Part shown: positions 1-64,000 of the stretch, one piece after another
Layout of the letters: every line of letters begins with the position of its first letter
How positions within the stretch are numbered: position 1 is the first letter of the stretch
NCBI GenBank assembly: GCA_000004985.1
Contig: GG738894.1
DNA from: Naegleria gruberi
Taxonomy: Eukaryota
Strand: one strand, 5' to 3'
DNA: 64,000 nucleotides
Program-made: the position numbers and the translations under genes
Notes under the pieces: generated by a model
Databases searched by the model: none
Told to the model about the DNA's origin: nothing
What the model saw: the letters and a program-made list of their open reading frames with translations, nothing else

Positions 1-1
1 T

Positions 2-1315
2 CCTCTGCCACCATCATTAGGTAATTTCCCTGTAAAGAGAGTTGATGATTATCTTGATAGAGTTCCTGAAAAGTGGAAAAAGACAGGTGGTATATTTATT
101 CCACTCTATCAACGTGAAGCCATGTGGATGGAATTCCTAAATGTAAGCTCTGAACATCCTCATGCTTTGAAGGTTGCAGTTGGTAAAGTGAATGCTTTGA
201 GTGGTGAAATGTGGGATGAAGAAATGAAGGACAGATCTGTTCAGGATTATGTAGTAACTCCATTGCAACCATGGTTGGATGGTATTAATAGTGGAGATGG
301 AACCATTAAACAATTCATTGCCATGCCACTCGGACAAGGATACACTGTCGAATCTCAAGTCACTGGTGAGGATAAAGTAGGAGGTGCTCAAATTATCTGT
401 TTCAATCCAAATGAACAAAAGAGAAAGAGACAATTTGCTCCACAAGAACCAGTCAGAAGTGTTCCTCAACAACCAAAACCAATTTATCAACCACAAGTTT
501 TATTCACACCACCTTCAATGACTTCTCCTCCTCCTCCTACTTCTTTTGGATTCTCAATGGTTTCACCTCAACCACCACAGGGTTATCAACAACATTCTGT
601 TGTGCCATGTTGTGAATTAGTCAACTTGGGTTCATATGAAAAACAAGCTTGTGACTCTATTCAATCTCTTTCCTTTGATTGTTGTGAAAGTGAGGAATCC
701 TATGCTCCTCCATCTGCTCCATCTTATCAAAATTCATACTCTTCACAACCATCATCATCATCATCTTTAGTATCTGATTTATTCTGTGCAACAACCTCTT
801 CAACAGCCACCACTTTATCCAAACCACCATCAAATAGTGCACCAAAGATGAGGAAATCAAGCGATTCAAAATCTGAAAGAAAGAAAGAAAATTCATCAGT
901 ACCTTCTTCTGTTAAGGCTCAAGAATTGGGTCTTGCATCAGGAGGTAAAATGAAACAACAAATCATTGAAGATCCATATGGAGCTGAATTCTGGGACGTC
1001 TCCACCAAGGCAAGAGTTTTCATCCACATTGTAAATAGTGAAATGTTTGCCCAAATTACTGGTGAATCTGTTCCACCAACTCCAATTTCTGCTCAAACCT
1101 ATTCCAGTTATAATTATCCTTGGTTTGATCACTACACTGAAAATGTTGGAACTATTGGAAAGAGTGAAATCTTGTCTGGAGTTAAGAGTGTCAAGCAAAT
1201 CGATGAAGAAAAGTACGCATGGTCACAACAAGATGATTCCACAGTCAAAATCAATAATGTTGTGACACACAAGGAAACATTTGATAAGAATAGTGTTAGA
1301 GATGGAGATTGGTAA
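2..1315 (+). CDS. Hypothetical P/S/Q-rich protein, 5'-truncated by the window edge
   Basis: The frame of ORF 122..1315 stays open back to base 2 (…LGNFPVKRVDDYLDRVPEKWKKTGGIFIPLYQREAMWMEF…), so the gene starts upstream of the window. Poly-P/Q/S low complexity. No family recognised by eye. Confidence 0.45.
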   Translation, partial: PLPPSLGNFPVKRVDDYLDRVPEKWKKTGGIFIPLYQREAMWMEFLNVSSEHPHALKVAVGKVNALSGEMWDEEMKDRSVQDYVVTPLQPWLDGINSGDGTIKQFIAMPLGQGYTVESQVTGEDKVGGAQIICFNPNEQKRKRQFAPQEPVRSVPQQPKPIYQPQVLFTPPSMTSPPPPTSFGFSMVSPQPPQGYQQHSVVPCCELVNLGSYEKQACDSIQSLSFDCCESEESYAPPSAPSYQNSYSSQPSSSSSLVSDLFCATTSSTATTLSKPPSNSAPKMRKSSDSKSERKKENSSVPSSVKAQELGLASGGKMKQQIIEDPYGAEFWDVSTKARVFIHIVNSEMFAQITGESVPPTPISAQTYSSYNYPWFDHYTENVGTIGKSEILSGVKSVKQIDEEKYAWSQQDDSTVKINNVVTHKETFDKNSVRDGDW

Positions 1316-2085
1316 ATGTAAATTATTAAAAACTATGTAATATGTAATTAAGATTAAATTTGTAGGTTGTTTCTTATTTCTAGATATCTCAATTATAGTT
1401 TGGAGTCTTTGAAACAACTTGTATACCGTTGAACAATTCCTCATTCGTTTCAAGGAAGTACATTCTTCGACGAAGAGATATCTACTTTAGTACATTTCAG
1501 TTATTCTTACAAAAGCTATCCTTTCCACTATTCTACTTTAAAATCCAGCAGTGCTTACTTTGAACACCAACAATATTTTATCTGCTTAATACAACCTCTC
1601 CTCTTGGCCTAGGTCATGTTGTGTATTCTGCTTAAAACACTCCAAGGTACAATTTGGTAAAATTCCTTCCAAAATAGCAACTAGGGGACTTTTTACAAAC
1701 AAGGTATCGGTAAAGAGTCCACTCCAATATTCAAGCAAACTTGGAACTGCAGTAAAGGTAGTGTATTGCATCTGGAGCAGGACAGTGTCGCAACTTGGAT
1801 TAACACTACAAACTACACACCTCAGAAAGATACTAAAGCAAGAAATGAGCTAAAACAAAAAATTAGTGTGAAACAAAAAACATGTGCGACGAGAAAAGCA
1901 AGCCAAAAAGAATCGTTTCCTAATCCTTGCTTTAGGTGCGAATAGATTGTAGTGCATGGATATCACGAAGCCCTCCAGGCAAGTCATTTGCTTGTCTATC
2001 CAACAAACGACGAGCACCTTACTTTGACATGATCCTCAACACACACCTCCCTCTCTATTTTATTTGTTAACCACCCTTAAACAAA

Positions 2086-5000
2086 ATGCCTCAAAGTAGA
2101 ACAATTACACCAAATTTTCCCTCCATCAACATGTTCCTATTTCATCGAGAACCGTACTTTTTAGATTCGAGTGAGGATAAAAATCGTATTCAAATCAACA
2201 ACAAGAACAATAATAGGGATGATGGAGAAGCAAAAACAATATTAAGGATGAGAAGTTTGGATGAAACTGTGCGGGATGATGATACGCATTCTTCTTCAAT
2301 ACATCATCAAGAAGCCTTGGAACATGTTTTTGGTAAGACAAGAACATCTTCCGCTACAACGAGAACAGTATCACAAAATTCAAGGAATACTAATTATTTT
2401 AATGCTAATACAATAGCAAAAAGCGAGAATAACAACAACTACAAGAAAAACCTTATTAATCACCTGATAATATTATTATTAATTACACTCTTAGTTGTAC
2501 TTCCAACCTTTGTAGAGTGCCTACATCCATTCGCCACATACAATTGGAACAATGATGATGAGATTTGGTTTGCTCAGTCGGCACCATTTTCTGGCCCTAG
2601 TAGCACAATTGGGACAGGTAAGTAGTATCAACATGTAAATGTTCTATAGTGAGTACTTTAATTAGAATTGAGAAATGGAATATTAGCTGCTTTTAATGAA
2701 ATCAACTCTGTTGGAGGTATATTCGGAAAGAAGAAGCTGAGATTGATCAGTATGGACGATGGCTATGAACCACCCAATACAGTTCGCAACATTAATAATT
2801 TTCTGAATGGAAACAAGACAATATTTGGATTTATTGGAGTGGTAGGCTCACCCACTATTCTTGCAGCCTATGATTTGGTAGTGTCGTCTGGTCTTCCTCT
2901 GATTGGAAGTTACACAGGAGCTACATTTTTGAGACAGCCCTTTCATGCAAATTTTGTAAACATTAGACCATCATACTATGATGAAACAGCTGCAATTATG
3001 GATGTATTGATTGGAAAAAACATGGCGAGGAAAATATCAGTCCTTCATCAAGATGATCCTTTTGGAATTAATGGATATGAAGGAGTTAAACGTATACTTG
3101 ACCATATGGGAATTCCAATGTGTTCATCAGGAAGTTATCAAAGAAACACACTCAACGTTGAGGATGCATTCTACAAGATTGCAAAGTGTGATCCAGATGC
3201 TATTGTTGTAGTGGCACTGTATGCACCAGCAACAAAATTCATCAAAATGGTTACCAACTCGACCCTTTACCGAAAGGATATTTTATTTGCAGCAACCTCA
3301 ATAGCCAGCGATTTAATTGTAAAGGAGCTAGGCCCTGAAATTGCTCCAAGAGTTCTGTTTTCACAAGTTGCCCCTTCTCCAACAGATACATCCTCGACCC
3401 TTGTTAAATCTTTCATCACCGCAAGGAAATCAATAGATTCTAATTTTACACAAGGTACATTTATTGAAATAGAGGGATATATTGCTGGAAAAATGACGTA
3501 TCACTTGCTCCACAGAATAATTGGATACATGTCCCCCAGTAACATGCTGACTAATCTTTACTATTCACAAGAAGTTATGTTTGACAATTTGAAATTAGGA
3601 CCATTCTCTTCAGTGTCTGTCAAGGATCCTGTTTACCTTATTCAAACAAATTTTTCCACTCAATTTGATTGCAATCAAGGCTCAAAATCAGTTTGGAGGA
3701 CGAAAGCTGATTCTAACTTGAATTTCTATAATTATGCACCTCCATTTTCATGGTACACTTCTGGCACATGTATTTCAACCCCAGGCGATGTCATCAATCC
3801 AATTTTATTAGCACAACTTGTTTATAACAATCTAGGATCTTCTAATACCTATCTCACTAACGGAATTAAAGCCGCCTTATCCACTGCATATGTCCAGGGA
3901 AGACCTATACATCTACTAACTCGCACTTACTCAGATTTCCAATCTCTTATTTCCACCACTCAAGATCTCGTTGAAAACTACTATATTACTGCATTGGTTG
4001 GATCTTCTGGATTGGGAGAAGTTATTAGTTTAAATACTTCCTCTATTGATCTATTCAGAGAGATATTTAAAACATCCTTCCCACATATTCCTCTGATTGG
4101 AAGTGTAGTTGACAATCCGTCAATCATGTCAACAACTGGTTCGTTGTTTATCCCATCCATGGTAAACATTAGAAGTACAATCATTGAGGAAATTGGAACT
4201 TTGCTTCAACATGCATTCAAAAGAGGAGTTACCAGAATATCAATAGTGAACTGTCCTGCATACGTCCATATCAACAAAATTTTCAAACTTTTAATGTCAA
4301 AATTGCAACTAACAATTGAGAGTGAGCATGGATGCTCAGATACCATTCTTTTCGATAGCATCTCGATAAACCCACAAGTGGTTCTAGTAGCATGTGCATC
4401 TGCCATTCTCCCTGGAACTCTTTTAAAGTTGGATGCAAGTAGTAATCTTAGACAAGATGCATTGTTTTTTGTTTTGGAAGAGAAGAAAAAGCTAGTCTTG
4501 TCAAGCCTTGAGAGTGGACCTAAAGGTGTACAAAGACCTATCTTATATAGTTCTTCATTCCCAGATCCAAAAATCTCGGCCGTAACCATTGTTTCAAGAT
4601 TTAAATCAACTACACCGCCTCTAACAGATCTTTCTGGGTATTATTCTTCTGATTTGGCTCTTGAAGGATATTTTATTGGAGAGTTTGTTGGATCAATATT
4701 GGGATCAGTTGCAGATTCAGCACCCTCAATAACAGGTCAGGCAATTATTGACTTTATATACAAAAGTCAACAGATAGTGGTGAGAGACCAAAAGTATGGA
4801 TACTTTATTAGAGACAAGAAAAATTCATTGTGCAATATTGGGTCGAGAACAAGATTTCTATTCCAGATAAGAAATTGTTCAACCTCAATACTATCAACAA
4901 CAGGTTTCCAACAACAATCATGTTGTTTACAATCTGTTTTAGAGGATTCCAGTACCCTCAACTTTAGAAGACCAATGCAGTTCGTTAGATTCAAACCAGG

Positions 5001-7125
5001 AGACACTGAACAACTTACCATCGAAGCAATAGATGATTTTGCAAAAGGAGTAATATCTTTCATTAATGATATTAATACCATGGGGAAATATTCATTTGCC
5101 TTTCAATTTCTTACTCAAACTTTTAATGGATCTTCTGATATTCAAATGTTAGCTAACGATTTAACCTCTAAACAGCAAATATTTGGTGTTATCGCTCCAG
5201 ATGTAGATTATGACATTGAAATGTTTACGAACATTAGTTTACCAATTATCGGCCCCAAAACTGCTAACATGCAATACAGAAATTACAAAAAAAATGTAAT
5301 TAACATCTACCCTTCCTTAATAGATGAAATCTTCAATTTGGTTGAATTTTTCCTAAAATTTAGTGACGCAATTACTATTGTTTATGAGTCCTTGGATGTT
5401 AATAATTATGCTCAACCCCAGGTATTGAAAACTATCCAAAATATAATAACTAACAGACAACTTTCAAGAGTTTCCCTCACTTGTATGACTTGTGTCAGTG
5501 ATCAAGCAGGGTCAGTAATAATTATGGCAGAAACAGAAGAAATCATTCAGTTTATTAGAGCAAATCAGAAGATAATGAACAGAGTTGGTTTGATTTCAGA
5601 AGCATATGAAGAGCATGATGATCTTAAAGAGTTGTTGTCCCTTCATTCGAATGTTTACATGTCCACTATAGTATCCCTCACAACAGAAATGACGGGATTT
5701 GTGGAATCTGAATTCACAAAGCATTTTCAAGTTTCGTTTCCAAACGACGTGCCAACAATAGAGTCTATAGATGGTTTCGTTTCCTTTTTGTTTGTTGAAA
5801 AAGTATTTGAGTCATTCTTAGATAGAATACAACCAAGACAACAACAGGCTTTCATTGACAAGATATATAGTCTCTCTGTTTTAGATATTGGTGACATTAC
5901 TCTTGGAAAGTTCACCAATACCTGCAATCAAGGAACAAGAAGATTGTACGTTAGCAGATTTTCCCTTAGTAACACAAGTGAAGTCATAACAGTCACAGAA
6001 CCAAACAGTCTTTTCACAATTTCAACATGTGGGTATAACTTCCCTTCCCCTGCAGTCATGGATTATCTTTATTATATTCTAATTTCTATATTGGCTATAA
6101 TTTTTTTGATTGTAGCCATGGGAATATCAGGTTTATTAATTTACAGACAGTATAAGGCTAAAAAGTCACACCTTCATGCTCCAAAAGGAGGAGTCATTTC
6201 TTTTGCGTTTACTGATATTCAAAATTCTACTGTATTGTGGCAATACAATGAGAAAGCAATGAAATTAGCTCTTGCTATACATAACAAGATAGTTAGGGAT
6301 AATATTAAGAAATACAGAGGTTACGAAGTCAAAACTCAAGGGGATTCATTCTTTGTTGCTTTTAGAAAGATAGAAGATTGTATTAATTGGGCATTCTCTG
6401 TTCAAAGTGATTTATTGAAAGCAAATTGGCCATCTGATATTATTACACAGTATGATTGTAGACCAGAATTTGAGGAAGGAACAAAAGTTTTGATTTATTC
6501 TGGTTTGAGGGTAAGAATGGGGCTTCATTGTGGTCAAGCTGAATATATTTTTGATAAGACTGTGAAAAGACCAGATTACTTTGGCAACACCATTAACCAG
6601 ACTGCCAGAATTCAAGCTCTTGCAAGAGGAGGAGAAATATTATGTAGTGAGGCCATGTTACAAGAAAGCAAATATTTATTTAAAATTTCTGGCCCAAGTT
6701 TCGAGGAGGAATTGTCGCATCAATCCTTAAACATACCAAGAAGAAGCTCTGAATCCACATTGTCAAAGAAGCGTAGATCAGTTGTTCCTGGATCCAATCC
6801 AATCTATACAGCCGAAGATTTTGGATATTGCTCCCTAAAAGGTATTAAGGAGGAAGTCAGAGTCTTTACACTTAAAAATAATGATATGAAACTTAGAGTT
6901 TTTCCACCTATTGGAAGATACAAAAATATTGAGGAAACATCGAACAATACCTTGCGATCGATTGCTTCCGTTCCAACATTTGAAACATCAAGTATCAATG
7001 GAGATGATATCATTGTGCACATTCCTGATCAAGCATCAGACAACCAAAAGAGCAAACCTGAACGGTTGAACACTCAAGCGATTGAACTTCCAGAGATTAT
7101 GATTTCTGGTGTAGATAATAAATAA
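2086..7125 (+). CDS. Receptor-type class III nucleotidyl (adenylyl/guanylyl) cyclase. Two exons (2086..2617 and 2666..7125, intron ~2618..2665).
   Basis: Exon 1 ends GGT|GTAAGT and the acceptor is TTAG at 2664-2665, giving …STIGTG-E-LRNGILAAFNEINSVGGIFGKK in frame. Domain order is N-terminal cytosolic region, a TM (LINHLIILLLITLLVVL), about 1200 aa of ectodomain with two PBP type-I (ANF-receptor/LivJ-like) modules, a TM (ILISILAIIFLIVAMGISGLLIY), then the cyclase catalytic domain (FTDIQNST…KTQGDSFFVAF…GLRVRMGLHCGQAE…GNTINQTARIQ). Confidence 0.75.
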
Positions 7126-7145
7126 AATGGTTTAATGGAAAGAAT

Positions 7146-10100
7146 TTACTCCATTTTCAAAAGTTGACAAAGTCTGTCCAAGTCTGGATGATTTTCCATA
7201 TATGCAACAGTATCTTTTTCAAAGAGAGCAAATAATTCATCATCAACTTCATCGAGTCCCTTATCTCCCAACCCAGGAACATTCAATCTAAAGTATTCAC
7301 ACAAACTCTTTCCTTCCTTAAAGAACTCGAGCTGAGCAGTAGCCATTTTGTGAATTCTATCACTGCTCAATTGTAAGTTTACCACTGAAAGTAGTGTGTT
7401 CAATGTTTGAGAAATACCCTTGAATGCCTTCATGATTGACTTTTTCCTTGGTTTAGTATTAGTTCCTTGTGGACTTAAATTTAAATTGACTTCTTCATCT
7501 CCATCTTCTTCACTATTTTTCCCTGATAATGCTCCTGTTCCCAAACTAACAAAAACAAACTTGTCATGATTAGGGAATATTTGCTTAGCCTCATACATTG
7601 CTAAAATATAATTTTAAAACACAACACTTCTAATTAATACTTACAAAGTTGAATTGGATTATTTGCAACAACTGCACCATCTATAAATTCAGAATCACCA
7701 ATTACTCTTGGCTTGAAGTACATTGGGGCAGCAGAAGTAGCTCTAATAACATCCATAGCTGTAATACCAGCACCTGTGCTAGTACCTCGGTAGAATGATG
7801 GCTGTTTCTTTGATGAGCTTGTTAAAGATGAAGACTCACTTTCCTCTGTGTAGTCATAAGGGTCGCTGTATGTTCTGAAAACAAAGGCTGTTGGCTCATC
7901 CAAGTTCATTTTAGGATTCGAAGATTTGTCCATTGTAGAGACAAGGAATGTAAAAGGTTTCTTTTTGTGAAGAGTATTCAAGTCAACATCTTGAGTAAGA
8001 TTCATTGAGGTCATCTCAAGATGATATCCATCATACCAACTTCTACCTCTGAGGACTTTCATTGTCTTGACAAGAGACTTGTTGTGGGTTGTCTTCAAGT
8101 CAAAAATATTTTTACCAATGTCAATATAATATTCTTTAGCAAGCTTCATTGGAACTCCTCCATTAATAAGCAATGCAACAATTCCACCAGTACTTGTTCC
8201 AGCAACAATGTCAAATATTTCACAAATCTTCTTACCAACTCTTTCTTCAATTACCTTTAAAATCTCAATCAAAATAAGACCCTTCATACCACCACCATCC
8301 ATAGAAAGTACCTTTACAGTTTTGCCTTTCTTTTCCTCTCTGTGTTTGGAAAAGTTGGTAATGATATTGTCATTATCATTTTTCCATATTGGAGATTCTT
8401 CGAGGCCAACTTGTTCATCTTCAATTTTAACGTTAAACAACTTTCTTCTTCTATGAATTCTCTCTTTCAGTAAATCTCTCAAATAGATTGGTTCGGCAAA
8501 GTGAATCTTTGTACCTTCTTTGTGGAAAAATTTACATTTTTGCTTTACAGGATCATACTTCTCTTGCAAATACTTTTCCAACCAAAACTTTCTATCCAAA
8601 GTTTTAAGAATCAAATAATCAAATTTGTATTCCTCCTTAAACTTTGGACACTGCTCAAGAAGAGAATTGATCAAGTTCAATAGGTAAGTGTGGTTCTTGA
8701 TCTCTTGTTTTTGGTGGAACTTTCTGTACTTTTTGAGAATTAATCTCTTTGGAACATAATAAATAAAATTGGTATCTCTATTTCTTTCTTCCTCTATTAA
8801 TAAATCCAAGTAGTCTTCTGGAGTGAAAGGTAAATTTTCTTTGCATGTTGGGGTTGCATCATCAAACTCGTCACCCTCCTTACCTTGTTCGTTTGGAGTA
8901 GCAGGAGATGGTGCTGAGTTTGATACCTTTGCGTGTTCTTTTTCTTCCTTTTCCTCTTTTTCTTTCTTCTTCTTTTCAATATCTCTATATTCTCTATAGT
9001 ATTTCACCAAGGTTTTTGGTAAAACATTCTTACTCTTGAGCTTTTTACCACTTAATTTTTCAATGACTCTTCTAGCAAAGGAAAACGAGTGGTAATTATA
9101 GTAGGAGTATTTCTGTTTGGTATTGTATTCATTGATAATTTGACATGTTGTGTCTAATACTTTGGAAAGTGGTTGTTCAGACAAGTTGAATTCAATTGTA
9201 GGACAGTCAGATAAATCAATCTTATCTGTCGAAAATTGATGGACCAGAGAATCTTCAAGCCAAACATAAATTCTATTAAAAATTTTAACTCCAAATTTGA
9301 TAAAATCTAAATCTCTAATCCATCGATCTGCCATTATTCTAATAGGTTCAAATTTGGTCATGTAGGTATCAATATCCATCATTATAAGTTCAACTTTAAC
9401 ACACTTGATATCAAATTCTGACCCAAAAACTCCAGCAGCATGAGTCAAGTTAAAGCTTTTCACTCTTCTGTGAGCTTTCTTCTTGAGTGGTGATTGCAAG
9501 CTAGGAGTCTTTTTATCTAGGGCGACAACACTACCAGATCTAAGTAAACGAGGAGATACTGGCGAAATTCCTTGGTTATCAAGTTCTTGGAAGGCATTTG
9601 AAGTCACAGGAATAGACCTTGGTGAAAATGCATTAGCTGCCACCAATGGTGAAACTGGAACAAATGGTGAAGCAGAGGGATCAATCATGAATCTAATGTC
9701 ACCATCCCTATTACTAGCCAAAATATCAGTATCTCTCTCAACAGTTGATGGTACACCTGAGGAAATATCGTCTGCTGAATCAAAACGGTTTGTGAGTGTA
9801 ATTTTCTTTGTTGGTGTTTTAAATCCTGGCTCATCAGCAGTGCTGCTGATGATAGAAGCATTCCACAATGTAGCACTATCACTCAATGCCCTACGATGAA
9901 CGTATTGTTCGGAATTATTCTCTGATGAACTTGTTGATGTTACTACTCTTTCCACTTTTCTATTATTTTCTGTACAATTTACTTGTTGGTTTTGAGGGAG
10001 TTCGAGCTGAATTTCATTTGAATCATCTTCCTTAATTGAATTATTTTGTGTATTATCATTATTAATAACGGTTACAGATGACGTTTTTGTCTCATCTTCC

Positions 10101-10150
10101 CCAACTGTCTTGCCTTGCTCCGTAGTACTATGTTGTTGTTGTTGATTCAC
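7146..10150 (-). CDS. Patatin-like phospholipase (PNPLA/iPLA2-like). Two exons with an intron at ~7601..7644.
   Basis: GGGMKG oxyanion motif, the GTSTG (GxSxG) nucleophile and DGAVVANNP catalytic Asp in ORF 7634..10150. The downstream ORF 7146..7598 (…FVFVSLGTGALSG…) joins in frame through GTAAGT…TTTTAG, giving NNPIQL-S-MYEAKQ. The N-terminal 150 codons of the upstream ORF contain no ATG (see the next feature). Confidence 0.8.
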
Positions 10151-11231
10151 CTTGTTCCATCTTGTTTGCCTTATTATTTGTAACGGCTATATTTAAGGCT
10201 GATTGTTGTAGATCCACAGCAAGTGATACGTTTGATGCAAGTGATGGTGTTTTTGAGGTGTTTTTTTGTTTATCCTTGTCAGTAAGACGTCCACCTGCAC
10301 CACCACTAGTATTTGTTGGCGGGAAATTGAGATCCTTATCGTTATTGTTGGTGGTTGATGATGATGTCGATGATGATGATGAATCATTCATACTCTCCTC
10401 ATAGGGAAGAATATAATTTTCATACGGAGTGTAAAAGTAATATTGTTTGCAATAATTTAAATGATCAACTTGATGATGATGATTAGGACTATCATTATGG
10501 GCTGATGATGATGATGAAGCCTTCTTATAGGAACGTGATAAGAATAATTGTTTGGCCTTGAATTCATTATAGACTGTTCCACACATTTCACTGATGAAAC
10601 CATATTGTTGATTCTGCCAAATATTCCTCTTATTATTGGGAAGGATCACTTCATCGAGTTGATTGTGTTGTATCATGTTCGGATAAGTCTCTACCAAATA
10701 TCTGGTAAAATAGACTGGTGATTGGGCAATCTTATTCTTGAGAACATTCAATCGATTAATGTCCTTCTTATGGGCCAGCACAATATCTATATCATGATCT
10801 TCATCATCCTCTTCTTCAATATCATGATCTTCTTCATCTTCTTCTTCTTCGGATGAATCTCTAAAGGCAACCTTCTTATGATGATGATTATTATTATTAG
10901 TAGTAGTAGTAGTACTGGTGATGTTGGAACTATTAGAACTGTTATTACTAAAAATTGTTGGTGCTGTTGGTGTACCTCCTGGTGATTGAACACTAATGTT
11001 GAATAAATTGGCTTCACTATTCGAATTGCTCATTGTTGTGGAGGTGGTAGTAGTACTGGTACTTGTACTAGTAATTGAAGAAGTTGTGGTTGTAATGGAG
11101 GAAGATGATGAAACATGAGGAATTGGTTGATTAAAGGCATCAGCTGAGAGTGGAGTAACTTTGTGTTGTTGCTTGGAAGACGAAGAGGTACTTTCGTCCG
11201 ATTGTTGTTGTGTGTTGTGGAAACTGGTCAT
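10128..11231 (-). CDS. S/T/N-rich acidic low-complexity ORF. Probably the N-terminal part of the patatin gene, separated by a +1 frameshift in a (CAA)n tract.
   Basis: The ORF ends …KMEQGESTTTT* at 10128 and overlaps by 22 nt the start of the patatin frame. That frame is open but ATG-less for about 150 codons, which argues for one gene with a frameshift at ~10130-10150. Confidence 0.4.
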   Translation of the reverse strand: MTSFHNTQQQSDESTSSSSKQQHKVTPLSADAFNQPIPHVSSSSSITTTTSSITSTSTSTTTTSTTMSNSNSEANLFNISVQSPGGTPTAPTIFSNNSSNSSNITSTTTTTNNNNHHHKKVAFRDSSEEEEDEEDHDIEEEDDEDHDIDIVLAHKKDINRLNVLKNKIAQSPVYFTRYLVETYPNMIQHNQLDEVILPNNKRNIWQNQQYGFISEMCGTVYNEFKAKQLFLSRSYKKASSSSSAHNDSPNHHHQVDHLNYCKQYYFYTPYENYILPYEESMNDSSSSSTSSSTTNNNDKDLNFPPTNTSGGAGGRLTDKDKQKNTSKTPSLASNVSLAVDLQQSALNIAVTNNKANKMEQGESTTTT

Positions 11232-11984
11232 GGGTAATGTCAGTTTAAACTGTGGAGGAAAGGGATAATGAAAATGGGTTTCAGTGTGGTTGAATGACCA
11301 GCTCTTTCAACCTAATGAATGGTGTTTCGTACAAAATTGATTCTTTTTTTTTGAGAATGTTTCGTCTACAGTCTAATAGAGTTAGGAGGATGACTGAAGT
11401 AGAAAAGGTGCGTCTTTATGAATTACCGTGAGAGGAGTGAAGGACAACTGAGGTTTGTGCTCAAAAGAGAGTACGGTCTTTTAGGCGTGTGTACTTTTTT
11501 TTCAGTGATGTGAAGAAACCTTTAGAATAAGAATAAGAAGAATCAACAATTATTCATTCAAAATACTCAGGTTCAAGACAGAAAAGCAAAGTAATATAAT
11601 CGACCTATTAATCGTACAAAAAACTGGATCACTTTCATTTGTAATTGTCTCCTTTTTAAATCTGACTTGTGACTTGACTGGGTCTATTTGGTTTGATTCC
11701 ATGTCATGCAATTTTGTAACACAGATATTTATTCCTTGAAGAAAAGTACTACACCAATTGTAATCCATTCCTTTTTCATTTGTATACACTAGAATACTAA
11801 TTGAATTTAATTCACATCTTAAAACTCGCACTCGTGAAACAATTAAAAATTCAAAATAAGCGCTCATGCAGAATTTCCACAAGTTATCTTTAAAATAAAA
11901 AATTTAAACGTTTATTAATCGTATGAACCCGACGGGTTCGTCTTGATGATATTACGAATATTAAATAATAAATTCTTTCTTGTT

Positions 11985-12162
11985 GGGATTGCTTTGTTCA
12001 TTTCTTGTAACTCTGTGGACACAAATACTTGGCTTGAACACCCTATGCTGGAACCCCGGGTAGTATAGGGTACGGTGACTTAACCCGACGTAAGTATTGC
12101 GGCAACACACTGTGGTCTCAGGGTCAACAGTGTAGTTACTGGGTGGTACGACATTTTTTTTG
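11985..12162 (+). ncRNA. Candidate Pol III-type structured ncRNA (7SL/SRP-RNA-like?) ending in T8
   Basis: A locally GC-rich, stop-rich island in an AT-rich intergenic spacer. It contains the hairpin cacactg…cagtgtag, the palindromes ccccggg and gggtac, and a GGTGAC…CCCGACG motif reminiscent of the SRP RNA S-domain. It ends in an 8-T run at ~12155-12162. Identity is not established. Confidence 0.25.
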
Positions 12163-12403
12163 AGACGCTTTAAAATAAAAAATGAATAGAATGAGTCGGG
12201 CATATTTTCAAATGTGGAGGTGCGAAGGGTTGGGATGTCCTACTACTAATAATCATCAAGCTAGGACGGTGGTATCATCGTCGGGTGGTGAGAAGGATCA
12301 TGATTGGAGGCGCACCAATTCAATATTAAAATTATTTAATCTTTTTGATCGGAATAGTAGCAATAGTAGTGGTGGTTATAAATATTGTAAAAATAATTTT
12401 TCC

Positions 12404-13600
12404 ATGATGATGATAAGTTTTGGAGTGATGATCATGTTGTTAATGTCATTATTGAATAGTACGAGTTTTGTGAATGCTGCTGAAGTGCCATTATTATTGG
12501 GAAGTGGATCTTCACTTGTTGAAGAATTTCATAAAGAAGCAGCAAATTATTTTATTGGATACATGAGAAGAAGTGTCGATGTAATGTATGATGCCTCTGG
12601 ATCGGGGACTGGTGTGAAAAATTTATTTAATTCGAATGGAGTTTATTCATTTGCAGCAACTGATTATGGATTAAAGGCAGCTGACAGAAAAATTAATACA
12701 GATGCAAAAGTGTTGCCAATCATGACAACATATATTTCAATAATTGTATGTAGGATAGCGAAAGAAATTAATATTGAACATAATTAGAGTAATATTGAAG
12801 GATTGAAGGGTGGTTATTCAATTACCTTTTCCCAGGAGGCGCTTGTAGGAATATTTAATGGAACCATTTCCAGATGGAATGACCAAACATTGCAATTGTT
12901 GAATCCATCACTTGCACTCCCAAATACATCAATTTATGTGGTTGTTAGAAATGATTCAAGTGGCACTACTGACATGCTCACTACTGGATTATCATCATTT
13001 TCAAAGGAGTGGGCTTCAACATATGGATCGGGAACTTTAATCAAATGGTCATCCCTCTTATCGAACAGAATAATCTATGCAGAGGATGCCAAAGATGTTT
13101 CTTTCATCATTACTAGCACACCAAACACTATTGGGTACTCTACACCTACTACTTTTGAGCAGCATGCTCCAGCAACTATCAAAACAAAATTAGGAGCTTC
13201 TGTCACTCCCTCATCGAGCTATCTAAAAGGTGTAATAACAAGTGGAATATCATTTAATGAGAATTTTATGCATCCTTCTGTGGTTATAGATAGGCCAGAT
13301 ATTTACCCATTCGTTGGTGTTTCTTATATTGTCTATTTGTCATCCACAATGAATGATTGTGTAAAGGCTACTTATTTGGGCAAGCTTTTGGAATATTATA
13401 CTTCAGATAGAGCTACCAAGATTATTGAGGATGCCGCCTTTTCTTCACTCTTCATTGATGCATCTGTAAAGGAAAGATATATGGGATATTTGAAAAATTT
13501 CACATGTAATGGTAAACCTGTACTGAGTTCCAGTTCCATCACTCAATATTCGATAGCACTTTTAATTTTATTGATTATTCAATTATTATGTATTTTATAA
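12404..13600 (+). CDS. Secreted PstS/DING-like phosphate-binding protein (type II periplasmic-binding-protein fold). Two exons with a 42-nt phase-0 intron at ~12746..12787.
   Basis: Signal peptide MMMISFGVMIMLLMSLLNSTSFVNA. PstS motifs DASGSGTG and …GTISRWNDQTLQLLNP…IYVVVRNDSSGTTDMLT. Removing GTATGT…TTAG takes out the stop and restores …VLPIMTTYISII-SNIEGLKGGYSITFSQEALVGIFNGTISRWND. C-terminal hydrophobic tail (SIALLILLIIQLLCIL), which looks like a GPI signal. Confidence 0.7.
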
Positions 13601-13610
13601 GTTATATATT

Positions 13611-14759
13611 TTACAAAACCAAAGCAAATAATGCAACGATAACCATAATTAAGGAAACAAGATGCATACTCAATACATTTGCGCTATTAACTCTTGTATC
13701 GAAAGTGGTATATGTTTGTACATAATCCAAATAACTTGTAACATTTGTATAGATACCTCTATTTGAAACCGATCCTGCAGTTCCACATCCGTTAGGTCCA
13801 AAACTAACAATACCAAAAACAATATAATCATTTGTAGAATTAGGAGCTTTGTAAAATAATGGCCCTCCAGAATCACCTTGACAGCTAGTTATCATTAATT
13901 AATTATTGGAATTAATATTTTCAACTTAAATAATGAGGAATAAATACACCTACCTGTCATGTCCTTTTCCATCGCCAGCACAGATTTGTTTTGGTGATGA
14001 AGCATCCAAGTTAATAGCATTACATTTACTCATATCAACCACAGGTACAGTAACTTTCATCAAATCTGTTGGAAGTGGTTGAGTATCAACAGTTGTTCCC
14101 CATCCAGCAACAATAGATGAGAAACCAATAGGAATTGATCCAATTTCCAAATAGGCAGCCTTAGCTGTTTTACCGTCCAATGTCATTGCTGATTCCAATT
14201 CAAGAATAGCTATATCATTTACAACATTATTATTTGAATCACTATATTGAGGATGGACATGAATGTTCTTTATCTTAATATATTTACGTTGTACATCACT
14301 CACAGAATTTCCACCATATACAGCAATCCAAGGTAATGTATCAGGGGGACTGAAACAATGGGCAGCTGAGAGTAAATATTTGGAATTTATAATTGAAGCT
14401 CCACAAGTGTGACTGTAGCTTTTGGCGCTGATATCATCAGCCTGTTGGAGTGAGACAATGAATGGAAATTCGTTGGTGCTTGCCTTTTCACCATTGGACA
14501 CTTTAGAATCTCTCACTTTAAGTTGTTGAGCAGTTGATAATTTAGATATTAAGGCAACAATACTCAACAGAAGGAGGGCAAGAGTCCTCTTCCTTCCACT
14601 GTTACTACTTCCTCCGATCAACATTGTGTGAATTTTTATTGTTGTTGAAATAATTAAATTGGAAGTGTGAAGGACAAAACCAATCCAAAGATTACTGTGG
14701 AAGAGGAAATAGAGCGTTCTTTTAGGAGATAATTTGATCATTCTTTTATTATATTTCAC
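13611..14759 (-). CDS. Trypsin-like (S1) serine protease. Two exons with an intron at ~13885..13953. The start is probably the internal Met at ~14624.
   Basis: LSAAHC (His), DIAIL (Asp), GDSGGP (Ser) and C-terminal [10 protein letters not shown]. Exon 1 …[10 protein letters not shown] joins [11 protein letters not shown] through GTAGGT…CTAG. Signal peptide MLIGGSS…[19 protein letters not shown]-terminal hydrophobic tail ([16 protein letters not shown]). Confidence 0.75.
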
Positions 14760-14793
14760 AACTATATTGAAGGAACATCATGTGATGACCCAC

Positions 14794-17100
14794 TTAAAAG
14801 TCATATAATTCATTTTCCTTTTGAAGTTCTGTGAGTTTGAGCCACTTTTTGTACTCTGCTGTTTCCTCAAGTCTAGAAAAGGTATCAGATACATTCTTAA
14901 TGACTTCAAAGATGAGGATTTCTCTCAATTCAGAGTAAGGGATTGAGTTTGCAGTTGGTGTTTGCTCACAAACTTGTTTCTTCTCTTCAAACCATTTGTA
15001 AAATGCCTTTTTAGTAGAGTTTGGAAAATTGACCTCAAACTTGGAATAATTTCTCATATAGAGCTCTTCAATTTGGGCAGCCTGTTCGAAAGTTAAGAAT
15101 GAATCTGCAGAATTGACGAGGGAACTTGAACTAAATGTTCGTGAGGTTCTTGAATTGGATGTAGGCAATGAGTCAGTAGATGCTCCCATACTTGATTTCG
15201 ATCTATCATTACCTGAAGATGGGCTTTTCTTATTCTCCAATGATATTAACATTTCATATAACATTACATTTTCAATTGAAAATTCCTTCTTTGCAAACTT
15301 TCTCAATAATTTCATCAAATTCACATCTTCCAATCTGGATTCCAATGTTCTCTTTCCTTTTGGTTCATTGCCTCTGTTTGAAGAAAGTAATTTACTTATT
15401 TTTCTATAAATTTCAATAATCATTGCACTTCCACCAAGAATTAAATAACAAGTCAATGAAAATAGAACTGTCAATACTCCAATGGCAAATTGATTATTAT
15501 ACACTAACAGGGTGATAATTGTGAGTACGAGGAGTAAAAATATGAGTAACAAGTCTATCTTGATATAGAACGGATCATCAAAGAAAAAGTAGTAGTATAT
15601 TCCTTTCTTTTTGATCTTTCTTCGATTTCCAATCATATCCAATAGCAAGAATATTAAACCAATTACAATACATAGAATAATGACAGCACCAAGAGGTGCA
15701 TTTCTGAAATATCCCAAATAGGAAGTAAGGTAAACTTCTTTTTCTAGTATCATGAGAACCGAAGCTCCAAGAGGAATAAAAGGTACTGTTACACTTGTAA
15801 CTAATCCTAACCACTTCTTTCCCAAAAACTTGAAAAATTTGAAATGATCAGATTTTGAAATTATTGTAAACAAATTTCTCAGATAGAAATATCTCACAAC
15901 TGTTATAAAATACAGGAATACAGGATACATTACAACTGCATTGGCTATTCCATTATACAATCGAGTGCAATTGGCAGTAAATACCATAATCTGGAAAATG
16001 TTTCGCATAATAACAAAGAGTGGGCAAAGGTATGGAACAGCCAATCTAATTTTGATGGATTTAGTATTAAATGTCAATAACAGACCAATATAGTAGATAC
16101 ATAGAAAAAAAATTGCATAAACACCTTGGATTTCTTCATATTTAACAGGTTCAAAGGCACAGGTGGAGGATGAACATTCATATACTTCACTGTTCATGTA
16201 AGAAAGGGTGATATTGGAGATTCCAATACTTGAAATTGTTTCGTTTGTATACAATGTGATTTGAGGGTAACTGCTTTGAAGATATTTCACAAAATTATTA
16301 AATTCGAAACTAGAATTTGATAGAGAAATTTTTGATGACCTAAACAGACAATAATCGTGATTCAAATAACATGAAGTACGGTAAGAATCCCCTTTCACTT
16401 CTTCTCTGCACAATCTAATTAATGAATCACATGTTGTAGTGAAGTTGTTAAAATAATCAGTGACACATGAGATTTGGTTTTGATCTAGACTGTTGGAATA
16501 TGAAAAGAACAATGGTGCCAATCTCACAACATTTAAATCTTCAACCTGTAGGTATCTACCTAGCTTGTTATTTCCTCTAATCAACCTCAAAACCTTTGGC
16601 ATTTCTCTGTCAGTTGTTATGATAATTGGACCTTCATTTGATGACCAATAATCAACAAGAATACTTCCAAACACGCAATCAGAGTTGATTCTAACAGCTG
16701 AAAGAATGGAAATAGGTTTGATATCAGCATATGCAGAAGTTGAAATATTATAAATTTCTAATAATGTGTTAAAGGAACTTTCTAATATTTTCAATCGTTG
16801 GTCGGAAACTGAGTAAAAATCAGAATTTGGAGTAAATAGAATGATTCTCTTGTTTTCAAATAGTGATCTTGGTGTAGTAGTTGAATAACCTTTAAGAGCT
16901 ATTGCAATAATAGTTTCATTGGACGAAACTATCTGAATTGGTTGTTGACCATAAATTTCCTTCAATTGACCAATACTCGCTGTCTTTAACCCACAACTAC
17001 AAATCACACAGTGTAGTTGAACTAAACACAACACCAATGAAATCGTAAAGCTGATGTGCATGTTTTTTTGACTTTTCGTTTGGCAAATCTCACATGTCAC
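14794..17100 (-). CDS. Seven-TM protein with a large N-terminal ectodomain and a C-terminal RGS domain (7TM-RGS)
   Basis: Signal peptide, an ectodomain of about 300 aa, seven hydrophobic helices between residues ~330 and 560, then an RGS box (…LLRKFAKKEFSIENVMLYEML…FEQAAQIEELYMRNYSKFEVNF…). Confidence 0.65.
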   Translation of the reverse strand: MTCEICQTKSQKNMHISFTISLVLCLVQLHCVICSCGLKTASIGQLKEIYGQQPIQIVSSNETIIAIALKGYSTTTPRSLFENKRIILFTPNSDFYSVSDQRLKILESSFNTLLEIYNISTSAYADIKPISILSAVRINSDCVFGSILVDYWSSNEGPIIITTDREMPKVLRLIRGNNKLGRYLQVEDLNVVRLAPLFFSYSNSLDQNQISCVTDYFNNFTTTCDSLIRLCREEVKGDSYRTSCYLNHDYCLFRSSKISLSNSSFEFNNFVKYLQSSYPQITLYTNETISSIGISNITLSYMNSEVYECSSSTCAFEPVKYEEIQGVYAIFFLCIYYIGLLLTFNTKSIKIRLAVPYLCPLFVIMRNIFQIMVFTANCTRLYNGIANAVVMYPVFLYFITVVRYFYLRNLFTIISKSDHFKFFKFLGKKWLGLVTSVTVPFIPLGASVLMILEKEVYLTSYLGYFRNAPLGAVIILCIVIGLIFLLLDMIGNRRKIKKKGIYYYFFFDDPFYIKIDLLLIFLLLVLTIITLLVYNNQFAIGVLTVLFSLTCYLILGGSAMIIEIYRKISKLLSSNRGNEPKGKRTLESRLEDVNLMKLLRKFAKKEFSIENVMLYEMLISLENKKSPSSGNDRSKSSMGASTDSLPTSNSRTSRTFSSSSLVNSADSFLTFEQAAQIEELYMRNYSKFEVNFPNSTKKAFYKWFEEKKQVCEQTPTANSIPYSELREILIFEVIKNVSDTFSRLEETAEYKKWLKLTELQKENELYDF

Positions 17101-17371
17101 GTTTCATTGGTAAACATCTTTAAAGGAAACTTTGGTTAAGCTCATGCGTTCATTGCAATTAAATCTCAAGTAAACGGTTCTAGAATCGAGTTGCAAGAAT
17201 ATTCATTTCAAGAAATGAGAAGATTTTAATCTATCCATTGAATGGATGGTTTTATGCCTTCTGCATACGAAGGAATAGGAAGTGATTTTGAACTTGCAAT
17301 TGTTCTCGAATTTTATTCTAAACAATTTCCTGAAACATTCATCAATAGTGTGTTTTCTAAATGAATGTAAT

Positions 17372-17420
17372 GGGGTGTAGCTCACATGGTAGAGCACTTC
17401 TTTAGCATGGAATCCACACA
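17372..17420 (+). pseudogene. Degenerate tRNA-Ala(AGC) fragment, 5' two-thirds only
   Basis: GGGGTGTAGCTCACATGGTAGAGCA matches the tRNA-Ala acceptor and D-arm (with the G3:U70-compatible 5' end). A weak anticodon arm with TTAGCAT loop (anticodon AGC) follows. There is no T-arm or 3' acceptor strand. Confidence 0.35.
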
Positions 17421-17468
17421 TGAGCCAAAGTCGGAAGAAAAAGAGTAAAAAACACTAATTTAAAAAAA

Positions 17469-18320
17469 ATGAGTAAACTTAACAGACAAGATTTTGAAAA
17501 TCATCAATTCATTAATTCGGAGGAAATATTCACTAACAATAATAATAATAATAATATAGAAGAGAAAGTAAAAAAGCATGTAAAACTCGAACAAGAAATA
17601 TTTTCAGATGATATTTGTTTTGAAATAATTTCAATGATTGATGATTCGTGGTTTATTTTAAATAATTGTACTTTAATTTCAAAACAATTCTTTAATGTGA
17701 TCAAGGAACGTTCAAAACTTGTTATTCAATTTAAAAAAAAATTTACAGAGAAACGAGTTGAAATATTAAAGAAAAGTCAATTTATGAATAGTATTGTTAA
17801 TCTTAAATTTTCAACAAATTTGTTTGACTATTTTGAAGAAGCAAAATTTATAAGTGAAATGAAAGAATTAACATCGCTTAATATTAATGGCAATGTAATT
17901 GGTGCAGAAGGAGCAAAATTCATCAGTGGAATGAAACAATTGACATCACTTAATATTTCTTACAATGTAATTGGTGATAAAGGAGCTAAATTGATAAGTG
18001 AAATGAAACAGTTAATATCAATTAATATTTCTTACAATAGAATTTGTGGTGAAGGAGCTAAATTCATAAGTGAAATGAAACAATTGACATCACTTAATAT
18101 TGCTAACAATTCAATTGGCGATACAGGAGCTAAATTCATCAGTGGAATGAAAGAATTAACATCACTTGATATATATAATAATAGAATTGGCAGAGAAGGA
18201 GCAAAATACATTAGTGAAATGAAACAATTGACATCACTTGATATTGGTGGCAATCAAATTGGTGATGAAGAAGTAAAATTGATAAGTGAAATGAAACAAT
18301 TGACATCACTAAGAAAATAA
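17469..18320 (+). CDS. F-box-like plus leucine-rich-repeat (RNI-type) protein
   Basis: N-terminal F-box-like FSDDICFEIISMIDDSWFILNNC. At least eight 24-aa repeats ISEMKQLTSLNISYNVIGDKGAKF (LxxLxLxxNxIGxxGAK). Confidence 0.6.
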   Translation: MSKLNRQDFENHQFINSEEIFTNNNNNNNIEEKVKKHVKLEQEIFSDDICFEIISMIDDSWFILNNCTLISKQFFNVIKERSKLVIQFKKKFTEKRVEILKKSQFMNSIVNLKFSTNLFDYFEEAKFISEMKELTSLNINGNVIGAEGAKFISGMKQLTSLNISYNVIGDKGAKLISEMKQLISINISYNRICGEGAKFISEMKQLTSLNIANNSIGDTGAKFISGMKELTSLDIYNNRIGREGAKYISEMKQLTSLDIGGNQIGDEEVKLISEMKQLTSLRK

Positions 18321-18371
18321 GCTATTGAAAGATTGGAGAAAAAGGTAATTTATTACTAAATGTTAAAACTC

Positions 18372-20936
18372 TTATTGTTTAGGCATTGTATCACAGTAAT
18401 CTGTGTAGAGTGGGATATCTTCCTTAAGACCCTTTCTCTTTCTGATAGATTTGATGAGTTTGTGAACTTTAGATTGAGGATCATAAACATTGTCTTCCAT
18501 AACTTTCCAGTGACTGAAACTACATTGAGGGAAAGCTTGTCCTTGAGTAACACCTCTCAACTCTTCTGTTAAACCGAAACTTTCCAACACAGGTAAATTA
18601 CCAGTTATACTAACGAGAGGAGTACCAATTACCATTTCAGTAGATTTGATAACACCTCTTCTATTAGAAATGACACTATAGACAGAACCCATCACTGATT
18701 GAGGACATTGAACTTCAACAAGATACATTGGTTCAACTAACTTTGGATCAGCTCTCAATTGACTAGCAGTCATGACACGAGATGTTGCTTGGAGAATTTG
18801 ACCAGCTCCACGATGGATAGAATCTGCATGAAGATTACAATCATTAAATTTGAATAAAACACCTCTCATTGCTTCGTCACATAAACCTCCTGAAGAACTG
18901 CTTTGTTGGAAGCTAGTGACCACATATTGTTGAATTTCATTAATATAGTCAACTGACTTGGTTGCATTTACCAAAATGTTACTACCCTTATCAGCTTCAG
19001 GTCCAAAACTCCAAATTCTCTTTGTTATACTAGGATCCCATTCAAAGTCAATTTCTAAAATCTTTGCTCTCTTATTTTGATCATCCATTGGCAATTGACC
19101 TTCCTTAATCATTTCAATTAATTCCTCACTGATTGGTTCAGCTTGCATGTATAAACGATTGTGGCCGTTAGCACTTCTTGCCATGACCATGTCACCATTC
19201 TTATTTGAAACTGTTTCGTGGAAAGTGACAACAGGAGGAGACTTTTTAATTTGAATTCCTCTTGCATATTCTTCTTCTAAATTCTTTAAACAAATTTCCA
19301 AATGCAATTCACCTGCTGTTCCAAGAATATGTTGACCACTATCATTTTGCTTACATTCCAATAGAGGATCACTTTGAACGAGACGTTTCAAACCTTCAAC
19401 AAATCGAGATAAATCAGCTGGATTGACTGGCTCAACTCCCATTTGAACTACAGGACTCACAGAGTATTTCATATTCTTAATTGGCATACATGCAACTTGT
19501 CCTTCTTCTGTCAATGTACATGATTTGATAATGTACTTGTCAAGACCAACAATACCGACGATGGCACCACAAGAAGCTTGAGTGATACTTTCAGTGTTTT
19601 TACCAACCATGACTAACAATCTTTGAATGCTTGTATGGAAAACATCTTTCTTAGCAATTGGATCATAGTTAGGACCCAAAATTCTCACCTTAGTTGATTG
19701 AGTCAAACTACCAGAGAATATACGAGCTAGAGCAATAAAACGACCAACATTATTACTCATACTAGAGCTAGTATTAGAGTGCATAGGTACCATCTTACTG
19801 ACATAGACAACCAGTGGTGCATTTGGATCACATTCCTTAATACCAGTAGCGTATGGATCTGTCAAATCTTCACCAGTGTAGAGGTTATCATACCTGACCT
19901 TTTGAGCCTCTTTAGGAGAAGGTAAATGGTTGATAATCATTTGAACTAGAGGTTTGTGAGCTGGGAGGAACTTTCTCATGATTGATTTAGCTAAAAGTTT
20001 CGGCTCCTTTCTCTTTTCTTCTTTCGTCAGAGGTATAGACAATGCACCAATGATATTTTCCAAATCTGTTGACAAAATACCTTCACTCGAAATTGTATGT
20101 TCTCTAACCAACTTGAAAATCTTGAAAATAGGTTCTAAAATGAATTCACAGAAAGTATGTTTCAATTGTTGACCACTTGTCGATGAATAAGGTTCAGTGG
20201 TAAACTTCTTAGTTGAGTGATCATAATAATTTTCACCCCACAATTTGTTAATAACCTTCTCAACTGGAAGTTTAAACTTCTTGCTATATAATTGAGCGAA
20301 TTGCTCCAAAGTGAAAGCCCAACCCATCTTACCTGATCCAAAAGCAATGTTACAATCAACTGGATCAACAGAAACTGACTCATCAGAGTAAGTTGATAAT
20401 AGAGCATTCACAGACTCGATAATTCTTAAAAAGTTTTGATAACTTTCTTCTTCAGTAAATTGCATTTCTTCAATCAAACGGTCAACCTTGTTAATGAAGA
20501 GAACTGGACGAATTCTTTCTTGAAGAGATTGTCTAATTACTGTTTCAGTTTGACCTCTACAACCTTCAGCAGCATCAACAATCAGCACTGCACCATCAGT
20601 AATTCTCAAAGCTGTACTAACTTCAGATGAGAAATCAATGTGACCTGGACAATCGATCAAATTAACCAAATGATGATCATTCTCCTTGTCTGGATTTTCC
20701 AATACCATACTCAAACTTGTTGATTTAATGGTAATACCCTTTTCAATTTCATTCTTATCTACGTCACAAACTCTCTTCTCACCTGCAGCATCTTCATCCA
20801 CTAAACCAGCTGCTAAAGCCAATTGATCAGTGAGTGTTGATTTACCATGATCAACGTGAGCAATTATACTAATGTTACGAATCTTGTTACTGTCGAGTAA
20901 GAGCCTTTCGAGTATTTCTTTACTGAACTTGACCAT
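18372..20936 (-). CDS. eEF2: Elongation factor 2 (eEF2)
   Basis: 854 aa. G1 AHVDHGKST, G3 DCPGHIDF, G4 NKVDR. The diphthamide-loop sequence is HADSIHRGAGQI. Full collinearity with the EF2 family. Confidence 0.9.
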   Translation of the reverse strand: MVKFSKEILERLLLDSNKIRNISIIAHVDHGKSTLTDQLALAAGLVDEDAAGEKRVCDVDKNEIEKGITIKSTSLSMVLENPDKENDHHLVNLIDCPGHIDFSSEVSTALRITDGAVLIVDAAEGCRGQTETVIRQSLQERIRPVLFINKVDRLIEEMQFTEEESYQNFLRIIESVNALLSTYSDESVSVDPVDCNIAFGSGKMGWAFTLEQFAQLYSKKFKLPVEKVINKLWGENYYDHSTKKFTTEPYSSTSGQQLKHTFCEFILEPIFKIFKLVREHTISSEGILSTDLENIIGALSIPLTKEEKRKEPKLLAKSIMRKFLPAHKPLVQMIINHLPSPKEAQKVRYDNLYTGEDLTDPYATGIKECDPNAPLVVYVSKMVPMHSNTSSSMSNNVGRFIALARIFSGSLTQSTKVRILGPNYDPIAKKDVFHTSIQRLLVMVGKNTESITQASCGAIVGIVGLDKYIIKSCTLTEEGQVACMPIKNMKYSVSPVVQMGVEPVNPADLSRFVEGLKRLVQSDPLLECKQNDSGQHILGTAGELHLEICLKNLEEEYARGIQIKKSPPVVTFHETVSNKNGDMVMARSANGHNRLYMQAEPISEELIEMIKEGQLPMDDQNKRAKILEIDFEWDPSITKRIWSFGPEADKGSNILVNATKSVDYINEIQQYVVTSFQQSSSSGGLCDEAMRGVLFKFNDCNLHADSIHRGAGQILQATSRVMTASQLRADPKLVEPMYLVEVQCPQSVMGSVYSVISNRRGVIKSTEMVIGTPLVSITGNLPVLESFGLTEELRGVTQGQAFPQCSFSHWKVMEDNVYDPQSKVHKLIKSIRKRKGLKEDIPLYTDYCDTMPKQ

Positions 20937-21241
20937 ATTGTAATTATTTTAATAATCTCTGTTTGAATATTGAGCTAAAGAATGAGCTGTTAGTCAATTT
21001 GTTGTTTTTTTTAGTTTGTTTGATGGAGTGAGAATACCTGAGAGCTTGTTTAAATAGAGCTAAATTTGCTTGTTTTCAATTTGAACCTCCACAGCTTCAT
21101 ATTCAGACTTCTGTTTGAATTTGAACCTCTGATTCACTTACGAAAATGAACCTCTTCTTCAATTTCAAATATGCACATTCATTTTCATATTATTTTGAAT
21201 AATTTAAAAATAGAGTGTTGGTTCAAATTCAAGTTATTTTC

Positions 21242-21790
21242 TTATTTTACTTCCGAATTCAAGTGAGCAATGTAAGCTTCCACGGCTTTTGGCAATAAAT
21301 CATAACCATTCTCAACACCATGAATAATTGCCTTCTCAACCAAATGACCAAGTAACAACACAGAACAGTGAATTTCTGTTTCCAAAACATGATAACAACT
21401 ATGTTCGTCAATTGGTTCAATATGTTGATGAGTACTGATCTTTAGAATATCGTGATGACTCAGTGGAGGCATAGTATTACTATTCATGGTATAGTTCAAT
21501 AAATGCTTTTCCTGATGATCGACATAGTGAAATTCTTCCTGACCTAACAAGTGCAACAATGCATGGGGAATGTCATAATCTGGAAATACTTTGGCAGTTC
21601 TCTTGACAATATTGACATCTTCACTTGGAAGTGTTTCAGTTTCAACTTTGTTGAATTTGAGCAGAGGAGCTGTGAATTTATCAAAATCATCAGTAAATAT
21701 TATTTTCCAATATTCTTCTCTACTCAGTGGAATGAGTTTCTTGACGGAGTGTTGACCATGATGATGATGATAATGTTGACTGTAGTGATC
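21242..21790 (-). CDS. Hypothetical His-rich protein. The 5' exon and start are unresolved.
   Basis: An open frame on the minus strand (…HYHHHHGQHSVKKLIPLSREEYWKIIFTDDFDKF…DYDIPHALLHLLGQEEFHYVDHQEKHLL…GVENGYDLL…) that has no in-frame ATG near its 5' end. That suggests an upstream exon. No family recognised. Confidence 0.35.
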   Translation of the reverse strand, partial: DHYSQHYHHHHGQHSVKKLIPLSREEYWKIIFTDDFDKFTAPLLKFNKVETETLPSEDVNIVKRTAKVFPDYDIPHALLHLLGQEEFHYVDHQEKHLLNYTMNSNTMPPLSHHDILKISTHQHIEPIDEHSCYHVLETEIHCSVLLLGHLVEKAIIHGVENGYDLLPKAVEAYIAHLNSEVK

Positions 21791-21969
21791 CTGTGATATT
21801 TAAATTATTATTATTGAAAATGGATGTACGTGATTCGGAAGGCAGTAAAAAGGCAGTAAATTTCGGATCTGTTTTGTGGTATTTTTTTGTTGTTAGAATT
21901 GACAAACACTATGGACAATAATGTAGTTGACAAATTTAATGCATTTTCAATAGACTCTAAAAAGGAAAT

Positions 21970-22512
21970 TTGACAAGCCTACCACAATTTCTTGATTCTG
22001 AATTCATCAAACTATTAATTAATTATAACATTGACTATCGTATTATTGAGCACATGCCTGAAGTTGTAAAAGTAACACCCATTACATCTGAATTTGTGAA
22101 GAAATGGCCACAAGCTTTTACTCTATACCCAGAATTTTATTCAGACGATGTACAATTCATTACAGATAGTAATGTTATGGCTATTGCATTTGCTCGTGAA
22201 CCAGTGCAACTGGAACACTTGGATTTAGTCGCTCAGGCAGGATTGACAACATTGCAGAAAAATTATACACAAAACTACTCACTGGTAAAAAGAGAGAGTG
22301 GGTAGTCTTTAGATGTGATTTTAATGTGTGCTGGTTCTCCTTTTGGAGGTCATTTGGCTGATCTTATTCCAGAACAAGTCTTGTTGGACAGGGATTTCTT
22401 AGTCAACCTTGTCAGGAGAAATGGCTTTGCTTACCAAATGATTCGAGAAATGACGATGGAAGAGGATGAAGATGAAGAATTAGCTATGGAAGCTTTGAAA
22501 TCTTGGGGCTGA
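21970..22512 (+). CDS. Hypothetical protein. Two adjacent ORFs, possibly one gene.
   Basis: ORFs 21970..22305 and 22315..22512 are separated by 9 nt in different frames, with an acidic C-terminus. Low-complexity support only. Confidence 0.3.
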
Positions 22513-22762
22513 TTTGAATCTTCATTACTATATCAATATCATGATGCTAAAATAATTTACAAGATTTTCAAGGAATTATTGAATCAACGTTTGAAGGCTT
22601 TTTACAGTGAAGATTTCTTTATTCCCTCAAGATATTCTTCACTTGCTTTTAAGGTTTAACATTGAATAGGTTCAATATTTGAGAGGATTTATTTCCTTAA
22701 TCATTATGACTATAGAATAGTCTAAAGTAAATATTGCACTTTGCCACACCAATTTAAAAAAA

Positions 22763-24784
22763 ATGTCGCTATTCCTCACGCACTGTTTCCCTCATGCTAG
22801 CTCATGCACCGATCACTATGAATCCGATTCGGAATATGAATGTCGTGACGATCTATTCGATTTAAACAGATTCACACAACCAATTCACGTCGGATTGGAT
22901 TTAACAATCGAAGGTTCAAGAAAATTAGGACACTACCTATTGATCATCATGTGGAGGTTAATATTAAAAAGTCCCATGTTATTCCGAGTGAGAGATGAAG
23001 CGAAAGAACAAGTCAAATTGTTGGAGAAATTTTGTTGCCAGAGACACGAAGAGTTTGCTAGGGAGGTTTGTTGTTCGAATCATCATTTGTTTGAAGATTC
23101 GAGTGTGGAAGTGTTTGATGATATGCAGGTGTGGGCTTCCATGAGAGAAAGTGAAGAAAATGAGACACGGGAATACGAAGGAGAAAAGAGAATTAAATTA
23201 GATGCTGAATCCCTGTCAAAAGTTTATACACTTTCGAATTATTTTGCTACTATTGTTAAAAAATACATATTTGGAGAGTTGGCGAAACATGGCACTGCAG
23301 AGATTTACAAATTTATCACAAAGCAAAATAAGATTGCACTTACATTTAAAATTGAGGAGCTCAGAGATATGGTATTGAAATATTTCGAATATACTCCTTC
23401 AATGCTTCCATTGGAAGATCAGGATGTTAAATTATATTTTATTGGAATGACAGCCTTACTGGAATATTTGGCAGCTGAAATGATTGAATTGGGTGGAAAT
23501 GCCGCTAGAGATGCCCGTCAGGAATATATTACACCTTCTTGTTTTGAAATAGCCACTTCAGGAGATGCAGAATTGGAAAGGACGGTACTATTTCACATGA
23601 ACCATTTGCCTCTCGTTGATTTCAATTATTTTTATGGAGCCAATCAAACAGTATTACCTCCTATTGATGTGAATGAGAAAGCCAATAGTGGAGAGGAATT
23701 TAATTTTACTCAACTACCAACTGAATTACATAACACCATACTCAAAAATGTTTCTTCGTTGGAAGAACTTTTGGAAATGAGATTGGTTTGCAAACAATGG
23801 AACTATTTCATCATGAATGATAATGATATTTGGAAGAGTTTAATTTGTAACAATACGATTTCAGAAGATTTATTCAGGTTCTGTGATTCAACTTTTACTG
23901 TTGGTGAGTTGGAAACTATTTTGAGTAGAGGAAAAGATCTAAAACCTCTCCATTTTGGCCAACAAGTAATTAATCATTTCTATGAGAAGAATGATTGGAA
24001 GTCCCTATACTTTATTCTCGTACGAAGACATTTGACATTTATACGTGATTTGGATTTGATGAAATCAAGAGAATTTTTCGATGAATATTTCAATTACGAT
24101 TCTTCTGTAGAATCATATGACAACTCGAAAAAGAAACTGCAAATTGGAATTACAAAGGGTGTATTTGCGAATTTCAACTTTACAAAACACCTATCATCAC
24201 GTGTTTCGTCTAAGGTTTACATTCCTAAAGATGCTCTTTCAGAATTTTTGAAATTTGGAAATAATTATTCACTAGTTGGTGTGATTGACTTTTCAAAATT
24301 CTCCTCCTTCATTTCATGTCGTTTGTTCCCAAAAAATGGATTATTATATTGCTTTTATCACAAAATCAATCAAGCAGATTTTCTATTCTTTGAGAATTAT
24401 TCTCTTGAATCTGAACAATTAATTGAATTTGAAATCAAAGACAAAAGCTTTGAATTTCCTCAACCAATTAATCCATACCAAGTCTACCATGAACAAATTA
24501 TTGTCAATCAACCTTCATGTTGTCCACTCTTTTACTTGCAGCAAGCACAAGGTCATCGTTCAGGTTGCAATCTAGCCCCAAGCGTTCTATTTAACAATAA
24601 TGAAGACAAACCTGAAACAATGATTCAATCCTACCTCAGAGAGGATGACGAGGATAATATAGTACTGCTATCAGACACCTTGGAGGAATCAGAAGATACT
24701 TTTTCTATTTACATTTCAAGAGAGGATTTAATCTTAAGAAAGTTTGAGAATGCAAAAATTGAATATGTGAAACCAAACTACTAG
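22763..24784 (+). CDS. Histone H2A-like histone-fold domain plus F-box protein
   Basis: Residues ~215-265 (MTALLEYLAAEMIELGGNAARDARQEYITPSCFEIATSGDAELERTV) align with the H2A alpha2-L2-alpha3 and docking region ([40 protein letters not shown]). An F-box lies downstream (LPTELHNTILKNVSSLEELLEMRLVCKQWNYFIMNDNDIWKSL). Confidence 0.65.
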   Translation: MSLFLTHCFPHASSCTDHYESDSEYECRDDLFDLNRFTQPIHVGLDLTIEGSRKLGHYLLIIMWRLILKSPMLFRVRDEAKEQVKLLEKFCCQRHEEFAREVCCSNHHLFEDSSVEVFDDMQVWASMRESEENETREYEGEKRIKLDAESLSKVYTLSNYFATIVKKYIFGELAKHGTAEIYKFITKQNKIALTFKIEELRDMVLKYFEYTPSMLPLEDQDVKLYFIGMTALLEYLAAEMIELGGNAARDARQEYITPSCFEIATSGDAELERTVLFHMNHLPLVDFNYFYGANQTVLPPIDVNEKANSGEEFNFTQLPTELHNTILKNVSSLEELLEMRLVCKQWNYFIMNDNDIWKSLICNNTISEDLFRFCDSTFTVGELETILSRGKDLKPLHFGQQVINHFYEKNDWKSLYFILVRRHLTFIRDLDLMKSREFFDEYFNYDSSVESYDNSKKKLQIGITKGVFANFNFTKHLSSRVSSKVYIPKDALSEFLKFGNNYSLVGVIDFSKFSSFISCRLFPKNGLLYCFYHKINQADFLFFENYSLESEQLIEFEIKDKSFEFPQPINPYQVYHEQIIVNQPSCCPLFYLQQAQGHRSGCNLAPSVLFNNNEDKPETMIQSYLREDDEDNIVLLSDTLEESEDTFSIYISREDLILRKFENAKIEYVKPNY

Positions 24785-25061
24785 CACGAGCCATCAGCCA
24801 AAATTGTTTAATAAATTAAAAAGACTACAGCACCACAGGTTTCCAAGTTGTCTCCAACCTCAGTACTGATGTGGCTCGACGATGCTTAACTTCTCAAATC
24901 GGACAGGATGAGGTGCATTCATCGTGATATGGCCGTAGCCATTCATTTCCTTAATACAATGAATATAAAGAATATTTAACTAATTGGATCAGAAATTTAT
25001 TCATTTTACATATTAACTCGGGCTATATTGTTGAATCTCTTGTTTCACTCTTTAGAAATAA

Positions 25062-25457
25062 CTACAAATCTTCGTCTTCAAATTGTGGAGGTTTGTGATG
25101 ATCTGGATTAACATTTCCAAACGAAGATGAAGAACTACCTCCTCTATTTCCACTTCCATAACCTCCAAATGGTCCAATGGTAGGATAAACTGGATCAAAT
25201 CGAGAACCTGGTAACATCTGAGGAGGTTTCATATCTCCTCCTCCCATTGAAGAAGCAGAAGGAAAATTCGAACGATCATTGAAAATTGGATTATTTGGTC
25301 CAACTTGATTGCCACCAAATCCACCACTCATTGAGGAAGGAGCATTTCCATGTAAAGGTTGAAAACAAGGCAATGGATTTAAATCTTGATCTCCTACTCT
25401 TCTATTATTATTCATCATCATGTTGTTACTATTATTGTTAAAATTATTGTTATTCAT
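25062..25457 (-). CDS. Small N/G/P-rich low-complexity protein
   Basis: 131 aa with a poly-N N-terminus and a Gly/Pro-rich body (…RFDPVYPTIGPFGGYGSG…NPDHHKPPQFEDEDL). It loosely resembles a PI31-type Pro/Gly tail but lacks an HbYX end. Confidence 0.4.
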   Translation of the reverse strand: MNNNNFNNNSNNMMMNNNRRVGDQDLNPLPCFQPLHGNAPSSMSGGFGGNQVGPNNPIFNDRSNFPSASSMGGGDMKPPQMLPGSRFDPVYPTIGPFGGYGSGNRGGSSSSSFGNVNPDHHKPPQFEDEDL

Positions 25458-25501
25458 GTTGTGTTATTCTTTTTGTGTTGAATTCATTGATTGGCATGAG
25501 A

Positions 25502-25582
25502 TTTTTGTGCTATTTAAAGAATTTTGAAAAAGGAATTAAAGTTATTTGTGTTACATATTACAAAAATAACTTTTTGAACAAC
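25502..25582. promoter_or_regulatory. Copy A of an ~80-bp conserved upstream element, 5' of minus-strand gene 25062..25457
   Basis: tttttgtgctatttaaagaattttgaaaaaggaattaaagtt is identical over 42 nt to 26885-26926. The following ~40 nt (…caaaaataactttttgaa) are about 85% similar. It lies 45-125 bp upstream of the ATG at 25457. Confidence 0.45.
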
Positions 25583-25660
25583 ATTTCTACCCAAGAAACA
25601 GATGATACATATAGTCAAAACATTGAAAGTTGCGTTCAAAATGTTCTTGATAAATAGAAT

Positions 25661-26770
25661 TTATTCAAAATCTATTGAGATATCAGAGAGTTGATTGTTA
25701 ATTATTTTGATCAATAAATTAGATTTGAAACTATTGATATTGTGGAAGCGCTTCATATGTTCATACAAAAGATATCTCAATGCATACAAGGTCAGTAGGC
25801 ATTGGTTTTCATTTCCGTGACTATATCCATACCATGGAGTGAACATTACCTTCTTAGTTTTGTGAATAACCCATGGATATTTCTGCCTTTCACTTACACT
25901 CCTAGCAAGTAAATGCCAATCATTTACATTACTCAAGGTGGTGTCACAAACTCCACAAATGTATAAATCATCCAATTTCAAACAATCCTCAATAGTCTCT
26001 TCCACTTCACCAATTGTTTGAACTCTATTTTCTAATTTGTTCATACACTTATTCACAAATATAGTCAAGCTCTGATTATCCAATTGATTAATATTTTGTA
26101 GCAAGAGTTGTACATAAGTTCCATCTGTATACTCCACATAACCATCATTTGTGTCCTTTCTTCTCACAAAACCAAGTCTCATTGGAACTGATCGTCCTGC
26201 TCCTCTCAAAAACACTACAGACAACTCTCCACTGTTGATTAAATCATTAATCACACCTACAACAACTGAATCAAATCCCGTATAAGTTCCAGAATATAAC
26301 GTGAAGAAAACAATATTATATCCTCTCAGAAAGCTCCTCATCACTTGAGGTTGCAAGCTACAAAAACTGGATTCATTAATCCGATCCACCTTCTTGAATA
26401 TACATTTCTGATCGAGCATGAATCTCGTCCAATGTGATTCAGTGGACTCCTCCGAAGTCTTGAATAATTTTGGATTTTTAACATAATAACACAATCTCTC
26501 TTCAATACATTGCATAAAGTGGGCAGGTTCTGATGTATCTGCTTGAATAATCAAGGCTGATTGTAATTCATCAAATTCCTTTATAGTCAATTCATCCAAA
26601 TTGTCAGTGATTGCAAGTGGAACCAGATCAATGTCCTTCCTATCATGAGGTGTCCCTGCATCTAGATTATTATCAATTGTATCGTAATCATCCATTTTTT
26701 TTGTTGTAATATTTATTCTAAAAATAATTTGGCTCCATGGTAACAATTTGAAAGCAGTTACACGCAACAT
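25661..26770 (-). CDS. Hypothetical protein (369 aa)
   Basis: A long intron-free ORF with good codon periodicity. No family recognised by eye (…GYNIVFFTLYSGTYTGFDSVVVGVINDLINSGELSVVFLRGAGRSVPMRLGF…). Confidence 0.5.
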   Translation of the reverse strand: MLRVTAFKLLPWSQIIFRINITTKKMDDYDTIDNNLDAGTPHDRKDIDLVPLAITDNLDELTIKEFDELQSALIIQADTSEPAHFMQCIEERLCYYVKNPKLFKTSEESTESHWTRFMLDQKCIFKKVDRINESSFCSLQPQVMRSFLRGYNIVFFTLYSGTYTGFDSVVVGVINDLINSGELSVVFLRGAGRSVPMRLGFVRRKDTNDGYVEYTDGTYVQLLLQNINQLDNQSLTIFVNKCMNKLENRVQTIGEVEETIEDCLKLDDLYICGVCDTTLSNVNDWHLLARSVSERQKYPWVIHKTKKVMFTPWYGYSHGNENQCLLTLYALRYLLYEHMKRFHNINSFKSNLLIKIINNQLSDISIDFE

Positions 26771-26884
26771 TTCTTTTCATTTGACAAAGACCAACTGAGA
26801 TGACCTTGAGTAAGGAGTTATTAGAATCCAATGAGGATTAAAGAACTACTAAATTCCTTAGTTGTTTCTCCAATTGGATCTTGG

Positions 26885-26966
26885 TTTTTGTGCTATTTAA
26901 AGAATTTTGAAAAAGGAATTAAAGTTCTTTAGTGTGTGCAAATATTTCAAAAATAACTTTTTAAAG
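26885..26966. promoter_or_regulatory. Copy B of the ~80-bp conserved upstream element, 5' of minus-strand gene 25661..26770
   Basis: Same element as 25502-25582. It lies ~115-195 bp upstream of the ATG at 26770. Confidence 0.45.
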
Positions 26967-27306
26967 AGTGTTGGAAATGCAAAGGAGCAAAATATTAGAA
27001 TCGACAACTGACTAGACAATTTCACGTTGAAATTCAATGAGGTCTGTAAATTATTAATTTTTGAATTAGTACCCCAGTAATATTAATAATAATAATACAA
27101 CATTGTAAAGACAATATCTTAATGAGAGTGTCAAAGGAGAATTTATCCAATCATTTTTCCCTGACACACCAAATAAAACTTATCAGTCAGTAGTCAATTG
27201 TGAGACAAATCTCAGACAACCAAATTGAGAAGAATCGACACTCCCCATGGAACACAACTCTCATACTTACCCCTCACCATTTCGTTTGACATCCATCTGT
27301 AAAAAA

Positions 27307-28454
27307 ATGTTAGGCAGTAAGATTTGTCTATTGTTGCTTGCATGTTGTGTTGTTTCCCTACTTTTGGTCAACTTCCAAACAGTTAATAGTTCAAGACCCA
27401 ATTGTTCTGATCCATTACCTAAAGATTCCAGTCAATTTAGAAGAAATACCTTGCAACATGCTCTTGAGGAAGAATCTCTTCTTCAAGAAGATGACATGGA
27501 CCACTTGAACACCTTGAGTGCTGTCACTTTGAAAGGTGGCAGAGGTGGTGGAAGAGGTGGACGTGGTCGTGGTGGTGGTAGAGGTGGTAGAGGAGAGGAG
27601 GTAGAGGTAGAGGAGGACGTGGTTCAAGAGGAAGTAGAGGATCCAGAGGTGGTAAAGGAAGTAGAGGAAGCAAAGGTGGTTCAAGATCATCTTCTGGAAG
27701 AGGAAGTAGAGGAAGTAGAGGAGGTGGAAGAGGTAGAGGAAGCAGAGGAAGTAGAAGTGGATCAAGATCATCCTCAAGATCTGGAAGAAACAGTGGAAAG
27801 AGTAGAGGTGGAAAAGCTTCTTCGTCATCATCATCTGCTTCTTCTAAGGGAGCAAGAAGATCTGCAGCATCCAAAGCTAAAGCTACCAACAAATCACCAA
27901 CCGATTTGGGAAGAGTTTCGGTTACTGCCAGACGAACCTCCAAAACTAAAACAACTCAACAACAACAACAACAAGAATCCAAGGAAACTAAAAACAATAG
28001 AACCAAATCAGGAGGAGAAGGTTTACATATTCCATTTACAATGGAAGCTCTCAATATCATGTTCAAGGCCAAGAAGAAATTTGACGGATTTTTGGGACCT
28101 CACACTCAAAGACTTCCTCCAATTCCATTCGTTTCTGATAAACAAACATCTTGTGTGGCATGTAGAGTTGATTGCCTTAAAAGATGGAATGGTTTGGATA
28201 GACGTTCCATTTTTAGTAAGTGTAAGAAACAATTTTACTATTATGGATGTGAAAAAATTGCTCCATGTTTGAGAACGAGAGGAAATGGAGCAAATTTAGA
28301 GGAAGTTGAAGGTATGTTAGGTATTTGTTATGATAGAAATGGTTGTGAATTGGACAGACTTGTCGCCACTCAATATGTCAAACTTTATGGAATTGAAAAT
28401 GCGTCGAGAAGAATTGCAGCTGATATCATGTCTGAAAATCAAGATACTCAATAA
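27307..28454 (+). CDS. Secreted RGG/SR-rich protein with a C-terminal Cys-rich domain. A +1 frameshift sits near 27586-27600.
   Basis: Signal peptide MLGSKICLLLLACCVVSLLLVNFQTVNS. Frame 1 runs to …GGRGGGRGGRGRGGGRGGRG and then decays into EEVEVEE… The coherent continuation (…GGRGSRGSRGSRGGKGS…SKGARRSAASKA…CVACRVDCLKRWNG…CEKIAPCL…GICYDRNGCELD…) is in frame 3. That frame is open from ~27586 to the stop at 28454. Confidence 0.5.
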
Positions 28455-28655
28455 ATTAGTTTGAATTGTAGTGAAATAATTGCCAAATATTCAAGATTTA
28501 GCTTATTAGAAACTTTATTCTAAAACGCACTAAACTAAAAGGAATTGCATATTAAATCGCTCAATACGCTCGTCGTTCTACCGTTGGCCCCGTTGTTAAC
28601 TTGGGAAGTAAAGGTCTATTTCCACTCTCGTCAATTTAACATTCTTACAAAAAAA

Positions 28656-29720
28656 ATGCTGAAATATTTAGCTGTCATTTGTCTTGTATTTTTTAGTTGT
28701 CATCTTGTGGCTGCAAAATTGCAAGTTACACCAAATAATGAACGTGGCATCAAGGTAGCAAATGGTCAAACTGCTGGTGAACACGAATTTCCTTTCATTG
28801 TTTCCATTCAAAAACAACTTTCGTCCGGAGCTTTCGAACATCTCTGTACAGGAAGTATCCTATCGAGTACATTTGTATTGACAGCTGCTCACTGTTTAGA
28901 CTCATCTACAACACTTGTTGTTGTTTACGGAACTTATGACAATACATGTTCAGATAATTGTAAATACATCAAAGTCAAAAATCAAATTGCTCATCCTTCC
29001 TATCAGAAAGGAACAGAAAGAAATGACATTGCTGTATTTGAACTTGAAAGTGCATTGCCAATTGATGATTCAACTGTTAGTACAGTTTCTATTGATGCAA
29101 ATTCAATTGCAATTCATGATGAGGAAAGTGATTCTTCTAGATTAGTTTTAATTTCTGGTTGGGGAGCTTTGAATTCTAACTTGGATTATCCTAAAAAGTT
29201 ACAAAAGGCATCTGTTCCAATTGTTAAAATGTCATATTGTAATAATTTGAATTTGGGTGGAGTTGATATTGAACAAATTTGTGCAGGAGCTGGAAATGGT
29301 AAGTTTTTACAATTTTAGAAAGTGAATTTCAATAATTTTCATAGGAAGGGATGCTTGCAGTGGAGACAGTGGTGGTCCTTTATTTAGAAAAATATCTTCC
29401 TCTTCAAAATATACTCAATTTGGTGTTGTAAGTATTGAAATACTTTACAAAAAATTATTGAAATATTGTAAAATATTGTAAAATAGGTTTCGACTGGTTA
29501 TGAAACTTGTGGAGCAACTGTTAGTAGAGGACTCTATTCGAATACCACTTTCTATCTATCATTCATTCAAACATACGTCCCAGGAGTTTCTGTTAATCAA
29601 GATTCGGATACTGTCAATCCAGGAGATATTGGAACTGGTAATACTGGAACAGGTTCTCAAATTGTATATACCTCACTATCATTTATTGTACTTTTATTCA
29701 TAATTTCACTAATTTTCTAA
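28656..29720 (+). CDS. Trypsin-like (S1) serine protease. Three exons (~28656..29298, 29345..29427, 29487..29720).
   Basis: Signal peptide MLKYLAVICLVFFSCHLVAA. TAAHC (His), NDIAVF (Asp). Exon 2 encodes [14 protein letters not shown] (Ser) after GTAAGT…ATAG. Exon 3 encodes STGYETCGATVSRGLYSNTTFYLSFIQTYV after a second GTAAGT…AATAG intron. C-terminal hydrophobic tail (SLSFIVLLFIISLIF). Confidence 0.8.
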
Positions 29721-29753
29721 GTTATTTGAAAAACAAAACACTTTACAAAAAAA

Positions 29754-30916
29754 TTAAAGAGAATTCAAAATTTCTTCAGCAGTTTTTTCCACCTCTTGTC
29801 TATTCAAAGTATTAACAATGTAAACTCCCTTCACTTGTTTATGTGAATCGGCTTTAATAAATCTACTCATGAGAAAATCCTTCACTTGATTGACTTGTTC
29901 TGAGCTTTTCACAAATTCTGGAAAGAGAGAGGAAAAGACAACTTTTTGTCTGTGAATGATTTCTTCCAAAATGTCAAGTTTTGTAAAGATTAGAAAGATT
30001 GGAACAGTGGTTGATGAGATAACGTCCTTGAAACATTTCAAACTCTCATTAGCTCTGTTGAAATTCATTTTCCGATATACATATTCGAATAGAGGTAATA
30101 AACTTACCTATTTTCATTCTGATCTTCATAACAATATTGAAAGCATTCACTTAATGAAACCATGAAAAAGATAGCATCTGGAAGAGGATTTGCACTAATT
30201 ACATGTTTCCATTTCTTTCTCTCATTTCTTTGTCCTCCTGTATCTGTTCTAAATTCGTAAAATATTGAATTACCCAATTAGTTAATAACATACATGGTCA
30301 ATTTGAAATTTTTAAATTCAGTTGATCCACAATTTACAATTCCGACTGTCTTTTTCTGTAATCTTGCCAGATCCTCAATTGTTGGCTCATAATTATTCGA
30401 AAGTAGAATTCTCTCACTATTCTTAAAGAAATATTGATGATTTCCTGCGAGATGAAGGAGAGGATACAGTTCTGGATTGTCAATCACATCACAAACTGCT
30501 GGATTTTTCAATAATTTGATAAAATTCTTGCAATTCTTCAACAACACCTCCAAATGTCTCCTTTCAAAATGACTGTCAACATAATTTTCCACTAGGTGAG
30601 CTAATTGCTTGACAATATTTTCATCATCACCTGTAATATTCCTTCTAACCTGCGCATTTGTTGTAATATTCACCAAATTTTGAAGAACACTATATTGAAT
30701 ATGTTCGGAATGAATTTTCAAATTCTTATCAACAACAACTTGATTGGAAATTAATTGTCGTGCAAATGATGATTTGCCACATTCACCAGTTCCCAGAAAT
30801 ACAAACGACTTGTTGATGAATGAGCACGATGGAACAATTCCAGTAAAGAAGGTGAAGGGAGGAGAGGGCTTGTTCTTCATTTTGTTTTTTTTTGTATAAT
30901 TGTAAGTGGGCGGCAA
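29754..30916 (-). CDS. Divergent heterotrimeric G-protein alpha-subunit-like protein. Three exons (30294..30916, 30108..30248, 29754..30054).
   Basis: P-loop FLGTGECGKSS (compare GAGESGKST). Switch II/G3 TDTGGQRNERKKW after a GTATGT…TTTAG intron. G4 FTKLD and C-terminal NRANESLKCFKDVISSTTVPIFLIFTKLDILEEII (compare NRMHESLKLF…ILFLNKKDLFEEKI) after a GTAAGT…AACAG intron. No N-terminal MGC. Confidence 0.7.
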
Positions 30917-30969
30917 TCCTTAGAGCTACTTATTCGATTCTTTATTTATGGAAATGAAGAGTGGTGAAG

Positions 30970-32818
30970 TTATTCCTTCCTGCACAACATAAAGATGTGC
31001 TCTGGATTCCTAGAGAACATTTTTTCAATTCTGTACTGTCTTTGACTAATGCTGGTAATTTCTACAAATTTTGTACAATCTTCATTATTTCCAGGGAATC
31101 TACCAGTCGCAAATGTTGTTCCCATACCATTAACAATTATTGTATAGTTTGTTCCACATATTATTTGTTTGATACCTTCTGATACGAGTGCATGAGGCAA
31201 TAGATTTGTAACTTCGAATAGACGGCACTGAGAAGTCTTATTTCCAATACCCAATTGACCATTAAAATTCAATCCAGCTGCAAACACTCTTTGGTCAACT
31301 GTCATGCAAAATAAATGACTTGATCCACAAGAAACATCTACTAACTTGATATTTTGGCCATCTACATTGAATTGATTAGGGTGAACATATTTCAACCAGT
31401 GGATAGAGGAAGAAGCTCTACTAGCTGAGGATTTAGAGGAAGCTGCTGAGGAAGGTTTTTCATGATTATAAGGAAGGAATTTAGGTATTAATGGCTGCAC
31501 CAACTTTCCTTGAAATGAGAAATCAACTTTTACATCCAATTCTTCTCCATTCTTCCCAGGTTCCAAATTAATATCCACTTTAACAAACTTTTCCACCACT
31601 TTTTCAGATACAGAAAATTGAGCCTCTGTTGGACGATAATTGTTCGCGACGAATGTACCATTAGCAATTACACCAGTCATTCCACAACCACATAGCCATA
31701 ATTGACCATGCTTTGCCAGGAATGCAGAATAATCACTTCCACACATTATTCCATCAATCTCAACAAATGTTTTCTTTGTTCTCAATCTTCTGTATTCCTC
31801 GGTTTCTTGTTGTGTTTCTCTCATAATTTCTACCAATCTTGGTCTGGGAACATACTTAAGTTGAGCCTTTTCTGTTTGTGATAAATCCCCTTTGATATCC
31901 AAAAATCCAAGAACTCCTAGTTGACCTTGAGAACCATTTCCGAATCCATACACTAATCCAGTATCCGTAAGGCAAATAGTATGATGATCACCACAAGCAA
32001 CCTTAGTAATTCTAATATCTCTATTAATGAAATCCTCAACAACTCGTGGCACATTTTCATTTTCGAAATTTGAATGACCAAGTTGCCCATATTTTCCATA
32101 TCCAAAAGTATGTACATTTCCCTCGTCTGTAACTATAGCAGAGTGATGTTTGCCAACAGCAATATCAATTGCTCTATCCATGATTAGAACTGGTTTCCTC
32201 ACAAATGGTGCCTTTGTTCCTGTTGAATCTTCATATCCATCACCAAGTTTTCCGAACTCTGCATCTCCAATACTATATACAAATCCATCCCCTGTTGTTA
32301 TTTCATTCAATACAAACAAAATACATAGTATAATTATTAAATAAATATTTGGAGAGATACTTACTTGTTAGGATTAAGCAATGTTTAAATCTTGTCTCAA
32401 TTTTAGTAATTTTATAAGGAGGAATCACAGTGTCTTCCACTTTCAATGAATATCCAAATGGACGAAGTGGAAAATACACTTTATAATCGGGATCATACAA
32501 CCTTCTCTCCTGAATTCTTTTCTCTGTCCACGGTAATGGATAGGTCTCTTCCTGCCATTTTCCTCTTGATTTTGGTGGTTTTGCATTAGGATCAATCATA
32601 ACCATCTTTCTCGAAAATTCAGCTCTAAAATCACTAGACTCCGAAAATGAACAACCCAACTCTCTTTGTTTTGGATTTTCCAATAAGGTTAAAAGTAAAC
32701 TCAAATCCTCCTCCCTTATAGATGATGCTGTCGATGTCTCACTGACATAGGAACGAACTGAATGAGCAGAGTGAGAAGACGACGATCGATTTGAACGAGC
32801 AGATCCAATTGAACTCAT
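30970..32818 (-). CDS. RCC1-repeat (regulator of chromosome condensation-like) protein. Two exons with an intron at ~32292..32364.
   Basis: Repeated FGxGxxGQLG blades (FGYGKYGQLGH, FGNGSQGQLGV, AAGLNFNGQLGIG). The Ser-rich N-terminal exon (32365..32818) joins through GTAAGT…AACAG (…LILT-R-DGFVYSIGDAEFGKLGDG). Confidence 0.75.
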
Positions 32819-33108
32819 TTTTTTGTAGTTTTTGGCGGGAAATTTTCAAACCAACAACAAACCACAACATCATTAAACAAACAAGCACAAGCATTATAAA
32901 TGTTTGAAAAAAACAAATCCAATAACTAAGGTCTGCTCAATAAATTGTTTTGTATTCAACACACATTTTATTTACCCTTTGATGCACAGAAGTGAATCAT
33001 GTCATCCTGTCATTTCAAGACCCGAGTCACTCCATAAAAATATTAAAAGGTAATCCATGACATTTCACTATCAAATTTCTCATCACAATAAAAAATATTA
33101 ACAACACA

Positions 33109-34257
33109 ATGAATACAGGCAAGTGGCTCGTCCTCTCCTTGTTGTTTGTAGTTTTGTTGGCATGCGCTTCCTTCGCCTCTGCTCAACAAGCTGAAACACA
33201 AGCTGTCATCAAAACAACAGCAGCTCCAGCTGTCAAACCAACAACAACAGCTGTCAAACCAAAAGTTGTTGCTAAAAAGAAGAAAACTGCCAAGAAATCA
33301 AAGAAGGCTCAAAAGAAGAAGGTAAAGAAAGCCAAGAAGGCCGCTAAGAAGGCAAAGAAGGCTAAAAAATCAAAGAAATCATCAAAGAAGACTTGTGCTA
33401 GAGTTGTCAAGAGATTTAGAAAGGCTTCCGGAAAATTGAGAAAAGCTTTGAAGAAATCCAAAAAGTCTGTAAAGAGACTCAGATCCCGTGTTCAAAAGTT
33501 GAGACTCAGATTGAAGAAGTGTGGAAAGTCTGTCAAGAAAGCTAAGAAGGCTGTCAAGAAGGCCAAAAAAGCTGCCAGAAAGACTAAGAGATCCAAGAAA
33601 TCCAAGAAGGCAAAGAAATCAAAGGCCAGAAAATTGAGAAAATTGAGAAGATGTGCCAAGAAGGCTAAATCCTTGAAGAAGAGAAAGGCCTGTAGAAAGG
33701 CATTGAAGAGAGTTAGAAAGCTCAGAAAGTTGAGAAGATGTGCCAAGAAGGCTAAATCTTTAAAGAAGAGAAAGGCTTGTAGAAAGCTCTTGAGAAGAAT
33801 CAGAAAGCTCAGAAGATTGAGAAGATGTGCCAAGAAGGCCAAGACTTTGAAGAAGAGAAATGCCTGTAAAGCTGCTTTGGCTAAACTCACCAAGAAGGTT
33901 AAGAAGGCCAAGAAGGCTGTCAAGAAGGCCTCTAAGAAATCAAAGAAGTCAAAGAAGACTGCCAAGAAATCAAAGAAGGTTGCCAAGAAAGTTGTTGCCA
34001 AGAAGCTCACTGTTGAACAAAAGAAGGTTGCTGTTGCCGAAGCTATCAAGAAGGCTATCAGAGCTGCTGCTAACAAGGTCAAACAAGCCAAGAAGATTGC
34101 TGCCAAGAAGGTCACTAAAAAGACTGCCAAGAAGCAAACCAAGAAGACTGCTAAGAAGTCCAAGAAGGCTGCCAGAAAGACCAAGAAATCAAAGAAGACC
34201 TCTAAGAAGCAATGGAGAAAGTTGGTTAAGAGATTGACCAAGCTCTACAAGTGCTAA
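33109..34257 (+). CDS. Secreted highly basic Lys/Ala-rich protein with Cys-containing tandem repeats
   Basis: Signal peptide MNTGKWLVLSLLFVVLLACASFASA. About 45% Lys. Three tandem copies of a ~30-aa unit RKLRKLRRCAKKAKSLKKRKACRKALKRV. The overlapping minus-strand ORFs are artefacts of the repeat. Confidence 0.6.
   Translation: MNTGKWLVLSLLFVVLLACASFASAQQAETQAVIKTTAAPAVKPTTTAVKPKVVAKKKKTAKKSKKAQKKKVKKAKKAAKKAKKAKKSKKSSKKTCARVVKRFRKASGKLRKALKKSKKSVKRLRSRVQKLRLRLKKCGKSVKKAKKAVKKAKKAARKTKRSKKSKKAKKSKARKLRKLRRCAKKAKSLKKRKACRKALKRVRKLRKLRRCAKKAKSLKKRKACRKLLRRIRKLRRLRRCAKKAKTLKKRNACKAALAKLTKKVKKAKKAVKKASKKSKKSKKTAKKSKKVAKKVVAKKLTVEQKKVAVAEAIKKAIRAAANKVKQAKKIAAKKVTKKTAKKQTKKTAKKSKKAARKTKKSKKTSKKQWRKLVKRLTKLYKC
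33630..33860 (+). repeat. Three tandem ~90-bp coding repeats inside the K-rich gene
   Basis: aaattgagaagatgtgccaagaaggctaaatc[c/t]ttgaagaagagaaaggc[c/t]tgtagaaag… is repeated three times with few substitutions. Confidence 0.6.
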
Positions 34258-35706
34258 ATTATTGGCCAATGTGTTAAATTATTAATTTTTCCCTAACTGA
34301 ACTAAATGTAATACAATGCTATTGAAAACAGACCTTGTTAGGAATTTATCTTTCTTGTTTTGTTCTTTGAGCTTGTGAAGTAATTGCACTTTTGCAAACT
34401 TTCAAACAACTTATCGGAATAACTTCTAATTGACTGCTAATATTTTCAAGAAACAAATAAGATGTTGAAATGATTCTTTTGCAAGTAGGGTTCTCAACGA
34501 TTGAGGTCGATATTAGTACCGGTTATCACTATTTCCATAAGGAAAGAGATCAACACCTAATAAAGACCAAGGAGACAAACAGTGACTAGAATTGAGCAAA
34601 TTCTTACTGAAATTTTGTGTTATCCCAACCAAATGAGCAATAATAATCTTCAAACAAAATAAAATAAGAAGAGATAACTACCATAGTTTGGTTCCCAACT
34701 TTTCAAAAATCAAATAGGGATTTCATCTTTTTCATGCAAAGAACTGTCTCTGCCAAGAAAACACTTCAATAACTACTTTATTGGTGGAGAGGACCTGAGG
34801 AGATTGTTGATGTATAACATATTTCTCTCAATGATAATTGGAAGACAGTTGCTTCCGATGCATTGATGATGAAGGTAATATCTGTTCAGGACAAGTTGAT
34901 AATGGTCAAAGACCAACACTGAAAACAAGCCTTAGAAAAAAAACTGAAAAAAACAACAACATATCATTTTGCAGTGCAGTTCGTTTCTCTTGATAACATT
35001 GTTATTAACCCTAACACCTACAACAATAACTGGTTAACTTGCTCTCTCCCGAATAAGATCACTTTAGTGGTGCGTCATCATTATCACCACACTGGTGATC
35101 CACAACAAGAAACAAACTCTCAATAACAAACAACAAAAACGCTTCATCAACAAATTGGTATTGAAGGTTCAGTGCGTTTCCTAATTTCTTAAGCTTGCCA
35201 AATACGTGCATCATTAAACCTATTGACCTGCAACAATCACACAAAAGAACTAGCTGTCATACCCAACATTAGCACCCTTACTTATTCTAGCATCCTAATA
35301 AGTCCATCAACATCACCAAACAAGGCAGAGAATCGTTTTAAGGTTCCATCATTTCAATATTGACATACAACACTTGCAAACAAGGCTATTGAGACTCTGT
35401 TAAAGCATTGCATGTGCTTTGTTTTCAAATCATCTGCATGGATCAATTTTTCTTAATTTTATCATCCAAGATTCACTAAATTCCACGACACAACAAAATA
35501 TCGTCACTCTCTGTGCTTTAACAATTATAACCAAGCACGAGGAAGAAGTAAAAGAGAACTGATTCAGAAATAGAATAGGTCGTACTGTTAGAAACAAGTA
35601 GAGTCGTCATATACATGAAAAGTAGTGAATTCAAGTATTGCTTTTTAATTGATTTGAAAGAAAAAGAAAACGAATTTAATCCTAAACATTCAACCACTTC
35701 ATCGAC

Positions 35707-36630
35707 ATGAAAGACTCACAACAACAGCAGCAACCAGCACAGCCCCAACCTTTGAAATTTATTCAAGTCTCGAATGTGAAAAAGAAACCAGTCCAACGAA
35801 AAAAGTACTATCCCACAAAGAGTAACAAAAGGCAGCAGGGTAGTAACAAATCATCAACAAGCAATCAAACATGTAGTCAAGAAGGTCATTCACAACATGA
35901 GCAAGCATCACATTCTCATGTACACTCGACAACTACATGTTCCTCATCTAGCTTATCCAGAAGTATTTTACATGGGATTGGATCTTCCGAGGTTAATTAT
36001 ATGAATGGAAATAATGACGATTCAACCAGCTCATTGGATGCTTCTTCATCTTTACACATGTTGCAACAACATCCAACAAGCAATTCTAAAGGACCGTCAT
36101 TGCATGTGTTCAACAACAATACATTGGATGAAACATCTAAACATAGTGATTCGAGTAGTGTAGGAATTGAACATTGCATGCATGGAAGAAATTCAACATC
36201 ATCTCCTGCTAGCAACATGTTATCCACATCCATCAATAATAACAGCAATAATATTCATTTTGTGATGGAGGCATCTCCCAAGTACATAACTCATGTGGCA
36301 AAGAAGAGGAATACTCTTGCCAAGGACAATCTCATCAAGGTTTTACACTTGTCACAAGTACAGGCATGCCGAGTATTGGGATGTAGTTTGTCCACATTAA
36401 AAAGAAGATTTGGAGAGGTTAAACAGGAATTGGGAATGGAGAAATGGCCCTCCTATTATGATGATGTGAGACATTTACCGATATTTCCCAAACTTTACCC
36501 AATGTCTCTGCAATTCATTATGAATGAGCATGACTGCTCTGATTTGCCACAGGACTGCAACCTAATATTTGAGCACGCTGCACAATTAAGCTCAACCTTT
36601 CCAAAACCATTAACTTCTCCTGAGGATTAA
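35707..36630 (+). CDS. RWP-RK domain transcription-factor-like protein (paralog 1)
   Basis: The C-terminal domain IKVLHLSQVQACRVLGCSLSTLKRRFGEVKQELGMEKWPSY matches the RWP-RK consensus (L…A..LG.S.T.LKR.CR..GI.RWP.RK). Gln/Ser-rich N-terminus. Confidence 0.6.
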   Translation: MKDSQQQQQPAQPQPLKFIQVSNVKKKPVQRKKYYPTKSNKRQQGSNKSSTSNQTCSQEGHSQHEQASHSHVHSTTTCSSSSLSRSILHGIGSSEVNYMNGNNDDSTSSLDASSSLHMLQQHPTSNSKGPSLHVFNNNTLDETSKHSDSSSVGIEHCMHGRNSTSSPASNMLSTSINNNSNNIHFVMEASPKYITHVAKKRNTLAKDNLIKVLHLSQVQACRVLGCSLSTLKRRFGEVKQELGMEKWPSYYDDVRHLPIFPKLYPMSLQFIMNEHDCSDLPQDCNLIFEHAAQLSSTFPKPLTSPED

Positions 36631-37519
36631 TCTTTGTGCTTCATCTTTTAAAGGATGTTCATGCGAGAAATCAAAAACAGATTCGATTTGAACTTTGGTA
36701 TTTAATATGCACAATTGGATCACCAATTACGGAATGTTGCCAATAATGATACATTGTTTGACAGTTTGCATTTTTGTTGAAGTTGCAGAAACCAACAATG
36801 AGCCAAATCTGACAATGTTATTTGGAAGGTTCAACATTTGGTTGTATTATCTATCATACCACTCCTAAAAAGGAGGTGCTTAGTTATGAGTTGCCATGGC
36901 TTAATATACAAACATACTTTTGGGAAATAGGAAAATTATTAAATTTGGTGATGATGCTTTTTCGTATGCTGACAAAATGCGCGGAGTGAATCAACAATAC
37001 ATATCTATGAGCTAAATCTCTTTGGATTTTCCAACATGTGCTTTATCTATTGCTTTCTAAAATAATATTTGTTTTAAAGTTCATAGGTAGGGCAAAATCT
37101 ATTGTGCCATTCATTCCTATTAGGTAATCAGCTTTTCTTCCTTATTGAAATAATGGACTTTGAGCGAAAAAGGACTCACATTAATGTAGAAAAAATTGTC
37201 ATTATTATTATCATCTTTCATTTTTCCTTTTTCCTTAACCCCCAAAAGTCCTTTTTTAAACTACTCACGGAGAGAATCTAGATTCTGTAGCGGCTGAATT
37301 TTTACACTAAGGAACAGAAGTAACATAAATGTTAAGCTATTAGTGTAAAGTTGCTGGGGCACAACCGCAAAAGGCTGTCCAAGTTTGCTCAAGTCCTTGA
37401 AAGCAAGCAGCATAAAAATTCGAGCTGCTTCTTTTGTTTTTTATGCATCAGCAGGAGCAACAATCATTTCAAAACAAATACCTCAATATTTTCCATTCTG
37501 ATACCTTCATCTCCTCAAT

Positions 37520-38023
37520 ATGCTAACTACCCTCACAACATCCAGTAATTTAAAGATAGATGGAAATTTGCAGATTGATTCACTTCCTTCCTCACTCCTT
37601 GTATCAACACAACCTCAGCACCATCAACAACAACAGGATAATTTATCTAGCTATAGCATTACAGTGTGGAGAAAATCCTCTCACGACTCTTCATTTCACA
37701 CCAAGATTGTTGAGAGAAGAAAACATGAGAGAAGAAACAAACTCATCACTCGAAAAGAAATGATTAAAGTATTGCACCTCTCTCAAAATCAAGCATGCAA
37801 AGTATTGAATTGTTCATTGTCGACTCTCAAGAGAAGATTCTACCAATTGAAAGATGAAATTGGACTCGATAGATGGCCTCAATACTTTAAAGAGGTGAGG
37901 CATTTGCCAATCTTTAATCAAATGTATCCAATGTCTCTTGAATTCATCCTCAATGATCCAAATACATGTCAACAAGATGAAACCATTAGTGATCCAGAAG
38001 AGTTTGATGATACTTCTAATTAG
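37520..38023 (+). CDS. RWP-RK domain protein (paralog 2). The 5' extent is uncertain.
   Basis: IKVLHLSQNQACKVLNCSLSTLKRRFYQLKDEIGLDRWPQYFKEVRHLPIFNQMYPMSLEFILND is about 65% identical to the C-terminus of 35707..36630. Confidence 0.6.
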   Translation: MLTTLTTSSNLKIDGNLQIDSLPSSLLVSTQPQHHQQQQDNLSSYSITVWRKSSHDSSFHTKIVERRKHERRNKLITRKEMIKVLHLSQNQACKVLNCSLSTLKRRFYQLKDEIGLDRWPQYFKEVRHLPIFNQMYPMSLEFILNDPNTCQQDETISDPEEFDDTSN

Positions 38024-38147
38024 AGACATGTGGATTATGATGTTTACAAGTTTTATAGAAACAAGTGGTGGTCTAATACCAAATGATGATCTCATTGAAG
38101 GACTTTATTTACACAACAGCATGAAAACAATGATTGTGTTTAACAAA

Positions 38148-38971
38148 CTACTCTTTAAAATAGGTATCAAACTTGTCCTTAAGCATGTCCAAATTGGATC
38201 CAAAGAATGCGCACATTTGTTCCAAATCAAGAATTTGACCCTTGTCTATACGGTCCATGAATCTGTAATCATCCAAATTCATCACTGTGTTTGGATCTGC
38301 TCGAATTGGAGGATAAATTGGTGGCTTTGCAGAGTATTCACCCTCTTCATTGATCATGTGAGATCGATCAGAGCTGAAGGATTTCAAAAATTCACATGCT
38401 GGAACAATTCTAAACTGTTATCATTAAGCAAATAATGAAAGAAATCACAAACAACTTACCTTTAAGCAATTCATCAATTCGCAGAGTCTCTTACTTGGAT
38501 TCCTTATCATGAAGGTCAATAAAAAGGAATTTACAATATAACTTTCAAATGTAGATGGAAAATCCAAGCGAGTGTCCATGTCATAGACTGTTGATTGTTG
38601 AGTTGCAGAATTTTTGTGTACCAAAATGACATGATAATCTATTGAGCAGTATTTTAAATATTAAATATTTTGTAAATAATTTTTAAATATTAAATAATTA
38701 TTAATAGAATAATTAAATAGATATTAAATAAAATTCGATAATATGAAAACTAACCCCAAATAATCAAACCACCAGTATCATTTTGATACCACATTGGCAG
38801 TAATTTCTCATCCGATGAAAGAAACATGACAAAACATGAATCTAATTCATCATTGGATTTCTCATCCCGAATATATTCACATAATTTATAGATATTCTCC
38901 TCACAATAGCAGTGAGTGTAGATTCTTTCCGATTTCTTGCCTTTAATTCCGAGAGGATCACGTTCTTCCAT
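38148..38971 (-). CDS. NTAQ1: Protein N-terminal glutamine amidohydrolase (NTAQ1/WDYHV1). Three exons (38755..38971, 38460..38638, 38148..38414).
   Basis: Exon 1 YTHCYCEENIYKLCEY…LIIWG, exon 2 DYHVILVH…DTRLDFPSTFESYIV…, and exon 3 …SSDRSHMINEEGE…PPIYPPI…NLDDYRFMD are collinear with human NTAQ1 (CYCEENIWKLCEY…VIWDYHVVLLH…DLDTVLPFPCLFDTYV…ASDRSHMKD…PPPYPCI…NLNDFISMD). Introns are GTTAGT…CAATAG and GTAAGT…AACAG. Confidence 0.8.
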
Positions 38972-39009
38972 TTTTTTTTGAAAATCGCTTTGAATTGTAA
39001 ACTTTTTTT

Positions 39010-40080
39010 CTATTTGATGGACACGAGAGGGAGGAAACCTTTACAATTTTGAGATTTACATTGGCACTTGCGTTGAGAAAATTGTAAATTTGCTGATTCA
39101 TTGTTTTGTAAAGTATTGCCCTCACCATAGTCAAATGTCAGTTCAGTATTTTCTGGAATATCTTTGGCAGCAAAGAAGAATAATCGTGGATGATCTTCTG
39201 AGCATGTTCTTAGGACTCTCCATGTGAGATTTGGATCACAACTGTGATTGAAAAATCTACTCACATTTCCAAACTTTTCTGCATCAATATTTAATCGTCT
39301 AGTTTCGTATTTTTGTTTGGATTCTAATGCCTGTGAAATGTGAAAATATTCCTTGATAATCAACAGGTAATGATGTTTGTCCTGTATGCTCGAATTTAAA
39401 ATCTCATTCGATTCTTTGTCTGAAAGAACTTTTCCAATATATTCACTAATGAACTCTCCCTTTTGTATGAAATTTTTGCATTTCACTCCAAATCCAACAC
39501 ATTCTCCAATTGAAAATAAATATAATGGTTTGTCAATAGTTCCCAAATAGTGAATGGGAGTAATTCTATTCCTACATCTAGTGGAATCACAACTGCAATC
39601 ATCTGAGCATTCAATAATTGGAAATGAATAATCCAAATCTAATAATCCATTTTCAGGTTTTAAAAAGTGTTTGCCATTGTGATAATTTCTAGCAAAACAT
39701 GAGCAATCCATTGTTGAGCATGAAATCTTTCTAACAACAATATTCGAATGAGATGAAATTAATTTGTTACAATCACAGACAGAATTGGTCAATTCATCAT
39801 TCTTATTATCCTCATTTTCCTCATCAAGTAATTGAAAATCATCACCTATTATGTCTTCACTCCAATAATTTTCAATAATATATGTAAAATCATTCAATAA
39901 AATCTCATCATGATTTGAATAATTAACAATTTTTAAATCTTCCTTTCCGAGTGAGATATCCACTCGATTGTGAATGATTTTCCTCCACCGAGAGCACACT
40001 CTAGCACAATTATACAAGACAAATGCTTCACAATATTGTGAGAAAAAAAGAATGAGGAGTGTGGAGGAAAATTGTTTCAT
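39010..40080 (-). CDS. SUV39-type SET-domain histone-lysine methyltransferase with an F-box-like N-terminus
   Basis: Pre-SET Cys cluster (CDCNKL…CSTMDCSCF…CSDDCSCDSTRCRNR). SET motifs GFGVKCKNFIQKGEFISEYIG and RFFNHSCDPN, then ELTFDYG. Post-SET CQCKSQNCKGFL. Confidence 0.8.
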   Translation of the reverse strand: MKQFSSTLLILFFSQYCEAFVLYNCARVCSRWRKIIHNRVDISLGKEDLKIVNYSNHDEILLNDFTYIIENYWSEDIIGDDFQLLDEENEDNKNDELTNSVCDCNKLISSHSNIVVRKISCSTMDCSCFARNYHNGKHFLKPENGLLDLDYSFPIIECSDDCSCDSTRCRNRITPIHYLGTIDKPLYLFSIGECVGFGVKCKNFIQKGEFISEYIGKVLSDKESNEILNSSIQDKHHYLLIIKEYFHISQALESKQKYETRRLNIDAEKFGNVSRFFNHSCDPNLTWRVLRTCSEDHPRLFFFAAKDIPENTELTFDYGEGNTLQNNESANLQFSQRKCQCKSQNCKGFLPLVSIK

Positions 40081-40193
40081 TTTTTTTGTAATATTTTCTG
40101 GTATCTAAGTTTGTTATTAATTGTTCAAGTACTTTTCCAGGATAGAGATGGAAATAATATTGTAATAATATTAATCCGTTTAACATGGAATTT

Positions 40194-41343
40194 TTACATA
40201 AATAAGCACTTTTTGGAATTTTGCTTTGGCTTAATCAATTTCTGTTTAAGAGATTCCAAATATTCCACATCAAGTTCAATAATATTCTTTAACAGTTTTA
40301 AACCCAAATCGGTTCCGCTTAGTAATCTCACACAATCTAAGAATATTTCTTCCACATTTATGTTAAACTTGGCACTTGTCACAGAGGTATTTAACAATTC
40401 ATATTGACTAATCTTGTCATTCACAACTTGTTTAGCTTTCTCAGTAATTTCCCTCTTTTCTTCCTTCTCTTCTTCTGTGAAATCATCAACCTTATTCAAT
40501 GCAAAAATTATTGGAATACTTTTTAATTGTTCGATTCCTCTAACTCGAGCCATGAATTCCATATGATATCCTAAAGAGCAATCATCTATTGAACTAGGAT
40601 CTGTCAGAGAGCAAACAACTACAATACAATTGGAATTACAAAGGCATTGCTCTTTAAATAAATTACTTTCATACTCCTCATGTCCATCTACGAGAACTCC
40701 AAAATTTTGTAAATAATTGTTTTACTTACAGAAATCGAAAATATTAAATAAATATTGATCTCCACCAATTTCCACATATTTTCTGTAATTATCATCAATT
40801 GTTGGGGTGTTGTGTTCAAGGAAATTTCCCTGAATGAATTGAATAATTAGCGAACTTTTACCTAATTATTTCGAATAGGTTTAATTCAATAATAAACTCA
40901 CCAACTCCTCCATCTCCAAGGAGAAGAATCTTAATTTCTTCATCATGATATTCATTTTCATTTCTAGTGATGGGAACTGTACTTAAAAATTGTTTCGTAT
41001 AAAGTGTTAGAATAATCTTTCTTCGGAGATTTCCTATTTCCACCATTTGATTTTTAACTTGATCAAATTCTTCTCTGTTTTTCTCTTTAATTCTAACTTG
41101 ACTTTCGAATAATTTCCACCAAATATTGTTGAAATATTCTTGCATTTCACAAGATAATGACTTGTTAATGCTTGTGAATGTCATCAGAAATCGAAGATTT
41201 TGCGAATAATTGATGTGTAAATTATTCGGATCAATGATAAATGAGAGAATACACAAGAGAAGTTCAATTGGAAGAGATGAGAACCGAGTTGTTTTTCGTT
41301 TGGCCATTTTTTTTAATGAAGAATTCAATAGATGAAAATCCAA
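40194..41343 (-). CDS. Ras-family small GTPase with a ~145-aa F-box-like N-terminal extension and a C-terminal CaaX. Three exons (40902..41343, 40730..40861, 40194..40687).
   Basis: P-loop GDGGVG|GKSSLI is split by a GTGAGT…AATTAG intron. Switch I PTIDDNYRK. G3 DFYGHEEY spans a GTAAGT…CGTAG intron. G4 NKVD, and the C-terminus ends …KKCLFM (CaaX). The N-terminus LPIELLLCILSFI…NIWWKL is F-box-like. Confidence 0.7.
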
Positions 41344-41452
41344 CCTAATTTGAGATCCAATTTTGATTAAACAATTGTAGGTAATGGACTCAGGTCTTTA
41401 AGCCTTATTCCCAGCAATTAAGAAAATATTTAAAGAAGAAAAATACAGCACA

Positions 41453-43375
41453 TCATTTATGCTTGGCTCTTACTAATTCTAATAGTATAGATATATTTGA
41501 TAGGGTTGAGAAATGACTTCTGGTGTTGAATCTAATGCATTCATGACATAAACTATTGAGAAATGAATTAATATCATCATCAAGTAATTCCCCAATCAGA
41601 AAATCTTGGAGCATTCTATCAAGATGTGACTCTGTAATAGTTGATTCATCGTTTTCAATATCAATATCAAGCCTCTGGTTGGCTGTAATGTACCTTTCAT
41701 ATAATTCCTCCATATAGATAACCATATTTTCGGCAAAGCAAACCAAGTTTATGTTCTTCTGATTCTTTTCATGTGTGTGTAATAAGTGAAAAAGGAGAAG
41801 AACAATAGCATCAAATGATTTCAGTAAGAAATCAAACACTACAAAATCTGATTTGGTGAAAGTGCAGTTTCGAAAGTATTTCTTAAACTTAAATAAAAAT
41901 CCCACATATCTCTGACAAGTCAATGCATCAATTTGGGTTAGGTTTTCAGGTACTGAAATTGGTTTCCAAGGATATTCTATCATATGCAATTTCAATTCCT
42001 CTACTAATGTTGTATCTTGAAAGTAATTACTATGTTGATGTTCCCTGGCGGAATAGATTAATTTCTCATATAATATATCAATCTCATCCTCATTTGAAGG
42101 TTTTGGTGAGAGTATTACCTTCAACATGGATTCATATAAGTCCTTATGATTTTGTTCCAAGGAATTCTGTGAAACTTTTGCACATTTCTTATTGCTCATT
42201 ATTATCAAGAAATGATAAATTCCCATAACACTATTTTCATCAGTAAAATCTGGAGGGAAAATGGGAATGAGGTTTCTTTTGCATTCAAATAGTTGTTCGC
42301 TCCTTCCTTCATGAAACCATTCAGTGAACACTTTGAAAGTCTTGCACCCCAAATCCTCGATTTGACTCCTTACACCACTGCTGGAATTAAATAACTCTCT
42401 GATCTTTAAAAGCAGTCCCTCAACATGCATATCATTACTGGTTATGAATTGTTTCAATACTTTACATTCTTTAATGAGAGGGGATAAAGTATTAATCCTT
42501 TGTACTGCCTCTTCAATAGATTTATAATGGGTCAAACAAATCCTCAAACCACTGCAAGAGGTGAAGAATTCAGAGATCATTTGTAATAGTATAATATGAA
42601 AATAAGGTTTTGAAAAAGTCACTTTTTCAATTTGATTTTCGTGTTCGATTCTAGATATTCCATTCGAGTTGTAGAACTTTTTACAATAAGAATCAATTAA
42701 CTCCAATAAATGATTGAGTGTTGTAAAATATGAATACCTGTTTTTAAAGGAAAATAATTGATACACATTATTTTCACTAAAATACGAAAAAAAATGAACT
42801 ATTCTAAAGAGCTCAGTTGACTCATCACCAAACTCAAATCCAAGTTCAATAACATTCTTCTTATTTTGGAAAAAAAATTCATTCCACTCATCTATTCTAT
42901 TTGTTGATATTTGTACATTTACAACACAGCCATATGAATTTGATTCAACATTGAATCTTGTAATTGAATAGATAGAATCTATTTGTCGGAAATTAGAAAA
43001 TATATTGTCAAAAACAGATGAATGTCTAATGTATCTCTTTTCTAATCTTTCCCCACTACTCGCATTAAGCATGCAAAAGTATAATCGTATCGATTTTGTA
43101 ATATTGTCGATGATTGATCTATCTTCCGATAGTGTGTATTCACATTCTTTAGGAACCACTTTTAATCCGCTAGAGAATGAACAATTATAAGACTCAAATG
43201 CGTTACAGTGTTGATAATGACTTCTCATTAAGATTTGAAGCTCCCACACCTTGCTTGGAGTACGAGTGTACACTTTCGAATTATGAAATATAAAGTAGTT
43301 TTGGCCATTACTTCCTGGTGCTTTTACCGAGAATAAAAGCTTATAAGGTGCCCGTGGTGTAGAATCACAATCCAT
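41453..43375 (-). CDS. Hypothetical protein (640 aa)
   Basis: Long intron-free ORF. No family recognised by eye. Confidence 0.5.
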   Translation of the reverse strand: MDCDSTPRAPYKLLFSVKAPGSNGQNYFIFHNSKVYTRTPSKVWELQILMRSHYQHCNAFESYNCSFSSGLKVVPKECEYTLSEDRSIIDNITKSIRLYFCMLNASSGERLEKRYIRHSSVFDNIFSNFRQIDSIYSITRFNVESNSYGCVVNVQISTNRIDEWNEFFFQNKKNVIELGFEFGDESTELFRIVHFFSYFSENNVYQLFSFKNRYSYFTTLNHLLELIDSYCKKFYNSNGISRIEHENQIEKVTFSKPYFHIILLQMISEFFTSCSGLRICLTHYKSIEEAVQRINTLSPLIKECKVLKQFITSNDMHVEGLLLKIRELFNSSSGVRSQIEDLGCKTFKVFTEWFHEGRSEQLFECKRNLIPIFPPDFTDENSVMGIYHFLIIMSNKKCAKVSQNSLEQNHKDLYESMLKVILSPKPSNEDEIDILYEKLIYSAREHQHSNYFQDTTLVEELKLHMIEYPWKPISVPENLTQIDALTCQRYVGFLFKFKKYFRNCTFTKSDFVVFDFLLKSFDAIVLLLFHLLHTHEKNQKNINLVCFAENMVIYMEELYERYITANQRLDIDIENDESTITESHLDRMLQDFLIGELLDDDINSFLNSLCHECIRFNTRSHFSTLSNISILLELVRAKHK

Positions 43376-43759
43376 TTTTTTGTCAAAAACGTACTAAGGG
43401 AGTCAACAAAATTACTCTAGAATTAGCTTCAATAATCATACTAATTATCATGAAAGTGTATCATGTTTTTACAGACAGTAGAAGCCCTGGACATAGAGGT
43501 TAAGAATTACAAATTAAGAAAACAATCTATGAAAAGATCTACACAGTGTTGTGTTCATTCGTCGTCAAGGTGGATTCTAAAATGATTGTATGAAATTAAA
43601 CAGATACAAAGCCTAATTTTAAATTCTATATTGGAGTGCTCAATATATTAAAAGAAGCAGATGTCATCAAATTGAAATCTAAATGTTTTGGTTGCTATTG
43701 AAACTAAAGTCTGGTGAAAGAAAATGTTTATAATTATATGATCAACCACTAAATACTCA

Positions 43760-45106
43760 CTATTCGTCAGCTTCCTCTTCTTCTTCCTCTTCTTCTTCAT
43801 TGTCACTTCTCTTACGTTTGTACCCCATCGATTTGAGAGCTTGCTTTGCCTCTTCCTCTTCCTCCTCATTAACTTCCTCATCATCAATAAACGTATCATC
43901 CTCAGACCCATCTTCATCATCATAGTCATCATCAACATGACGGAAAGGAATCCATTCATCAGCATTTGACATAAATTCGTTTGCATTTTTTCCAAAGGCA
44001 ATTTGGAAGAATTGGTAAATCAAACCTTCCTTAATGGCTTGTGGAGGATGACTGGGAAATTCTTGTTTCAATATTCCTGAAATGTCAGAAGAGAAAACAA
44101 AGCTTTGAACCAAGTCAAGAAGGGTTCTAGATATTTCACATGTGAACTCAGTATCAAAATATCCATGTTGATTGGACCTCTTTGAATGTTTGAACGCTTC
44201 CTTTCCATAAACTGAAGCACTCTCAATATAAGTATTATTGCTTCTATAAGAATCCAACTTATCCTCAAAATTTGTTTCAATAAGGAGGGGATATCCACAG
44301 TTGAGGAAAACAACAACTGAATTTGTGAATGTCTTTTCTTCAGATTCGGTATCCTCTCTCGTTTCCAAAACATACACACCTTTCAATTTCTTATATAATT
44401 TAGGTACTAATACTGCTGGTATCTCATGACTTTCCGAGCCAACGTTGAAATAAATAGTGTCATTCTCATCTAGTAACGATTTGTACGACTCTTGAATTGA
44501 AATTCCTGTTTTAAGAAAACCAATCTTTTCTATTACAGATTCCAATAGTGAAACATCCTTACTCTTACTAAAATTGTCCATTAACCTAACAACCTTCTCC
44601 TTGACAATAATGTCATCACCATTTCCCTGACATTTGACAAAAAGTTTCAACACATCTCGTAGGTTTGTTGGTGGTCTTATGATTGTTTTATCCTCATCTT
44701 CATCATAATCTTTCTTTCTCTTCTTCTTCTTTTGCTTTCGTTCAGATCTCTCAGCTCCTTTTTCAACAAGTTTATCCTTCTCAACAAAAGCATTGATGGC
44801 CTTTTGCAAATCATCAACTTGATCCAATTCAAGATTTCTCATCAGAAAATCTCTGGTAAATCCATCAGAATTGAAAACATTGTTAAAAGTTTTGGAAATT
44901 AAAAACGGTTGAGTAATTGACCAATTGCAATGGTGTGTGAATTGCAAAATACGTAAACACACCAGTTCATCGAAACAAGCAGATACTTGTGAAGCCATTT
45001 TTTTCTGAAAATCTTTCCATGTTTTGTCGGAAATTGATTTTACAATCGCAAATTGTAACATTTCAATCTTGATTATCTTCATCCACAAATCAGATGATGT
45101 AGTCAA
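43760..45106 (-). CDS. Hypothetical protein with Lys-rich and acidic C-terminal tracts (448 aa)
   Basis: Long ORF with a C-terminal KKKKRKKDYDEDEDK … EEEEEEEEEADE tail. The overlapping minus-strand ORFs 43648..44001 and 44068..44379 are out-of-frame artefacts. Confidence 0.5.
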   Translation of the reverse strand: MTTSSDLWMKIIKIEMLQFAIVKSISDKTWKDFQKKMASQVSACFDELVCLRILQFTHHCNWSITQPFLISKTFNNVFNSDGFTRDFLMRNLELDQVDDLQKAINAFVEKDKLVEKGAERSERKQKKKKRKKDYDEDEDKTIIRPPTNLRDVLKLFVKCQGNGDDIIVKEKVVRLMDNFSKSKDVSLLESVIEKIGFLKTGISIQESYKSLLDENDTIYFNVGSESHEIPAVLVPKLYKKLKGVYVLETREDTESEEKTFTNSVVVFLNCGYPLLIETNFEDKLDSYRSNNTYIESASVYGKEAFKHSKRSNQHGYFDTEFTCEISRTLLDLVQSFVFSSDISGILKQEFPSHPPQAIKEGLIYQFFQIAFGKNANEFMSNADEWIPFRHVDDDYDDEDGSEDDTFIDDEEVNEEEEEEAKQALKSMGYKRKRSDNEEEEEEEEEADE

Positions 45107-45347
45107 GATAATTACAATGAATAATTTCCTTTGAATAAATTGTTAACAAAATTTATTAACAATTATGGCACCAAGAAATTTTGACCAAATCAGAACCATG
45201 TAATACTACTAACATTTTAATACCCCAATGGACAAATCGTTATTATCATTATTATGCAGCGATCGATCGATATCAGGAAAACTAGTATTTAATTTCTTAA
45301 ATAACAATTAAAAAATACAACAACTTGTTTTAATATTATTATTTAAA

Positions 45348-46051
45348 TTGATCATCATGAGTTTGGCAACCAAATCACTCGGAAAACTCTCAAGAAATAG
45401 AGCCATCTTCTTTTGTTGTGATGTACAAGAGAGATTTAGAAGTTTAATTCATAATTTTCCATCCGTACTCTATGTTAGTAGTACAATGAATCAGGCTAGT
45501 TCTATCATGGATATCCCATTTGTTTGTACTGAACAATATTCAAAGGCTTTCGGAAAAACTTGTCCTGAAGTTGGATTGCCAACCGATAAGCCAAATTATC
45601 ACTTGTTTGAAAAGAAGAAATTCTCAATGTTGACTGATGAAGTGAAGGAAGTAATGAAGAATAATCCAAATCGTGATCAAGTTGTATTATTTGGTATTGA
45701 AGCTCATGTTTGTGTTTTGCAAACTGCTTTGGATTTATTGGAAGCTAACAAGGAAGTTCACATTTTGGCTGGTAAGTAATTTCGAGAGGATATTCAATAT
45801 TAATAATGAGGAATTAATCTTGATATGAATTAATAATATGAATTATATAGATAGATGGTACTTCTTCCCAAAGAACATTTGACAGAAGTGTTGCTTTTGA
45901 AAGATTGAGACAATCTGGAGCTTTTATCACCTCGTGTGAATCAGCTCTTTTCCAAATGATGGGTGGAGCCGATTATGAAAAGTTTAAGGAAGTAAGCTCA
46001 TTGATGAATCCACAAAAAGCTCAATTACGTCCTTACCAAGGTGAATTCTAA
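45348..46051 (+). CDS. Isochorismatase-family hydrolase (ISOC2-like). Two exons (45348..45771 and 45855..46051).
   Basis: FFCCDVQERF…VLFGIEAHVCVLQTALDLL…VHILAG, then GTAAGT…ATAG, then DGTSSQRTFDRSVAFERLRQSGAFITSCESALFQMMG. This is collinear with ISOC2 ([27 protein letters not shown]). Confidence 0.7.
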
Positions 46052-46412
46052 TAATTCATTCACTAACTATTAGTAGCAAATTAAAAACAATTGTAAATAC
46101 ACAAATCTCTATCTTCCTCAATAGACATACTCTTCAAGTCCACACAATAGTCCAACTTTCCAATCATCAAGTATGAGCTCTCTCTATCCTTAACACCGCT
46201 TCACCTTTTCTATCACCGACACTAAAGATTTAGTAAAATTTAAGAGAACAAAAAAATAGGCGAAAAGCTGAGAGCTATCCACGCATTGTTTTTGCATCGT
46301 TTTTGCATCGTTTTGAAAAAAGAGAGTACTGCTAGTGTGTGGTTATTAAAGTTTACTAGGTGATTTTATAAATTGAACATAATAATCGAATACAATTGCA
46401 TCAATAATCGGA

Positions 46413-47351
46413 ATGAACAAGGAAAAGAGTTATAGTCATATTATTGCTGGTGGTGTATCGGGAGTTGCTGCTTCACTTGTTACCCAACCTTTGGACGTAT
46501 TAAAAACGAACTTGATTGGTGCTAGAGAAAAATTGAAGGTCTCTGATATAAATGCTAAGGGAAAACTTCAAGGATCAATTTCCTTCATCAAATCAATTTA
46601 CAATAAGGAGGTAAGTCTATTCCGAACATTTTTCAATATTGAAAATATGAAGGGTATAGTAGGATTATGGAGAGGAACAATTCCTACATTTTGGAGATAT
46701 TTACCAGGAGGTGCAATGTATTTTGGATCAATTCACTTCCTTAGAAATGGTCCACTGAATAAGAATAATGGTTTTCCTCAAACTGTCAATGATTTCTTAA
46801 TTGGTGCCATTTCTAAGAGTTCTGCCACCATTGCTACAATGCCAATACTGGTTGTTAAAACAAGATTTGAAAGTATACATGCTATGGAAAGTACAAAATC
46901 AAGAGGATTAATAAGTACAATTACAGAAATTCACAAACAACAAGGGATGAGAGGATTATTTACTGGTGTAGTACCAACACTGATTAGAGATATACCTTAT
47001 AGTGGACTTTTCTATGTATTCTATAGACAAACCAATGATTTTTTAACATGGTTCAAATTGGGATCTACTGATTCTAATCAATTAATTAGTATTGCAGCTG
47101 TTAGTTCAGTCATTGCTGGAGCAACTGCTACCTTAATTACACATCCATTCGATTTAGTTCGTACTAGAATGCAATTACCAAACCAAGGAGGATATAATGG
47201 ATTTATGGATGCATTAATAACAATTCCAAAAGAAGAAGGATTGAGAACACTCTTCTTTAGAGGAATAATTCCAAAAATTCTGAAAAGAGGTTTAGCCCAC
47301 GCTATTTCATGGTCTCTGTATGAATCGACAGTCAAAGTTGCCACCCAATAA
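46413..47351 (+). CDS. SLC25A38: Mitochondrial carrier family protein, SLC25A38/Hem25-like (glycine carrier). Probable 42-nt in-frame intron at 46611..46652.
   Basis: Three carrier repeats with QPLDVLKTNL, VVKTRFES and HPFDLVRTRMQL, plus RGLFTGVVPTLIRDIPYSGLFY, which resembles SLC25A38. GTAAGT(46611)…GAAG(46652) is stop-free and a multiple of 3. Removing it restores the …SIYNKE-GIVGLWRGTIP carrier motif. Confidence 0.75.
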   Translation: MNKEKSYSHIIAGGVSGVAASLVTQPLDVLKTNLIGAREKLKVSDINAKGKLQGSISFIKSIYNKEVSLFRTFFNIENMKGIVGLWRGTIPTFWRYLPGGAMYFGSIHFLRNGPLNKNNGFPQTVNDFLIGAISKSSATIATMPILVVKTRFESIHAMESTKSRGLISTITEIHKQQGMRGLFTGVVPTLIRDIPYSGLFYVFYRQTNDFLTWFKLGSTDSNQLISIAAVSSVIAGATATLITHPFDLVRTRMQLPNQGGYNGFMDALITIPKEEGLRTLFFRGIIPKILKRGLAHAISWSLYESTVKVATQ

Positions 47352-47622
47352 TTATATGAATAATAATCCGTACTTGTAAATAATTATAATAATCGAGAAT
47401 TAACCTTTTTTCAATTAAATGAAATTTATTTGATTTTCACACTATACTCATTCAACATTTTCAACAGTTCAAACACAATTTTAAATCTGAAAGCTCAGAA
47501 AGGTCCATCAACCAAGATCTATTAAATTGGTTTGAGGAAAAAAGTTTTTTTTAGATTTTTCAAAAAGAATTAAAAAAATACAAGCAAGCGTCACCTTTAT
47601 TTCATCACCATTAAAACAAAAA

Positions 47623-48528
47623 ATGGAATTTAGATTACTTTCACCGGAATTGTCTCTCTCATCACGTGCTGAAGATTATGAAGCTGATGAAGAGGAAAAT
47701 CTTGAATTACCATCAAGTCCTCTTTTTGAAATTACGGAACAAGGAGTTGGAGTTTTGGATCATGATGATTTTTCAAAGAATGAATTTGATGTTTGTTTGA
47801 TTGGTGTTTTTGGAGCCGGAAGTCAATTTGTGAAAGGAGCTTTAGTGGAAAGAGTTGATGAATTAAAGCTTGTTCATGTTGCTTCTATCAGAAGTCAAGA
47901 AGATGCTCATACATCAAAGAAAGTGAAACGATCAAAGGATGAAATTGTAGATAAATTGTATTTGTACTCTGATCATGGAATGAAGGTTTTGATCATTGAT
48001 AGTGGAAGTGTAATTGAACAAAAACATAATGCCCAATATTGTACTGTATCAGAAAATCATCAAAAGGCCTATACAACCTATTTGTATTCTCAACTTTTGA
48101 TTGAAAAGGTTAAAGCAAAGAGATTTGTCATTCTTGATAGTATTTTGGCCAGCTCATTTACTATTGCTGATAGAAGAAATGCTAGACCACCACTTTTGAG
48201 ATGTTTGAGAACAACAGCTGACAGAAAATTAACATCACTCTTTTTACCACCAAATTTGGAATCACCAAACTTGATGACTGGTCTTTCTGGTACCATTTTC
48301 TCAATGCTTGAAAATCGAGGATTGAATGGTGTTTTACTTTGTTCATTGGAAGAAAATCACGGTTTAGAACAAGTAACTATGAAAGCTTTTGAAACACCAG
48401 TGTTTGCCTTATTAGTTAAAGAACATTCCTCAACAATGCAAGTTCCACTGTCTCCTCTCTCTCCAAACTCATTGGTAAAATACAAAACACACAAGTCAAG
48501 TGTTGAACATCAATCACTCTACTTGTAA
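47623..48528 (+). CDS. Hypothetical protein (301 aa)
   Basis: Intron-free ORF. No confident family assignment. Confidence 0.45.
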   Translation: MEFRLLSPELSLSSRAEDYEADEEENLELPSSPLFEITEQGVGVLDHDDFSKNEFDVCLIGVFGAGSQFVKGALVERVDELKLVHVASIRSQEDAHTSKKVKRSKDEIVDKLYLYSDHGMKVLIIDSGSVIEQKHNAQYCTVSENHQKAYTTYLYSQLLIEKVKAKRFVILDSILASSFTIADRRNARPPLLRCLRTTADRKLTSLFLPPNLESPNLMTGLSGTIFSMLENRGLNGVLLCSLEENHGLEQVTMKAFETPVFALLVKEHSSTMQVPLSPLSPNSLVKYKTHKSSVEHQSLYL

Positions 48529-48569
48529 TATTTACCTTAGAAATCTTGTAATAAATAAGATCAAAATAT

Positions 48570-49742
48570 TTATTCATAAATTGGAACATAGTCATTAATA
48601 CGGCTCTTCATGTTTTGTGAGATACATTCACAAATCCACAATAAGTTATTAATTTCTTGTTCTCTCAATTTAACAAATGAATAGAAAGAGGCATAATGGA
48701 ATTGTTGTTCGAATGAGGACTTGTTCAATTCAACAGCTCTCTTCTTCAAGAGAGATTCCAAGCTAGTTTGTTTTGTAACACTTTGCAAAGTTTCATAGAA
48801 ATATGGATATGGTTTCAGAATTTCGAGCATTGCTGAGTCATCATCAACTTCAGCCAATTTGTCTTGAACATCATAGAGTTCTCCAAAGTTTGGATACAAC
48901 TTCTTTCTTTCATCCTTTGGCAATTTGTTAGCAGATTCTTCTCTAACAGCATATGATTGTCTAGTAATTGTTAAAACAGCACGATCTGCTTCAAATTCCA
49001 AAAGTGGACACATAACTTCAGCAGTGGTTCCACCAATTGATTGACAAAAGTCATAGAAAGATTCCAAATAATTCTTTTGAAGTAATCCACGCAAATAGTC
49101 AGTAGAATATTCATCAAAGTCACGTGTTTCAGTCTTTGAGAAGAATTTACCAATTGGACTATCGATCAAAACCAATTCGTACATATCTTCAATTGATGTA
49201 GCAGCAGTGATAGCACCAAGAGATTCGAACATTCCCAAAGGATGACACTTGTACAAAATATCCAAAGCACCCTTTCCGTTTCTAACAGCAGAAACTAACT
49301 TTAAAACGTTGAGAATCATATAATCATAAATAATATAATCCAAGAATTGAGAAAGTGGAGGAACAGCTTGGAAACGGAATTCATTGAATTCTCTAACAAG
49401 CTTTTCGGTGGCCTTTTCAACAATAATAGTAGCAGTAAGACCGGCTTCATTTTGAAGGAAACTACCATAGTCAGTACCCGACAAGTGGAGTTTAATATCT
49501 ATTTTAAATATTCATCATCATCAATTATTATTATAATAACAAATACACGTTAATAATTCATCATCAAATTTTCCATCATCAAAAGATTTTTTTACTATTT
49601 AGAGGGGAGGTTATCGTCAAGACTTACCTTCCAAACTATCGCATTGAACCAAGTTGTTATAGTCTGATTGTCTGAGAATACCGTCTCTACAGCCTTGAAT
49701 AACACCTTCAAGGAAACCGTCGTCAATGTTGAATGTGAGCAT
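48570..49742 (-). CDS. ATP6V0D: V-type proton ATPase V0 subunit d. Two exons (49628..49742 and 48570..49498).
   Basis: Exon 1 [39 protein letters not shown], then GTAAGT…AAATAG, then [20 protein letters not shown]…CHPLGMFE…[29 protein letters not shown]…[16 protein letters not shown]. Collinear and about 50% identical to human ATP6V0D1. Confidence 0.85.
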
Positions 49743-49963
49743 TTTTATTGTTGTTGGGTTATAAAAATATTTTAAAAAAATCAAATTTTTAATTTTGGCC
49801 TTCTTTACAAAAATAAACACGGAGAAGAACGGAGTGTGTTTTCCTCTTCCGAAAGTCATATTGTTGGAATCGATTGTTGGAAGGTTATTGGATTTGAGCA
49901 GTGTTGTTCTCTATTAACTATGACAAATATTCAAGAATTCTATTTGCCTCAATAACAGTAAAA

Positions 49964-52900
49964 TTACTCATTGTTTTGAGAGTGAGCAATGTAATAGTCT
50001 AAACTTTCCAATAATCCACCATTTTCTGGTTTACCTTTCCCTGATAGTTCACGTGCTTTAACAGTTCTAGAAAGTAAGAGATGGAAAAAGTTTCCTCTGT
50101 CTCTTGTCATGTTGGCATAAAAATCAGAACCAAGGAATCCTCCAAAATCAGTGACAACTTGGTATGTGTATTTACTACGAGTGTCATTGATTCTTTCTAC
50201 GATAAACAGAGATTTGATCTTGGCTCTTACTTGTTTGGAATTTTCTGGACATTTTGGATGAGCTACTGATTTTTGGAGGCAAATATATGTGTTAGTATTA
50301 GGTCTGTATGTGCAACACATGGCTGTGAGGAAATCACGATTTGAGTTTGGCCAAGCCATTGAATAAATATCACTAAAATTATTAATATTAATTTGAAAAT
50401 ATTCATAATTAAACTTACTGGTAAATGACACTGTAGAAATGTCTACTTGAGGCAGTGTCAATTTGCTTGGATGTTAAAATGGTTGGATCTCTCATGCACA
50501 AATATTCAGGATCTATCCACATGTTGAAAACAGAATGATTGGAATATTCCAAGTGTCCAGTGAATTTCACAGCAGTATATTTCTTCTTGCTATCCAAGTG
50601 AATGTGAGCACCCTTTGGACTAATATACACCTTTCCCAGAGTTTGATCAGATTCTAATTGTGACCATCCAACAAATTCCATAGACTGATCAATGGCCGTA
50701 TCAAAATCGCTATTGATAAATAGGTGATCAGTTGGATCCAATAGAACATCTCCACACTTGCTACAGGTTTTTCTATTTCTGAGCTCATTTTCTTGTTCTT
50801 CCTGTAGAGTTTCCTCAAAGAGATTGAGTGGATTTGAGTCGGATTTTTCTTGTTCCTGTGGAGTTGACTCACGTTTTAGGAATCTCAGATAGAAAGTAGG
50901 ATCTGACTTGGATTTGTTCTCGACCCATTTCTTGAAAACTTTGGAAGCAACAAACTTTGGGAAGAGAGTTTGTCTCATCTCATCCAAAGCAAGATCCAAA
51001 CTAGTCTCAAAGAGATAGGCAGGGCAAAATATCTTTGAGTATTCTTTCCACTTGGTAATGAATTCTTCCTTCTTTGGTTTGAGGAATTTGACTTTAGAAT
51101 TATCTGAAAAGTATTGTTGAACAATCTTTTCTGCCATTTCATATCGTTGAGAAGTTGTTGGTACGAGTTGATATTCCATTACAGTTTCAAAGAATGTTAT
51201 TGTGTCCTGTTGATTGGTGGTTGCCAGATAATCTTTCATTCTACTAATGAACGAGAAATCTTGAAGTAAAGTTTCAAAATGATAGGATCCTGGTTTGTAG
51301 AATTCGCCTTCCGTTAAATTTTTCAGAGTGTCATCCTCTTGTTTCAATTCCTGACCAAAGAGTTGTACCAAGTATTGAATTGATTGACCTTCAGCATTTT
51401 GTAAATCTAAATATTTAGAAAGAGGGAATAATATTCTGGCTGATTTGAAATTGCCTTGTTTCAATGCAACATGGAGTGGTGTATCCCAGTCTGAATTCTG
51501 GAAGAAGGCACAATCTGGATTGACAAACAAAAGTACAAATGTTAGCTCTGGATGATTGTGTGCTACTGCTACATGGAGAGGAGTATTTCCTTCTCTATTT
51601 TGTGAAGAGCTGAGTCTTCTTACAATTTCCTCTGGGAGGACACTCAAAATCTCACCCACTGAATCAATATATCCAAATTCTGCACAAATATGGAGACAGT
51701 TATTCTTATTTTCATCTTCAATTTCTATTGCCTTGAGTTTGTAATTGTTGGCATCGAAAATTTCTGTATTCACCTTCTTATCGGTCAGGTCCATCAATAT
51801 TTGATTCAGAATGGCTGGGTGTTGTAAAGCAAGAAATATTGGAGTTTCTCCTCTCGAGTTTGGAATTGTCAAATCACACATACATCTCTTTACAAGGAAG
51901 TGCACACTTGTAATTAAATCCTTCTTGATGGCAATGTGGATTGGTGTATTCTTCTCTGGGCCGACTTGAGTATTGACATTGGCCTTACCATCAGCAAATA
52001 AAACAGTAGCAGCTTGGAAATTTTGTGATTCCATGCAAAGGTAGAATGGAGAATTGTCTTCATTGTCCTGCAAATTAACGTTTGCACCCTCTCCAATTAA
52101 ATATTGAAGAATGGCTGCAGTTCTATGTGGACTCACATTACAAGCATAAAACACTGCAGTTCTACCTCTCTTGTCTCTAAATTCCAAATCGGCCCCAAAC
52201 TCCTCACAGAGAAGACGAATAATTTTGATATTTTCATGAGCTACGGCTGTCATTAGGAGAGTTCTTCCTGTTTGCTCTGAAATAAATTCAGAGTCAATGT
52301 CAAACTTTCCACTAATTGTGGTTTCCTGTTGTTGTGACTGCTTCTTTGGTTCTATGTTGGTCGAGCTGACTGCTCCATTCTGTAATTCATTGGTTGTCTG
52401 ATTGGTACTATTGACACTATTAGTGCTACTACCACTATTGGTCCTAGAGTGTTCTGGAGATGTTTTTTCATGATTGTTTCCCGTTCCATTTGTTGATTGA
52501 TTCGAATCTTCATTAGAAACTTTCTTCTTTTCCTCTCTCAGTATTTTTTCCAACTTTTCCACTTGATGTTCAGAAATCAATCGATGCAACATTGTAATTA
52601 ATTCATGTTTTGGATCATTATTAACAGGAGTAACATTGACCACAACTTGTTGGGTTGATGTAACAATTGACTGAGCTGGTGGATTTTTATCCTTCTTTCT
52701 ATTCGTAACTCCTCCATTAGTATTAACACCAACTGTACTACTTGTAGTGCTTGATGTACTACTTCTCTTATTGGACTGAATAGCAAGTGAAAGAGTTGAA
52801 AATGGTAATACAGTACTACTTGTAGTTGGACCCGAGCAAATAATGAGAGAATCTCTAATCTTTCTTCCGGAAGATGTAATTCCCAAATCATAGGGATCTA

Positions 52901-53615
52901 TCTGTGAATGAGGAAAGACATTCTCCTCTGTGGTACTTCTCGTACTTATATCACTCATACTATTGTGAGGATTTGAATGATTAGAACTTTCCTGATTTTC
53001 ATGATTAGAAGCCACCTGATTGAGAAGACTAATTTCGGAGGGTGGAGTTGGCAAGGATGAAGTAATAACGAGTGGTTTCCTCGTGCTAGTTGTATTGGAT
53101 GTTAGGGCTGTTGATGATGATGCAATTGTTGCTGATGATGAATTATTGTTATTATTAATTTCATCATTTTGTGATGATGAAAGTGTTGATGATGATGATG
53201 ATATTGGATAGACAACACCCAATTCCGTGACAATCGATGAGGAAGAGGATGAATTGGACGATGATTGGTGTTCTATTAAATTATTCCCATTCATATCTTC
53301 CAATGAAGTTGAAACACTTTGATAGAGAACAGCTGCTGATACGTCCTTTATAGTTCTATTGATTATTGTTGTTGGTGTTGTTGTTGTTGTTGTTGGAATG
53401 GAAGAAGATTCTGAATTATCATCATGATGTTGTGAACAATCAAGTTTTTTCATAGCGTCAACATGATGATGATTAGGTGATAAGGAAGAAGATTCGCCTC
53501 CTTTACTACTCGAGGAATCGTCAGGAATAGCAGACGAAATATTGCCTTCTGTGCCGCTGCAGCTTGTCAATGATGACGTTGGCATTGATGTTATCAGAGA
53601 ATCATCATTACTCAT
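49964..53615 (-). CDS. Ankyrin-repeat, RGS and START (StAR-related lipid transfer) multidomain protein. Two exons (50419..53615 and 49964..50372).
   Basis: Ser/Thr/Asn-rich N-terminus. About 10 ANK repeats (GRTLLMTAVAHEN…TPLHVAVAHNH…TPLHVALKQGN). An RGS box (…FETLLQDFSFISRMKDYLATTNQQDTITFFETVMEYQ…). A START domain that spans a GTAAGT…TTTTAG intron (…MWIDPEYLCMRD…-HDIYSMAWPNSNRDFLTAMCCTYR…VTDFGGFLGSDFYAN). Confidence 0.7.
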
Positions 53616-53998
53616 TTTTTAATATTATGAAGAGGTATTTCCACTTTGTTATTATCCCACCCTTCGATTTTTGACAATTGAAAGATGTAATGATAGTTGG
53701 AAGTTTGTTTGTTGAAGCAAGTTTAGTTTCGAATAGATTTGTTTCTTTGTTTCTTTGACAAGGTTTATTCTTGATTGTTTTTATGGAGAAATGATTAGTT
53801 TTAAAAGATGTTCCTCAAAGTAAGTGAGTGTATAATAATTTGTAAAGATTCAGTGTAATACTTTACAAAACTTGTCATTCCGTTCAATATTCTCAAAAGA
53901 GATGTGAATAACAGTTAAATTGGCCTCTTTTGTTTCCAAGATTTCAATTGTCACAAAAGGCGCCGTTACAAACCGTTACACAAATTTTTGAATTTAAA

Positions 53999-55360
53999 AT
54001 GAAAATCTGCCAGCTATCATTCTCATCAACAAACAACAAAAAAATGTCTAACAAGCTTTTTGGATCCAAACAACAACACTCCTCTCCACCACCAGCATTC
54101 TACTACAATCCAAACTCTGAGAATATTCCTCCATCCAATGTTCTCACCAGTCCACGTAAGAATGCCAATACTCCACAAAAAGTTTCCACACCAAGAAAAA
54201 TGTTGGCCAACATGAAAGCTAAAGTTCTCCGTAAGCCATTCACTGCTACCGAAGAAGAGAATTATCAAAATGATGCTACTAGCACTTCATCATCTGGTTC
54301 AGCTGAAGAACAAGTTCCAGTCACTCCACAAAGAAGAAACACTTGTGAAGATGAAATTGTTTCAATGGATGAAGCTTTGGCTAAACGTTCACCAGAGGCC
54401 ATTCCAATTTCTATGGATGATTCCTCACACAAGATTGTCCAAGTTGAAAAGAAGCTTTTGAAGAAGGCCTCTGCAGCTCAATTGGAAATCTCCTCTGATG
54501 ATGTCAATTTGGAAGAAGTCCACAAGGATCTTGTCAACATGTCTGAACAATTAAGTGCCTGTGTTTTCGATAAGCAATTCAGTGATTTTGTTATTCAATG
54601 TGGTCCAGGTAATGCTACCAAGTATTACGTTCATCGTTTCATTCTCTCAAGCCGTTCAGCATACTTCCGTGCCTTGTTGAGCTCAACTGCCTCAGTTACA
54701 GGTGATATCCAATCTAATAAGCAACGTTACACTTGGGAACGTGAAGATATTCATCCAGAAATCTTTGGAAGAGTTTTGGAATACATGTACACTGGTCAAA
54801 TCAAATTGAGATTGGACAATGTTTTGGATGTCTTTGTACAATCTGAAGAATTTGGCATTCCATGTTTGAAGAAGTTGTGTGAAAATTACTTGATCGCCCA
54901 TGGTGACTATGAAAATATGGCTCAATTGTTGGAAATGGCCATTGAAAATAAGGCTCAAGAGTTGGTCAAGCACTGTTACAAGTACATTGACGAACATATT
55001 AAGAGAGTTCTCAAGTCTGAAACTATTAAGAATGTCAAGACATCAACCATTATCCAAATCATTTCTCGTGATTCGCTCCAATTGGAACCTTTGGAAGAAG
55101 TTTTGGTCTTTGAAGCTGTTCAAAAATGGGCTGAATTGAGAAAGCATTTGCCATTCGAAACTCCAAATATTTCAAAGATTATTGAACACGTTAGATATCC
55201 ATTGATGAGTTCTGAACAATTGGCCAACGTTGTTGAACCAACTCAACTTGTTCCTCAACATCCATTGTTATTCGAAGCTTACAAGTATCACTTGGTTAAG
55301 GATAAGAGCTCTAATCAAGCTCCAAGATTCAGAGCTAGAGCTGGTGCCTCTTCTCAATAG
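53999..55360 (+). CDS. BTB/POZ (plus BACK-like) domain protein
   Basis: BTB domain FSDFVIQCGPGNATKYYVHRFILSSRSAYFRALL…IHPEIFGRVLEYMYTGQIKL. Start is ATG 53999 or 54044. The ORF-track start at 53930 is TTG. Confidence 0.65.
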   Translation: MKICQLSFSSTNNKKMSNKLFGSKQQHSSPPPAFYYNPNSENIPPSNVLTSPRKNANTPQKVSTPRKMLANMKAKVLRKPFTATEEENYQNDATSTSSSGSAEEQVPVTPQRRNTCEDEIVSMDEALAKRSPEAIPISMDDSSHKIVQVEKKLLKKASAAQLEISSDDVNLEEVHKDLVNMSEQLSACVFDKQFSDFVIQCGPGNATKYYVHRFILSSRSAYFRALLSSTASVTGDIQSNKQRYTWEREDIHPEIFGRVLEYMYTGQIKLRLDNVLDVFVQSEEFGIPCLKKLCENYLIAHGDYENMAQLLEMAIENKAQELVKHCYKYIDEHIKRVLKSETIKNVKTSTIIQIISRDSLQLEPLEEVLVFEAVQKWAELRKHLPFETPNISKIIEHVRYPLMSSEQLANVVEPTQLVPQHPLLFEAYKYHLVKDKSSNQAPRFRARAGASSQ

Positions 55361-56107
55361 ATATTTTCGTAAGATTCCAATTTTACCTACACTCAAATAA
55401 TTGAACATCTCCAAATGGAGGAGATGTTTGTAAATAGATCATTCATGATCATCACCATCAAATTATTACATCTAGGAAACAAGATGGCACTTGGCAATTA
55501 ATCTTGTCAATTTCCAATCTTTAATAAATCTCTCTAGGAATTACAAATTAAATCAATATTTGCTTCTTCTTTCAATGAAATGCATACACATATGGTGAAT
55601 CATCATGTTGCACCACATTGTTTCACATTCTCCAATTTTGTAGTTATTCAAAGAAGAAACAACTGTAGTTTGTTGATCCTTCAAATATTTTTGTAAAATG
55701 TAGTGTTCACTTCATCCTTTCCAAACTATGACCAATATTGATTGGAATGATGATTAATTCTCCCTTTAAACAATAGTGATAAACTCGAATGTCAGCACAT
55801 CTCTCCACTATTAGTTGTATTGAGAAGGTATTTGCTTTATCTAACACAATGATGACAATGATGACGAAGGTCCTTACATTTGAAGTAATATTTGAAAATT
55901 CAATAATTCGTCGTCTGTTATTATTGAAGAAGGCTTGCAAATGGCCACCTCAAAAAAGACGCGAAAATTTTCATATCATCATAACGGTAATTTTTCATTG
56001 AAGGGTTGTAGGGAAGGTTTTGGTAAAATTCAATGCATTGATAACGTGCTTTGTTAGCCAACCCAATAAAAAAATTTAAAAAAAAAATATTTTACATCAT
56101 AACACAA

Positions 56108-56965
56108 ATGTACTCCTTCGCTACTCTCTACAAACCAGTCAAGAGCATCCTCTCCACTGATTCTGCTGACAAGGTTTCCATCTCTGTTTCCACCAAGGCT
56201 AACCCAGACTTCTCTGTTGCTGTTAGAGGTGCTAGAGCTAACGCTGATGGAAAGGTTGAATCCTCTCTCTCATGGAGCCAAAAGCTCAAGCAAGGTGGTG
56301 TTGCTTACACTGTTAACGGATCTTTGGATCAAGATGCCACTGTTGGTGTTACCGTTGTTGCTTCTGGTGTTGCTAAGGGTTTGAATGCTGATCTCTCAAG
56401 CAAGATGAAGACTGCTTGTGCTGATAACAAGGTCACTGGTAATTTGGATTACACTGCTGAAAAGTTCCACTTGACTGGTAACTTTGACCATACTTGTGGT
56501 GGTGCTCTCCTTTTGACTGCTACTGCCACTGCTCAAGTTGTTGAAGGTTTGGTTGTTGGTGGTGATGCTCAAATCAAGGCTTTGCCAAAGGAAGCTAACC
56601 CACTCAAGAAGTACACTGTTGGTGCTAGATACTCCATGAAGAATATTGATGTTGCCACACAATTGGAAGATTCTTTGAAGAAGATCAGAGTTGGTTATGC
56701 TCAAAAGATTGACGATAGTGTCTCCGTTGCTGGTGAATTTGCTCACGAACTTAAGAGTGACAAGGCTCCAGTTTTCACTCTCGGTACTCAATACAAGATT
56801 GATAGCGATTCTTCCATCAAGGCTAACATTAACACTAAGGGTATTGCTAATGCCACTTACTCTTTGACTGTTAACCCACGTTTGACTACTTCTATTTCTG
56901 CTGAAGCTGATGTCTTTGCTAAGAATGTTTCAAAGGTCGGTCTCTCCATCAATTACAGTGCTTAA
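56108..56965 (+). CDS. VDAC: Mitochondrial outer-membrane porin (VDAC)
   Basis: 286 aa beta-barrel. KAPVFTLGTQYKIDSDSSIKANINTKG closely matches Dictyostelium porin (APSFNVGTQYKIDSASLLKAKVNN). Start taken as ATG 56108; the ORF-track start at 56051 is TTG. Strong codon bias. Confidence 0.8.
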   Translation: MYSFATLYKPVKSILSTDSADKVSISVSTKANPDFSVAVRGARANADGKVESSLSWSQKLKQGGVAYTVNGSLDQDATVGVTVVASGVAKGLNADLSSKMKTACADNKVTGNLDYTAEKFHLTGNFDHTCGGALLLTATATAQVVEGLVVGGDAQIKALPKEANPLKKYTVGARYSMKNIDVATQLEDSLKKIRVGYAQKIDDSVSVAGEFAHELKSDKAPVFTLGTQYKIDSDSSIKANINTKGIANATYSLTVNPRLTTSISAEADVFAKNVSKVGLSINYSA

Positions 56966-57129
56966 ATTTACAACCTAGATTAAAAACTAAATTATAAAAC
57001 AAATAAAGCTGAGTAGGGAGCTTTGTGTAAAATAAGAGCCAACGATTGTTATTTACAAAATAATTTATTTTCTTTTACATCTGTTCCTGTATCAGTATTT
57101 ATTTACCTTTTGATTAGTGTTGAATCGAT

Positions 57130-57220
57130 GGTGAGTTGGTCGAGTGGTCTAAGACGACACGTTAAGGTATGATTAATACCGTGTTCCGCAAGGGCGTGGG
57201 TTCAAATCCCACACTCATCA
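57130..57220 (+). tRNA. tRNA-Leu(AAG) with an 11-nt intron (approximate coordinates)
   Basis: Type II tRNA. Acceptor GGTGAGT/ACTCATC with one G-U pair, and discriminator A. D-arm GTC-GAGTGGTCTAA-GAC. Anticodon stem ACACG/CGTGT with loop TTAAGG-[TATGATTAATA]-C, the intron sitting after position 37. Long variable arm. T-arm GTGGG-TTCAAAT-CCCAC. Confidence 0.7.
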
Positions 57221-57422
57221 GTTTTTAATTTAATGATCAAAATAAAATTTTATCTTCATTGCCATCAAAAATCATTTTAGTACTTTGTCAATCTTATTTC
57301 CTCTCACACCATTATTGTAGCGCGGAAGCAAGGTAATCCATCGAAAATCAATGGTGAGGTTGAACACGTGTTCAGATCATCAAACAAATATCAAGAGCTC
57401 GGAAAATTGCGATATAAAAAAA

Positions 57423-58274
57423 ATGTCTAAAAAGCAAACTACTGAAAAAAAGAGTGAACCTACAGTTGAAAAAACCACTGTCACCTCTGTTGGTAAATCA
57501 ACAAAGGAAGTTGTTAAAGGAAAGAGTTGGGGTAGAATTATTTTTAGTTCATACATTACTCTTGTAGTATTGTTGATTTTATTCTTGATCCTTCACCTCG
57601 CACACAATCACTTGGTTTACCAATCAAATCTTGTCACTCAACATGACTCTAGATTGAAGAGATTGTACAAGGAAGGAGAAAGAGCTGCACCTCTCTTCTC
57701 TCAAAATGTTAATGTTCTTCCACCTGCCATTGTTAATCCAATCAATCAAGTCATCAGATTAATTAATGATAATCCAAAAGTTAAAGAATTGAATATTAAT
57801 ATTCCTCTCTTCCCAATTAATGAATTTGTTGAAATTAATATTAGAGTTTCTTCAATCCCATTCATTGCTTTACTCATTGCTTTTGCCTACACAATGACTT
57901 CTAAAGTTCCAGTCATTTTGGGTCAAATCATTGAAGGAAATGGTAAATTGGACAATGATACTCCAAGAGAACAACAATCCAAGTTGACTGGATTCGGATC
58001 AAGAGCTTTGGGTGCTCACAATAACGCATTCGAAGCTTTGATTGGTTTTGGTATTATTGTTGCTGTCACTTTGCTCAGAATTAATGGTGATTCTAGTGAA
58101 CGTGCCTCATTGTTGGCTCTTTCATTGGTTAAGGAATCAATTTGTTTCATTGCTGCTAGAACTGTCTTCCAAATTGTTTATGTTTTGGGTTTCCCAGGAT
58201 TTATTAGAACTTTGGTTTGGGCTTTCGGATGGATTTCTGTTCTCTCATTGTACATTCAAAATGCTGTTTATTAA
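57423..58274 (+). CDS. MAPEG-family (microsomal GST/LTC4-synthase-like) membrane protein
   Basis: Four TM segments. …DNDTPREQQSKLTGFGSRALGAHNNAFEALIGFGIIV… matches the MAPEG motif (ER..RAH.N..E..P.F). Confidence 0.6.
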   Translation: MSKKQTTEKKSEPTVEKTTVTSVGKSTKEVVKGKSWGRIIFSSYITLVVLLILFLILHLAHNHLVYQSNLVTQHDSRLKRLYKEGERAAPLFSQNVNVLPPAIVNPINQVIRLINDNPKVKELNINIPLFPINEFVEINIRVSSIPFIALLIAFAYTMTSKVPVILGQIIEGNGKLDNDTPREQQSKLTGFGSRALGAHNNAFEALIGFGIIVAVTLLRINGDSSERASLLALSLVKESICFIAARTVFQIVYVLGFPGFIRTLVWAFGWISVLSLYIQNAVY

Positions 58275-58393
58275 ATTGTTAAATTATAATAATTGATTGA
58301 ATACAATTAACAAAAAAAAAATAACAAGTTCTTTCAAACTTTACCTAGAGTCATATTATGTTTTCAGATGTAATCATTTTTATTTTTCAGCAA

Positions 58394-58467
58394 GCCTTCC
58401 TAGCTCAGTTGGCAGTAGCGCTGTCCTAGTAAGACAGAGGTCTTGGGTTCGATTCCCAAGGGAGGCA
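58394..58467 (+). tRNA. tRNA-Thr(AGU) (approximate coordinates)
   Basis: Acceptor GCCTTCC/GGGAGGC with one G-U pair, and discriminator A. Anticodon stem CTGTC/GACAG with loop CTAGTAA (U33, AGT, A37). T-arm TTGGG-TTCGATT-CCCAA. The D-stem has one mismatch. Confidence 0.55.
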
Positions 58468-58916
58468 AATTTTTAACAGGTTTATTCAACCCACAACAAG
58501 CTAGATTGCAGCACGGGATCCCGCCTAAACTCGGAAATATTTCAACCAATTCTCTAAGAAATCTACCATCTTTCAGCAATTCCACACCATACAATCTTAA
58601 TTGTTCTTCTGGAATTGTTTTGAGAGCCATAATGATTATTTCTCTATCATCTCTGCACTCTAATGGTAACTGATGTAAGGGCTGGGTCACTCCAGACAAA
58701 CTTTCAAGCACTAACTCTCTATCTTGTAATAATTTCTTTGGAAAATGATTGAGAATGTACTAAGGTTTGCTTTTAGATTTTACCATTCTTGTCAATTCCT
58801 TATTCTTGTATCGCTCGCTTAGTGAATAGTAGGCATGTGGACACACAGATAAAACTGTTTCGACAAATACATTATTGTACACCAGGTCTGAAATTATATT
58901 GGACAAAATTAAGGGT

Positions 58917-59924
58917 TCAAAAAAGAAAAATGATGGATACTCTACCTTTTGGCATAAAGTAGAAAATATAATATCCAAGAGAGTTATGTTTTGCAACTAG
59001 TTGCAATAGAAAATCAACATTTTTCCACACAATACGCGGAAGATGGGCTATATCACTTTCGCTCCTCGATACACAATTCGTAACAATTTCCAAGTTTGAT
59101 CTCCATATTTCTGGAACTTGTGAAAGAGGTAAATGGCTTTTCGAAAACCTTTTTACAATTTCAAAGTTTTCACAATATTTCTTTGGAAATTGTAAGAAAC
59201 TTTCTGGATTGGCTCGTGTACATTTTTCAATAAAACTGTAATCATTCCTCAATCTTTCAGATAATTTACCAATGAAAGAGGTATTGTATCGTTTAGCTCT
59301 GATAACTATTTCTCCATCATCAAGAAAATCTTCCAAATCCTTATAGGCAACATAGTATTGAAATTTCATCACTTCCAACATGATTTCTCTATCCTTTTTA
59401 AATTGGATTGGTAGAAAACCATAGGGCAGCTGACTCTTAACTGCTCTCAACACAATTCTCCTATCCATTTTCATATTATCTGACAAATATTGATAGGAAG
59501 TAAAATTTGAATTTACAGCTTGGTAAGCAATTTGAAAATCATCACAAAATGCATGACCTTTCGGTAAAAACTGTAGACTAGAACCATTTTTCGAAACAGC
59601 AGCAAGTACCACATCATAATCATTACAAAAATTAGTAAATTTACATAAATAACCGGCCCACGATTTTACAAGTTCCATTGCAACAAATTTTTCATTCAAT
59701 AGCATGGGAGGAATAATTAAACGTCTGATGGCTCTCTTCTTTCGGGATTTTCTAATATTAACTAAAATCATTTGATAATTGACATGAAGAGCTACTGCTT
59801 CTTCAGATTGTTCTTGAATTTTGTCTTGTAATACATTGTAAAGTTTAGAATGATCATTGTGCATTGGCTGACCTGTATTTTCTAAATGTAAAGCAATATC
59901 TGAATAGTGATTGTTGTGAATCAT
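58917..59924 (-). CDS. DUF4116-repeat protein (hypothetical)
   Basis: Repeats of the form VVLAAVSKNGSSLQFLPKG…IVLRAVKSQLPYGFLPIQFKKDREIMLEVMK are typical of DUF4116. Confidence 0.5.
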   Translation of the reverse strand: MIHNNHYSDIALHLENTGQPMHNDHSKLYNVLQDKIQEQSEEAVALHVNYQMILVNIRKSRKKRAIRRLIIPPMLLNEKFVAMELVKSWAGYLCKFTNFCNDYDVVLAAVSKNGSSLQFLPKGHAFCDDFQIAYQAVNSNFTSYQYLSDNMKMDRRIVLRAVKSQLPYGFLPIQFKKDREIMLEVMKFQYYVAYKDLEDFLDDGEIVIRAKRYNTSFIGKLSERLRNDYSFIEKCTRANPESFLQFPKKYCENFEIVKRFSKSHLPLSQVPEIWRSNLEIVTNCVSRSESDIAHLPRIVWKNVDFLLQLVAKHNSLGYYIFYFMPKGRVSIIFLF

Positions 59925-60154
59925 TTTTTTTTAATTGAAATTTTAAATTTTGGAGAAATAGTAAGACGAAATTGACTTTTTTATTATTAGAATTGAGTGG
60001 ATATTTGAGGATGCATTAAAGCAGCTTTCTAACATTTTCTAATGTTTGTTCGCAACCCAGTTGTAGTCTATGGGTCAATACAACTAAATTGTGGAAGATA
60101 ACTTAATATTCATTGCAAGAAATGCGAGTTCAGCATCAGAAACTTAAAGTTGGA

Positions 60155-60853
60155 TTAATATAATACAAATTGAAAATAATTCTTTGCTTCAAGTAATAAT
60201 TTGTCTAATGGAATAGGATCAAACGAATCATTTGCAATCTTTTTGGGGAAAAGTGAAGACATTTCATCACAATTATGAGAGCTCGAATAGGTCAATCCTG
60301 GCATTCCATAAAATGCTTGAGAGTCGGCATTTCCAAGGTAAAGGAATTCGAATTTGTTAATTAATAAAATGATAATATCAAAATCTAAATCCACTTTGTG
60401 GTAGAGACATATTTTCCCACATTTTCTATATTCGATAGTAAATTGATCCAATCTATCAATATTGTTTTCACTGAAATATAGTGAGTTTGGTTCAAGGAAG
60501 TGAATCTTGTTCACTATTCCAACAAATGAATCGCTTTCTCTTATAAACTCATCCAAAATTTCAATAGCCAGTTTAGAATAGGATTTCTCACATTTTTCAT
60601 CAAGTAGATTATGGCTAGGACCAACTTCCAAACACTCATGATGAGAATCAACAAACAAATGTCTATAATTAATGACTGGCAAATGAGCAAAACATCCCTC
60701 ATTACAAACATGCCTTGCCAGTTTCTTTTGAAGCATTACGAAACTTTCTTTTCCATTATTATTCGAATTAATATTTTCATCATCATCGTCATCATAACTA
60801 ATAATCATCAAATCAGAAAATGGTGATGGCAAATCATCCTGAATTATTAACAT
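60155..60853 (-). CDS. Hypothetical protein. The 5' end abuts the N gap.
   Basis: 232-aa ORF whose start lies 17 nt from the gap at 60871, so it may be truncated. Confidence 0.4.
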   Translation of the reverse strand: MLIIQDDLPSPFSDLMIISYDDDDDENINSNNNGKESFVMLQKKLARHVCNEGCFAHLPVINYRHLFVDSHHECLEVGPSHNLLDEKCEKSYSKLAIEILDEFIRESDSFVGIVNKIHFLEPNSLYFSENNIDRLDQFTIEYRKCGKICLYHKVDLDFDIIILLINKFEFLYLGNADSQAFYGMPGLTYSSSHNCDEMSSLFPKKIANDSFDPIPLDKLLLEAKNYFQFVLY

Positions 60854-60870
60854 TTTCCTCCGTTTGTTAT

Positions 60871-60920
60871 NNNNNNNNNNNNNNNNNNNNNNNNNNNNNN
60901 NNNNNNNNNNNNNNNNNNNN
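60871..60920. other. Assembly gap (50 N)
   Basis: Run of N. Confidence 1.
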
Positions 60921-61909
60921 CGGATAGAGATGGAAATAATATTGTAATAATATTAATCCGTTTAACATGGAATTTTTACATAAATAAGCACTTTTTGGAA
61001 TTTTGCTTTGGCTTAATCAATTTCTGTTTAAGAGATTCCAAATATTCCACATCAAGTTCAATAATATTCTTTAACAGTTTTAAACCCAAATCGGTTCCGC
61101 TTAGTAATCTCACACAATCTAAGAATATTTCTTCCACATTTATGTTAAACTTGGCACTTGTCACAGAGGTATTTAACAATTCATATTGACTAATCTTGTC
61201 ATTCACAACTTGTTTAGCTTTCTCAGTAATTTCCCTCTTTTCTTCCTTCTCTTCTTCTGTGAAATCATCAACCTTATTCAATGCAAAAATTATTGGAATA
61301 CTTTTTAATTGTTCGATTCCTCTAACTCGAGCCATGAATTCCATATGATATCCTAAAGAGCAATCATCTATTGAACTAGGATCTGTCAGAGAGCAAACAA
61401 CTACAATACAATTGGAATTACAAAGGCATTGCTCTTTAAATAAATTACTTTCATACTCCTCATGTCCATCTACGAGAACTCCAAAATTTTGTAAATAATT
61501 GTTTTACTTACAGAAATCGAAAATATTAAATAAATATTGATCTCCACCAATTTCCACATATTTTCTGTAATTATCATCAATTGTTGGGGTGTTGTGTTCA
61601 AGGAAATTTCCCTGAATGAATTGAATAATTAGCGAACTTTTACCTAATTATTTCGAATAGGTTTAATTCAATAATAAACTCACCAACTCCTCCATCTCCA
61701 AGGAGAAGAATCTTAATTTCTTCATCATGATATTCATTTTCATTTCTAGTGATGGGAACTGTACTTAAAAATTGTTTCGTATAAAGTGTTAGAATAATCT
61801 TTCTTCGGAGATTTCCTATTTCCACCATTTGATTTTTAACTTGATCAAATTCTTCTCTGTTTTTCTCTTTAATTCTAACTTGACTTTCGAATAATTTCCA
61901 CCAAATATT
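60921..61909. repeat. Exact duplicate of 40139..41127 (offset +20782), bounded by N gaps
   Basis: Every block I compared is identical to the original, including the exon 2 region. It carries exons 3 and 2 and part of exon 1 of the F-box-Ras gene. The first base after the gap differs (cgg versus agg). Confidence 0.8.
60976..61909 (-). CDS. Partial second copy of the F-box-Ras-like GTPase (exons ~60976..61469, 61512..61643, 61684..gap)
   Basis: Identical sequence to 40194..41127. Truncated by the gap at 61910. Confidence 0.6.
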
Positions 61910-64000
61910 NNNNNNNNNNNNNNNNNNNNNNNNNNNNNNNNNNNNNNNNNNNNNNNNNNNNNNNNNNNNNNNNNNNNNNNNNNNNNNNNNNNNNNNNNNN
62001 NNNNNNNNNNNNNNNNNNNNNNNNNNNNNNNNNNNNNNNNNNNNNNNNNNNNNNNNNNNNNNNNNNNNNNNNNNNNNNNNNNNNNNNNNNNNNNNNNNNN
62101 NNNNNNNNNNNNNNNNNNNNNNNNNNNNNNNNNNNNNNNNNNNNNNNNNNNNNNNNNNNNNNNNNNNNNNNNNNNNNNNNNNNNNNNNNNNNNNNNNNNN
62201 NNNNNNNNNNNNNNNNNNNNNNNNNNNNNNNNNNNNNNNNNNNNNNNNNNNNNNNNNNNNNNNNNNNNNNNNNNNNNNNNNNNNNNNNNNNNNNNNNNNN
62301 NNNNNNNNNNNNNNNNNNNNNNNNNNNNNNNNNNNNNNNNNNNNNNNNNNNNNNNNNNNNNNNNNNNNNNNNNNNNNNNNNNNNNNNNNNNNNNNNNNNN
62401 NNNNNNNNNNNNNNNNNNNNNNNNNNNNNNNNNNNNNNNNNNNNNNNNNNNNNNNNNNNNNNNNNNNNNNNNNNNNNNNNNNNNNNNNNNNNNNNNNNNN
62501 NNNNNNNNNNNNNNNNNNNNNNNNNNNNNNNNNNNNNNNNNNNNNNNNNNNNNNNNNNNNNNNNNNNNNNNNNNNNNNNNNNNNNNNNNNNNNNNNNNNN
62601 NNNNNNNNNNNNNNNNNNNNNNNNNNNNNNNNNNNNNNNNNNNNNNNNNNNNNNNNNNNNNNNNNNNNNNNNNNNNNNNNNNNNNNNNNNNNNNNNNNNN
62701 NNNNNNNNNNNNNNNNNNNNNNNNNNNNNNNNNNNNNNNNNNNNNNNNNNNNNNNNNNNNNNNNNNNNNNNNNNNNNNNNNNNNNNNNNNNNNNNNNNNN
62801 NNNNNNNNNNNNNNNNNNNNNNNNNNNNNNNNNNNNNNNNNNNNNNNNNNNNNNNNNNNNNNNNNNNNNNNNNNNNNNNNNNNNNNNNNNNNNNNNNNNN
62901 NNNNNNNNNNNNNNNNNNNNNNNNNNNNNNNNNNNNNNNNNNNNNNNNNNNNNNNNNNNNNNNNNNNNNNNNNNNNNNNNNNNNNNNNNNNNNNNNNNNN
63001 NNNNNNNNNNNNNNNNNNNNNNNNNNNNNNNNNNNNNNNNNNNNNNNNNNNNNNNNNNNNNNNNNNNNNNNNNNNNNNNNNNNNNNNNNNNNNNNNNNNN
63101 NNNNNNNNNNNNNNNNNNNNNNNNNNNNNNNNNNNNNNNNNNNNNNNNNNNNNNNNNNNNNNNNNNNNNNNNNNNNNNNNNNNNNNNNNNNNNNNNNNNN
63201 NNNNNNNNNNNNNNNNNNNNNNNNNNNNNNNNNNNNNNNNNNNNNNNNNNNNNNNNNNNNNNNNNNNNNNNNNNNNNNNNNNNNNNNNNNNNNNNNNNNN
63301 NNNNNNNNNNNNNNNNNNNNNNNNNNNNNNNNNNNNNNNNNNNNNNNNNNNNNNNNNNNNNNNNNNNNNNNNNNNNNNNNNNNNNNNNNNNNNNNNNNNN
63401 NNNNNNNNNNNNNNNNNNNNNNNNNNNNNNNNNNNNNNNNNNNNNNNNNNNNNNNNNNNNNNNNNNNNNNNNNNNNNNNNNNNNNNNNNNNNNNNNNNNN
63501 NNNNNNNNNNNNNNNNNNNNNNNNNNNNNNNNNNNNNNNNNNNNNNNNNNNNNNNNNNNNNNNNNNNNNNNNNNNNNNNNNNNNNNNNNNNNNNNNNNNN
63601 NNNNNNNNNNNNNNNNNNNNNNNNNNNNNNNNNNNNNNNNNNNNNNNNNNNNNNNNNNNNNNNNNNNNNNNNNNNNNNNNNNNNNNNNNNNNNNNNNNNN
63701 NNNNNNNNNNNNNNNNNNNNNNNNNNNNNNNNNNNNNNNNNNNNNNNNNNNNNNNNNNNNNNNNNNNNNNNNNNNNNNNNNNNNNNNNNNNNNNNNNNNN
63801 NNNNNNNNNNNNNNNNNNNNNNNNNNNNNNNNNNNNNNNNNNNNNNNNNNNNNNNNNNNNNNNNNNNNNNNNNNNNNNNNNNNNNNNNNNNNNNNNNNNN
63901 NNNNNNNNNNNNNNNNNNNNNNNNNNNNNNNNNNNNNNNNNNNNNNNNNNNNNNNNNNNNNNNNNNNNNNNNNNNNNNNNNNNNNNNNNNNNNNNNNNNN
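61910..64000. other. Assembly gap (2091 N)
   Basis: Run of N to the window end. Confidence 1.

What the first reader, a model, noticed from the sequence alone, without database searches (positions are those of the whole stretch)
2086..7125. Receptor-type nucleotidyl cyclase with two tandem extracellular PBP-I (ANF-receptor-like) ligand-binding domains and no kinase-homology domain
The topology is a TM, about 1200 aa of ectodomain made of two Leu/Ile/Val-binding-protein-like modules, a second TM, and a class III cyclase domain immediately after the membrane. Animal receptor guanylyl cyclases have one ANF domain plus a kinase-homology domain. Dictyostelium ACG uses a different (CHASE) sensor. 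The architecture here most resembles kinetoplastid receptor adenylyl cyclases, so it would be an unusual small-molecule-gated cyclase for an amoebozoan. Splicing of the 48-nt intron is needed to see the full gene.
Basis: partly seen in the sequence, partly recalled or inferred. Interest (0 to 1): 0.6.

Follow-up and report, generated by a model that had tools for sequence, protein, structure and literature searches.

The report
Naegleria three-flytrap receptor adenylyl cyclase
This Naegleria gruberi gene encodes a membrane receptor with three (not two) tandem bacterial-type ligand-binding "Venus flytrap" modules outside the cell, joined by one membrane helix to a cAMP-making enzyme inside; it is a three-module variant of the receptor cyclases known from trypanosomes, to which Naegleria is related, and its public gene model is mis-spliced.

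Summary
The gene is real. ORFs 2086..2625 and 2668..7125 join in frame across a 48-nt GT..AG intron (2618..2665) into a 1663-aa protein. It has a cytoplasmic N-terminus, TM1, a ~1160-aa ectodomain, TM2, a class III cyclase domain about 13 residues after the membrane, and no kinase-homology domain.

Two corrections are needed. First, the ectodomain holds three homologous PBP-I modules, D1, D2 and D3 (pairwise hhalign probability 97-98%), not two. Second, the organism is Naegleria gruberi (Heterolobosea, Discoba), not an amoebozoan. Discoba also contains Euglenozoa, so a kinetoplastid-like receptor cyclase is expected here rather than odd.

All six catalytic residues lie on one chain and include the Lys/Asp pair that specifies adenine. 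This predicts a homodimeric adenylyl cyclase. The closest solved cyclase domains are T. brucei GRESAG4.3 and 4.1.

A paralogous locus conserves the intron position, its phase and TM1.

The same D1-D2-D3-TM-cyclase order recurs in at least three other loci. Ligand and activity are untested, and cyclase phylogeny does not settle common origin with kinetoplastid cyclases.

Verdict: a new variant of a known kind, of modest interest.

The parts
2086..2617 (+). Exon 1. It encodes the cytoplasmic N-terminus, TM1 and the first beta-strand and loop of D1 (aa 1-177 plus the first base of codon 178).
   Evidence: ORF list; sequence; splice arithmetic.
2618..2665 (+). 48-nt spliceosomal intron, GTAAGT...AATTAG, phase 1, containing an in-frame stop codon.
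   Evidence: Sequence. A paralog on L001 has a 60-nt intron at the same position and phase, with a near-identical acceptor AATTAG|AATTGAGG. The alignment to the bacterial LIVBP 4kv7 runs ungapped across the junction. The neighbouring gene has a similar 44-nt GTAAGT..TTTTAG intron.
2666..7125 (+). Exon 2 (aa 178-1663 plus the stop codon). It covers the rest of D1, then D2, D3, TM2, the cyclase domain and the tail in one uninterrupted reading frame.
2086..2460 (+). N-terminal cytoplasmic segment (aa 1-125). It is low-complexity and Asn/Ser/Thr-rich with no Pfam domain. The true start could also be Met16 or Met55.
   Evidence: It is not conserved in the L001 paralog, which has only 23 residues before TM1.
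2461..2523 (+). TM1 (aa 126-146, HLIILLLITLLVVLPTFVECL), a probable signal-anchor.
   Evidence: Hydropathy 2.3-2.7. A hydrophobic segment occupies the same place in the L001 paralog. The public model P0001 removes it as a 186-nt, in-frame, stop-free 'intron' at 2333..2518.
2533..3768 (+). D1, the membrane-distal PBP type I / LIVBP-like Venus-flytrap module (aa 150-545, interrupted by the intron).
   Evidence: Peripla_BP_6 2.2e-31 and ANF_receptor 4.4e-9. 4kv7 at 4.8e-44 over 315 residues. It is the most conserved module among paralogs, at 44-49% identity.
3769..4965 (+). D2, the middle PBP-I-like module (aa 546-944), divergent.
   Evidence: Pfam gives only a weak partial hit. hhalign to D1 gives 98.4% and to D3 97.2%. 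It has a beta-alpha-beta pattern with pLDDT ~75-90 in the whole-ectodomain model. A D2-only model (pLDDT 61) returns only PBP-I folds, with E down to 5e-9 but low TM-scores.
4966..6048 (+). D3, the membrane-proximal PBP-like module (aa 945-1305). It is the module that matches the Pfam family PF25493 ('Adenylate cyclase, periplasmic binding protein-like domain').
   Evidence: PF25493 scores 53.5 bits on the whole protein and 33.4 bits on D3 alone, against a cutoff of 27.2. hhalign to D1 gives 98.0%. It is the least conserved module, at 28% identity.
6067..6147 (+). TM2 (aa 1312-1338), followed by the basic stretch RQYKAKKSH.
   Evidence: Hydropathy up to 2.8. A TM segment sits at the same place in all relatives examined.
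6181..6888 (+). Class III cyclase homology domain (aa 1350-1585). It contains a ~45-residue Ser/Lys-rich insertion before the last strands.
   Evidence: Guanylate_cyc 1.4e-15. 1fx4 at 3.6e-25 and 1fx2 at 2.8e-23. Alignment with 26 cyclases.
6214..6216 (+). Asp1361, the first metal-binding Asp (FAFTD).
   Evidence: Column conserved in all aligned cyclases; coordinates derived from the motif positions.
6331..6345 (+). Lys1400 (adenine-specifying) to Asp1404 (second metal-binding Asp), within YEVKTQGDSF.
   Evidence: Aligned with YEVKTVGDSF of GRESAG4.1 and 4.3.
6574..6609 (+). Asp1481 (adenine-specifying), Asn1488 and Arg1492 (transition-state residues), within RPDYFGNTINQTAR.
   Evidence: Aligned with GYDYYGRTSNMAAR of GRESAG4.3; coordinates derived from the motif positions.
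6889..7122 (+). C-terminal tail (aa 1586-1663) with no recognisable domain.

Best explanation
The locus is one two-exon gene of Naegleria gruberi encoding a 1663-aa receptor-type adenylyl cyclase.

Topology (inferred). TM1 acts as a signal-anchor with the N-terminus inside the cell. The ~1160-aa ectodomain, made of three tandem PBP type I (Venus-flytrap) modules, faces outward. TM2 returns the chain to the cytoplasm, and a class III cyclase homology domain follows after about 13 residues.

Catalysis. One chain carries both metal-binding aspartates (D1361, D1404), the adenine-specifying Lys/Asp pair (K1400, D1481) and the transition-state Asn/Arg pair (N1488, R1492). The active enzyme should therefore be a head-to-tail homodimer with two symmetric ATP sites that makes cAMP. 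This follows from the general mechanism of class III cyclases.

Regulation (inferred, not shown). Ligand-induced closure or re-packing of the flytrap modules changes the spacing or orientation of the two TM2 helices, and so changes the productive pairing of the catalytic domains. No kinase-homology domain or coiled-coil transducer lies in between. D1 is the most likely ligand-binding module. It is the most conserved, and its nearest solved relatives are bacterial binding proteins, some of them crystallised with amino acids or aromatic carboxylates. D2 and D3 are more divergent and may serve as further sensors, spacers or dimerisation modules.

Evolution. It belongs to a small heterolobosean group of VFT-TM-cyclase receptors. 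These are most simply read as relatives of the euglenozoan (Euglena and kinetoplastid) receptor adenylyl cyclases, with one extra flytrap module.
For: Gene structure:
- establish the ORFs, the intron and the in-frame join.
- Intron position, phase and TM1 are conserved in the L001 paralog.
- The alignment to the bacterial LIVBP 4kv7 is ungapped across the exon junction.
- An independent contig, L002, encodes D1-D2-D3-TM-cyclase in one 1562-aa ORF.

Domains:
- Pfam hits.
- Three-way module homology.
- AlphaFold and Foldseek give PBP-I folds.

Catalytic residues and adenine specificity:
- Alignments with GRESAG4.1/4.3, Ma1120 and 23 other cyclases.

Relatives:
- N. lovaniensis and Euglena gracilis have VFT-TM-cyclase proteins.
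- In an NJ tree the three-module proteins form a clade (bootstrap 96). The Naegleria VFT-cyclases sit next to Euglena plus T. brucei.

Conservation gradient:
- D1 > D2 > D3 in identity among paralogs.

Literature:
- Trypanosomatid receptor cyclases are described as two VFT domains, one TM and a catalytic domain, activated by dimerisation (PMC6027212).
Against: - No transcript, protein or enzymatic data were available. The collection searched held no spliced product other than the mis-modelled P0001.
- The ligand is unknown. T. brucei receptor cyclases, the closest described family, still have no identified ligand and respond to acid, osmotic or proteolytic stress.
- The sister grouping with euglenozoan cyclases has only 22% bootstrap support.
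- By raw score the cyclase domain is closer to a myxobacterial cyclase (129 bits) and a fungal Cyr1-type cyclase (123 bits) than to Euglena (91) or T. brucei (92/86).
- PF25493 also hits VFT modules attached to 7TM and kinase outputs in other protists, so it is not specific to cyclases.
- Whether TM1 is retained or cleaved was not tested.
- The structure models are of medium confidence (D2 alone: low).
Confidence: 0.8

Rival explanations
1. The flytrap modules are not ligand sensors. Like T. brucei receptor cyclases, the enzyme would be switched on by membrane, osmotic or pH stress, with the ectodomain acting only as a dimerisation or steric scaffold.
For: No ligand is known for any trypanosomatid receptor cyclase, and stress activates them (PMC6027212). 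D2 and D3 are highly divergent. D3 is only 28% identical between paralogs, and D2 barely registers in Pfam.
Against: D1 keeps a full-length, high-scoring match to bacterial solute-binding proteins (4.8e-44). It is also the best-conserved module among paralogs (44-49%), which suggests constraint on a binding function.
Confidence: 0.25
2. The architecture arose independently in Heterolobosea by shuffling a protist VFT array onto a cyclase. On this reading it is convergent with kinetoplastid receptor cyclases, not homologous as a whole.
For: VFT arrays of the same D1 type are fused to 7tm_3 receptors (P0004-6, P0019, P0024) and to a kinase (P0021, Mastigamoeba) in other protists. The cyclase tree does not resolve the node (bootstrap 22). 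Bacterial and fungal cyclases score higher than euglenozoan ones.
Against: The domain order is the same, with one TM directly before the cyclase domain. Both lineages belong to Discoba. The NJ topology does place them as neighbours. D3 matches the Pfam family PF25493 ('Adenylate cyclase, periplasmic binding protein-like domain') above its threshold.
Confidence: 0.35
3. It is a guanylyl cyclase, like animal ANF-receptor cyclases.
For: It has an ANF_receptor Pfam hit on D1 and a receptor topology.
Against: The substrate-specifying positions are Lys1400 and Asp1481, as in GRESAG4 and other adenylyl cyclases, not Glu/Cys. There is no kinase-homology domain. The best solved matches are adenylyl cyclases.
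Confidence: 0.04
4. The public model (P0001, 1585 aa) is right. On this reading the TM1-coding stretch 2333..2518 is an intron and the real acceptor of the second intron lies 54 nt further downstream.
For: Both alternative introns have GT..AG ends.
Against: - The 186-nt 'intron' is in frame, free of stop codons and encodes a strong TM helix.
- The L001 paralog keeps a hydrophobic segment at the same place.
- Without TM1, the 1160-aa ectodomain would have no signal or anchor sequence.
- The farther acceptor deletes ELRNGILAAFNEINSVGG. That stretch is conserved in the paralog (ELRDGILTAFHELNSAGG) and aligns residue for residue with 4kv7.
Confidence: 0.04

Closest known systems
Kinetoplastid receptor-type adenylyl cyclases (T. 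brucei ESAG4/GRESAG4, Leishmania RAC-A/B, Bodo saltans RACs) and the Euglena gracilis homologue P0027
   Same: Both have a large extracellular PBP/Venus-flytrap region, then a single TM helix, then a class III catalytic domain with all catalytic residues on one chain and Lys/Asp adenine specificity. There is no kinase-homology domain. GRESAG4.3 and 4.1 are the best solved matches (1fx4 3.6e-25, 1fx2 2.8e-23). The membrane-proximal module matches PF25493. Both lineages belong to Discoba.
   Different: This protein has three flytrap modules where the literature describes two. Its ectodomain is about 1160 aa, against roughly 90 kDa. Its hydrophobic start-transfer segment lies 125 residues from the N-terminus, so it is probably an uncleaved anchor giving a 2-TM protein. 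The insertion in the catalytic domain is about 16 residues shorter than the GRESAG4 delta-subdomain. The catalytic domain aligns over about 155-170 residues with moderate similarity, and monophyly is unresolved.
Animal membrane guanylyl cyclases (natriuretic peptide receptors GC-A/GC-B)
   Same: They share an extracellular ANF_receptor/PBP-I module, a single TM and a C-terminal class III cyclase that works as a dimer. GC-A and ANP-receptor ectodomains appear among the fold matches of D2.
   Different: Animal enzymes have one flytrap, a kinase-homology domain, a coiled-coil linker and Glu/Cys guanine specificity. This protein has three flytraps, no kinase-homology domain, a ~13-residue linker and Lys/Asp.
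Bacterial Leu/Ile/Val-binding-protein family (e.g. PDB 4kv7, 3lop, LivJ 1z15)
   Same: D1 aligns over essentially its full length (4kv7 4.8e-44). The fold match has TM-scores up to 0.80 relative to the target.
   Different: The bacterial proteins are free periplasmic proteins that feed ABC transporters. Here the module is triplicated and covalently wired to a cyclase.
Protist tandem-VFT class C-like GPCRs and VFT-kinases (P0004-6, P0019 from Paulinella, P0024; P0021 from Mastigamoeba)
   Same: They carry arrays of two or three D1-type flytrap modules, and the last module has the same Cys-containing end.
   Different: The output is a 7tm_3 bundle or a protein kinase instead of a cyclase.
Dictyostelium ACG and fungal Cyr1-type cyclases
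   Same: The class III catalytic domain of Cyr1-type enzymes belongs to the same insertion-bearing subgroup. The fungal Cyr1-type domain scores 123 bits.
   Different: The sensors differ. The fungal cyclase P0007 carries LRR and PP2C domains. Neither has PBP modules.

Membership tests
Class III nucleotidyl cyclase (Pfam PF00211) | Catalytic-domain HMM match above the curated threshold | tested here: met
   57.8 bits against a cutoff of 21.9, E 1.4e-15, aa 1354-1510.
Class III nucleotidyl cyclase (Pfam PF00211) | Two metal-binding Asp residues plus transition-state Asn and Arg | tested here: met
   D1361, D1404, N1488 and R1492 lie in conserved columns of the alignment.
Adenylyl (versus guanylyl) cyclase | Lys and Asp at the two base-specifying positions (Glu/Cys in guanylyl cyclases) | tested here: met
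   K1400 in EVKTQGD and D1481 in RPDYFG, aligned with the same residues of GRESAG4.1/4.3.
Adenylyl (versus guanylyl) cyclase | cAMP formation from ATP | not testable with these tools
   Needs an enzyme assay.
Kinetoplastid/euglenozoan receptor adenylyl cyclase (RAC) | Extracellular PBP/VFT region, then a single TM, then the catalytic domain, with no kinase-homology domain | tested here: met
   The family description is taken from PMC6027212.
Kinetoplastid/euglenozoan receptor adenylyl cyclase (RAC) | Two VFT domains in the ectodomain | tested here: not met
   Three homologous modules are present.
Kinetoplastid/euglenozoan receptor adenylyl cyclase (RAC) | Match to the Pfam family PF25493 (Peripla_BP_A-cyclase) | tested here: met
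   53.5 bits for the whole protein and 33.4 bits for D3 alone, against a cutoff of 27.2. Caveat: the family also hits VFTs of protist GPCR-like and kinase proteins.
Kinetoplastid/euglenozoan receptor adenylyl cyclase (RAC) | Catalytic domain forms a clade with RAC catalytic domains | tested here: inconclusive
   It is a neighbour of Euglena plus T. brucei in the NJ tree, but with bootstrap 22. Bacterial and fungal domains score higher in pairwise comparison.
Kinetoplastid/euglenozoan receptor adenylyl cyclase (RAC) | Insertion (delta-subdomain) in the catalytic domain | tested here: inconclusive
   An insertion is present at the same site but is about 16 residues shorter than in GRESAG4. Fungal, oomycete and myxobacterial cyclases share the same insertion site.
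Kinetoplastid/euglenozoan receptor adenylyl cyclase (RAC) | N-terminal cleaved signal peptide (type I topology) | tested here: inconclusive
   The hydrophobic segment starts at aa 126, or 23 residues from the start in the L001 paralog. No signal-peptide predictor was available.
Kinetoplastid/euglenozoan receptor adenylyl cyclase (RAC) | Flagellar or surface localisation | not testable with these tools
   Needs microscopy or proteomics.
Animal receptor guanylyl cyclase (ANF-receptor type) | Kinase-homology domain between the TM and the cyclase | tested here: not met
   No kinase hit at E <= 1. Only about 13 residues separate TM2 from the catalytic domain.
Animal receptor guanylyl cyclase (ANF-receptor type) | Glu/Cys guanine-specifying residues | tested here: not met
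   The residues are Lys1400 and Asp1481.
Periplasmic binding protein type I (LIVBP-like) | HMM or profile match over both lobes, for each module | tested here: met
   D1: PF13458 at 110 bits, and 4kv7 at 4.8e-44. D2: hhalign to D1 gives 98.4% over 311 columns. D3: PF25493, and hhalign to D1 gives 98.0%.
Periplasmic binding protein type I (LIVBP-like) | Binding of a small ligand in the inter-lobe cleft | not testable with these tools
   Pocket residues were not mapped reliably. This needs binding assays or a structure.

The most novel reading that the evidence does not exclude
Receptor adenylyl cyclases of the VFT-TM-cyclase type, treated in the literature as a hallmark of trypanosomatids or kinetoplastids, would date back to the common ancestor of Heterolobosea and Euglenozoa. 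The Naegleria three-flytrap form would preserve a near-bacterial, still ligand-competent LIVBP module (D1). If so, it could be the first member of this orphan receptor family for which a ligand (an amino acid or aromatic carboxylate) can be identified, in a free-living and culturable organism.
Probability: 0.35. Interest if true: 0.55.

Novelty: new variant of a known kind. Interest (0 to 1): 0.35.

Why it matters
Trypanosome receptor cyclases matter for host immune evasion and for parasite social motility, yet no ligand has been found for any of them, and they are usually presented as a trypanosomatid speciality.

This locus shows a related receptor in free-living Naegleria with one extra sensor module. 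Its outermost module is still close to bacterial solute-binding proteins. That gives an outgroup for reconstructing how the family arose, and a potentially easier protein for finding a ligand.

In practice, the public N. gruberi model of this gene, and the models of its paralogs, are mis-spliced or split. Automated censuses of Naegleria cyclases therefore misdescribe this subfamily.

The gain is incremental. The domains are visible to routine Pfam annotation, and the mechanism proposed is the standard one for dimeric class III cyclases.

Tried and rejected
- Transcript evidence. The homology search found no transcript-derived product apart from the mis-modelled P0001. The intron therefore rests on comparative evidence only.
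- Locus of paralog P0003. It was not on record.
- Literature. No held paper links Naegleria with receptor-type adenylate cyclases. The N. gruberi genome paper is not held. The Euglena genome paper mentions Naegleria cyclase families only in general terms.
- Cyclase phylogeny. NJ with 200 bootstraps on about 160 columns did not resolve the position relative to euglenozoan, fungal, oomycete and myxobacterial cyclases. The word-indexed search returned no kinetoplastid sequences, so T. brucei was represented only by the two PDB fragments.
- Whole-ectodomain structure including exon 1. The model therefore starts at aa 180.
- D2-only model. It has low confidence (pLDDT 61) and low TM-scores, so it is used only as supporting evidence.
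- Ligand-pocket mapping against E. coli LivJ. It was considered and dropped. LivJ is only a weak, partial sequence hit (1z15, E 7.7e-4), and I would have had to rely on a sequence recalled from memory.
- Other readings rejected: guanylyl cyclase, two separate genes, and bacterial contamination. The locus has a spliceosomal intron and is identical to the N. gruberi nuclear genome.

Full report
**What is in the sequence**

On the + strand, an ATG-initiated ORF of 179 aa (2086..2625) is followed 42 nt later by an ORF of 1485 aa (2668..7125). Between them lies gtaagtagtatc...ttaattag (2618..2665, 48 nt), which carries an in-frame TAG. Removing it joins the two frames in phase 1 (G|AA = Glu178). 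The product is 1663 aa with a single terminal stop.

Hydropathy shows two strong membrane segments, at aa 126-146 and 1312-1338. Pfam finds four families on the spliced product:
- Peripla_BP_6 at 166-453 (2.2e-31).
- ANF_receptor at 183-391 (4.4e-9).
- PF25493, 'Adenylate cyclase, periplasmic binding protein-like domain', at 945-1268 (2.6e-14).
- Guanylate_cyc at 1354-1510 (1.4e-15).

No kinase domain is hit. The physical observation is therefore correct. With an uninterrupted 1485-codon frame in 36% G+C DNA and E-values of this size, it is far beyond chance.

**Whose gene it is**

The best database match is a Naegleria gruberi 'predicted protein' of 1585 aa, P0001. All three of its segments are exact substrings of my spliced product. 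N. gruberi belongs to Heterolobosea within Discoba. It is not an amoebozoan.

The public model differs in two places:
- It splices out 2333..2518. This stretch is 186 nt, in frame and free of stop codons, and it encodes TM1.
- It pairs the 2617 donor with an acceptor 54 nt further downstream. This deletes ELRNGILAAFNEINSVGG.

No transcript data could be reached, so the test is comparative.

A paralogous locus on a Logan contig (L001) is 37% identical at the protein level. Its product has a short N-terminus, then a hydrophobic segment (AIIFVLILLFIITF), then EIWFGQSAPLTGPSGSVGQ. A 60-nt GT..AG intron with in-frame stops follows at exactly the same codon position and phase. Its acceptor is AATTAG|AATTGAGG, and the next exon begins ELRDGILTAFHELNSAGG.

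The spliced D1 also aligns without a gap across the junction to the bacterial binding protein 4kv7 (sapfsgpsstigtelrngilaafne against STALSGPAAELGINMRHGILAAFDE). In addition, the neighbouring patatin-like gene has a 44-nt GTAAGT..TTTTAG intron, so short introns of this kind occur in this region.

**Three modules, not two**

An ectodomain of about 1160 aa is too long for two PBP modules of ~370 aa each. I aligned the three paralogs, cut the alignment into thirds and ran profile-profile comparisons:

| Pair | Probability | E-value | Columns |
|---|---|---|---|
| D2 vs D1 | 98.4% | 5e-15 | 311 |
| D2 vs D3 | 97.2% | 3.6e-11 | 312 |
| D1 vs D3 | 98.0% | 2.3e-13 | 297 |

Each module ends with C-N-[QI]-G-x-[KR], at aa 513, 900 and 1264.

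An AlphaFold model of aa 180-1310 (8-sequence alignment, pLDDT 73.5, pTM 0.56) shows three successive beta-alpha-beta modules. Its Foldseek matches in the PDB are all PBP type I proteins. These include bacterial LIVBP-like proteins (4kv7 at 2.6e-18; 4m88 with target TM-score 0.80), GABA-B receptors and glutamate-receptor amino-terminal domains.

A D2-only model has low confidence (pLDDT 61). It still retrieves only PBP-I folds, including the ANP-receptor ectodomain, though with low TM-scores.

Identity to the paralogs falls from D1 (44-49%) through D2 (36-38%) to D3 (28%).

**The cyclase**

The closest solved structures are T. brucei GRESAG4.3 and 4.1 (1fx4 at 3.6e-25, 1fx2 at 2.8e-23). A mycobacterial cyclase, Ma1120, follows.

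In a 27-sequence alignment the protein has all six catalytic residues:
- Both metal-binding aspartates: D1361 in FAFTD and D1404 in KTQGD.
- The adenine-specifying pair: K1400 and D1481.
- The transition-state pair: N1488 and R1492.

All six lie on one chain. By the established mechanism of class III cyclases, this means a homodimer with two symmetric sites that uses ATP.

Only about 13 residues separate TM2 from the first strand of the catalytic domain.

An insertion after the helix ending ...LLKANWP aligns with the GRESAG4 'delta-subdomain' but is about 16 residues shorter. The same insertion site is occupied in fungal, oomycete, myxobacterial and Euglena cyclases, so it is not diagnostic.

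**Relatives**

An exhaustive HMMER search with D2+D3 against 1.84 billion representative proteins found only 22 hits at E <= 1e-3. Pfam scans and source names, together with a scan using HMMs built from D1, D2 and D3, show the following:

- **Same three-module order.** It recurs in the L001 paralog, in a second N. gruberi locus (P0003 plus its split-off cyclase P0031), and in an environmental or Logan protein (P0029/P0010). P0029 is encoded as one 1562-aa ORF on L002.
- **Further N. gruberi fragments.** P0032 and P0008 lie on other contigs, so the genome has about four such loci.
- **Shorter VFT-TM-cyclase proteins.** N. lovaniensis has P0012 and P0017.
- **Euglena gracilis.** P0027 has a D1-type module, a weak D3-type module, a TM and a cyclase domain, 1191 aa in all. 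This is the layout described for the kinetoplastid receptor cyclases.
- **Other outputs.** Arrays of D1-type flytraps are attached to 7tm_3 receptors (including Paulinella) and to a protein kinase (Mastigamoeba).

The three-module cyclases form a clade with bootstrap 96. The Naegleria VFT-cyclases sit next to Euglena plus T. brucei (themselves bootstrap 100), but that joining node has only 22% support. By pairwise score, a myxobacterial cyclase (129 bits) and a fungal cyclase (123 bits) beat Euglena (91) and T. brucei (92/86).

Common origin with the euglenozoan receptor cyclases is therefore the simplest reading. It is not demonstrated.

**How it most likely works**

Shown:
- The domain composition and order.
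- The catalytic and specificity residues.
- The conservation of the architecture across loci.

Inferred:
- TM1 is a signal-anchor. This is suggested by the basic residues before TM1 and after TM2, and by the fact that no other start-transfer signal exists for the ectodomain.
- The three flytraps face outward.
- Ligand-driven closure or re-packing is passed through TM2 to the pairing of the two catalytic domains, which switches on cAMP synthesis.

D1 is the best candidate sensor. The solved relatives of D1 include proteins crystallised with leucine, 3-hydroxybenzoate, phenylpyruvate and p-coumarate, so an amino acid or aromatic carboxylate is a reasonable guess.

The main functional rival is stress-driven activation without a ligand, as reported for T. 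brucei enzymes (PMC6027212).

**Comparison with what is known, and novelty**

The trypanosomatid literature calls receptor-type cyclases a hallmark of trypanosomatids, with two VFT domains. A large phylogenetic study extended them only as far as Bodo saltans (PMC7719234).

I found no paper that connects Naegleria with this family. The N. gruberi genome paper was not available.

This gene is therefore an undescribed, mis-annotated three-flytrap variant of a known kind of receptor, in a lineage where a relative of that receptor is plausible.

Interest is modest. It corrects a gene model. It widens the known range and module number of VFT-cyclases. It also offers a possibly tractable protein for de-orphanising the family.

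Noticed in passing
window 2333..2518 and 2618..2719: The public N. gruberi model P0001 (1585 aa) is mis-spliced. It removes a 186-nt, in-frame, stop-free stretch that encodes TM1, and it uses an acceptor 54 nt too far downstream, which deletes 18 conserved PBP residues. The paralog models P0002 and P0003 are truncated, and their cyclase domains are annotated as separate 'partial' proteins (P0031, P0032).
   Followed up: yes
L001 ~8550..8600 (paralog); window 6325..6345 for comparison: Two paralogs (L001/P0002 and N. gruberi P0003) appear to have an intron inside the cyclase domain, right after YEVKT. Their gene models run on into ...KTVS... and stop. The window gene has no intron there.
   Followed up: partly
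window 7146..10150 (-): The convergent neighbour is a patatin-like phospholipase (PF01734, 9.5e-25). It has a 44-nt GTAAGT..TTTTAG intron at 7601..7644 that joins ORFs 7634..10150 and 7146..7598. Its stop codon lies only ~20 nt from the cyclase gene's stop codon.
   Followed up: partly
window 50415..53615 (-): A 1066-aa ORF combines ankyrin repeats with an RGS domain (PF00615, 1.3e-7). It is another signalling protein in the same window.
   Followed up: no
window 18372..20936 (-) and 22763..24784 (+): An EF-2/EF-G-type translation GTPase with all five domains, and an F-box protein. Several other long ORFs (122..1315, 10128..11231, 14794..17100, 41453..43375) have no Pfam match.
   Followed up: no
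P0004-P0006, P0019, P0024, P0021 (not in the window): D1-type flytrap modules occur in arrays of two or three, fused to class C-like 7TM bundles (including Paulinella) and to a protein kinase (Mastigamoeba). Tandem-VFT sensor arrays therefore look like a reusable input cassette across distant protists.
   Followed up: partly
window 3670..3681, 4831..4842, 5923..5934 (aa 513, 900, 1264): Each flytrap module ends with a conserved C-N-[QI]-G-x-[KR] motif, followed ~30 residues later by another conserved Cys (C546, C930/931, C1299). This may be a disulfide-closed hairpin linking the modules. It was not examined structurally.
   Followed up: no

What the first reader, a model, noticed from the sequence alone, without database searches (positions are those of the whole stretch)
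12404..13600. Secreted, probably GPI-anchored PstS/DING-type phosphate-binding protein in a eukaryote, revealed by removing an in-frame 42-nt intron
PstS-family high-affinity phosphate-binding proteins are bacterial. Eukaryotic DING proteins are rare and contentious. This gene has a eukaryotic signal peptide, a spliceosomal intron (GTATGT…TTAG), a C-terminal hydrophobic tail and the PstS anion-binding motifs (SGSGTG; RNDSSGTT). That argues against bacterial contamination. It supports either horizontal acquisition followed by domestication or an ancient eukaryotic lineage of this fold.
Basis: partly seen in the sequence, partly recalled or inferred. Interest (0 to 1): 0.6.

Follow-up and report, generated by a model that had tools for sequence, protein, structure and literature searches.

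The report
Surface-anchored phosphate-binding protein gene in Naegleria
This is a real, already catalogued gene of the amoeba Naegleria gruberi for a cell-surface protein built like the bacterial phosphate catcher PstS; it belongs to a little-noticed family of such domains found across eukaryotes, often fused to signalling enzymes, so it is a candidate extracellular phosphate sensor.

Summary
Window 12404..13600 (+) is a two-exon gene with a 42-nt phase-0 intron (12746..12787, GTATGT…TTAG, in-frame TAG). The spliced 384-aa product has an N-terminal signal-like segment, a PstS-type domain and a C-terminal hydrophobic tail. It matches Pfam PBP_like_2 at 5.5e-22. The AlphaFold model (pLDDT 88.6) superposes on E. 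coli, Yersinia and Burkholderia PstS at TM 0.90-0.92. All phosphate-ligand residues are kept.

It is not new as a sequence. GenBank lists it as [quoted passage not shown], with the same intron but a start 222 nt upstream. It is not DING-type. The premise that PstS is bacterial is too simple: an exhaustive search found many eukaryotic PstS domains (Heterolobosea, jakobids, euglenids, Amoebozoa, ichthyosporeans, fungi, molluscs, green algae). Many are ectodomains of adenylate/guanylate cyclases, class C GPCRs or a phosphodiesterase.

The Naegleria protein sits inside this eukaryote-type group (+61 bits over a bacterial profile; 86-97/100 NJ bootstraps). The nearest bacterial group is Anaerolineae PstS. 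Recent transfer is not supported.

Best reading: a lipid-tethered surface phosphate binder with no ABC partner nearby, used for sensing or capture. The GPI anchor, the start codon and the ligand are untested.

The parts
12404..12745 (+). Exon 1 (aa 1-114): signal-like segment plus the first part of the PstS domain
   Evidence: Codon-usage score is +0.29, against -0.10 for the upstream extension. Homologues in N. fowleri, N. lovaniensis and Willaertia also start directly with a signal peptide.
12404..12478 (+). Predicted signal peptide, aa 1-25 (MMMISFGVMIMLLMSLLNSTSFVNA|AEV). Cleavage after V-N-A is inferred from the -3/-1 rule.
   Evidence: Hydropathy. The AF2 model shows a low-confidence helix at aa 3-15. 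No dedicated predictor was available.
12746..12787 (+). Spliceosomal intron, 42 nt, phase 0, GTATGT...TTAG, with an in-frame TAG
   Evidence: The alignment to PstS structures is ungapped across the junction. The same intron is removed in GenBank model P0001. A 43-nt intron occurs in the Willaertia homologue.
12788..13600 (+). Exon 2 (aa 115-384 plus stop at 13598-13600)
   Evidence: Codon-usage score is +0.24. Only 10 nt separate this stop from the stop of the convergent trypsin-like gene at 13611, so there is no room for a further exon.
12488..13519 (+). PstS-type Venus-flytrap domain, about aa 29-358, interrupted by the intron
   Evidence: Pfam PBP_like_2 covers aa 31-322. TIGR00975 covers aa 33-335 at 140 bits, below the 205 cutoff. 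AF2 pLDDT is 88.6. Foldseek TM to PstS is 0.90-0.92.
12596..12613 (+). SGSGTG loop. S67 is equivalent to E. coli PstS Ser38, a phosphate ligand.
12947..12970 (+). RNDSSGTT loop. R168, D170, S172, G173 and T174 are equivalent to E. coli Arg135, Asp137, Ser139, Gly140 and Thr141.
   Evidence: R168, S171, S172, G173 and T174 are invariant in the 119-sequence alignment.
13358..13507 (+). Cys305 (13358-13360) and Cys354 (13505-13507): a conserved cysteine pair and presumed disulfide, a hallmark of the eukaryote-type group and of Anaerolineae PstS
   Evidence: Cys in 62/74 and 59/74 eukaryote-type domains, and essentially absent at the first column in the other bacterial sequences. Anaerolineae C-termini read ...TCNG.... 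The disulfide itself is inferred.
13523..13597 (+). C-terminal extension, aa 360-384 (SSSSITQYSIALLILLIIQLLCIL), with a GPI-signal-like layout: small residues at a putative omega site (S360-S362), a polar spacer of about 7 residues, and a 15-residue hydrophobic tail that ends at the stop
   Evidence: Bacterial homologues end at ...CNGxPxx, so this tail is a eukaryotic add-on. No GPI predictor was available.
12182..12403 (+). 74-codon upstream in-frame extension used by the GenBank model (458 aa). Doubtful as coding sequence.
   Evidence: Searches show that P0001 starts here. The coding score is -0.10, against +0.24 to +0.29 for the exons. No homologue carries such an extension. Not resolved without transcript data.

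Best explanation
The locus is a functional Naegleria gruberi nuclear gene of two exons with a 42-nt intron. It encodes a stand-alone, cell-surface PstS-type phosphate-binding protein.

Inferred steps:
- The N-terminal hydrophobic segment sends the protein into the ER.
- The C-terminal 25 residues act as a GPI-attachment signal, or at least as a membrane tail.
- This leaves the two-lobed Venus-flytrap domain tethered on the outside of the plasma membrane.
- There it closes on orthophosphate using the same ligands as bacterial PstS: Ser/Thr hydroxyls, backbone NH groups, one Asp and one Arg.

The protein is not a recent bacterial import. It is a divergent member of an old clade of PstS domains found in many eukaryotes, whose closest bacterial relatives are PstS lipoproteins of Anaerolineae (Chloroflexota).

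In many members of that clade the same domain is the ectodomain of a receptor. Partners include class III adenylate/guanylate cyclases in Heterolobosea, jakobids, euglenids and molluscs; class C 7TM receptors in fungi and others; and a phosphodiesterase in Tetraselmis.

The Naegleria protein has no cytoplasmic part, and no PstCAB-type gene is nearby. The most likely role is therefore extracellular phosphate sensing or capture, delivered to a separate membrane partner (a receptor such as a receptor cyclase, or a secondary Pi transporter) rather than to an ABC importer.

Shown here: gene structure, fold, ligand-residue conservation, clade membership. Inferred: secretion, GPI anchoring, phosphate as the ligand, the downstream partner.
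For: - Gene structure and splice junction.
- Family assignment: Pfam PBP_like_2 at 5.5e-22. The best NCBIfam model is PstS TIGR00975. The PDB sequence hits were 19 PstS/phosphate-binding proteins plus one weak (E=0.016) hit deposited as 'Alkaline phosphatase' (5jk4), which Foldseek describes as a phosphate-binding protein.
- Fold: AF2 pLDDT 88.6 and pTM 0.85. Foldseek top hits are classical PstS with target-normalised TM 0.90-0.92 and rmsd 2.1-2.4 A over 337 columns.
- Ligand residues, E. coli numbering then Naegleria: T10->S37, F11->L38 (a backbone contact), S38=S67, D56=D87, R135=R168, D137=D170, S139=S172, G140=G173, T141=T174.
- Topology: only two hydrophobic segments, at the extreme N- and C-termini. 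The C-terminal tail starts right after the point where bacterial homologues end.
- Eukaryotic family. The exhaustive search, with names and Pfam or module scans, shows PstS domains in Willaertia, Acrasis, N. fowleri, N. lovaniensis, Andalucia, Entosiphon, Rhabdomonas, Rigifila, Fabomonas, Chromosphaera, Amoeba proteus, Calcarisporiella, Haliotis, Argopecten and Tetraselmis. Of the top 149 representatives, 34 carry cyclase, kinase-cyclase, 7tm_3, PDE, TRP-like or ANF modules.
- Clade membership. N. gruberi scores 262 bits against a eukaryote-type profile built without Heterolobosea and 201 bits against the bacterial profile. Its NJ sister group is eukaryote-type in 97/100 bootstraps. A eukaryote-type-only clade that includes it is recovered in 86/100 bootstraps once Anaerolineae sequences are added. 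The cysteine pair is shared.
- No transporter nearby. Pfam hits on the ten largest neighbouring ORFs are all eukaryotic domains and none is BPD_transp_1 or ABC_tran. By contrast the nearest bacterial relative, P0277, sits in a pstS-pstC-pstA-pstB-phoU operon.
Against: - No experimental or transcript evidence was available. Expression, the start codon, secretion, the anchor and the ligand are all inferred.
- The TIGR00975 equivalog cutoff is not reached (140 against 205 bits).
- The putative signal peptide has no basic n-region. The upstream ATG at 12182 has a more A-rich context, and GenBank uses it.
- One N-glycosylation sequon (N169-D-S) lies inside the phosphate-binding loop.
- The protein is only 30-34% identical to the TM-anchored PstS proteins of N. 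lovaniensis and Willaertia, which are 53% identical to each other. It is therefore a fast-evolving or paralogous copy whose function may have drifted.
- The trees are simple NJ trees on Kimura-corrected distances. Of the 74 'eukaryote-type' domains, 27 (from about two dozen proteins) are labelled only by their sequence features. The exact clade has low bootstrap support.
- Absence of PstCAB from the whole N. gruberi genome was not tested.
Confidence: 0.6

Rival explanations
1. Nutrient-capture variant of the same protein. The tethered PstS concentrates scarce environmental phosphate at the surface and hands it to a secondary Pi transporter (PHO84- or PiT-type). It has no signalling role.
For: High-affinity Pi capture is the ancestral job of PstS, and the ligand set is intact. 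The protein has no cytoplasmic part. Lipid-tethered PstS is normal in bacteria without a periplasm; the closest bacterial relatives are lipoproteins (LAAC motif).
Against: No case of a PstS handing phosphate to a non-ABC transporter turned up in the literature searched here. In eukaryotic relatives the domain is repeatedly fused to signalling modules, not to transporters. Naegleria feeds on bacteria, which are rich in phosphorus (general knowledge).
Confidence: 0.25
2. Recent horizontal transfer of a bacterial pstS into N. gruberi, followed by domestication (gain of an intron, a signal peptide and an anchor).
For: The fold and motifs are bacterial-like. The C-terminal ...TCNGKPVL is nearly identical to Anaerolineae PstS ends (...TCNGKPVVVK...TCNGAPVLK). 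Among named genomes, no close (>35% identity) eukaryotic homologue was found.
Against: - Best bacterial identity is only about 26-33% (31% for the top word-index hit P0002).
- The protein scores 61 bits higher against a eukaryote-type profile than against a bacterial one.
- It groups with eukaryote-type domains in 86-97/100 bootstraps and never as sister to Anaerolineae (0/100).
- Composition and codon usage match the host.
- A 65%-identical environmental fragment shows the lineage is not confined to one strain.
Confidence: 0.05
3. The GenBank 458-aa model is right. Translation starts at 12182, the first hydrophobic segment is an uncleaved signal-anchor, and the C-terminal tail is a second membrane span or is unprocessed. 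The protein would then be an integral membrane protein, not GPI-anchored. The PstS domain still faces outward.
For: The frame is open from 12182 and the ATG context there is A-rich (printout). GenBank uses this start. The extension is rich in basic residues, which fits a cytoplasmic N-terminus.
Against: The extension has a negative coding score (-0.10, against +0.24 to +0.29) and no homologue. All related stand-alone proteins begin with the signal peptide. A hydrophobic stretch that ends exactly at the stop with no cytoplasmic residues is the GPI-signal pattern. Relatives with true TM anchors carry basic cytoplasmic tails.
Confidence: 0.2
4. The domain no longer binds phosphate. It binds a different ligand, or it serves as a structural or adhesion surface protein.
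For: It falls below the PstS equivalog cutoff. It diverges strongly from other heterolobosean copies. A sequon lies in the binding loop.
Against: All ligand positions are conserved or conservatively replaced, and the pocket-forming loops are among the most conserved columns. No match was found to phosphonate, phosphite, sulfate or molybdate binder families above the PstS hits.
Confidence: 0.1
5. Assembly contamination or a dead pseudogene.
For: None beyond the bacterial-looking domain.
Against: - The frame is intact after removing one canonical intron.
- GC content and codon usage are host-like.
- The gene is embedded among eukaryotic genes on a contig listed as 499,907 bp.
- The neighbouring gene has a 69-nt spliceosomal intron.
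Confidence: 0.01

Closest known systems
Bacterial PstS (phosphate ABC transporter substrate-binding protein; Pfam PF12849 PBP_like_2, NCBIfam TIGR00975; e.g. E. coli PstS 1IXH, M. tuberculosis PstS-1)
   Same: - Same two-lobed type II binding-protein fold (TM 0.90-0.92).
- Same phosphate-ligand residues.
- Extracytoplasmic location and, as in Gram-positive and mycobacterial PstS, tethering to the membrane by a lipid.
   Different: - A eukaryotic nuclear gene with an intron.
- A eukaryotic signal peptide and a GPI-type C-terminal signal instead of an N-terminal lipoprotein signal.
- No pstCAB-phoU neighbours.
- Below the equivalog cutoff.
- Only about 22-33% identical.
PstS lipoproteins of Anaerolineae (Chloroflexota), e.g. 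P0277 and loci L002-L081
   Same: The closest bacterial group in the NJ tree. They share the Cys pair and the ...TC(N/K/Q)G(x)P.. C-terminus.
   Different: They are operon-encoded components of a Pst transporter and bacterial lipoproteins. N. gruberi is never their direct sister (0/100). Support for the sister relationship between the two groups is weak (27/100).
Eukaryotic receptors with a PBP_like_2 ectodomain: PBP_like_2+7tm_3 class C GPCR-like proteins noted in Spizellomyces (PMC3251606), Plasmodiophora (PMC4815078) and Amoebozoa (PMC10445921). Found here in addition: PstS+cyclase in Willaertia, Acrasis, Andalucia and Entosiphon; PstS+kinase-like+guanylate cyclase in Haliotis and Argopecten; PstS+PDE in Tetraselmis.
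   Same: The same eukaryote-type clade of PstS domains. Signal peptide at the N-terminus, Cys pair, and the domain facing outward.
   Different: The N. gruberi protein has no transmembrane signalling module at all. It has only a lipid or hydrophobic tail, so any signalling must go through a separate partner.
Stand-alone TM-anchored PstS proteins of N. fowleri (P0325), N. lovaniensis (P0134) and Willaertia (P0276)
   Same: Same organismal group and the same overall plan: signal peptide, one PstS domain and a C-terminal membrane anchor.
   Different: Those three are mutually 53-82% identical and have a true TM helix plus a basic cytoplasmic tail. The N. gruberi protein is only 30-34% identical to N. 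lovaniensis P0134 and Willaertia P0276 (its identity to N. fowleri P0325 was not measured) and ends in a GPI-type tail. Intron positions differ. It is a paralogue or a very fast-evolving orthologue.
DING proteins (PfluDING 2Q9T/4F1U, human HPBP)
   Same: Same superfamily and the same phosphate-binding principle.
   Different: No DINGGG N-terminus. Sequence match to a DING-like structure is only E=0.016. Structural match is TM 0.62-0.70 with rmsd 4-5.6 A. The review PMC7922408 gives DINGGG and 70-80% mutual identity as the family signature.

Membership tests
PstS / PBP_like_2 phosphate-binding proteins | Significant match to the family profile above the curated threshold | tested here: met
   Pfam PF12849 scores 79.2 bits against a cutoff of 27, E=5.5e-22, covering profile positions 12-267 of 267.
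PstS / PBP_like_2 phosphate-binding proteins | Two-lobed type II periplasmic-binding-protein fold that superposes on solved PstS | tested here: met
   AF2 pLDDT is 88.6. Foldseek hits 5wnn, 2z22 and E. coli PstS with TM 0.90-0.92 and rmsd 2.1-2.4 A.
PstS / PBP_like_2 phosphate-binding proteins | The phosphate-ligand residues (E. coli T10, F11, S38, D56, R135, S139, G140, T141, plus D137) | tested here: met
   S37, L38, S67, D87, R168, S172, G173, T174 and D170. T->S and F->L are the common variants in both bacteria and eukaryotes.
Bacterial PstS equivalog (TIGR00975), the component of the PstSCAB importer | Score above the equivalog cutoff | tested here: not met
   140.3 bits against a cutoff of 205.
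Bacterial PstS equivalog (TIGR00975), the component of the PstSCAB importer | Genetic linkage to, or presence of, pstC/pstA/pstB | tested here: not met
   None of the ten largest other ORFs in the window matches a permease or ABC ATPase family; four of the ten had no Pfam hit at all. The bacterial relative P0277 has the full operon. The whole N. gruberi genome could not be searched with these tools.
PstS / PBP_like_2 phosphate-binding proteins | Measured high-affinity orthophosphate binding | not testable with these tools
   Needs recombinant protein.
DING proteins | Mature N-terminus DINGGG | tested here: not met
   The mature N-terminus would be AEVPLLLGSGSS. The signature is described in PMC7922408.
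DING proteins | High identity to Pseudomonas or human DING proteins, and a closer structural match to DING than to PstS | tested here: not met
   The only DING-like PDB sequence hit is 5jk4 at E=0.016. Foldseek gives PfluDING TM 0.65-0.70, against 0.90-0.92 for PstS.
Eukaryote-type PstS-domain clade (unnamed; ectodomains of cyclases, 7tm_3 receptors, a PDE, and anchored stand-alone proteins) | Groups with eukaryotic rather than bacterial PstS domains | tested here: met
   +61 bits for the eukaryote-type profile built without Heterolobosea. NJ sister group is eukaryote-type in 97/100 bootstraps. A eukaryote-type-only clade is recovered in 86/100 bootstraps with Anaerolineae included. Caveats: distance trees only, and part of the set is labelled from sequence features.
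Eukaryote-type PstS-domain clade (unnamed; ectodomains of cyclases, 7tm_3 receptors, a PDE, and anchored stand-alone proteins) | Conserved Cys pair (..M.DC.. and ..C.G at the domain end) | tested here: met
   C305 and C354. Cys is present in 62/74 and 59/74 clade members.
GPI-anchored proteins | N-terminal ER signal peptide | tested here: inconclusive
   There is a hydrophobic core at aa 3-17 and a V-N-A cleavage motif. The n-region is not basic, the start codon is uncertain, and no predictor was available.
GPI-anchored proteins | C-terminal signal: small omega, omega+1 and omega+2 residues, a polar spacer of about 5-10 residues, and a hydrophobic tail of 10-20 residues that ends at the C-terminus with no cytoplasmic residues | tested here: met
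   S360-S361-S362, then spacer S363-S369 (SITQYS region), then I370-L384, 15 residues, ending at the stop. This was read by rule, not by a trained predictor.
GPI-anchored proteins | Release by PI-PLC, or detection of the anchor | not testable with these tools
   Experimental.
Receptor cyclases / class C GPCRs with a PstS ectodomain | A transmembrane signalling module (cyclase, 7tm_3, PDE) in the same polypeptide | tested here: not met
   Pfam finds only PBP_like_2. There are only two terminal hydrophobic segments. The stop is 10 nt from the neighbouring gene's stop.

The most novel reading that the evidence does not exclude
PstS-type Venus-flytrap domains may be dedicated extracellular orthophosphate receptors of eukaryotes. 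On this reading one old clade was wired to cAMP/cGMP cyclases, class C 7TM receptors and phosphodiesterases in lineages from Discoba to molluscs. The GPI-tethered N. gruberi protein would work as a detachable co-receptor, reporting external phosphate to a receptor-type adenylate cyclase and so feeding into starvation and differentiation decisions.
Probability: 0.2. Interest if true: 0.75.

Novelty: new variant of a known kind. Interest (0 to 1): 0.5.

Why it matters
How eukaryotic cells detect phosphate outside the cell is still poorly understood. The known candidates are transporters that double as sensors, or receptors with other main ligands.

A PstS domain is one of the most specific phosphate binders known. 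Finding it, with its ligand residues intact, on the surface of an amoeba makes a concrete hypothesis testable. The same holds for finding it fused to cyclases, 7TM receptors and a phosphodiesterase in many eukaryotic lineages, including molluscan proteins currently annotated as natriuretic-peptide or retinal guanylyl cyclase receptors. The test needs only simple binding and second-messenger assays.

For this particular gene the practical value is smaller. The gene is already catalogued. Its start codon is probably mis-annotated. It is not evidence for the contested DING proteins, nor for a recent bacterial transfer.

Tried and rejected
- **Transcript or contig look-ups.** P0001 is 'not on record' in the contig index. 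So the start codon and the intron have no transcript support here.
- **Foldseek against AFDB50.** Not available.
- **Literature searches.** 'Naegleria' with 'phosphate-binding protein', 'PstS' or 'periplasmic'+'HGT' found nothing relevant. 'PstS'+'guanylyl cyclase'+'extracellular domain' and 'PstS'+'Venus flytrap'+'GPCR' found nothing.
- **Profile search with the eukaryotic alignment through the word-indexed database.** It was limited to 8000 candidates and missed most eukaryotic members. It did add Willaertia P0276 and Anaerolineae-type P0277.
- **Shared intron positions with the Willaertia homologue.** None, so introns give no evidence on common ancestry.
- **Paralogues in the window.** None by tblastn.
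- **DING assignment.** Rejected.
- **Contamination.** Rejected.
- **Recent HGT.** Rejected.
- **Exact-clade NJ bootstrap values.** These were low (0-11%) because single sequences wander. Relaxed clade criteria were used instead. That is weaker than a proper ML analysis.
- **TATAAATA at 12378-12385.** It lies just upstream of the 12404 ATG. It was noted but not used as evidence, because the spacing to the ATG is too short to interpret.
Full report
**1. What is in the sequence**

Window 12404..13600 on the + strand reads as an ORF broken once by a TAG. Removing 12746..12787 restores one 384-codon frame. That stretch is 42 nt, GTATGT...TTAG, 26% GC, phase 0.

The splice is more than a convenience:
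- HMMER alignments to solved PstS structures run without any gap across the junction.
- The GenBank protein for this locus (P0001) equals the spliced translation over 100% of its length.
- A homologous Willaertia gene has a 43-nt intron, so very short introns are normal in this group.

Kyte-Doolittle scanning finds only two hydrophobic stretches, aa 1-23 and aa 363-384.

**2. Where it comes from**

The 100% database match is 'periplasmic phosphate binding protein-like protein [Naegleria gruberi]', on a contig listed as 499,907 bp. The window has uniform GC of about 33%. It is full of eukaryotic genes:
- a receptor-type adenylate cyclase
- a patatin-like phospholipase
- an EF2-like GTPase
- F-box, ankyrin/RGS and BTB/BACK proteins
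- a trypsin-like protease with its own 69-nt GTAGGT...CTAG intron

Contamination is excluded.

**3. What the protein is**

- Pfam gives only PBP_like_2 (E=5.5e-22).
- The best NCBIfam model is PstS TIGR00975, at 140 bits against an equivalog cutoff of 205.
- The PDB sequence hits were 19 PstS/phosphate-binding proteins plus one weak (E=0.016) hit deposited as 'Alkaline phosphatase' (5jk4), which Foldseek describes as a phosphate-binding protein.
- An AlphaFold2 model built on a 119-sequence alignment is confident (pLDDT 88.6, pTM 0.85).
- That model superposes on Burkholderia, Yersinia and E. coli PstS with target-normalised TM 0.90-0.92 and rmsd 2.1-2.4 A.
- DING proteins (PfluDING and the Stenotrophomonas protein) reach only TM 0.62-0.70 at rmsd 4-5.6 A.

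Every residue that contacts phosphate in E. coli PstS is kept or conservatively replaced: S37, L38, S67, D87, R168, D170, S172, G173, T174. The protein lacks the DINGGG N-terminus that defines DING proteins (PMC7922408). It is therefore a classical PstS-type domain, not a DING protein.

**4. The ends of the protein**

Bacterial homologues stop at ...CNGxPxx. The Naegleria protein continues from ...TCNGKPVL with SSSSITQYSIALLILLIIQLLCIL and then the stop.

That add-on has the layout of a GPI-attachment signal:
- small residues at S360-S362
- a polar spacer of about seven residues
- a 15-residue hydrophobic tail with nothing after it

The stop lies 10 nt from the stop of the convergent neighbouring gene, so no further exon can follow.

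Related stand-alone proteins in N. fowleri, Willaertia and several protists have a true TM helix followed by a basic cytoplasmic tail instead.

At the N-terminus, GenBank starts 74 codons upstream, at 12182.
- that stretch has a negative coding score (-0.10, against +0.24 to +0.29)
- it has no homologue
- all relatives begin directly with a signal peptide

Only transcript data can settle the start. With either start the PstS domain faces outward.

**5. It is not alone among eukaryotes**

An exhaustive HMMER search of 1.84 billion cluster representatives gave 4571 hits. After the self-hit, the top of the list is dominated by eukaryotic proteins (names; domains).

| Organism | Protein | Architecture |
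|---|---|---|
| Chromosphaera | 2386 aa | four PstS domains, Ephrin_rec_like, TRP-like region |
| Entosiphon, Rhabdomonas | | multi-PstS proteins |
| Rigifila | | PstS plus ANF_receptor |
| Fabomonas | | 2xPstS, kinase, cyclase |
| Willaertia, Acrasis, Andalucia, Entosiphon | | PstS, TM, class III cyclase |
| Haliotis, Argopecten | annotated 'ANP receptor-like' / 'retinal guanylyl cyclase-like' | PstS, kinase-like, guanylate cyclase |
| Calcarisporiella and others | | PstS plus 7tm_3 |
| Tetraselmis | | PstS plus PDEase_I |
| Amoeba proteus, N. fowleri, N. lovaniensis, Willaertia | | anchored single-domain forms |

Of the top 149 representatives, 59 fall in this group and 34 carry a recognisable eukaryotic signalling module.

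The literature had noticed PBP_like_2+7tm_3 proteins in Spizellomyces, Plasmodiophora and Amoebozoa, at the level of domain tables only. Nothing was found on the Naegleria gene or on the cyclase fusions.

**6. Where the Naegleria protein sits**

- In an NJ tree of 301 near-full-length domains, all 47 eukaryote-labelled domains and the N. gruberi domain fall in one group of 72-76.
- The unlabelled members of that group look eukaryotic (signal peptide plus TM or GPI-like tails). The two exceptions are bacterial lipoproteins.
- The sister group of the N. gruberi domain is eukaryote-type in 97/100 bootstraps.
- A profile built from eukaryote-type domains, excluding all Heterolobosea, scores it at 262 bits. 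A bacterial profile scores it at 201 bits. E. coli PstS shows the opposite preference, -106 bits.
- A cysteine pair (C305 and C354) is present in about 80-84% of the group and is essentially absent at the first position in other bacteria.

The two bacterial exceptions (P0277, P0227) share the Cys pair and the ...TC(N/Q)GKPV end. P0277 lies in a pstS-pstC-pstA-pstB-phoU operon. Its relatives in GTDB genomes are almost all Anaerolineae (Chloroflexota).

With 18 Anaerolineae sequences added:
- the eukaryote-type domains still form their own clade including N. gruberi (86/100)
- Anaerolineae are its sister in the point tree, but with weak support (27/100)
- N. gruberi is never directly sister to them (0/100)

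The simplest history is an old acquisition, or shared ancestry, of one PstS lineage, followed by wide reuse as an ectodomain in eukaryotes. These are distance trees with partly feature-based labels, and an ML analysis is needed.

**7. Relation to other Naegleria**

N. lovaniensis, N. fowleri and Willaertia share a conserved TM-anchored PstS that is 53-82% identical among them. The N. gruberi protein is only 30% identical to the N. lovaniensis copy and 34% identical to the Willaertia copy. A search with the N. lovaniensis protein found no closer N. gruberi copy.

The window gene is therefore a divergent paralogue or a fast-evolving orthologue that also changed its anchor. A 133-aa environmental fragment at 65% identity shows that its lineage exists outside the sequenced strain.

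**8. How it most likely works**

Shown: gene structure, fold, conserved binding pocket, membership of the eukaryote-type clade, and absence of transporter genes nearby.

Inferred: ER entry, GPI attachment, display on the outer leaflet, and closure on orthophosphate.

The protein has no cytoplasmic part. Type I ABC importers are essentially a prokaryotic device (general knowledge; not tested in this genome). The bound state must therefore be read by another membrane protein. The repeated fusion of this very domain to cyclases, 7TM receptors and a PDE in relatives makes a sensing role the better guess. Plain phosphate capture for a secondary transporter is the main alternative.

**9. Verdict**

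It is wrong on the DING label, on the assumed rarity and on recent transfer.

The gene itself is already in GenBank. What is not described in the literature searched is the GPI-type stand-alone form and the breadth of the eukaryotic PstS-ectodomain family. Interest is moderate for the gene and higher for the family-level lead.

Noticed in passing
window 13611..14759 (-), intron 13885..13953: The convergent neighbour is a trypsin-like serine protease (Pfam Trypsin, 2e-27) with a 69-nt GTAGGT...CTAG intron. It has an N-terminal signal-like segment, and its C-terminus (...[27 protein letters not shown]) also has a GPI-signal layout. Two adjacent genes may therefore encode lipid-anchored surface proteins. 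Their stop codons are only 10 nt apart.
   Followed up: partly
window 2668..7125 (+): A very large ORF (1485 aa as listed) is a receptor-type adenylate cyclase. It carries bacterial-style binding-protein ectodomains (Peripla_BP_6/ANF_receptor and Peripla_BP_A-cyclase), a TM helix and a class III cyclase domain. It lies 5 kb upstream of the PstS gene on the same strand. No functional link was shown, but it is the kind of partner a tethered binding protein could signal through.
   Followed up: partly
window 12182..12403: The GenBank model (458 aa) starts at an upstream ATG. The 74 extra codons have a negative codon-usage score and no homologue, so the annotated start is probably wrong. A TATAAATA lies at 12378-12385.
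   Followed up: partly
P0135/P0271 (Haliotis), P0147 (Argopecten), plus about ten further kinase-cyclase representatives: Molluscan receptor guanylyl cyclases annotated as 'atrial natriuretic peptide receptor 2-like' or 'retinal guanylyl cyclase 2-like' carry a PstS-type (PBP_like_2) ectodomain instead of the usual ANF_receptor domain. Their names probably mislead about the ligand.
   Followed up: partly
P0132 (Willaertia), P0171 (Acrasis), P0169/P0319 (Andalucia), P0157 (Entosiphon): PstS ectodomain + TM + class III cyclase fusions occur in three Discoba lineages: Heterolobosea, Jakobida and Euglenida. This suggests an old receptor architecture in that supergroup.
   Followed up: partly
P0134 (N. 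lovaniensis) against P0325 (N. fowleri): The N. lovaniensis model (393 aa) stops in the middle of the TM helix (...LVAPILLAILVD). Its 82%-identical N. fowleri orthologue continues through the helix and a basic tail (434 aa). The N. lovaniensis gene model is probably truncated at a missed splice site.
   Followed up: no
L002-L081 (GTDB genomes), P0277 contig: The bacterial PstS subgroup closest to the eukaryotic clade comes almost entirely from Anaerolineae (Chloroflexota). It has a conserved ...TCNG... C-terminus and a Cys pair, and sits in ordinary pstSCAB-phoU operons.
   Followed up: partly
L001:6001-7457 (Willaertia magna): The Willaertia homologue has two introns, of about 79 nt and 43 nt, at positions different from the N. 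gruberi intron. Intron positions are not shared between the two genes.
   Followed up: yes
window 60871..60920 and 61910..64000: Runs of N: one 50-nt assembly gap and a terminal block of 2091 N. The block is likely the scaffold end or padding, so only about 61.9 kb of the window is real sequence.
   Followed up: yes
window 12947..12955 (aa 168-170): An N-glycosylation sequon (N169-D-S) lies inside the phosphate-binding loop RNDSSGTT. If it were used it would interfere with binding. Other sequons are at N138, N160 and N351.
   Followed up: no

What the first reader, a model, noticed from the sequence alone, without database searches (positions are those of the whole stretch)
14794..17100. 7TM-RGS protein with a large N-terminal ectodomain
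A 7-TM receptor-like core fused directly to an RGS GAP domain occurs in plants (AtRGS1-type) and a few protists. This one also has a ~300-aa extracellular domain. It could act as a ligand-regulated GAP for the G-alpha encoded 13 kb away.
Basis: partly seen in the sequence, partly recalled or inferred. Interest (0 to 1): 0.55.

Follow-up and report, generated by a model that had tools for sequence, protein, structure and literature searches.

The report
Naegleria 7TM-RGS receptor with flytrap-like ectodomain
This is a Naegleria gruberi gene for a membrane receptor that carries its own G-protein "off switch" (an RGS domain), a kind of protein already described in Naegleria, but its outer domain looks like a bacterial nutrient-binding "Venus flytrap", which the papers I could read do not mention.

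Summary
The ORF at 14794-17100(-) has its real start at the ATG at 17061. It encodes a 755-aa protein identical to an unannotated "predicted protein" of Naegleria gruberi. The organism is a heterolobosean, not an amoebozoan.

The protein has four parts:
- a signal peptide;
- a ~286-aa ectodomain;
- seven TM helices with N-out/C-in topology;
- a C-terminal RGS domain.

The RGS call fails on this sequence alone. Pfam gives no hit, and only 16.9 bits (cut-off 23.9) once a 40-aa Ser/Thr-rich insert is removed. Family evidence secures it:
- 251 relatives were found;
- 30 of 42 members hit Pfam RGS;
- the family consensus scores 36.4 bits;
- the family profile hits 35 solved RGS domains (best E 9e-9);
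- the residues RGS4 uses to contact G-alpha are nearly invariant.

7TM-RGS proteins are already published for Naegleria: 28 in N. fowleri, with GAP activity shown for three. This is therefore a new variant of a known kind. A G-alpha gene does lie ~13 kb away, but nothing supports a functional pairing with it.

The parts
14794..17061 (-). Complete single-exon CDS (755 aa plus stop at 14794-14796). The listed ORF continues upstream to a GTG at 17100, but the ATG at 17061 is the start of the public gene model.
   Evidence: 100% identity and 100% coverage to the NCBI N. gruberi predicted protein P0001
16999..17061 (-). Predicted signal peptide, aa 1-21 (MHISFTISLVLCLVQLHCVIC)
   Evidence: Hydropathy peak of 2.24 at aa 3-21. 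No K/R/D/E in the segment. This is inferred; no dedicated signal-peptide predictor was available.
16141..16998 (-). Ectodomain, aa 22-307. It is a divergent two-lobed alpha/beta domain with a type-II periplasmic-binding-protein (Venus-flytrap) fold. A disulfide-rich helical part and a juxtamembrane C-x4-C motif (C296, C301) follow it.
   Evidence: - AF2 domain model: pLDDT 79.3, pTM 0.79.
- Foldseek of the full-length model also picks Thi5 and iGluSnFR.
- 2 of 28 family ectodomains weakly hit Pfam NMT1 (best E 3.4e-5).
- There is no sequence-level hit for this protein itself.
15418..16140 (-). Seven-transmembrane core, aa 308-548, with a GPCR fold. Family-conserved motifs:
- PSIK(I/R)RL..PY (ICL1/TM2)
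- R390..YLRNL (cytoplasmic end of TM3)
- NR(K/R).IK.KG....FDDPFY (ICL3/TM6, D496 invariant)
- GG (G543/G544, TM7)
   Evidence: - Hydropathy.
- AF2 helices with pLDDT ~90.
- Positive-inside counts.
- Conserved columns.
- No Pfam 7TM family hit, even for the family consensus.
14797..15369 (-). Cytoplasmic RGS domain, aa 565-755. It carries the G-alpha-contact residues S595, E597, N598 (FSIEN), N678 (EVN) and D726, T727, R730 (SDTFSR).
   Evidence: - Pfam RGS on this sequence: E 0.0086, 16.9 bits, only after removing the insert.
- 30 of 42 family members hit Pfam RGS.
- The family consensus scores 36.4 bits, above the 23.9 cut-off.
- The family profile hits 35 solved RGS domains, best RGS17 at E 9.3e-9.
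- Residue conservation is 92-100% across about 135 relatives.
- AF2 pLDDT is ~90 outside the insert.
15106..15225 (-). 40-aa Ser/Thr-rich (50% S+T) disordered insert, aa 613-652. It sits in the loop between RGS helices alpha4 and alpha5, away from the G-alpha-binding face. It is the reason the Pfam RGS model misses this protein.
   Evidence: - Absent from the Willaertia homologue in the pairwise alignment.
- pLDDT below 50 at aa 617-650.
- Placement relative to RGS4.
- Composition.
- Similar S-rich inserts lie between the same conserved RGS motifs in P0008 and P0010.
29754..30916 (-). Neighbouring multi-exon G-alpha gene (context only; it is not shown to belong to the system). The P-loop reads GTGECGKSS, switch I RLQKKTVGI and switch II DTGGQRNERKKW.
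   Evidence: Pfam G-alpha E 2.5e-15. ORF pieces. Best solved relative is N. fowleri G-alpha7, 6ne6, E 8e-5.

Best explanation
The gene encodes a Naegleria gruberi member of the heterolobosean 7TM-RGS family, a receptor-like GTPase-accelerating protein.

Shown by computation:
- It has a cleavable-looking signal peptide.
- It has a ~286-aa extracellular domain with a divergent type-II periplasmic-binding-protein (Venus-flytrap) fold.
- It has a GPCR-fold 7TM core with N-out/C-in topology.
- It has a cytoplasmic RGS domain that keeps every residue RGS4 uses to grip the G-alpha switch regions.

Inferred, by analogy with the N. fowleri 7TM RGS2-4 domains (which are GAPs) and with Arabidopsis AtRGS1:
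- At the plasma membrane the RGS domain accelerates GTP hydrolysis on one or more of the many Naegleria G-alpha subunits. Some of these self-activate, so the RGS domain holds them off.
- Occupancy of the flytrap ectodomain by a small extracellular molecule is relayed through the Cys-containing stalk and the 7TM bundle. This changes the reach, orientation or membrane residence of the RGS domain.
- The Ser/Thr-rich loop in the RGS domain is a plausible phosphorylation site for that regulation.

The ligand and the partner G-alpha are unknown.
For: - Identity and organism.
- Topology.
- RGS domain.
- Catalytic-face residues: E597 138/138, N598 135/138, N678 133/135, D726 121/132, R730 128/132 across relatives; mapping onto RGS4.
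- Family size: 251 representatives at E<=1e-3, 131 at E<=1e-10; 129 of the top 150 carry both 7TM and RGS.
- Origins: N. gruberi, N. lovaniensis, Willaertia magna and metagenome contigs.
- More distant members carry REJ/EGF + GPS + 7TM + RGS. This is the type described by Bosch et al. 2022, who showed GAP activity of three N. fowleri 7TM-RGS RGS domains and self-activating G-alphas (PMC9283941).
- Ectodomain fold. The ectodomain is shared by at least 54 of the top 150 family representatives.
Against: - No biochemical data exist for this protein.
- On its own sequence the RGS match is below Pfam's threshold.
- Ligand binding and any ligand-to-GAP coupling are pure inference. Even for AtRGS1 and the N. 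fowleri proteins, how extracellular cues alter GAP activity is unresolved (PMC9283941 discussion).
- No close orthologue of this paralogue (>50% identity) was found. The nearest relatives are 28-31% identical, so it is a fast-evolving lineage-specific copy.
Confidence: 0.7

Rival explanations
1. It is a constitutive membrane-anchored GAP. The ectodomain would be a degenerate PBP relic used for folding, dimerisation or adhesion, not for binding a small ligand. GAP activity would be controlled only by expression, trafficking or phosphorylation of the Ser/Thr-rich loop.
For: - The ectodomain is highly diverged, at 11-27% identity among relatives.
- It has no detectable sequence similarity to any ligand-binding PBP for this protein.
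- Only four ectodomain columns are 90% or more conserved, and two of them are Cys.
- The S/T-rich insert is disordered.
Against: - The two-lobed fold is retained across at least 54 family clusters.
- It carries conserved non-Cys motifs (DC..GN.F...D..I.....F....R..R ... DF....L.P). That argues for selection on more than a scaffold.
Confidence: 0.25
2. It is a dual-function receptor. The 7TM core would also act as a classical GPCR (an exchange factor) for a slow-exchanging G-alpha, with the tethered RGS domain sharpening or terminating the same signal (kinetic scaffolding).
For: - The 7TM core has a true GPCR fold.
- There is an invariant Arg at the cytoplasmic end of TM3 (R390 in R..YLRNL) and a conserved basic ICL3. 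These are positions GPCRs use for G-protein coupling (general knowledge).
- Naegleria has both slow-exchanging and self-activating G-alphas, and both types interact with 7TM RGS proteins (PMC9283941).
Against: - No 7TM-RGS protein has been shown to have GEF activity.
- There is no sequence similarity to any GPCR family with known coupling.
- The conserved motifs may serve structural roles or position the RGS domain.
Confidence: 0.12
3. The RGS domain is a non-catalytic G-alpha-binding or scaffolding module, as in some RGS-homology proteins. The protein would then be an effector or anchor rather than a GAP.
For: - The single-sequence RGS score is sub-threshold.
- There is a large insert within the domain.
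- Some RGS domains have lost GAP activity (stated in PMC3971589).
Against: - All canonical contact residues, including the Asn equivalent to RGS4 N128, are present and nearly invariant in the family.
- The insert lies in the alpha4-alpha5 loop, opposite the G-alpha face (plus knowledge of the RGS4-G-alpha-i1 structure).
- Three tested 7TM RGS domains of N. fowleri are GAPs (PMC9283941); they were not placed in this family here.
Confidence: 0.08
4. One reading: the protein is the dedicated, ligand-regulated GAP for the G-alpha encoded 13 kb away, the two forming a genomic module.
For: A G-alpha gene is indeed present at 29754-30916(-).
Against: - At least four unrelated genes lie between them.
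- Eukaryotic genes are not organised in operons.
- Chance proximity is expected for several of the >200 RGS genes given ~44 G-alphas (PMC3971589, PMC8584482).
- This G-alpha has Gln at the catalytic-Arg position and Val at the Thr that docks into the RGS pocket, so it is a poor candidate for a canonical RGS substrate.
- N. fowleri RGS/G-alpha pairings are promiscuous.
Confidence: 0.04

Closest known systems
Naegleria fowleri 7TM RGS proteins (Bosch, Jeck & Siderovski 2022, J Biol Chem 298:102167; PMC9283941)
   Same: - Same genus and the same architecture: 7TM with a C-terminal RGS domain, in a large expanded family.
- More distant members of the family found here carry the GPS/EGF/REJ ectodomains that paper describes.
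- The isolated RGS domains of Nf 7TM RGS2-4 are GAPs for Nf G-alpha2/3/5/7.
   Different: - The ectodomains described there are EGF-like repeats, lectin domains and GPS motifs. This protein and at least 54 related clusters instead have a PBP-II/Venus-flytrap-like ectodomain and no GPS.
- This protein has a 40-aa S/T-rich insert in the RGS domain and escapes Pfam RGS detection.
- It has not been tested biochemically.
- I did not establish which, if any, of the 28 N. fowleri proteins share this ectodomain.
Arabidopsis AtRGS1 (plant 7TM-RGS)
   Same: 7TM plus a cytoplasmic C-terminal RGS domain. It is a GAP acting on a self-activating G-alpha, and it is regulated by phosphorylation-dependent endocytosis (PMC3386157, PMC8584482).
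   Different: - AtRGS1 has no large ectodomain (from my own knowledge).
- Sequence relatedness of the two 7TM cores was not tested here.
- AtRGS1 is a single-copy plant gene, whereas this belongs to a hugely expanded protist family.
Class C GPCRs (mGluR, CaSR, GABA-B, TAS1R)
   Same: - The modular logic is the same: Venus-flytrap ectodomain, Cys-containing stalk, 7TM.
   Different: - The class C flytrap is a type-I PBP (LIVBP-like), whereas this one matches type-II PBPs.
- The class C output is nucleotide exchange, whereas here the output is a tethered GAP.
- There is no sequence similarity (5-11% identity; no Pfam 7tm_3 hit).
GPR158/GPR179-RGS7-G-beta5 complexes (animals)
   Different: In animals the RGS is recruited in trans. 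Here it is fused in cis. The ectodomains are unrelated.
PBP-II sensor domains (iGluR/plant GLR ligand-binding domains, bacterial BvgS/EvgS, Thi5/NMT1/SsuA family)
   Same: They share the fold class of the ectodomain. A weak NMT1 sequence signal appears in two relatives.
   Different: They are coupled to ion channels, histidine kinases or ABC transporters, not to a 7TM-RGS. The sequence identity is too low to infer ligand class.

Membership tests
RGS domain (Pfam PF00615) | Profile-HMM match above the curated threshold | tested here: inconclusive
   - This protein alone gives no hit on the full length and 16.9 bits (cut-off 23.9) after deleting the insert.
- 30 of 42 relatives hit RGS.
- The family consensus scores 36.4 bits.
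- The family profile hits 35 solved RGS domains, best E 9.3e-9.
- Homology is therefore established transitively.
RGS domain (Pfam PF00615) | G-alpha switch-contact residues (RGS4 S85, E87, N88, N128, D163, R167; Tesmer et al. 1997, from memory) | tested here: met
They are 92-100% conserved in about 135 relatives.
RGS domain (Pfam PF00615) | GTPase-accelerating activity on a G-alpha | not testable with these tools
   It has only been shown for three N. fowleri 7TM RGS domains (PMC9283941).
7TM-RGS receptor-GAPs (AtRGS1 / Naegleria 7TM RGS class) | Seven membrane spans with a cytoplasmic C-terminal RGS domain | tested here: met
   - Seven hydropathy peaks.
- Seven AF2 helices with pLDDT ~90.
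- K+R is 13 in the inside loops and 1 in the outside loops.
- TMHMM and DeepTMHMM were not available.
7TM-RGS receptor-GAPs (AtRGS1 / Naegleria 7TM RGS class) | Sequence homology of the 7TM core to other Naegleria 7TM-RGS proteins | tested here: met
   - The profile search finds 251 relatives.
- 129 of the top 150 match both the TM and RGS HMMs.
- These include GPS-containing members and UniRef 'RGS domain-containing protein' entries of N. gruberi and N. lovaniensis.
- Homology to AtRGS1 itself was not tested.
GPCR fold | Structural superposition on solved GPCR 7TM bundles | tested here: met
Class C GPCR (Pfam 7tm_3) | Sequence-profile match to the class C 7TM domain and a type-I PBP (ANF_receptor) flytrap | tested here: not met
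   - There is no Pfam hit for the protein or for the TM and ectodomain family consensus, even at E<=10.
- The ectodomain matches type-II, not type-I, PBPs.
- It works like class C in layout but is not a member.
Adhesion-type 7TM (GAIN/GPS) | GPS motif immediately before TM1 | tested here: not met
   There is no GPS hit in this protein. GPS is present only in distant family members P0141 and P0147.
Type-II periplasmic binding protein fold (Venus flytrap) | Two alpha/beta lobes superposable on solved PBP-II proteins | tested here: met
   - AF2 domain model: pLDDT 79.3, pTM 0.79.
- Foldseek finds Thi5 with probability 0.75-0.96.
- The scores are moderate and rest on a predicted model.
Type-II periplasmic binding protein fold (Venus flytrap) | Sequence-profile match to a PBP family; ligand binding in the inter-lobe cleft | tested here: inconclusive
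   - This protein has no match.
- 2 of 28 relatives match NMT1 (best E 3.4e-5) and 1 of 28 matches NMT1_3.
- Ligand binding is not testable here.

The most novel reading that the evidence does not exclude
Heteroloboseans have independently assembled a 'class-C-like' receptor in which a type-II Venus-flytrap ectodomain senses a small extracellular metabolite. The 7TM bundle would relay this not to nucleotide exchange but to a tethered RGS GAP acting on self-activating G-alphas. This would be a whole subfamily (at least 54 sequence clusters) of nutrient- or chemical-gated 'off-switch' receptors. Because the ectodomain is a soluble, expressible binding module, it would offer the first tractable route to a ligand for a 7TM-RGS protein.
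Probability: 0.35. Interest if true: 0.65.

Novelty: new variant of a known kind. Interest (0 to 1): 0.4.

Why it matters
How extracellular cues control 7TM-RGS proteins is unresolved, and so is whether these proteins are receptors at all. This holds both for plants (AtRGS1) and for Naegleria (stated in PMC9283941).

A subfamily whose ectodomain is a recognisable small-molecule-binding fold would make the question directly testable. One could express the ectodomain, screen metabolites, and then ask whether the ligand changes GAP output.

The finding also shows that Pfam-based censuses of RGS and 7TM-RGS proteins in Naegleria miss members such as this one. The RGS score is sub-threshold because of an insert, and the ectodomain and 7TM core are invisible to Pfam.

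For the pathogen N. fowleri, related receptors are potential drug or chemotaxis targets.

The basic architecture is nevertheless already known in this genus, so the result refines existing knowledge and does not overturn it.

Tried and rejected
- Pfam on the full protein gave no RGS hit. The hit only appeared after removing the insert, and stayed below threshold.
- A word-indexed homologue search with the ectodomain alone returned nothing, not even the self-match. That negative is weak.
- The same tool with the 42-member alignment returned only the query itself and was unproductive.
- The sequence profile of the ectodomain against PDB sequences gave only noise.
- The family consensus for the ectodomain and TM core against Pfam gave nothing.
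- hhalign of the ectodomain profile against the PstS-like PBP protein encoded next door (12803-13600) showed no relationship (probability 0.05).
- Foldseek against AFDB50 was not available. I therefore could not look for the same architecture in other eukaryotes or compare with an AtRGS1 model.
- The Anantharaman et al. 2011 paper on G-protein domain architectures could not be read. Prior mention of this ectodomain there cannot be excluded.
- A tRNA-like string upstream of the gene (~17385-17440) was not supported by ARAGORN or Rfam.
- The idea that the neighbouring G-alpha is the partner was considered and rejected. The reasons are set out in the fifth rival explanation.
Full report
**1. What is at the coordinates**

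The minus strand carries one uninterrupted ORF at 14794-17100, 768 aa counted from a GTG. The first ATG is at 17061. It opens a 755-aa product that is 100% identical over its full length to the NCBI/UniRef entry 'predicted protein [Naegleria gruberi]'.

The window is therefore N. gruberi nuclear DNA (about 34% GC). The gene is a single exon.

**2. Topology**

- Kyte-Doolittle hydropathy shows an N-terminal hydrophobic segment at aa 3-21. It also shows seven further peaks between aa 313 and 548.
- An AlphaFold2 model was built on a 42-member family alignment (mean pLDDT 78.2, pTM 0.70). It places seven long helices at aa 308-548 with pLDDT around 90.
- Lys+Arg counts are 3, 4 and 6 in the three loops predicted to be cytoplasmic. 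They are 0, 1 and 0 in the loops predicted to be outside.
- This fits the positive-inside rule for an N-out/C-in protein. That orientation puts the C-terminal domain in the cytoplasm.
- The ~286-aa N-terminal domain carries 6 N-x-S/T sequons and 9 cysteines, as expected for an exposed domain.
- No dedicated TM or signal-peptide predictor was available, so the signal peptide is an inference.

**3. The RGS domain**

On the single sequence that criterion is nearly met:
- Pfam finds nothing on the full protein.
- It also finds nothing on the last 208 residues.

The cause is a 40-aa disordered insert at aa 613-652. It is 50% Ser/Thr, has pLDDT below 50, and is absent from the Willaertia homologue. 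With the insert removed, Pfam RGS appears at E 0.0086 and 16.9 bits, still below the 23.9-bit cut-off.

Family information settles the matter:
- A profile of this protein plus its Willaertia magna homologue was searched against 1.84 billion representative proteins. It found 251 relatives at E<=1e-3 and 131 at E<=1e-10.
- 30 of 42 full-length relatives hit Pfam RGS, best E 2.1e-9.
- The family consensus of the C-terminal domain scores 36.4 bits.
- The family profile hits 35 solved RGS domains, with RGS17 at E 9.3e-9.

The residues that RGS4 uses to bind the G-alpha-i1 switch regions are S85, E87, N88, N128, D163 and R167 (Tesmer et al. 1997, from memory). They correspond here to S595, E597, N598, N678, D726 and R730. 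These positions are 92-100% conserved across about 135 relatives.

The insert falls in the alpha4-alpha5 loop, opposite the G-alpha-binding face. Two other family members (P0008, P0010) carry Ser-rich inserts between the same conserved RGS motifs.

The domain is therefore a bona fide RGS domain, and it looks GAP-competent.

**4. The 7TM core**

- Neither this protein nor the family consensus matches any Pfam 7TM family.
- All the listed hits are GPCR 7TM bundles, apart from GPCR-like folds such as the de novo designs and LYCHOS.
- Class A receptors score about 12-13.9 and adhesion receptors about 12.8-12.9.
- A de novo designed GPCR-like fold also scores 15.8. Identities are 5-11%.
- I therefore take 'GPCR fold' as established and 'class C-like' only as a soft resemblance.

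Family-invariant positions lie on the cytoplasmic side:
- R390 in R..YLRNL, at the end of TM3;
- D496 in FDDPFY, after a basic ICL3;
- G543 in TM7.

**5. The ectodomain**

- Sequence searches find nothing for this protein.
- The domain is nevertheless conserved in the family. It has recognisable motifs (DC..GN.F...D..I.....F....R..R ... DF....L.P). An HMM of it matches 54 of the top 150 family representatives.
- Those hits include bacterial amino-acid binding proteins, plant GLR3.4 and GluR0 ligand-binding domains, and PhnD/PtxB. They also include SsuA/TauA, Thi5, LysR effector domains and the BvgS/EvgS flytrap sensors.
- Foldseek of the full-length model independently picked Thi5 and iGluSnFR.
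- Two of 28 family ectodomains weakly match Pfam NMT1/THI5 (best E 3.4e-5).

The scores are moderate and rest on a predicted model. I rate the PBP-II assignment at about 0.8. Ligand binding is inferred, not shown.

**6. Placement in what is known**

- Bosch, Jeck & Siderovski (2022; PMC9283941) reported 28 7TM RGS proteins in N. fowleri. Some have EGF, lectin and GPS ectodomains.
- They showed that the RGS domains of three of them are GAPs for particular N. fowleri G-alphas, some of which self-activate.
- de Mendoza et al. (2014; PMC3971589) counted 229 RGS proteins in N. gruberi and noted 7TM-RGS architectures in many bikonts.
- More distant members of the family found here carry REJ/EGF + GPS + 7TM + RGS. 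This links the present protein to the published class.
- Named relatives come from N. gruberi, N. lovaniensis and Willaertia magna.
- What I did not find in the accessible literature is a PBP/Venus-flytrap-like ectodomain on a 7TM-RGS protein (the Bosch text).
- The Anantharaman et al. 2011 survey could not be read.

My verdict is a new variant of a known kind.

**7. Mechanism**

Shown by computation: the domain order, the topology, the GPCR fold, the intact RGS catalytic face and the PBP-II-like ectodomain.

Inferred by analogy with the N. fowleri proteins and with AtRGS1:
- The RGS domain keeps one or more G-alphas in the GDP state at the membrane.
- Ligand-induced closure of the flytrap is transmitted through the Cys-containing stalk (C296, C301) and the 7TM bundle.
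- This alters GAP access or receptor residence at the membrane.
- The Ser/Thr-rich loop is a candidate phospho-switch.

Alternatives are a constitutive GAP with a non-sensing ectodomain, a dual GEF/GAP receptor, and a non-catalytic RGS scaffold. They are listed as rivals with their tests.

**8. The G-alpha 13 kb away**

It exists: exons lie within 29754-30916(-), with Pfam G-alpha E 2.5e-15. There is no reason to pair it with this receptor.
- The intervening genes include LRR, EF-2-like, F-box and trypsin-like genes.
- There are about 44 G-alpha genes (PMC8584482) and more than 200 RGS genes (PMC3971589) in a ~41-Mb genome (size from my own knowledge). Several chance neighbours of this kind are therefore expected.
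- This G-alpha aligns best to N. fowleri G-alpha7 (6ne6, E 8e-5).
- In that alignment it has Gln at the catalytic-Arg position of switch I. It has Val where G-alpha-i1 has Thr182, the residue that inserts into the RGS pocket.
- It is thus an atypical subunit and not an obvious RGS substrate.

**9. Verdict**

The architecture is real but already known for this genus.

The added value is threefold:
(a) This member is invisible to standard RGS annotation.
(b) A sizeable subfamily carries a flytrap-like ectodomain, which suggests small-molecule sensing and offers a practical handle for ligand discovery.
(c) The proposed pairing with the nearby G-alpha is unsupported.

Interest is moderate (0.4).

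Noticed in passing
window 2668-7125 (+): A 1485-aa ORF combines two periplasmic-binding-protein-type domains with an adenylate/guanylate cyclase catalytic domain. The PBP-type hits are Peripla_BP_6/ANF_receptor at aa 1-275 and Peripla_BP_A-cyclase at aa 767-1090. This is a receptor-type cyclase with flytrap sensors. It is a second example in this window of PBP-like sensing modules fused to signalling outputs.
   Followed up: no
window 29754-30916 (-): The multi-exon G-alpha gene has an atypical P-loop (GTGECGKSS) and switch I (RLQKKTVGI). Gln replaces the catalytic Arg and Val replaces the RGS-docking Thr. It may be GTPase-deficient or RGS-insensitive.
   Followed up: partly
window 12182-13600 (+): Two adjacent ORFs (12182-12787 and 12803-13600) together match the PstS-like PBP_like_2 phosphate-binding family and end in a hydrophobic tail. 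This is probably one gene with an intron, encoding a membrane- or GPI-anchored phosphate-binding protein. It is unrelated to the receptor's ectodomain by hhalign.
   Followed up: partly
window 13611-14759 (-) and 28545-29318 (+): There are two trypsin-like serine protease genes in the window. The first is split into two ORFs, presumably by an intron, and lies immediately downstream of the receptor gene.
   Followed up: no
P0002 vs P0003 (Willaertia magna): Two database proteins share an identical 7TM+RGS part but have different N-termini. P0002 has an F-box/LRR-like N-terminus. P0003 has the PBP-like ectodomain with a signal peptide. P0002 is likely an erroneous or alternative gene model.
   Followed up: partly
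window 17469-18320 (+): This divergently oriented neighbour encodes an LRR protein made of near-identical 24-aa repeats (…MKQLTSLNI…G.EGAKFIS…), with an Asn-rich stretch near its N-terminus.
   Followed up: no
window ~17385-17440: A stretch upstream of the receptor gene resembles the 5' half of a tRNA (…GTAGCTCACATGGTAGAGCAC… on the + strand). Neither ARAGORN nor Rfam calls anything there. It may be a tRNA-derived relic or chance.
   Followed up: yes
window 57129-57221 (+) and 58394-58467 (+): ARAGORN reports a tRNA of undetermined identity (93 nt; possibly intron-containing) and a tRNA-Thr(AGT) about 1.2 kb apart.
   Followed up: no
window 62001-64000: The composition profile shows GC = 0 for the last 2 kb. 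The window appears to end in padding or Ns, so the real sequence stops near 62 kb.
   Followed up: no

What the first reader, a model, noticed from the sequence alone, without database searches (positions are those of the whole stretch)
22763..24784. Protein that combines a histone H2A-like fold with an F-box
A segment strongly similar to the H2A alpha2-L2-alpha3/docking region (LEYLAAEMIELGGNAARD…ITP…DAELE) is embedded in a 673-aa non-histone protein that also carries an F-box. That suggests an SCF substrate adaptor using a histone fold, perhaps to pair with H2B. I am not aware of a described family with this architecture.
Basis: partly seen in the sequence, partly recalled or inferred. Interest (0 to 1): 0.65.

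Follow-up and report, generated by a model that had tools for sequence, protein, structure and literature searches.

The report
F-box protein with built-in H2B–H2A pair
This Naegleria gene encodes a ubiquitin-ligase adaptor (F-box protein) whose front end is a fused copy of histones H2B and H2A that has lost its DNA-binding residues but kept the nucleosome's "acidic patch", an unannotated architecture and apparently the first conserved cellular H2B–H2A fusion.

The parts
22763..24784 (+). Whole intron-free ORF, 673 aa plus stop; 97% identical to N. gruberi NAEGRDRAFT_69196
22862..22993 (+). H2B-like alpha1-L1-alpha2 (aa 34-77)
   Evidence: hhalign of the family profile against a true-H2B profile: prob 90.6-91.5%, E 1.3e-6 / 8.5e-7. 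AF2 helices 35-41 and 49-68, pLDDT about 87-91
22994..23200 (+). Family-specific insertion of about 65-70 aa between H2B alpha2 and L2 (aa 78-146). It holds a conserved helix 78-102 (R94 present in 9 of 13 members), then a disordered acidic stretch ending in KRIKL (KKRK in paralogues), which aligns with the H2B L2 'KRSTI'
   Evidence: net charge -9
23201..23332 (+). H2B-like L2-alpha3-alphaC (aa 147-190), including FGELAKHGTAE, which matches H2B PGELAKHAVSEG (E172 = H2B E105, E180 = H2B E113)
   Evidence: phmmer alignment to H2B-H2A chimeras
23333..23602 (+). H2A-like histone fold alpha1-L1-alpha2-L2-alpha3-alphaC (aa 191-280) with a ~10-aa insertion in L1. Acidic-patch residues E234, E239, E242, D268 and E270 are retained; the DNA-contact arginines are replaced (R29E, R32D, R35L, R42Q, K75Q, T76E, R77Y)
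23603..23707 (+). Segment after alphaC, conserved within the family (aa 281-315; HMNHLPLVDFNYFYGANQTVLPPI). It resembles the H2A docking segment 'GGVLPNI' only weakly, and the model has low confidence here
   Evidence: pLDDT <50-55
23708..23845 (+). F-box (aa 316-361), LPTELHNTILKNVSSLEELLEMRLVCKQWNYFIMNDNDIWKSL
   Evidence: Pfam PF12937 30.9 bits and PF00646 24.8 bits, both above cut-off; three predicted helices 320-328, 333-339 and 344-352; the best-conserved block of the family
23846..24136 (+). Helical linker between the F-box and the C-terminal domain (aa 362-458)
   Evidence: AF2 helices 354-457
24137..24781 (+). Divergent TYPP/DUF1963 (YwqG-like) beta domain (aa ~459-673). In this protein's clade the GGxP motif and the conserved Q are lost
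   Evidence: Family profile against PDB: YwqG 1pv5, E 3.9e-8 over residues 39-257 of 264. Paralogues hit PF09234 at 31-41 bits against a cut-off of 23. Foldseek 1pv5 E 2.7e-3. Motif loss is seen in alignment A6

Best explanation
The gene encodes the substrate-receptor subunit of an SCF (Skp1-cullin-F-box) ubiquitin ligase of Naegleria. It belongs to an unannotated vahlkampfiid gene family with three modules. (1) An N-terminal single-chain H2B-H2A histone-fold pair. (2) An F-box that should dock on Skp1. (3) A helical linker and a C-terminal TYPP/DUF1963 domain, a fold proposed to hold extended peptides. The histone pair no longer looks like a DNA-wrapping histone. Its basic DNA-contact residues are gone, it is acidic overall, and it has insertions at the H2B alpha2/L2 junction and in H2A L1. 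It does keep the H2A-H2B 'acidic patch', the surface that nucleosome-binding proteins grip with an arginine anchor. I propose that the module works as a DNA-free mimic of that nucleosome surface. It would recruit acidic-patch-binding (arginine-anchor) nuclear proteins to the ligase for ubiquitylation, with the TYPP domain as a second binding site. Shown: the domain identities, family conservation, purifying selection, and the pattern of lost and retained residues. Inferred: Skp1 binding, ubiquitin-ligase function, nuclear location, and the substrate class. My confidence is about 0.9 for the architecture, about 0.8 for an SCF receptor role, and about 0.35 for recruitment through the acidic patch. 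The overall figure of 0.5 reflects the whole chain.
Against: There is no experimental or interaction evidence of any kind. Pfam's Histone model fails, and the H2B half alone is not significant by hmmsearch against PDB (E 0.72). The structures are predictions from a 13-sequence alignment, and I could not inspect coordinates to confirm that the acidic residues form a contiguous exposed patch. E91 is Ala in this protein, and the H2B E113 equivalent is acidic in only 7 of the 13 aligned sequences. Acidic-patch residues lie in the best-conserved helices of every H2A, so part of their retention may reflect ancestry or fold stability. In this protein's clade the TYPP GGxP and Q motifs are lost, so that domain may not bind peptides in the canonical way. 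The only close homologue outside N. gruberi (L001) has a 1-nt frameshift inside the H2A-like fold.
Confidence: 0.5

Rival explanations
1. Chromatin tether. The H2B-H2A pair docks on H3-H4 (tetrasome or hexasome) or replaces an H2A-H2B dimer in nucleosomes. This places the SCF ligase on chromatin, where it ubiquitylates histones or chromatin-bound proteins.
For: A complete H2B-H2A fold is predicted. A conserved segment follows alphaC with a weak 'VLPPI' resemblance to the H2A docking motif. The KRIKL/KKRK basic motif aligns with the H2B L2. A BRCT-bearing relative suggests a chromatin or DNA-damage context.
Against: DNA-contact positions are basic in only 15/96 cells, with several charge reversals in this protein, and the module pI is about 5. 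A ~65-aa insertion sits at the H2B alpha2/L2 junction, the region that forms the four-helix bundle with H4 (established nucleosome structure). A ~10-aa insertion lies in H2A L1. The docking-like segment is modelled with pLDDT below about 55.
Confidence: 0.15
2. SOS-like internal regulator. As in Son of Sevenless, the histone pair has no outside ligand. It packs against another part of the same protein (the linker or the TYPP domain) to gate substrate access, possibly with the conserved R94 of the inserted helix occupying the acidic patch in cis.
Against: Unlike SOS, this module keeps H2A and H2B signature motifs and the acidic patch, and it is acidic rather than basic. A free-standing copy of the module without F-box or TYPP exists on a metagenomic contig, so it can function outside this protein context. 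I could not obtain inter-domain contacts.
Confidence: 0.15
3. Histone-chaperone or import decoy. The module imitates a free H2A-H2B dimer so that it is handled by, or targets for degradation, H2A-H2B chaperones and importins (NAP1, FACT, Chz1-like proteins, importin-9-like proteins).
For: Many of the top structural matches are H2A-H2B dimers crystallised with chaperones, so the overall shape is that of the chaperone client.
Against: From established structures, those chaperones mainly grip the basic DNA-binding surface of H2A-H2B with acidic segments. That surface is lost or charge-reversed here.
Confidence: 0.07
4. Evolutionary relic. The histone-derived region is only a structural scaffold or spacer left over from a gene fusion, with no specific binding role. 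Function resides in the F-box and the C-terminal domain.
For: Strong divergence, so that Pfam Histone fails. Some paralogues (P0007, P0019) have badly eroded histone motifs. The L001 copy is frameshifted inside the H2A-like fold.
Against: dN/dS of 0.25-0.31 in the histone-like parts is similar to the rest of the protein. Positions that are solvent-exposed acidic-patch residues in canonical nucleosomes are among the most conserved positions of the module. The module is kept across three named species and also occurs as a free-standing gene.
Confidence: 0.08

Closest known systems
Histone domain of Son of Sevenless (SOS), PDB 1q9c
   Different: SOS couples the pair to DH-PH-REM-Cdc25 Ras-GEF domains. 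From my own knowledge, its histone domain is basic, binds membrane lipids and acts in autoinhibition. Here the pair is acidic (pI about 5), keeps H2A/H2B signature motifs (GGNAARD, GELAKH) and the acidic patch, and is fused to an F-box and a TYPP domain. Sequence identity in the structural alignment is 18%, against 25% to true H2B-H2A.
Giant-virus H2B-H2A histone doublets (Marseilleviridae, Pithoviridae, GVMAGs)
   Different: Viral doublets are small basic proteins that wrap DNA into nucleosome-like particles (PMC8357426). This one sits in a cellular genome inside a 673-aa F-box protein, has lost the DNA-contact residues, and has no relative on IMG/VR contigs with the pattern used. BFVD matches are weaker than those to cellular histones.
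F-box proteins / SCF substrate receptors, especially chromatin-directed ones such as KDM2A/KDM2B/FBXL19 (own knowledge)
   Same: A canonical F-box above the Pfam thresholds, with a recognition domain C-terminal to it and an extra N-terminal targeting module.
   Different: Neither a histone-fold pair nor a TYPP/DUF1963 domain is a described F-box partner domain. No paper in the library contains both 'DUF1963' and 'F-box'.
TYPP superfamily (TSR4 / YwqG / PDCD2L / PDCD2; Pfam DUF1963)
   Same: The C-terminal family profile matches B. subtilis YwqG over nearly its full length, E 3.9e-8, and the paralogues pass the PF09234 cut-off. Burroughs and Aravind proposed a chaperone-like, peptide-binding role and noted the YwqG family in 'a small group of eukaryotes' and fusions to BRCT (PMC4275035).
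   Different: This protein's own clade has lost the GGxP motif and the conserved Q that define the superfamily. The fusion to an F-box and a histone pair is not described there.

Membership tests
F-box protein (SCF substrate receptor) | F-box motif of ~40-50 aa recognised by the curated profiles | tested here: met
   PF12937 30.9 bits (cut-off 24.3) and PF00646 24.8 bits (cut-off 20.5), aa 316-361; the same holds in the paralogues
F-box protein (SCF substrate receptor) | Three-helix F-box fold followed by a C-terminal recognition domain | tested here: met
   Predicted helices 320-328, 333-339 and 344-352; C-terminal TYPP/DUF1963 domain. Prediction only
F-box protein (SCF substrate receptor) | Binds Skp1 and assembles with a cullin; promotes substrate ubiquitylation | not testable with these tools
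   Needs binding and activity assays
Core histone H2A | H2A-type histone fold (alpha1-L1-alpha2-L2-alpha3-alphaC) with specific similarity to H2A rather than other histone-fold families | tested here: met
Core histone H2A | Recognised by the Pfam Histone (PF00125) model | tested here: not met
   No hit at E<=10 for the whole protein and none at E<=1 for aa 150-296; none for the paralogues at E<=0.1
Core histone H2A | Basic DNA-contact residues (R29, R32, R35, K36, R42, K74, K75, R77) and an overall basic charge | tested here: not met
   Window protein: E, D, L, K, Q, R, Q, Y at these positions. Family: 15/96 basic. H2A-like fold net -9, pI 4.3
Core histone H2A | Acidic patch residues (H2A E56, E61, E64, D90, E91, E92; H2B E105, E113) | tested here: met
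   Window protein keeps 7 of 8 (E91 is Ala). Family: 61/72 acidic at the H2A positions, and the E105 equivalent is Glu in 10/13
H2B-H2A histone doublet (as in giant viruses) | An H2B fold followed by an H2A fold in one chain, packed as a histone pair | tested here: met
   (sequence, profile-profile and predicted-structure evidence)
H2B-H2A histone doublet (as in giant viruses) | Assembles with H4-H3 and DNA into nucleosome-like particles | not testable with these tools
   The loss of DNA-contact residues and the insertions argue against it, but there is no direct test
H2B-H2A histone doublet (as in giant viruses) | Encoded in a giant-virus genome | tested here: not met
   The window carries cellular eukaryotic genes (EF-2, adenylate cyclase, RGS, RCC1, BTB) and matches N. 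gruberi. The IMG/VR scan found no relative
TYPP / DUF1963 (YwqG family) | Profile-level similarity over the two-repeat beta domain | tested here: met
   Family profile against 1pv5, E 3.9e-8, residues 39-257 of 264. Paralogues hit PF09234 at 31-41 bits against a cut-off of 23. The window protein alone does not hit PF09234
TYPP / DUF1963 (YwqG family) | GGxP motif and a conserved Q lining the pocket (PMC4275035) | tested here: not met
   The window protein has TKGVFANF and LVGVIDF where paralogues have K.GG.P and FIAQIN. The features are met in several paralogues, not in this clade
SOS-type histone domain | A single-chain histone-fold pair in a non-histone protein | tested here: met
SOS-type histone domain | Linked to DH-PH-REM-Cdc25 Ras-GEF domains | tested here: not met
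   Pfam finds only the F-box; the C-terminus is TYPP

The most novel reading that the evidence does not exclude
The histone pair is a natural, soluble decoy of the nucleosome acidic patch. An SCF ubiquitin ligase would use it to pick out nucleosome-binding proteins by their arginine anchors, so that substrates are selected by histone mimicry. In the same reading, the pair is the first confirmed H2B-H2A fusion in a cellular eukaryote. It could be a captured giant-virus doublet or an independent cellular fusion, either of which bears on the debate about where viral histone doublets came from.
Probability: 0.22. Interest if true: 0.85.

Novelty: new variant of a known kind. Interest (0 to 1): 0.68.

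Why it matters
There are three reasons. [quoted passage not shown] Here an H2B-H2A fusion lies in an uninterrupted ORF, so it cannot be a splicing mis-annotation. It is conserved across at least two genera and is under purifying selection. Second, the residue pattern amounts to a natural separation-of-function experiment: DNA contacts are lost and the acidic patch is kept. It suggests the acidic patch can be used as a stand-alone protein-recognition surface, here wired to a ubiquitin ligase. That is directly testable with recombinant protein and patch mutants. Third, surveys that look for histone-fold proteins with Pfam-type HMM searches would probably miss this family, because the Pfam Histone model does not hit it. 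The diversity of repurposed histones in protists may therefore be underestimated. It also gives the poorly understood TYPP/DUF1963 domain a new eukaryotic context.

Tried and rejected
1. Pfam Histone on the whole protein, the excised histone region and ten relatives gave no hit. I did not take this as refutation, because sequence, profile-profile and structure tests agree.
2. hmmsearch of the H2B-half family profile against PDB found only H2B, and not significantly (E 0.72). hhalign against an H2B profile was needed.
3. The word-indexed homologue search, alone and with the family alignment, returned only P0001, P0002 and two H2A-containing proteins and missed all paralogues. The exhaustive HMMER search found the family.
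4. Scans of IMG/VR and of JGI metagenome contigs with the F-box-derived pattern found no relatives.
5. The afdb50 fold library was unavailable, so I could not survey the architecture across AlphaFold DB.
6. Viral versus cellular origin is unresolved. BFVD hits are weaker than cellular PDB hits, but the family HMM scores GVMAG doublets and cellular H2B+H2A about equally.
7. I rejected a giant-virus origin for the window itself, because its genes are cellular Naegleria genes.
8. I rejected the dictyostelid assumption.
9. Literature searches for the locus tags, for DUF1963 with F-box, and for histone fold with F-box fusions found nothing relevant.
10. My first manual placement of the H2B alpha1/alpha2 was wrong and was corrected by hhalign.

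Full report
THE OBSERVATION. The ORF is at 22763..24784 on the + strand and encodes 673 aa with an ATG start. Only trivial ORFs overlap it in other frames. The quoted H2A-like string is at aa 232-272. Pfam finds the F-box above both curated cut-offs: PF12937 at 30.9 bits against 24.3, and PF00646 at 24.8 against 20.5, at aa 316-361. Pfam finds no histone model, even at E<=10. The excised region aa 150-296 also gives nothing at E<=1. The other tests below show the homology is real and that the Pfam model is simply too far from this sequence.

THE GENOME. The window is cellular eukaryotic DNA. It encodes EF-2, a receptor-type adenylate cyclase, an RGS-ankyrin protein, RCC1 repeats and a BTB-BACK protein, in long ORFs with few introns at about 34% GC. 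The protein is 97% identical to Naegleria gruberi NAEGRDRAFT_69196, which is annotated only as hypothetical or 'F-box domain-containing protein'. It is not a dictyostelid gene.

THE HISTONE PART IS A FULL H2B-H2A PAIR.
- phmmer against every PDB sequence gives 208 matches; the 60 listed are H2A, H2A.Z or H2B-H2A fusions. The best are engineered single-chain H2B-H2A(.Z) chimeras (E 2.7e-9). Their alignment starts in the H2B alpha3/alphaC (query FGELAKHGTAE against PGELAKHAVSEG) and runs through the whole H2A fold to aa 274.
- A family profile of the region upstream of the H2A-like fold aligns with a profile of true H2B sequences. With default settings it covers alpha1-L1-alpha2 (aa 34-75, probability 90.6%, E 1.3e-6). 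With a greedier setting it runs end to end, H2B positions 12-91 of 96 against aa 34-187 at E 8.5e-7, with an insertion of about 65 residues between alpha2 and L2.
- hmmsearch of that half alone against PDB found only H2B, and not significantly (E 0.72).

The fold is therefore specifically H2B-H2A-like.

THE REST OF THE PROTEIN, AND THE FAMILY. An exhaustive HMMER search of 1.84 billion representatives found about a dozen proteins of 560-690 aa that align over all three regions. They come from N. gruberi (NAEGRDRAFT_69753 and _51545), N. lovaniensis (three genes), Willaertia magna (at least four) and unassigned metagenome or SRA assemblies. All named ones are 'hypothetical' or 'F-box domain-containing'. 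The paralogues hit Pfam DUF1963 (PF09234) at 31-41 bits against a cut-off of 23 in their C-terminal parts. A family profile of that part hits B. subtilis YwqG (1pv5) at E 3.9e-8 over residues 39-257 of 264. DUF1963 belongs to the TYPP superfamily (TSR4, YwqG, PDCD2L, PDCD2), for which Burroughs and Aravind proposed a chaperone-like, peptide-binding role (PMC4275035). PDCD2 is a dedicated chaperone of ribosomal protein uS5 (PMC7736825, title seen). In the window protein's own clade the GGxP motif and the Q that define the superfamily are replaced. One relative, P0031, has a BRCT domain where the histone pair would be. One metagenomic contig carries a free-standing 224-aa copy of the family-type histone module, with no F-box ORF downstream.

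SELECTION. A 66%-identical homologue on a 2.7-kb metagenomic contig (L001) covers the full length, once a 1-nt frameshift inside the H2A-like alpha2/L2 region is repaired. Nei-Gojobori dN/dS against it is 0.25 for the H2B-like part, 0.31 for the H2A-like part, 0.19 for the F-box and 0.24 for the C-terminal part. The histone-derived region is as constrained as the rest of the protein.

WHAT SURVIVED AND WHAT WAS LOST. I aligned 12 family members to H2A.
- The eight basic DNA-contact positions are basic in 15 of 96 cells. In the window protein they read R29E, R32D, R35L, K36K, R42Q, K74R, K75Q and R77Y (and T76E).
- The six H2A acidic-patch positions are acidic in 61 of 72 cells. The window protein has E, E, E, D, A, E.
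- The H2B E105 and E113 equivalents are present in the window protein. The E105 equivalent is Glu in 10 of 13 members.
- The module pI is 4.4-5.8 in 11 of 13 members, against 10.6 for human H2B+H2A.
- Ten module positions, excluding Met1, share one residue in at least 10 of 13 sequences. Five of them are acidic-patch residues (H2B E105; H2A E61, E64, D90, E92). The hypergeometric p is 5e-7 to 1e-5, depending on the background chosen.
- Family-wide insertions sit at the H2B alpha2/L2 junction, where H2B meets H4 in nucleosomes (established nucleosome structure), and in H2A L1.

MECHANISM. Shown: the protein is an F-box protein with a cis-paired H2B-H2A module, stripped of DNA-contact residues and retaining the acidic patch, plus a TYPP domain. 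Inferred: it is an SCF substrate receptor. The histone module would act as a DNA-free mimic of the nucleosome acidic patch and recruit arginine-anchor nuclear proteins, or otherwise mediate patch-dependent docking. The TYPP domain would be a second site.

The rivals are:
- tethering to H3-H4 or chromatin, which the lost DNA contacts and the insertions disfavour
- an SOS-like internal regulatory module, which remains possible; the conserved R94 in the inserted helix is unexplained
- a chaperone decoy, disfavoured because chaperones grip the basic surface that is lost here
- a functionless relic, disfavoured by dN/dS and by conservation of the patch residues

COMPARISON AND NOVELTY. The closest known things are the SOS histone domain (a cellular single-chain histone pair, but basic, in a Ras-GEF context and with lower sequence similarity) and giant-virus H2B-H2A doublets (same order, but DNA-wrapping). 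[quoted passage not shown] This fusion lies in an uninterrupted ORF and is conserved across genera. The literature searches found no description of the locus, of F-box plus DUF1963, or of F-box plus histone fold.

Origin is unresolved. Known viral doublets match less well by Foldseek, but the family HMM scores GVMAG doublets and cellular H2B+H2A concatenations about equally.

I classify this as a new variant of a known kind: an F-box receptor with unprecedented modules.

LIMITS. Everything functional is inference. The structures are predictions from shallow alignments, and I could not inspect coordinates. The AlphaFold DB fold library was unavailable.

Noticed in passing
window 25062-25457 (-): The 131-aa ORF lying tail-to-tail 277 bp downstream of the F-box gene is a PI31 proteasome-regulator C-terminal domain (PF08577, 55.5 bits). 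From my own knowledge, PI31 is the partner of the F-box protein FBXO7. The adjacency is not seen on the homologous contig L001, so it may be coincidence. No FP (N-terminal) domain was found in the upstream ORF 25661-26770.
   Followed up: partly
L002 4001-4675 (+) (ENA ERZ27315067 k141_397194): P0021 is a free-standing 224-aa copy of the same divergent H2B-H2A module, with family-specific motifs. It has a stop right after alphaC and no F-box or TYPP ORF downstream on that strand. It sits next to an intron-containing G-alpha gene of an unknown eukaryote. The module therefore also exists outside the F-box context.
   Followed up: partly
L001 ~770-800 (ENA ERZ929261 contig k127_510267): The 66%-identical homologue has a 1-nt deletion relative to the window, inside the H2A-like alpha2/L2 (GGNAARD becomes (G)GNTLRG). 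This splits the gene into a 241-aa and a 420-aa ORF. It could be an assembly error, a split gene or a young pseudogene.
   Followed up: partly
P0031 (ENA metagenome, 576 aa): A relative with BRCT + F-box + DUF1963. It has the same back end, but a phosphopeptide-binding BRCT domain replaces the histone pair.
   Followed up: no
window aa 94 of the ORF (nt 23042-23044): Arg94 lies in the family-specific helix inserted into the H2B-like fold. It is present in 9 of 13 members and invariant in the 10-sequence alignment A3. Its role is unknown; it could be a cis arginine anchor for the retained acidic patch.
   Followed up: no
window 27247-28272 (+): This ORF has a hydrophobic N-terminus, an RGG repeat (GGRGGGRGGRGRGGGRGGRG) and a long acidic EEVE-type repeat. 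That explains the local GC rise to 0.46 and the strong purine skew at 27500-28000. It has no Pfam hit.
   Followed up: partly
window 57129-57221 and 58394-58467 (+): There are two tRNA genes. One is a 93-nt tRNA of undetermined identity, probably intron-containing. The other is tRNA-Thr(AGT).
   Followed up: no
window 21970-22512 (+): Two adjacent ORFs lie upstream of the F-box gene. The second has a weak DUF4116 match (21.5 bits, below the cut-off of 24.9). They are probably one separate gene.
   Followed up: no
metagenomic proteins P0025, P0027, P0030, P0035; loci L003-L012: These are natural H2B-H2A doublets with near-canonical histone motifs. Relatives of P0030 lie on giant-virus MAG contigs in IMG/VR at 35-41% identity over the whole doublet (three further loci match only its H2A half, at 54%). 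P0099 and P0100 are H2A-then-H2B fusions of unknown validity.
   Followed up: partly
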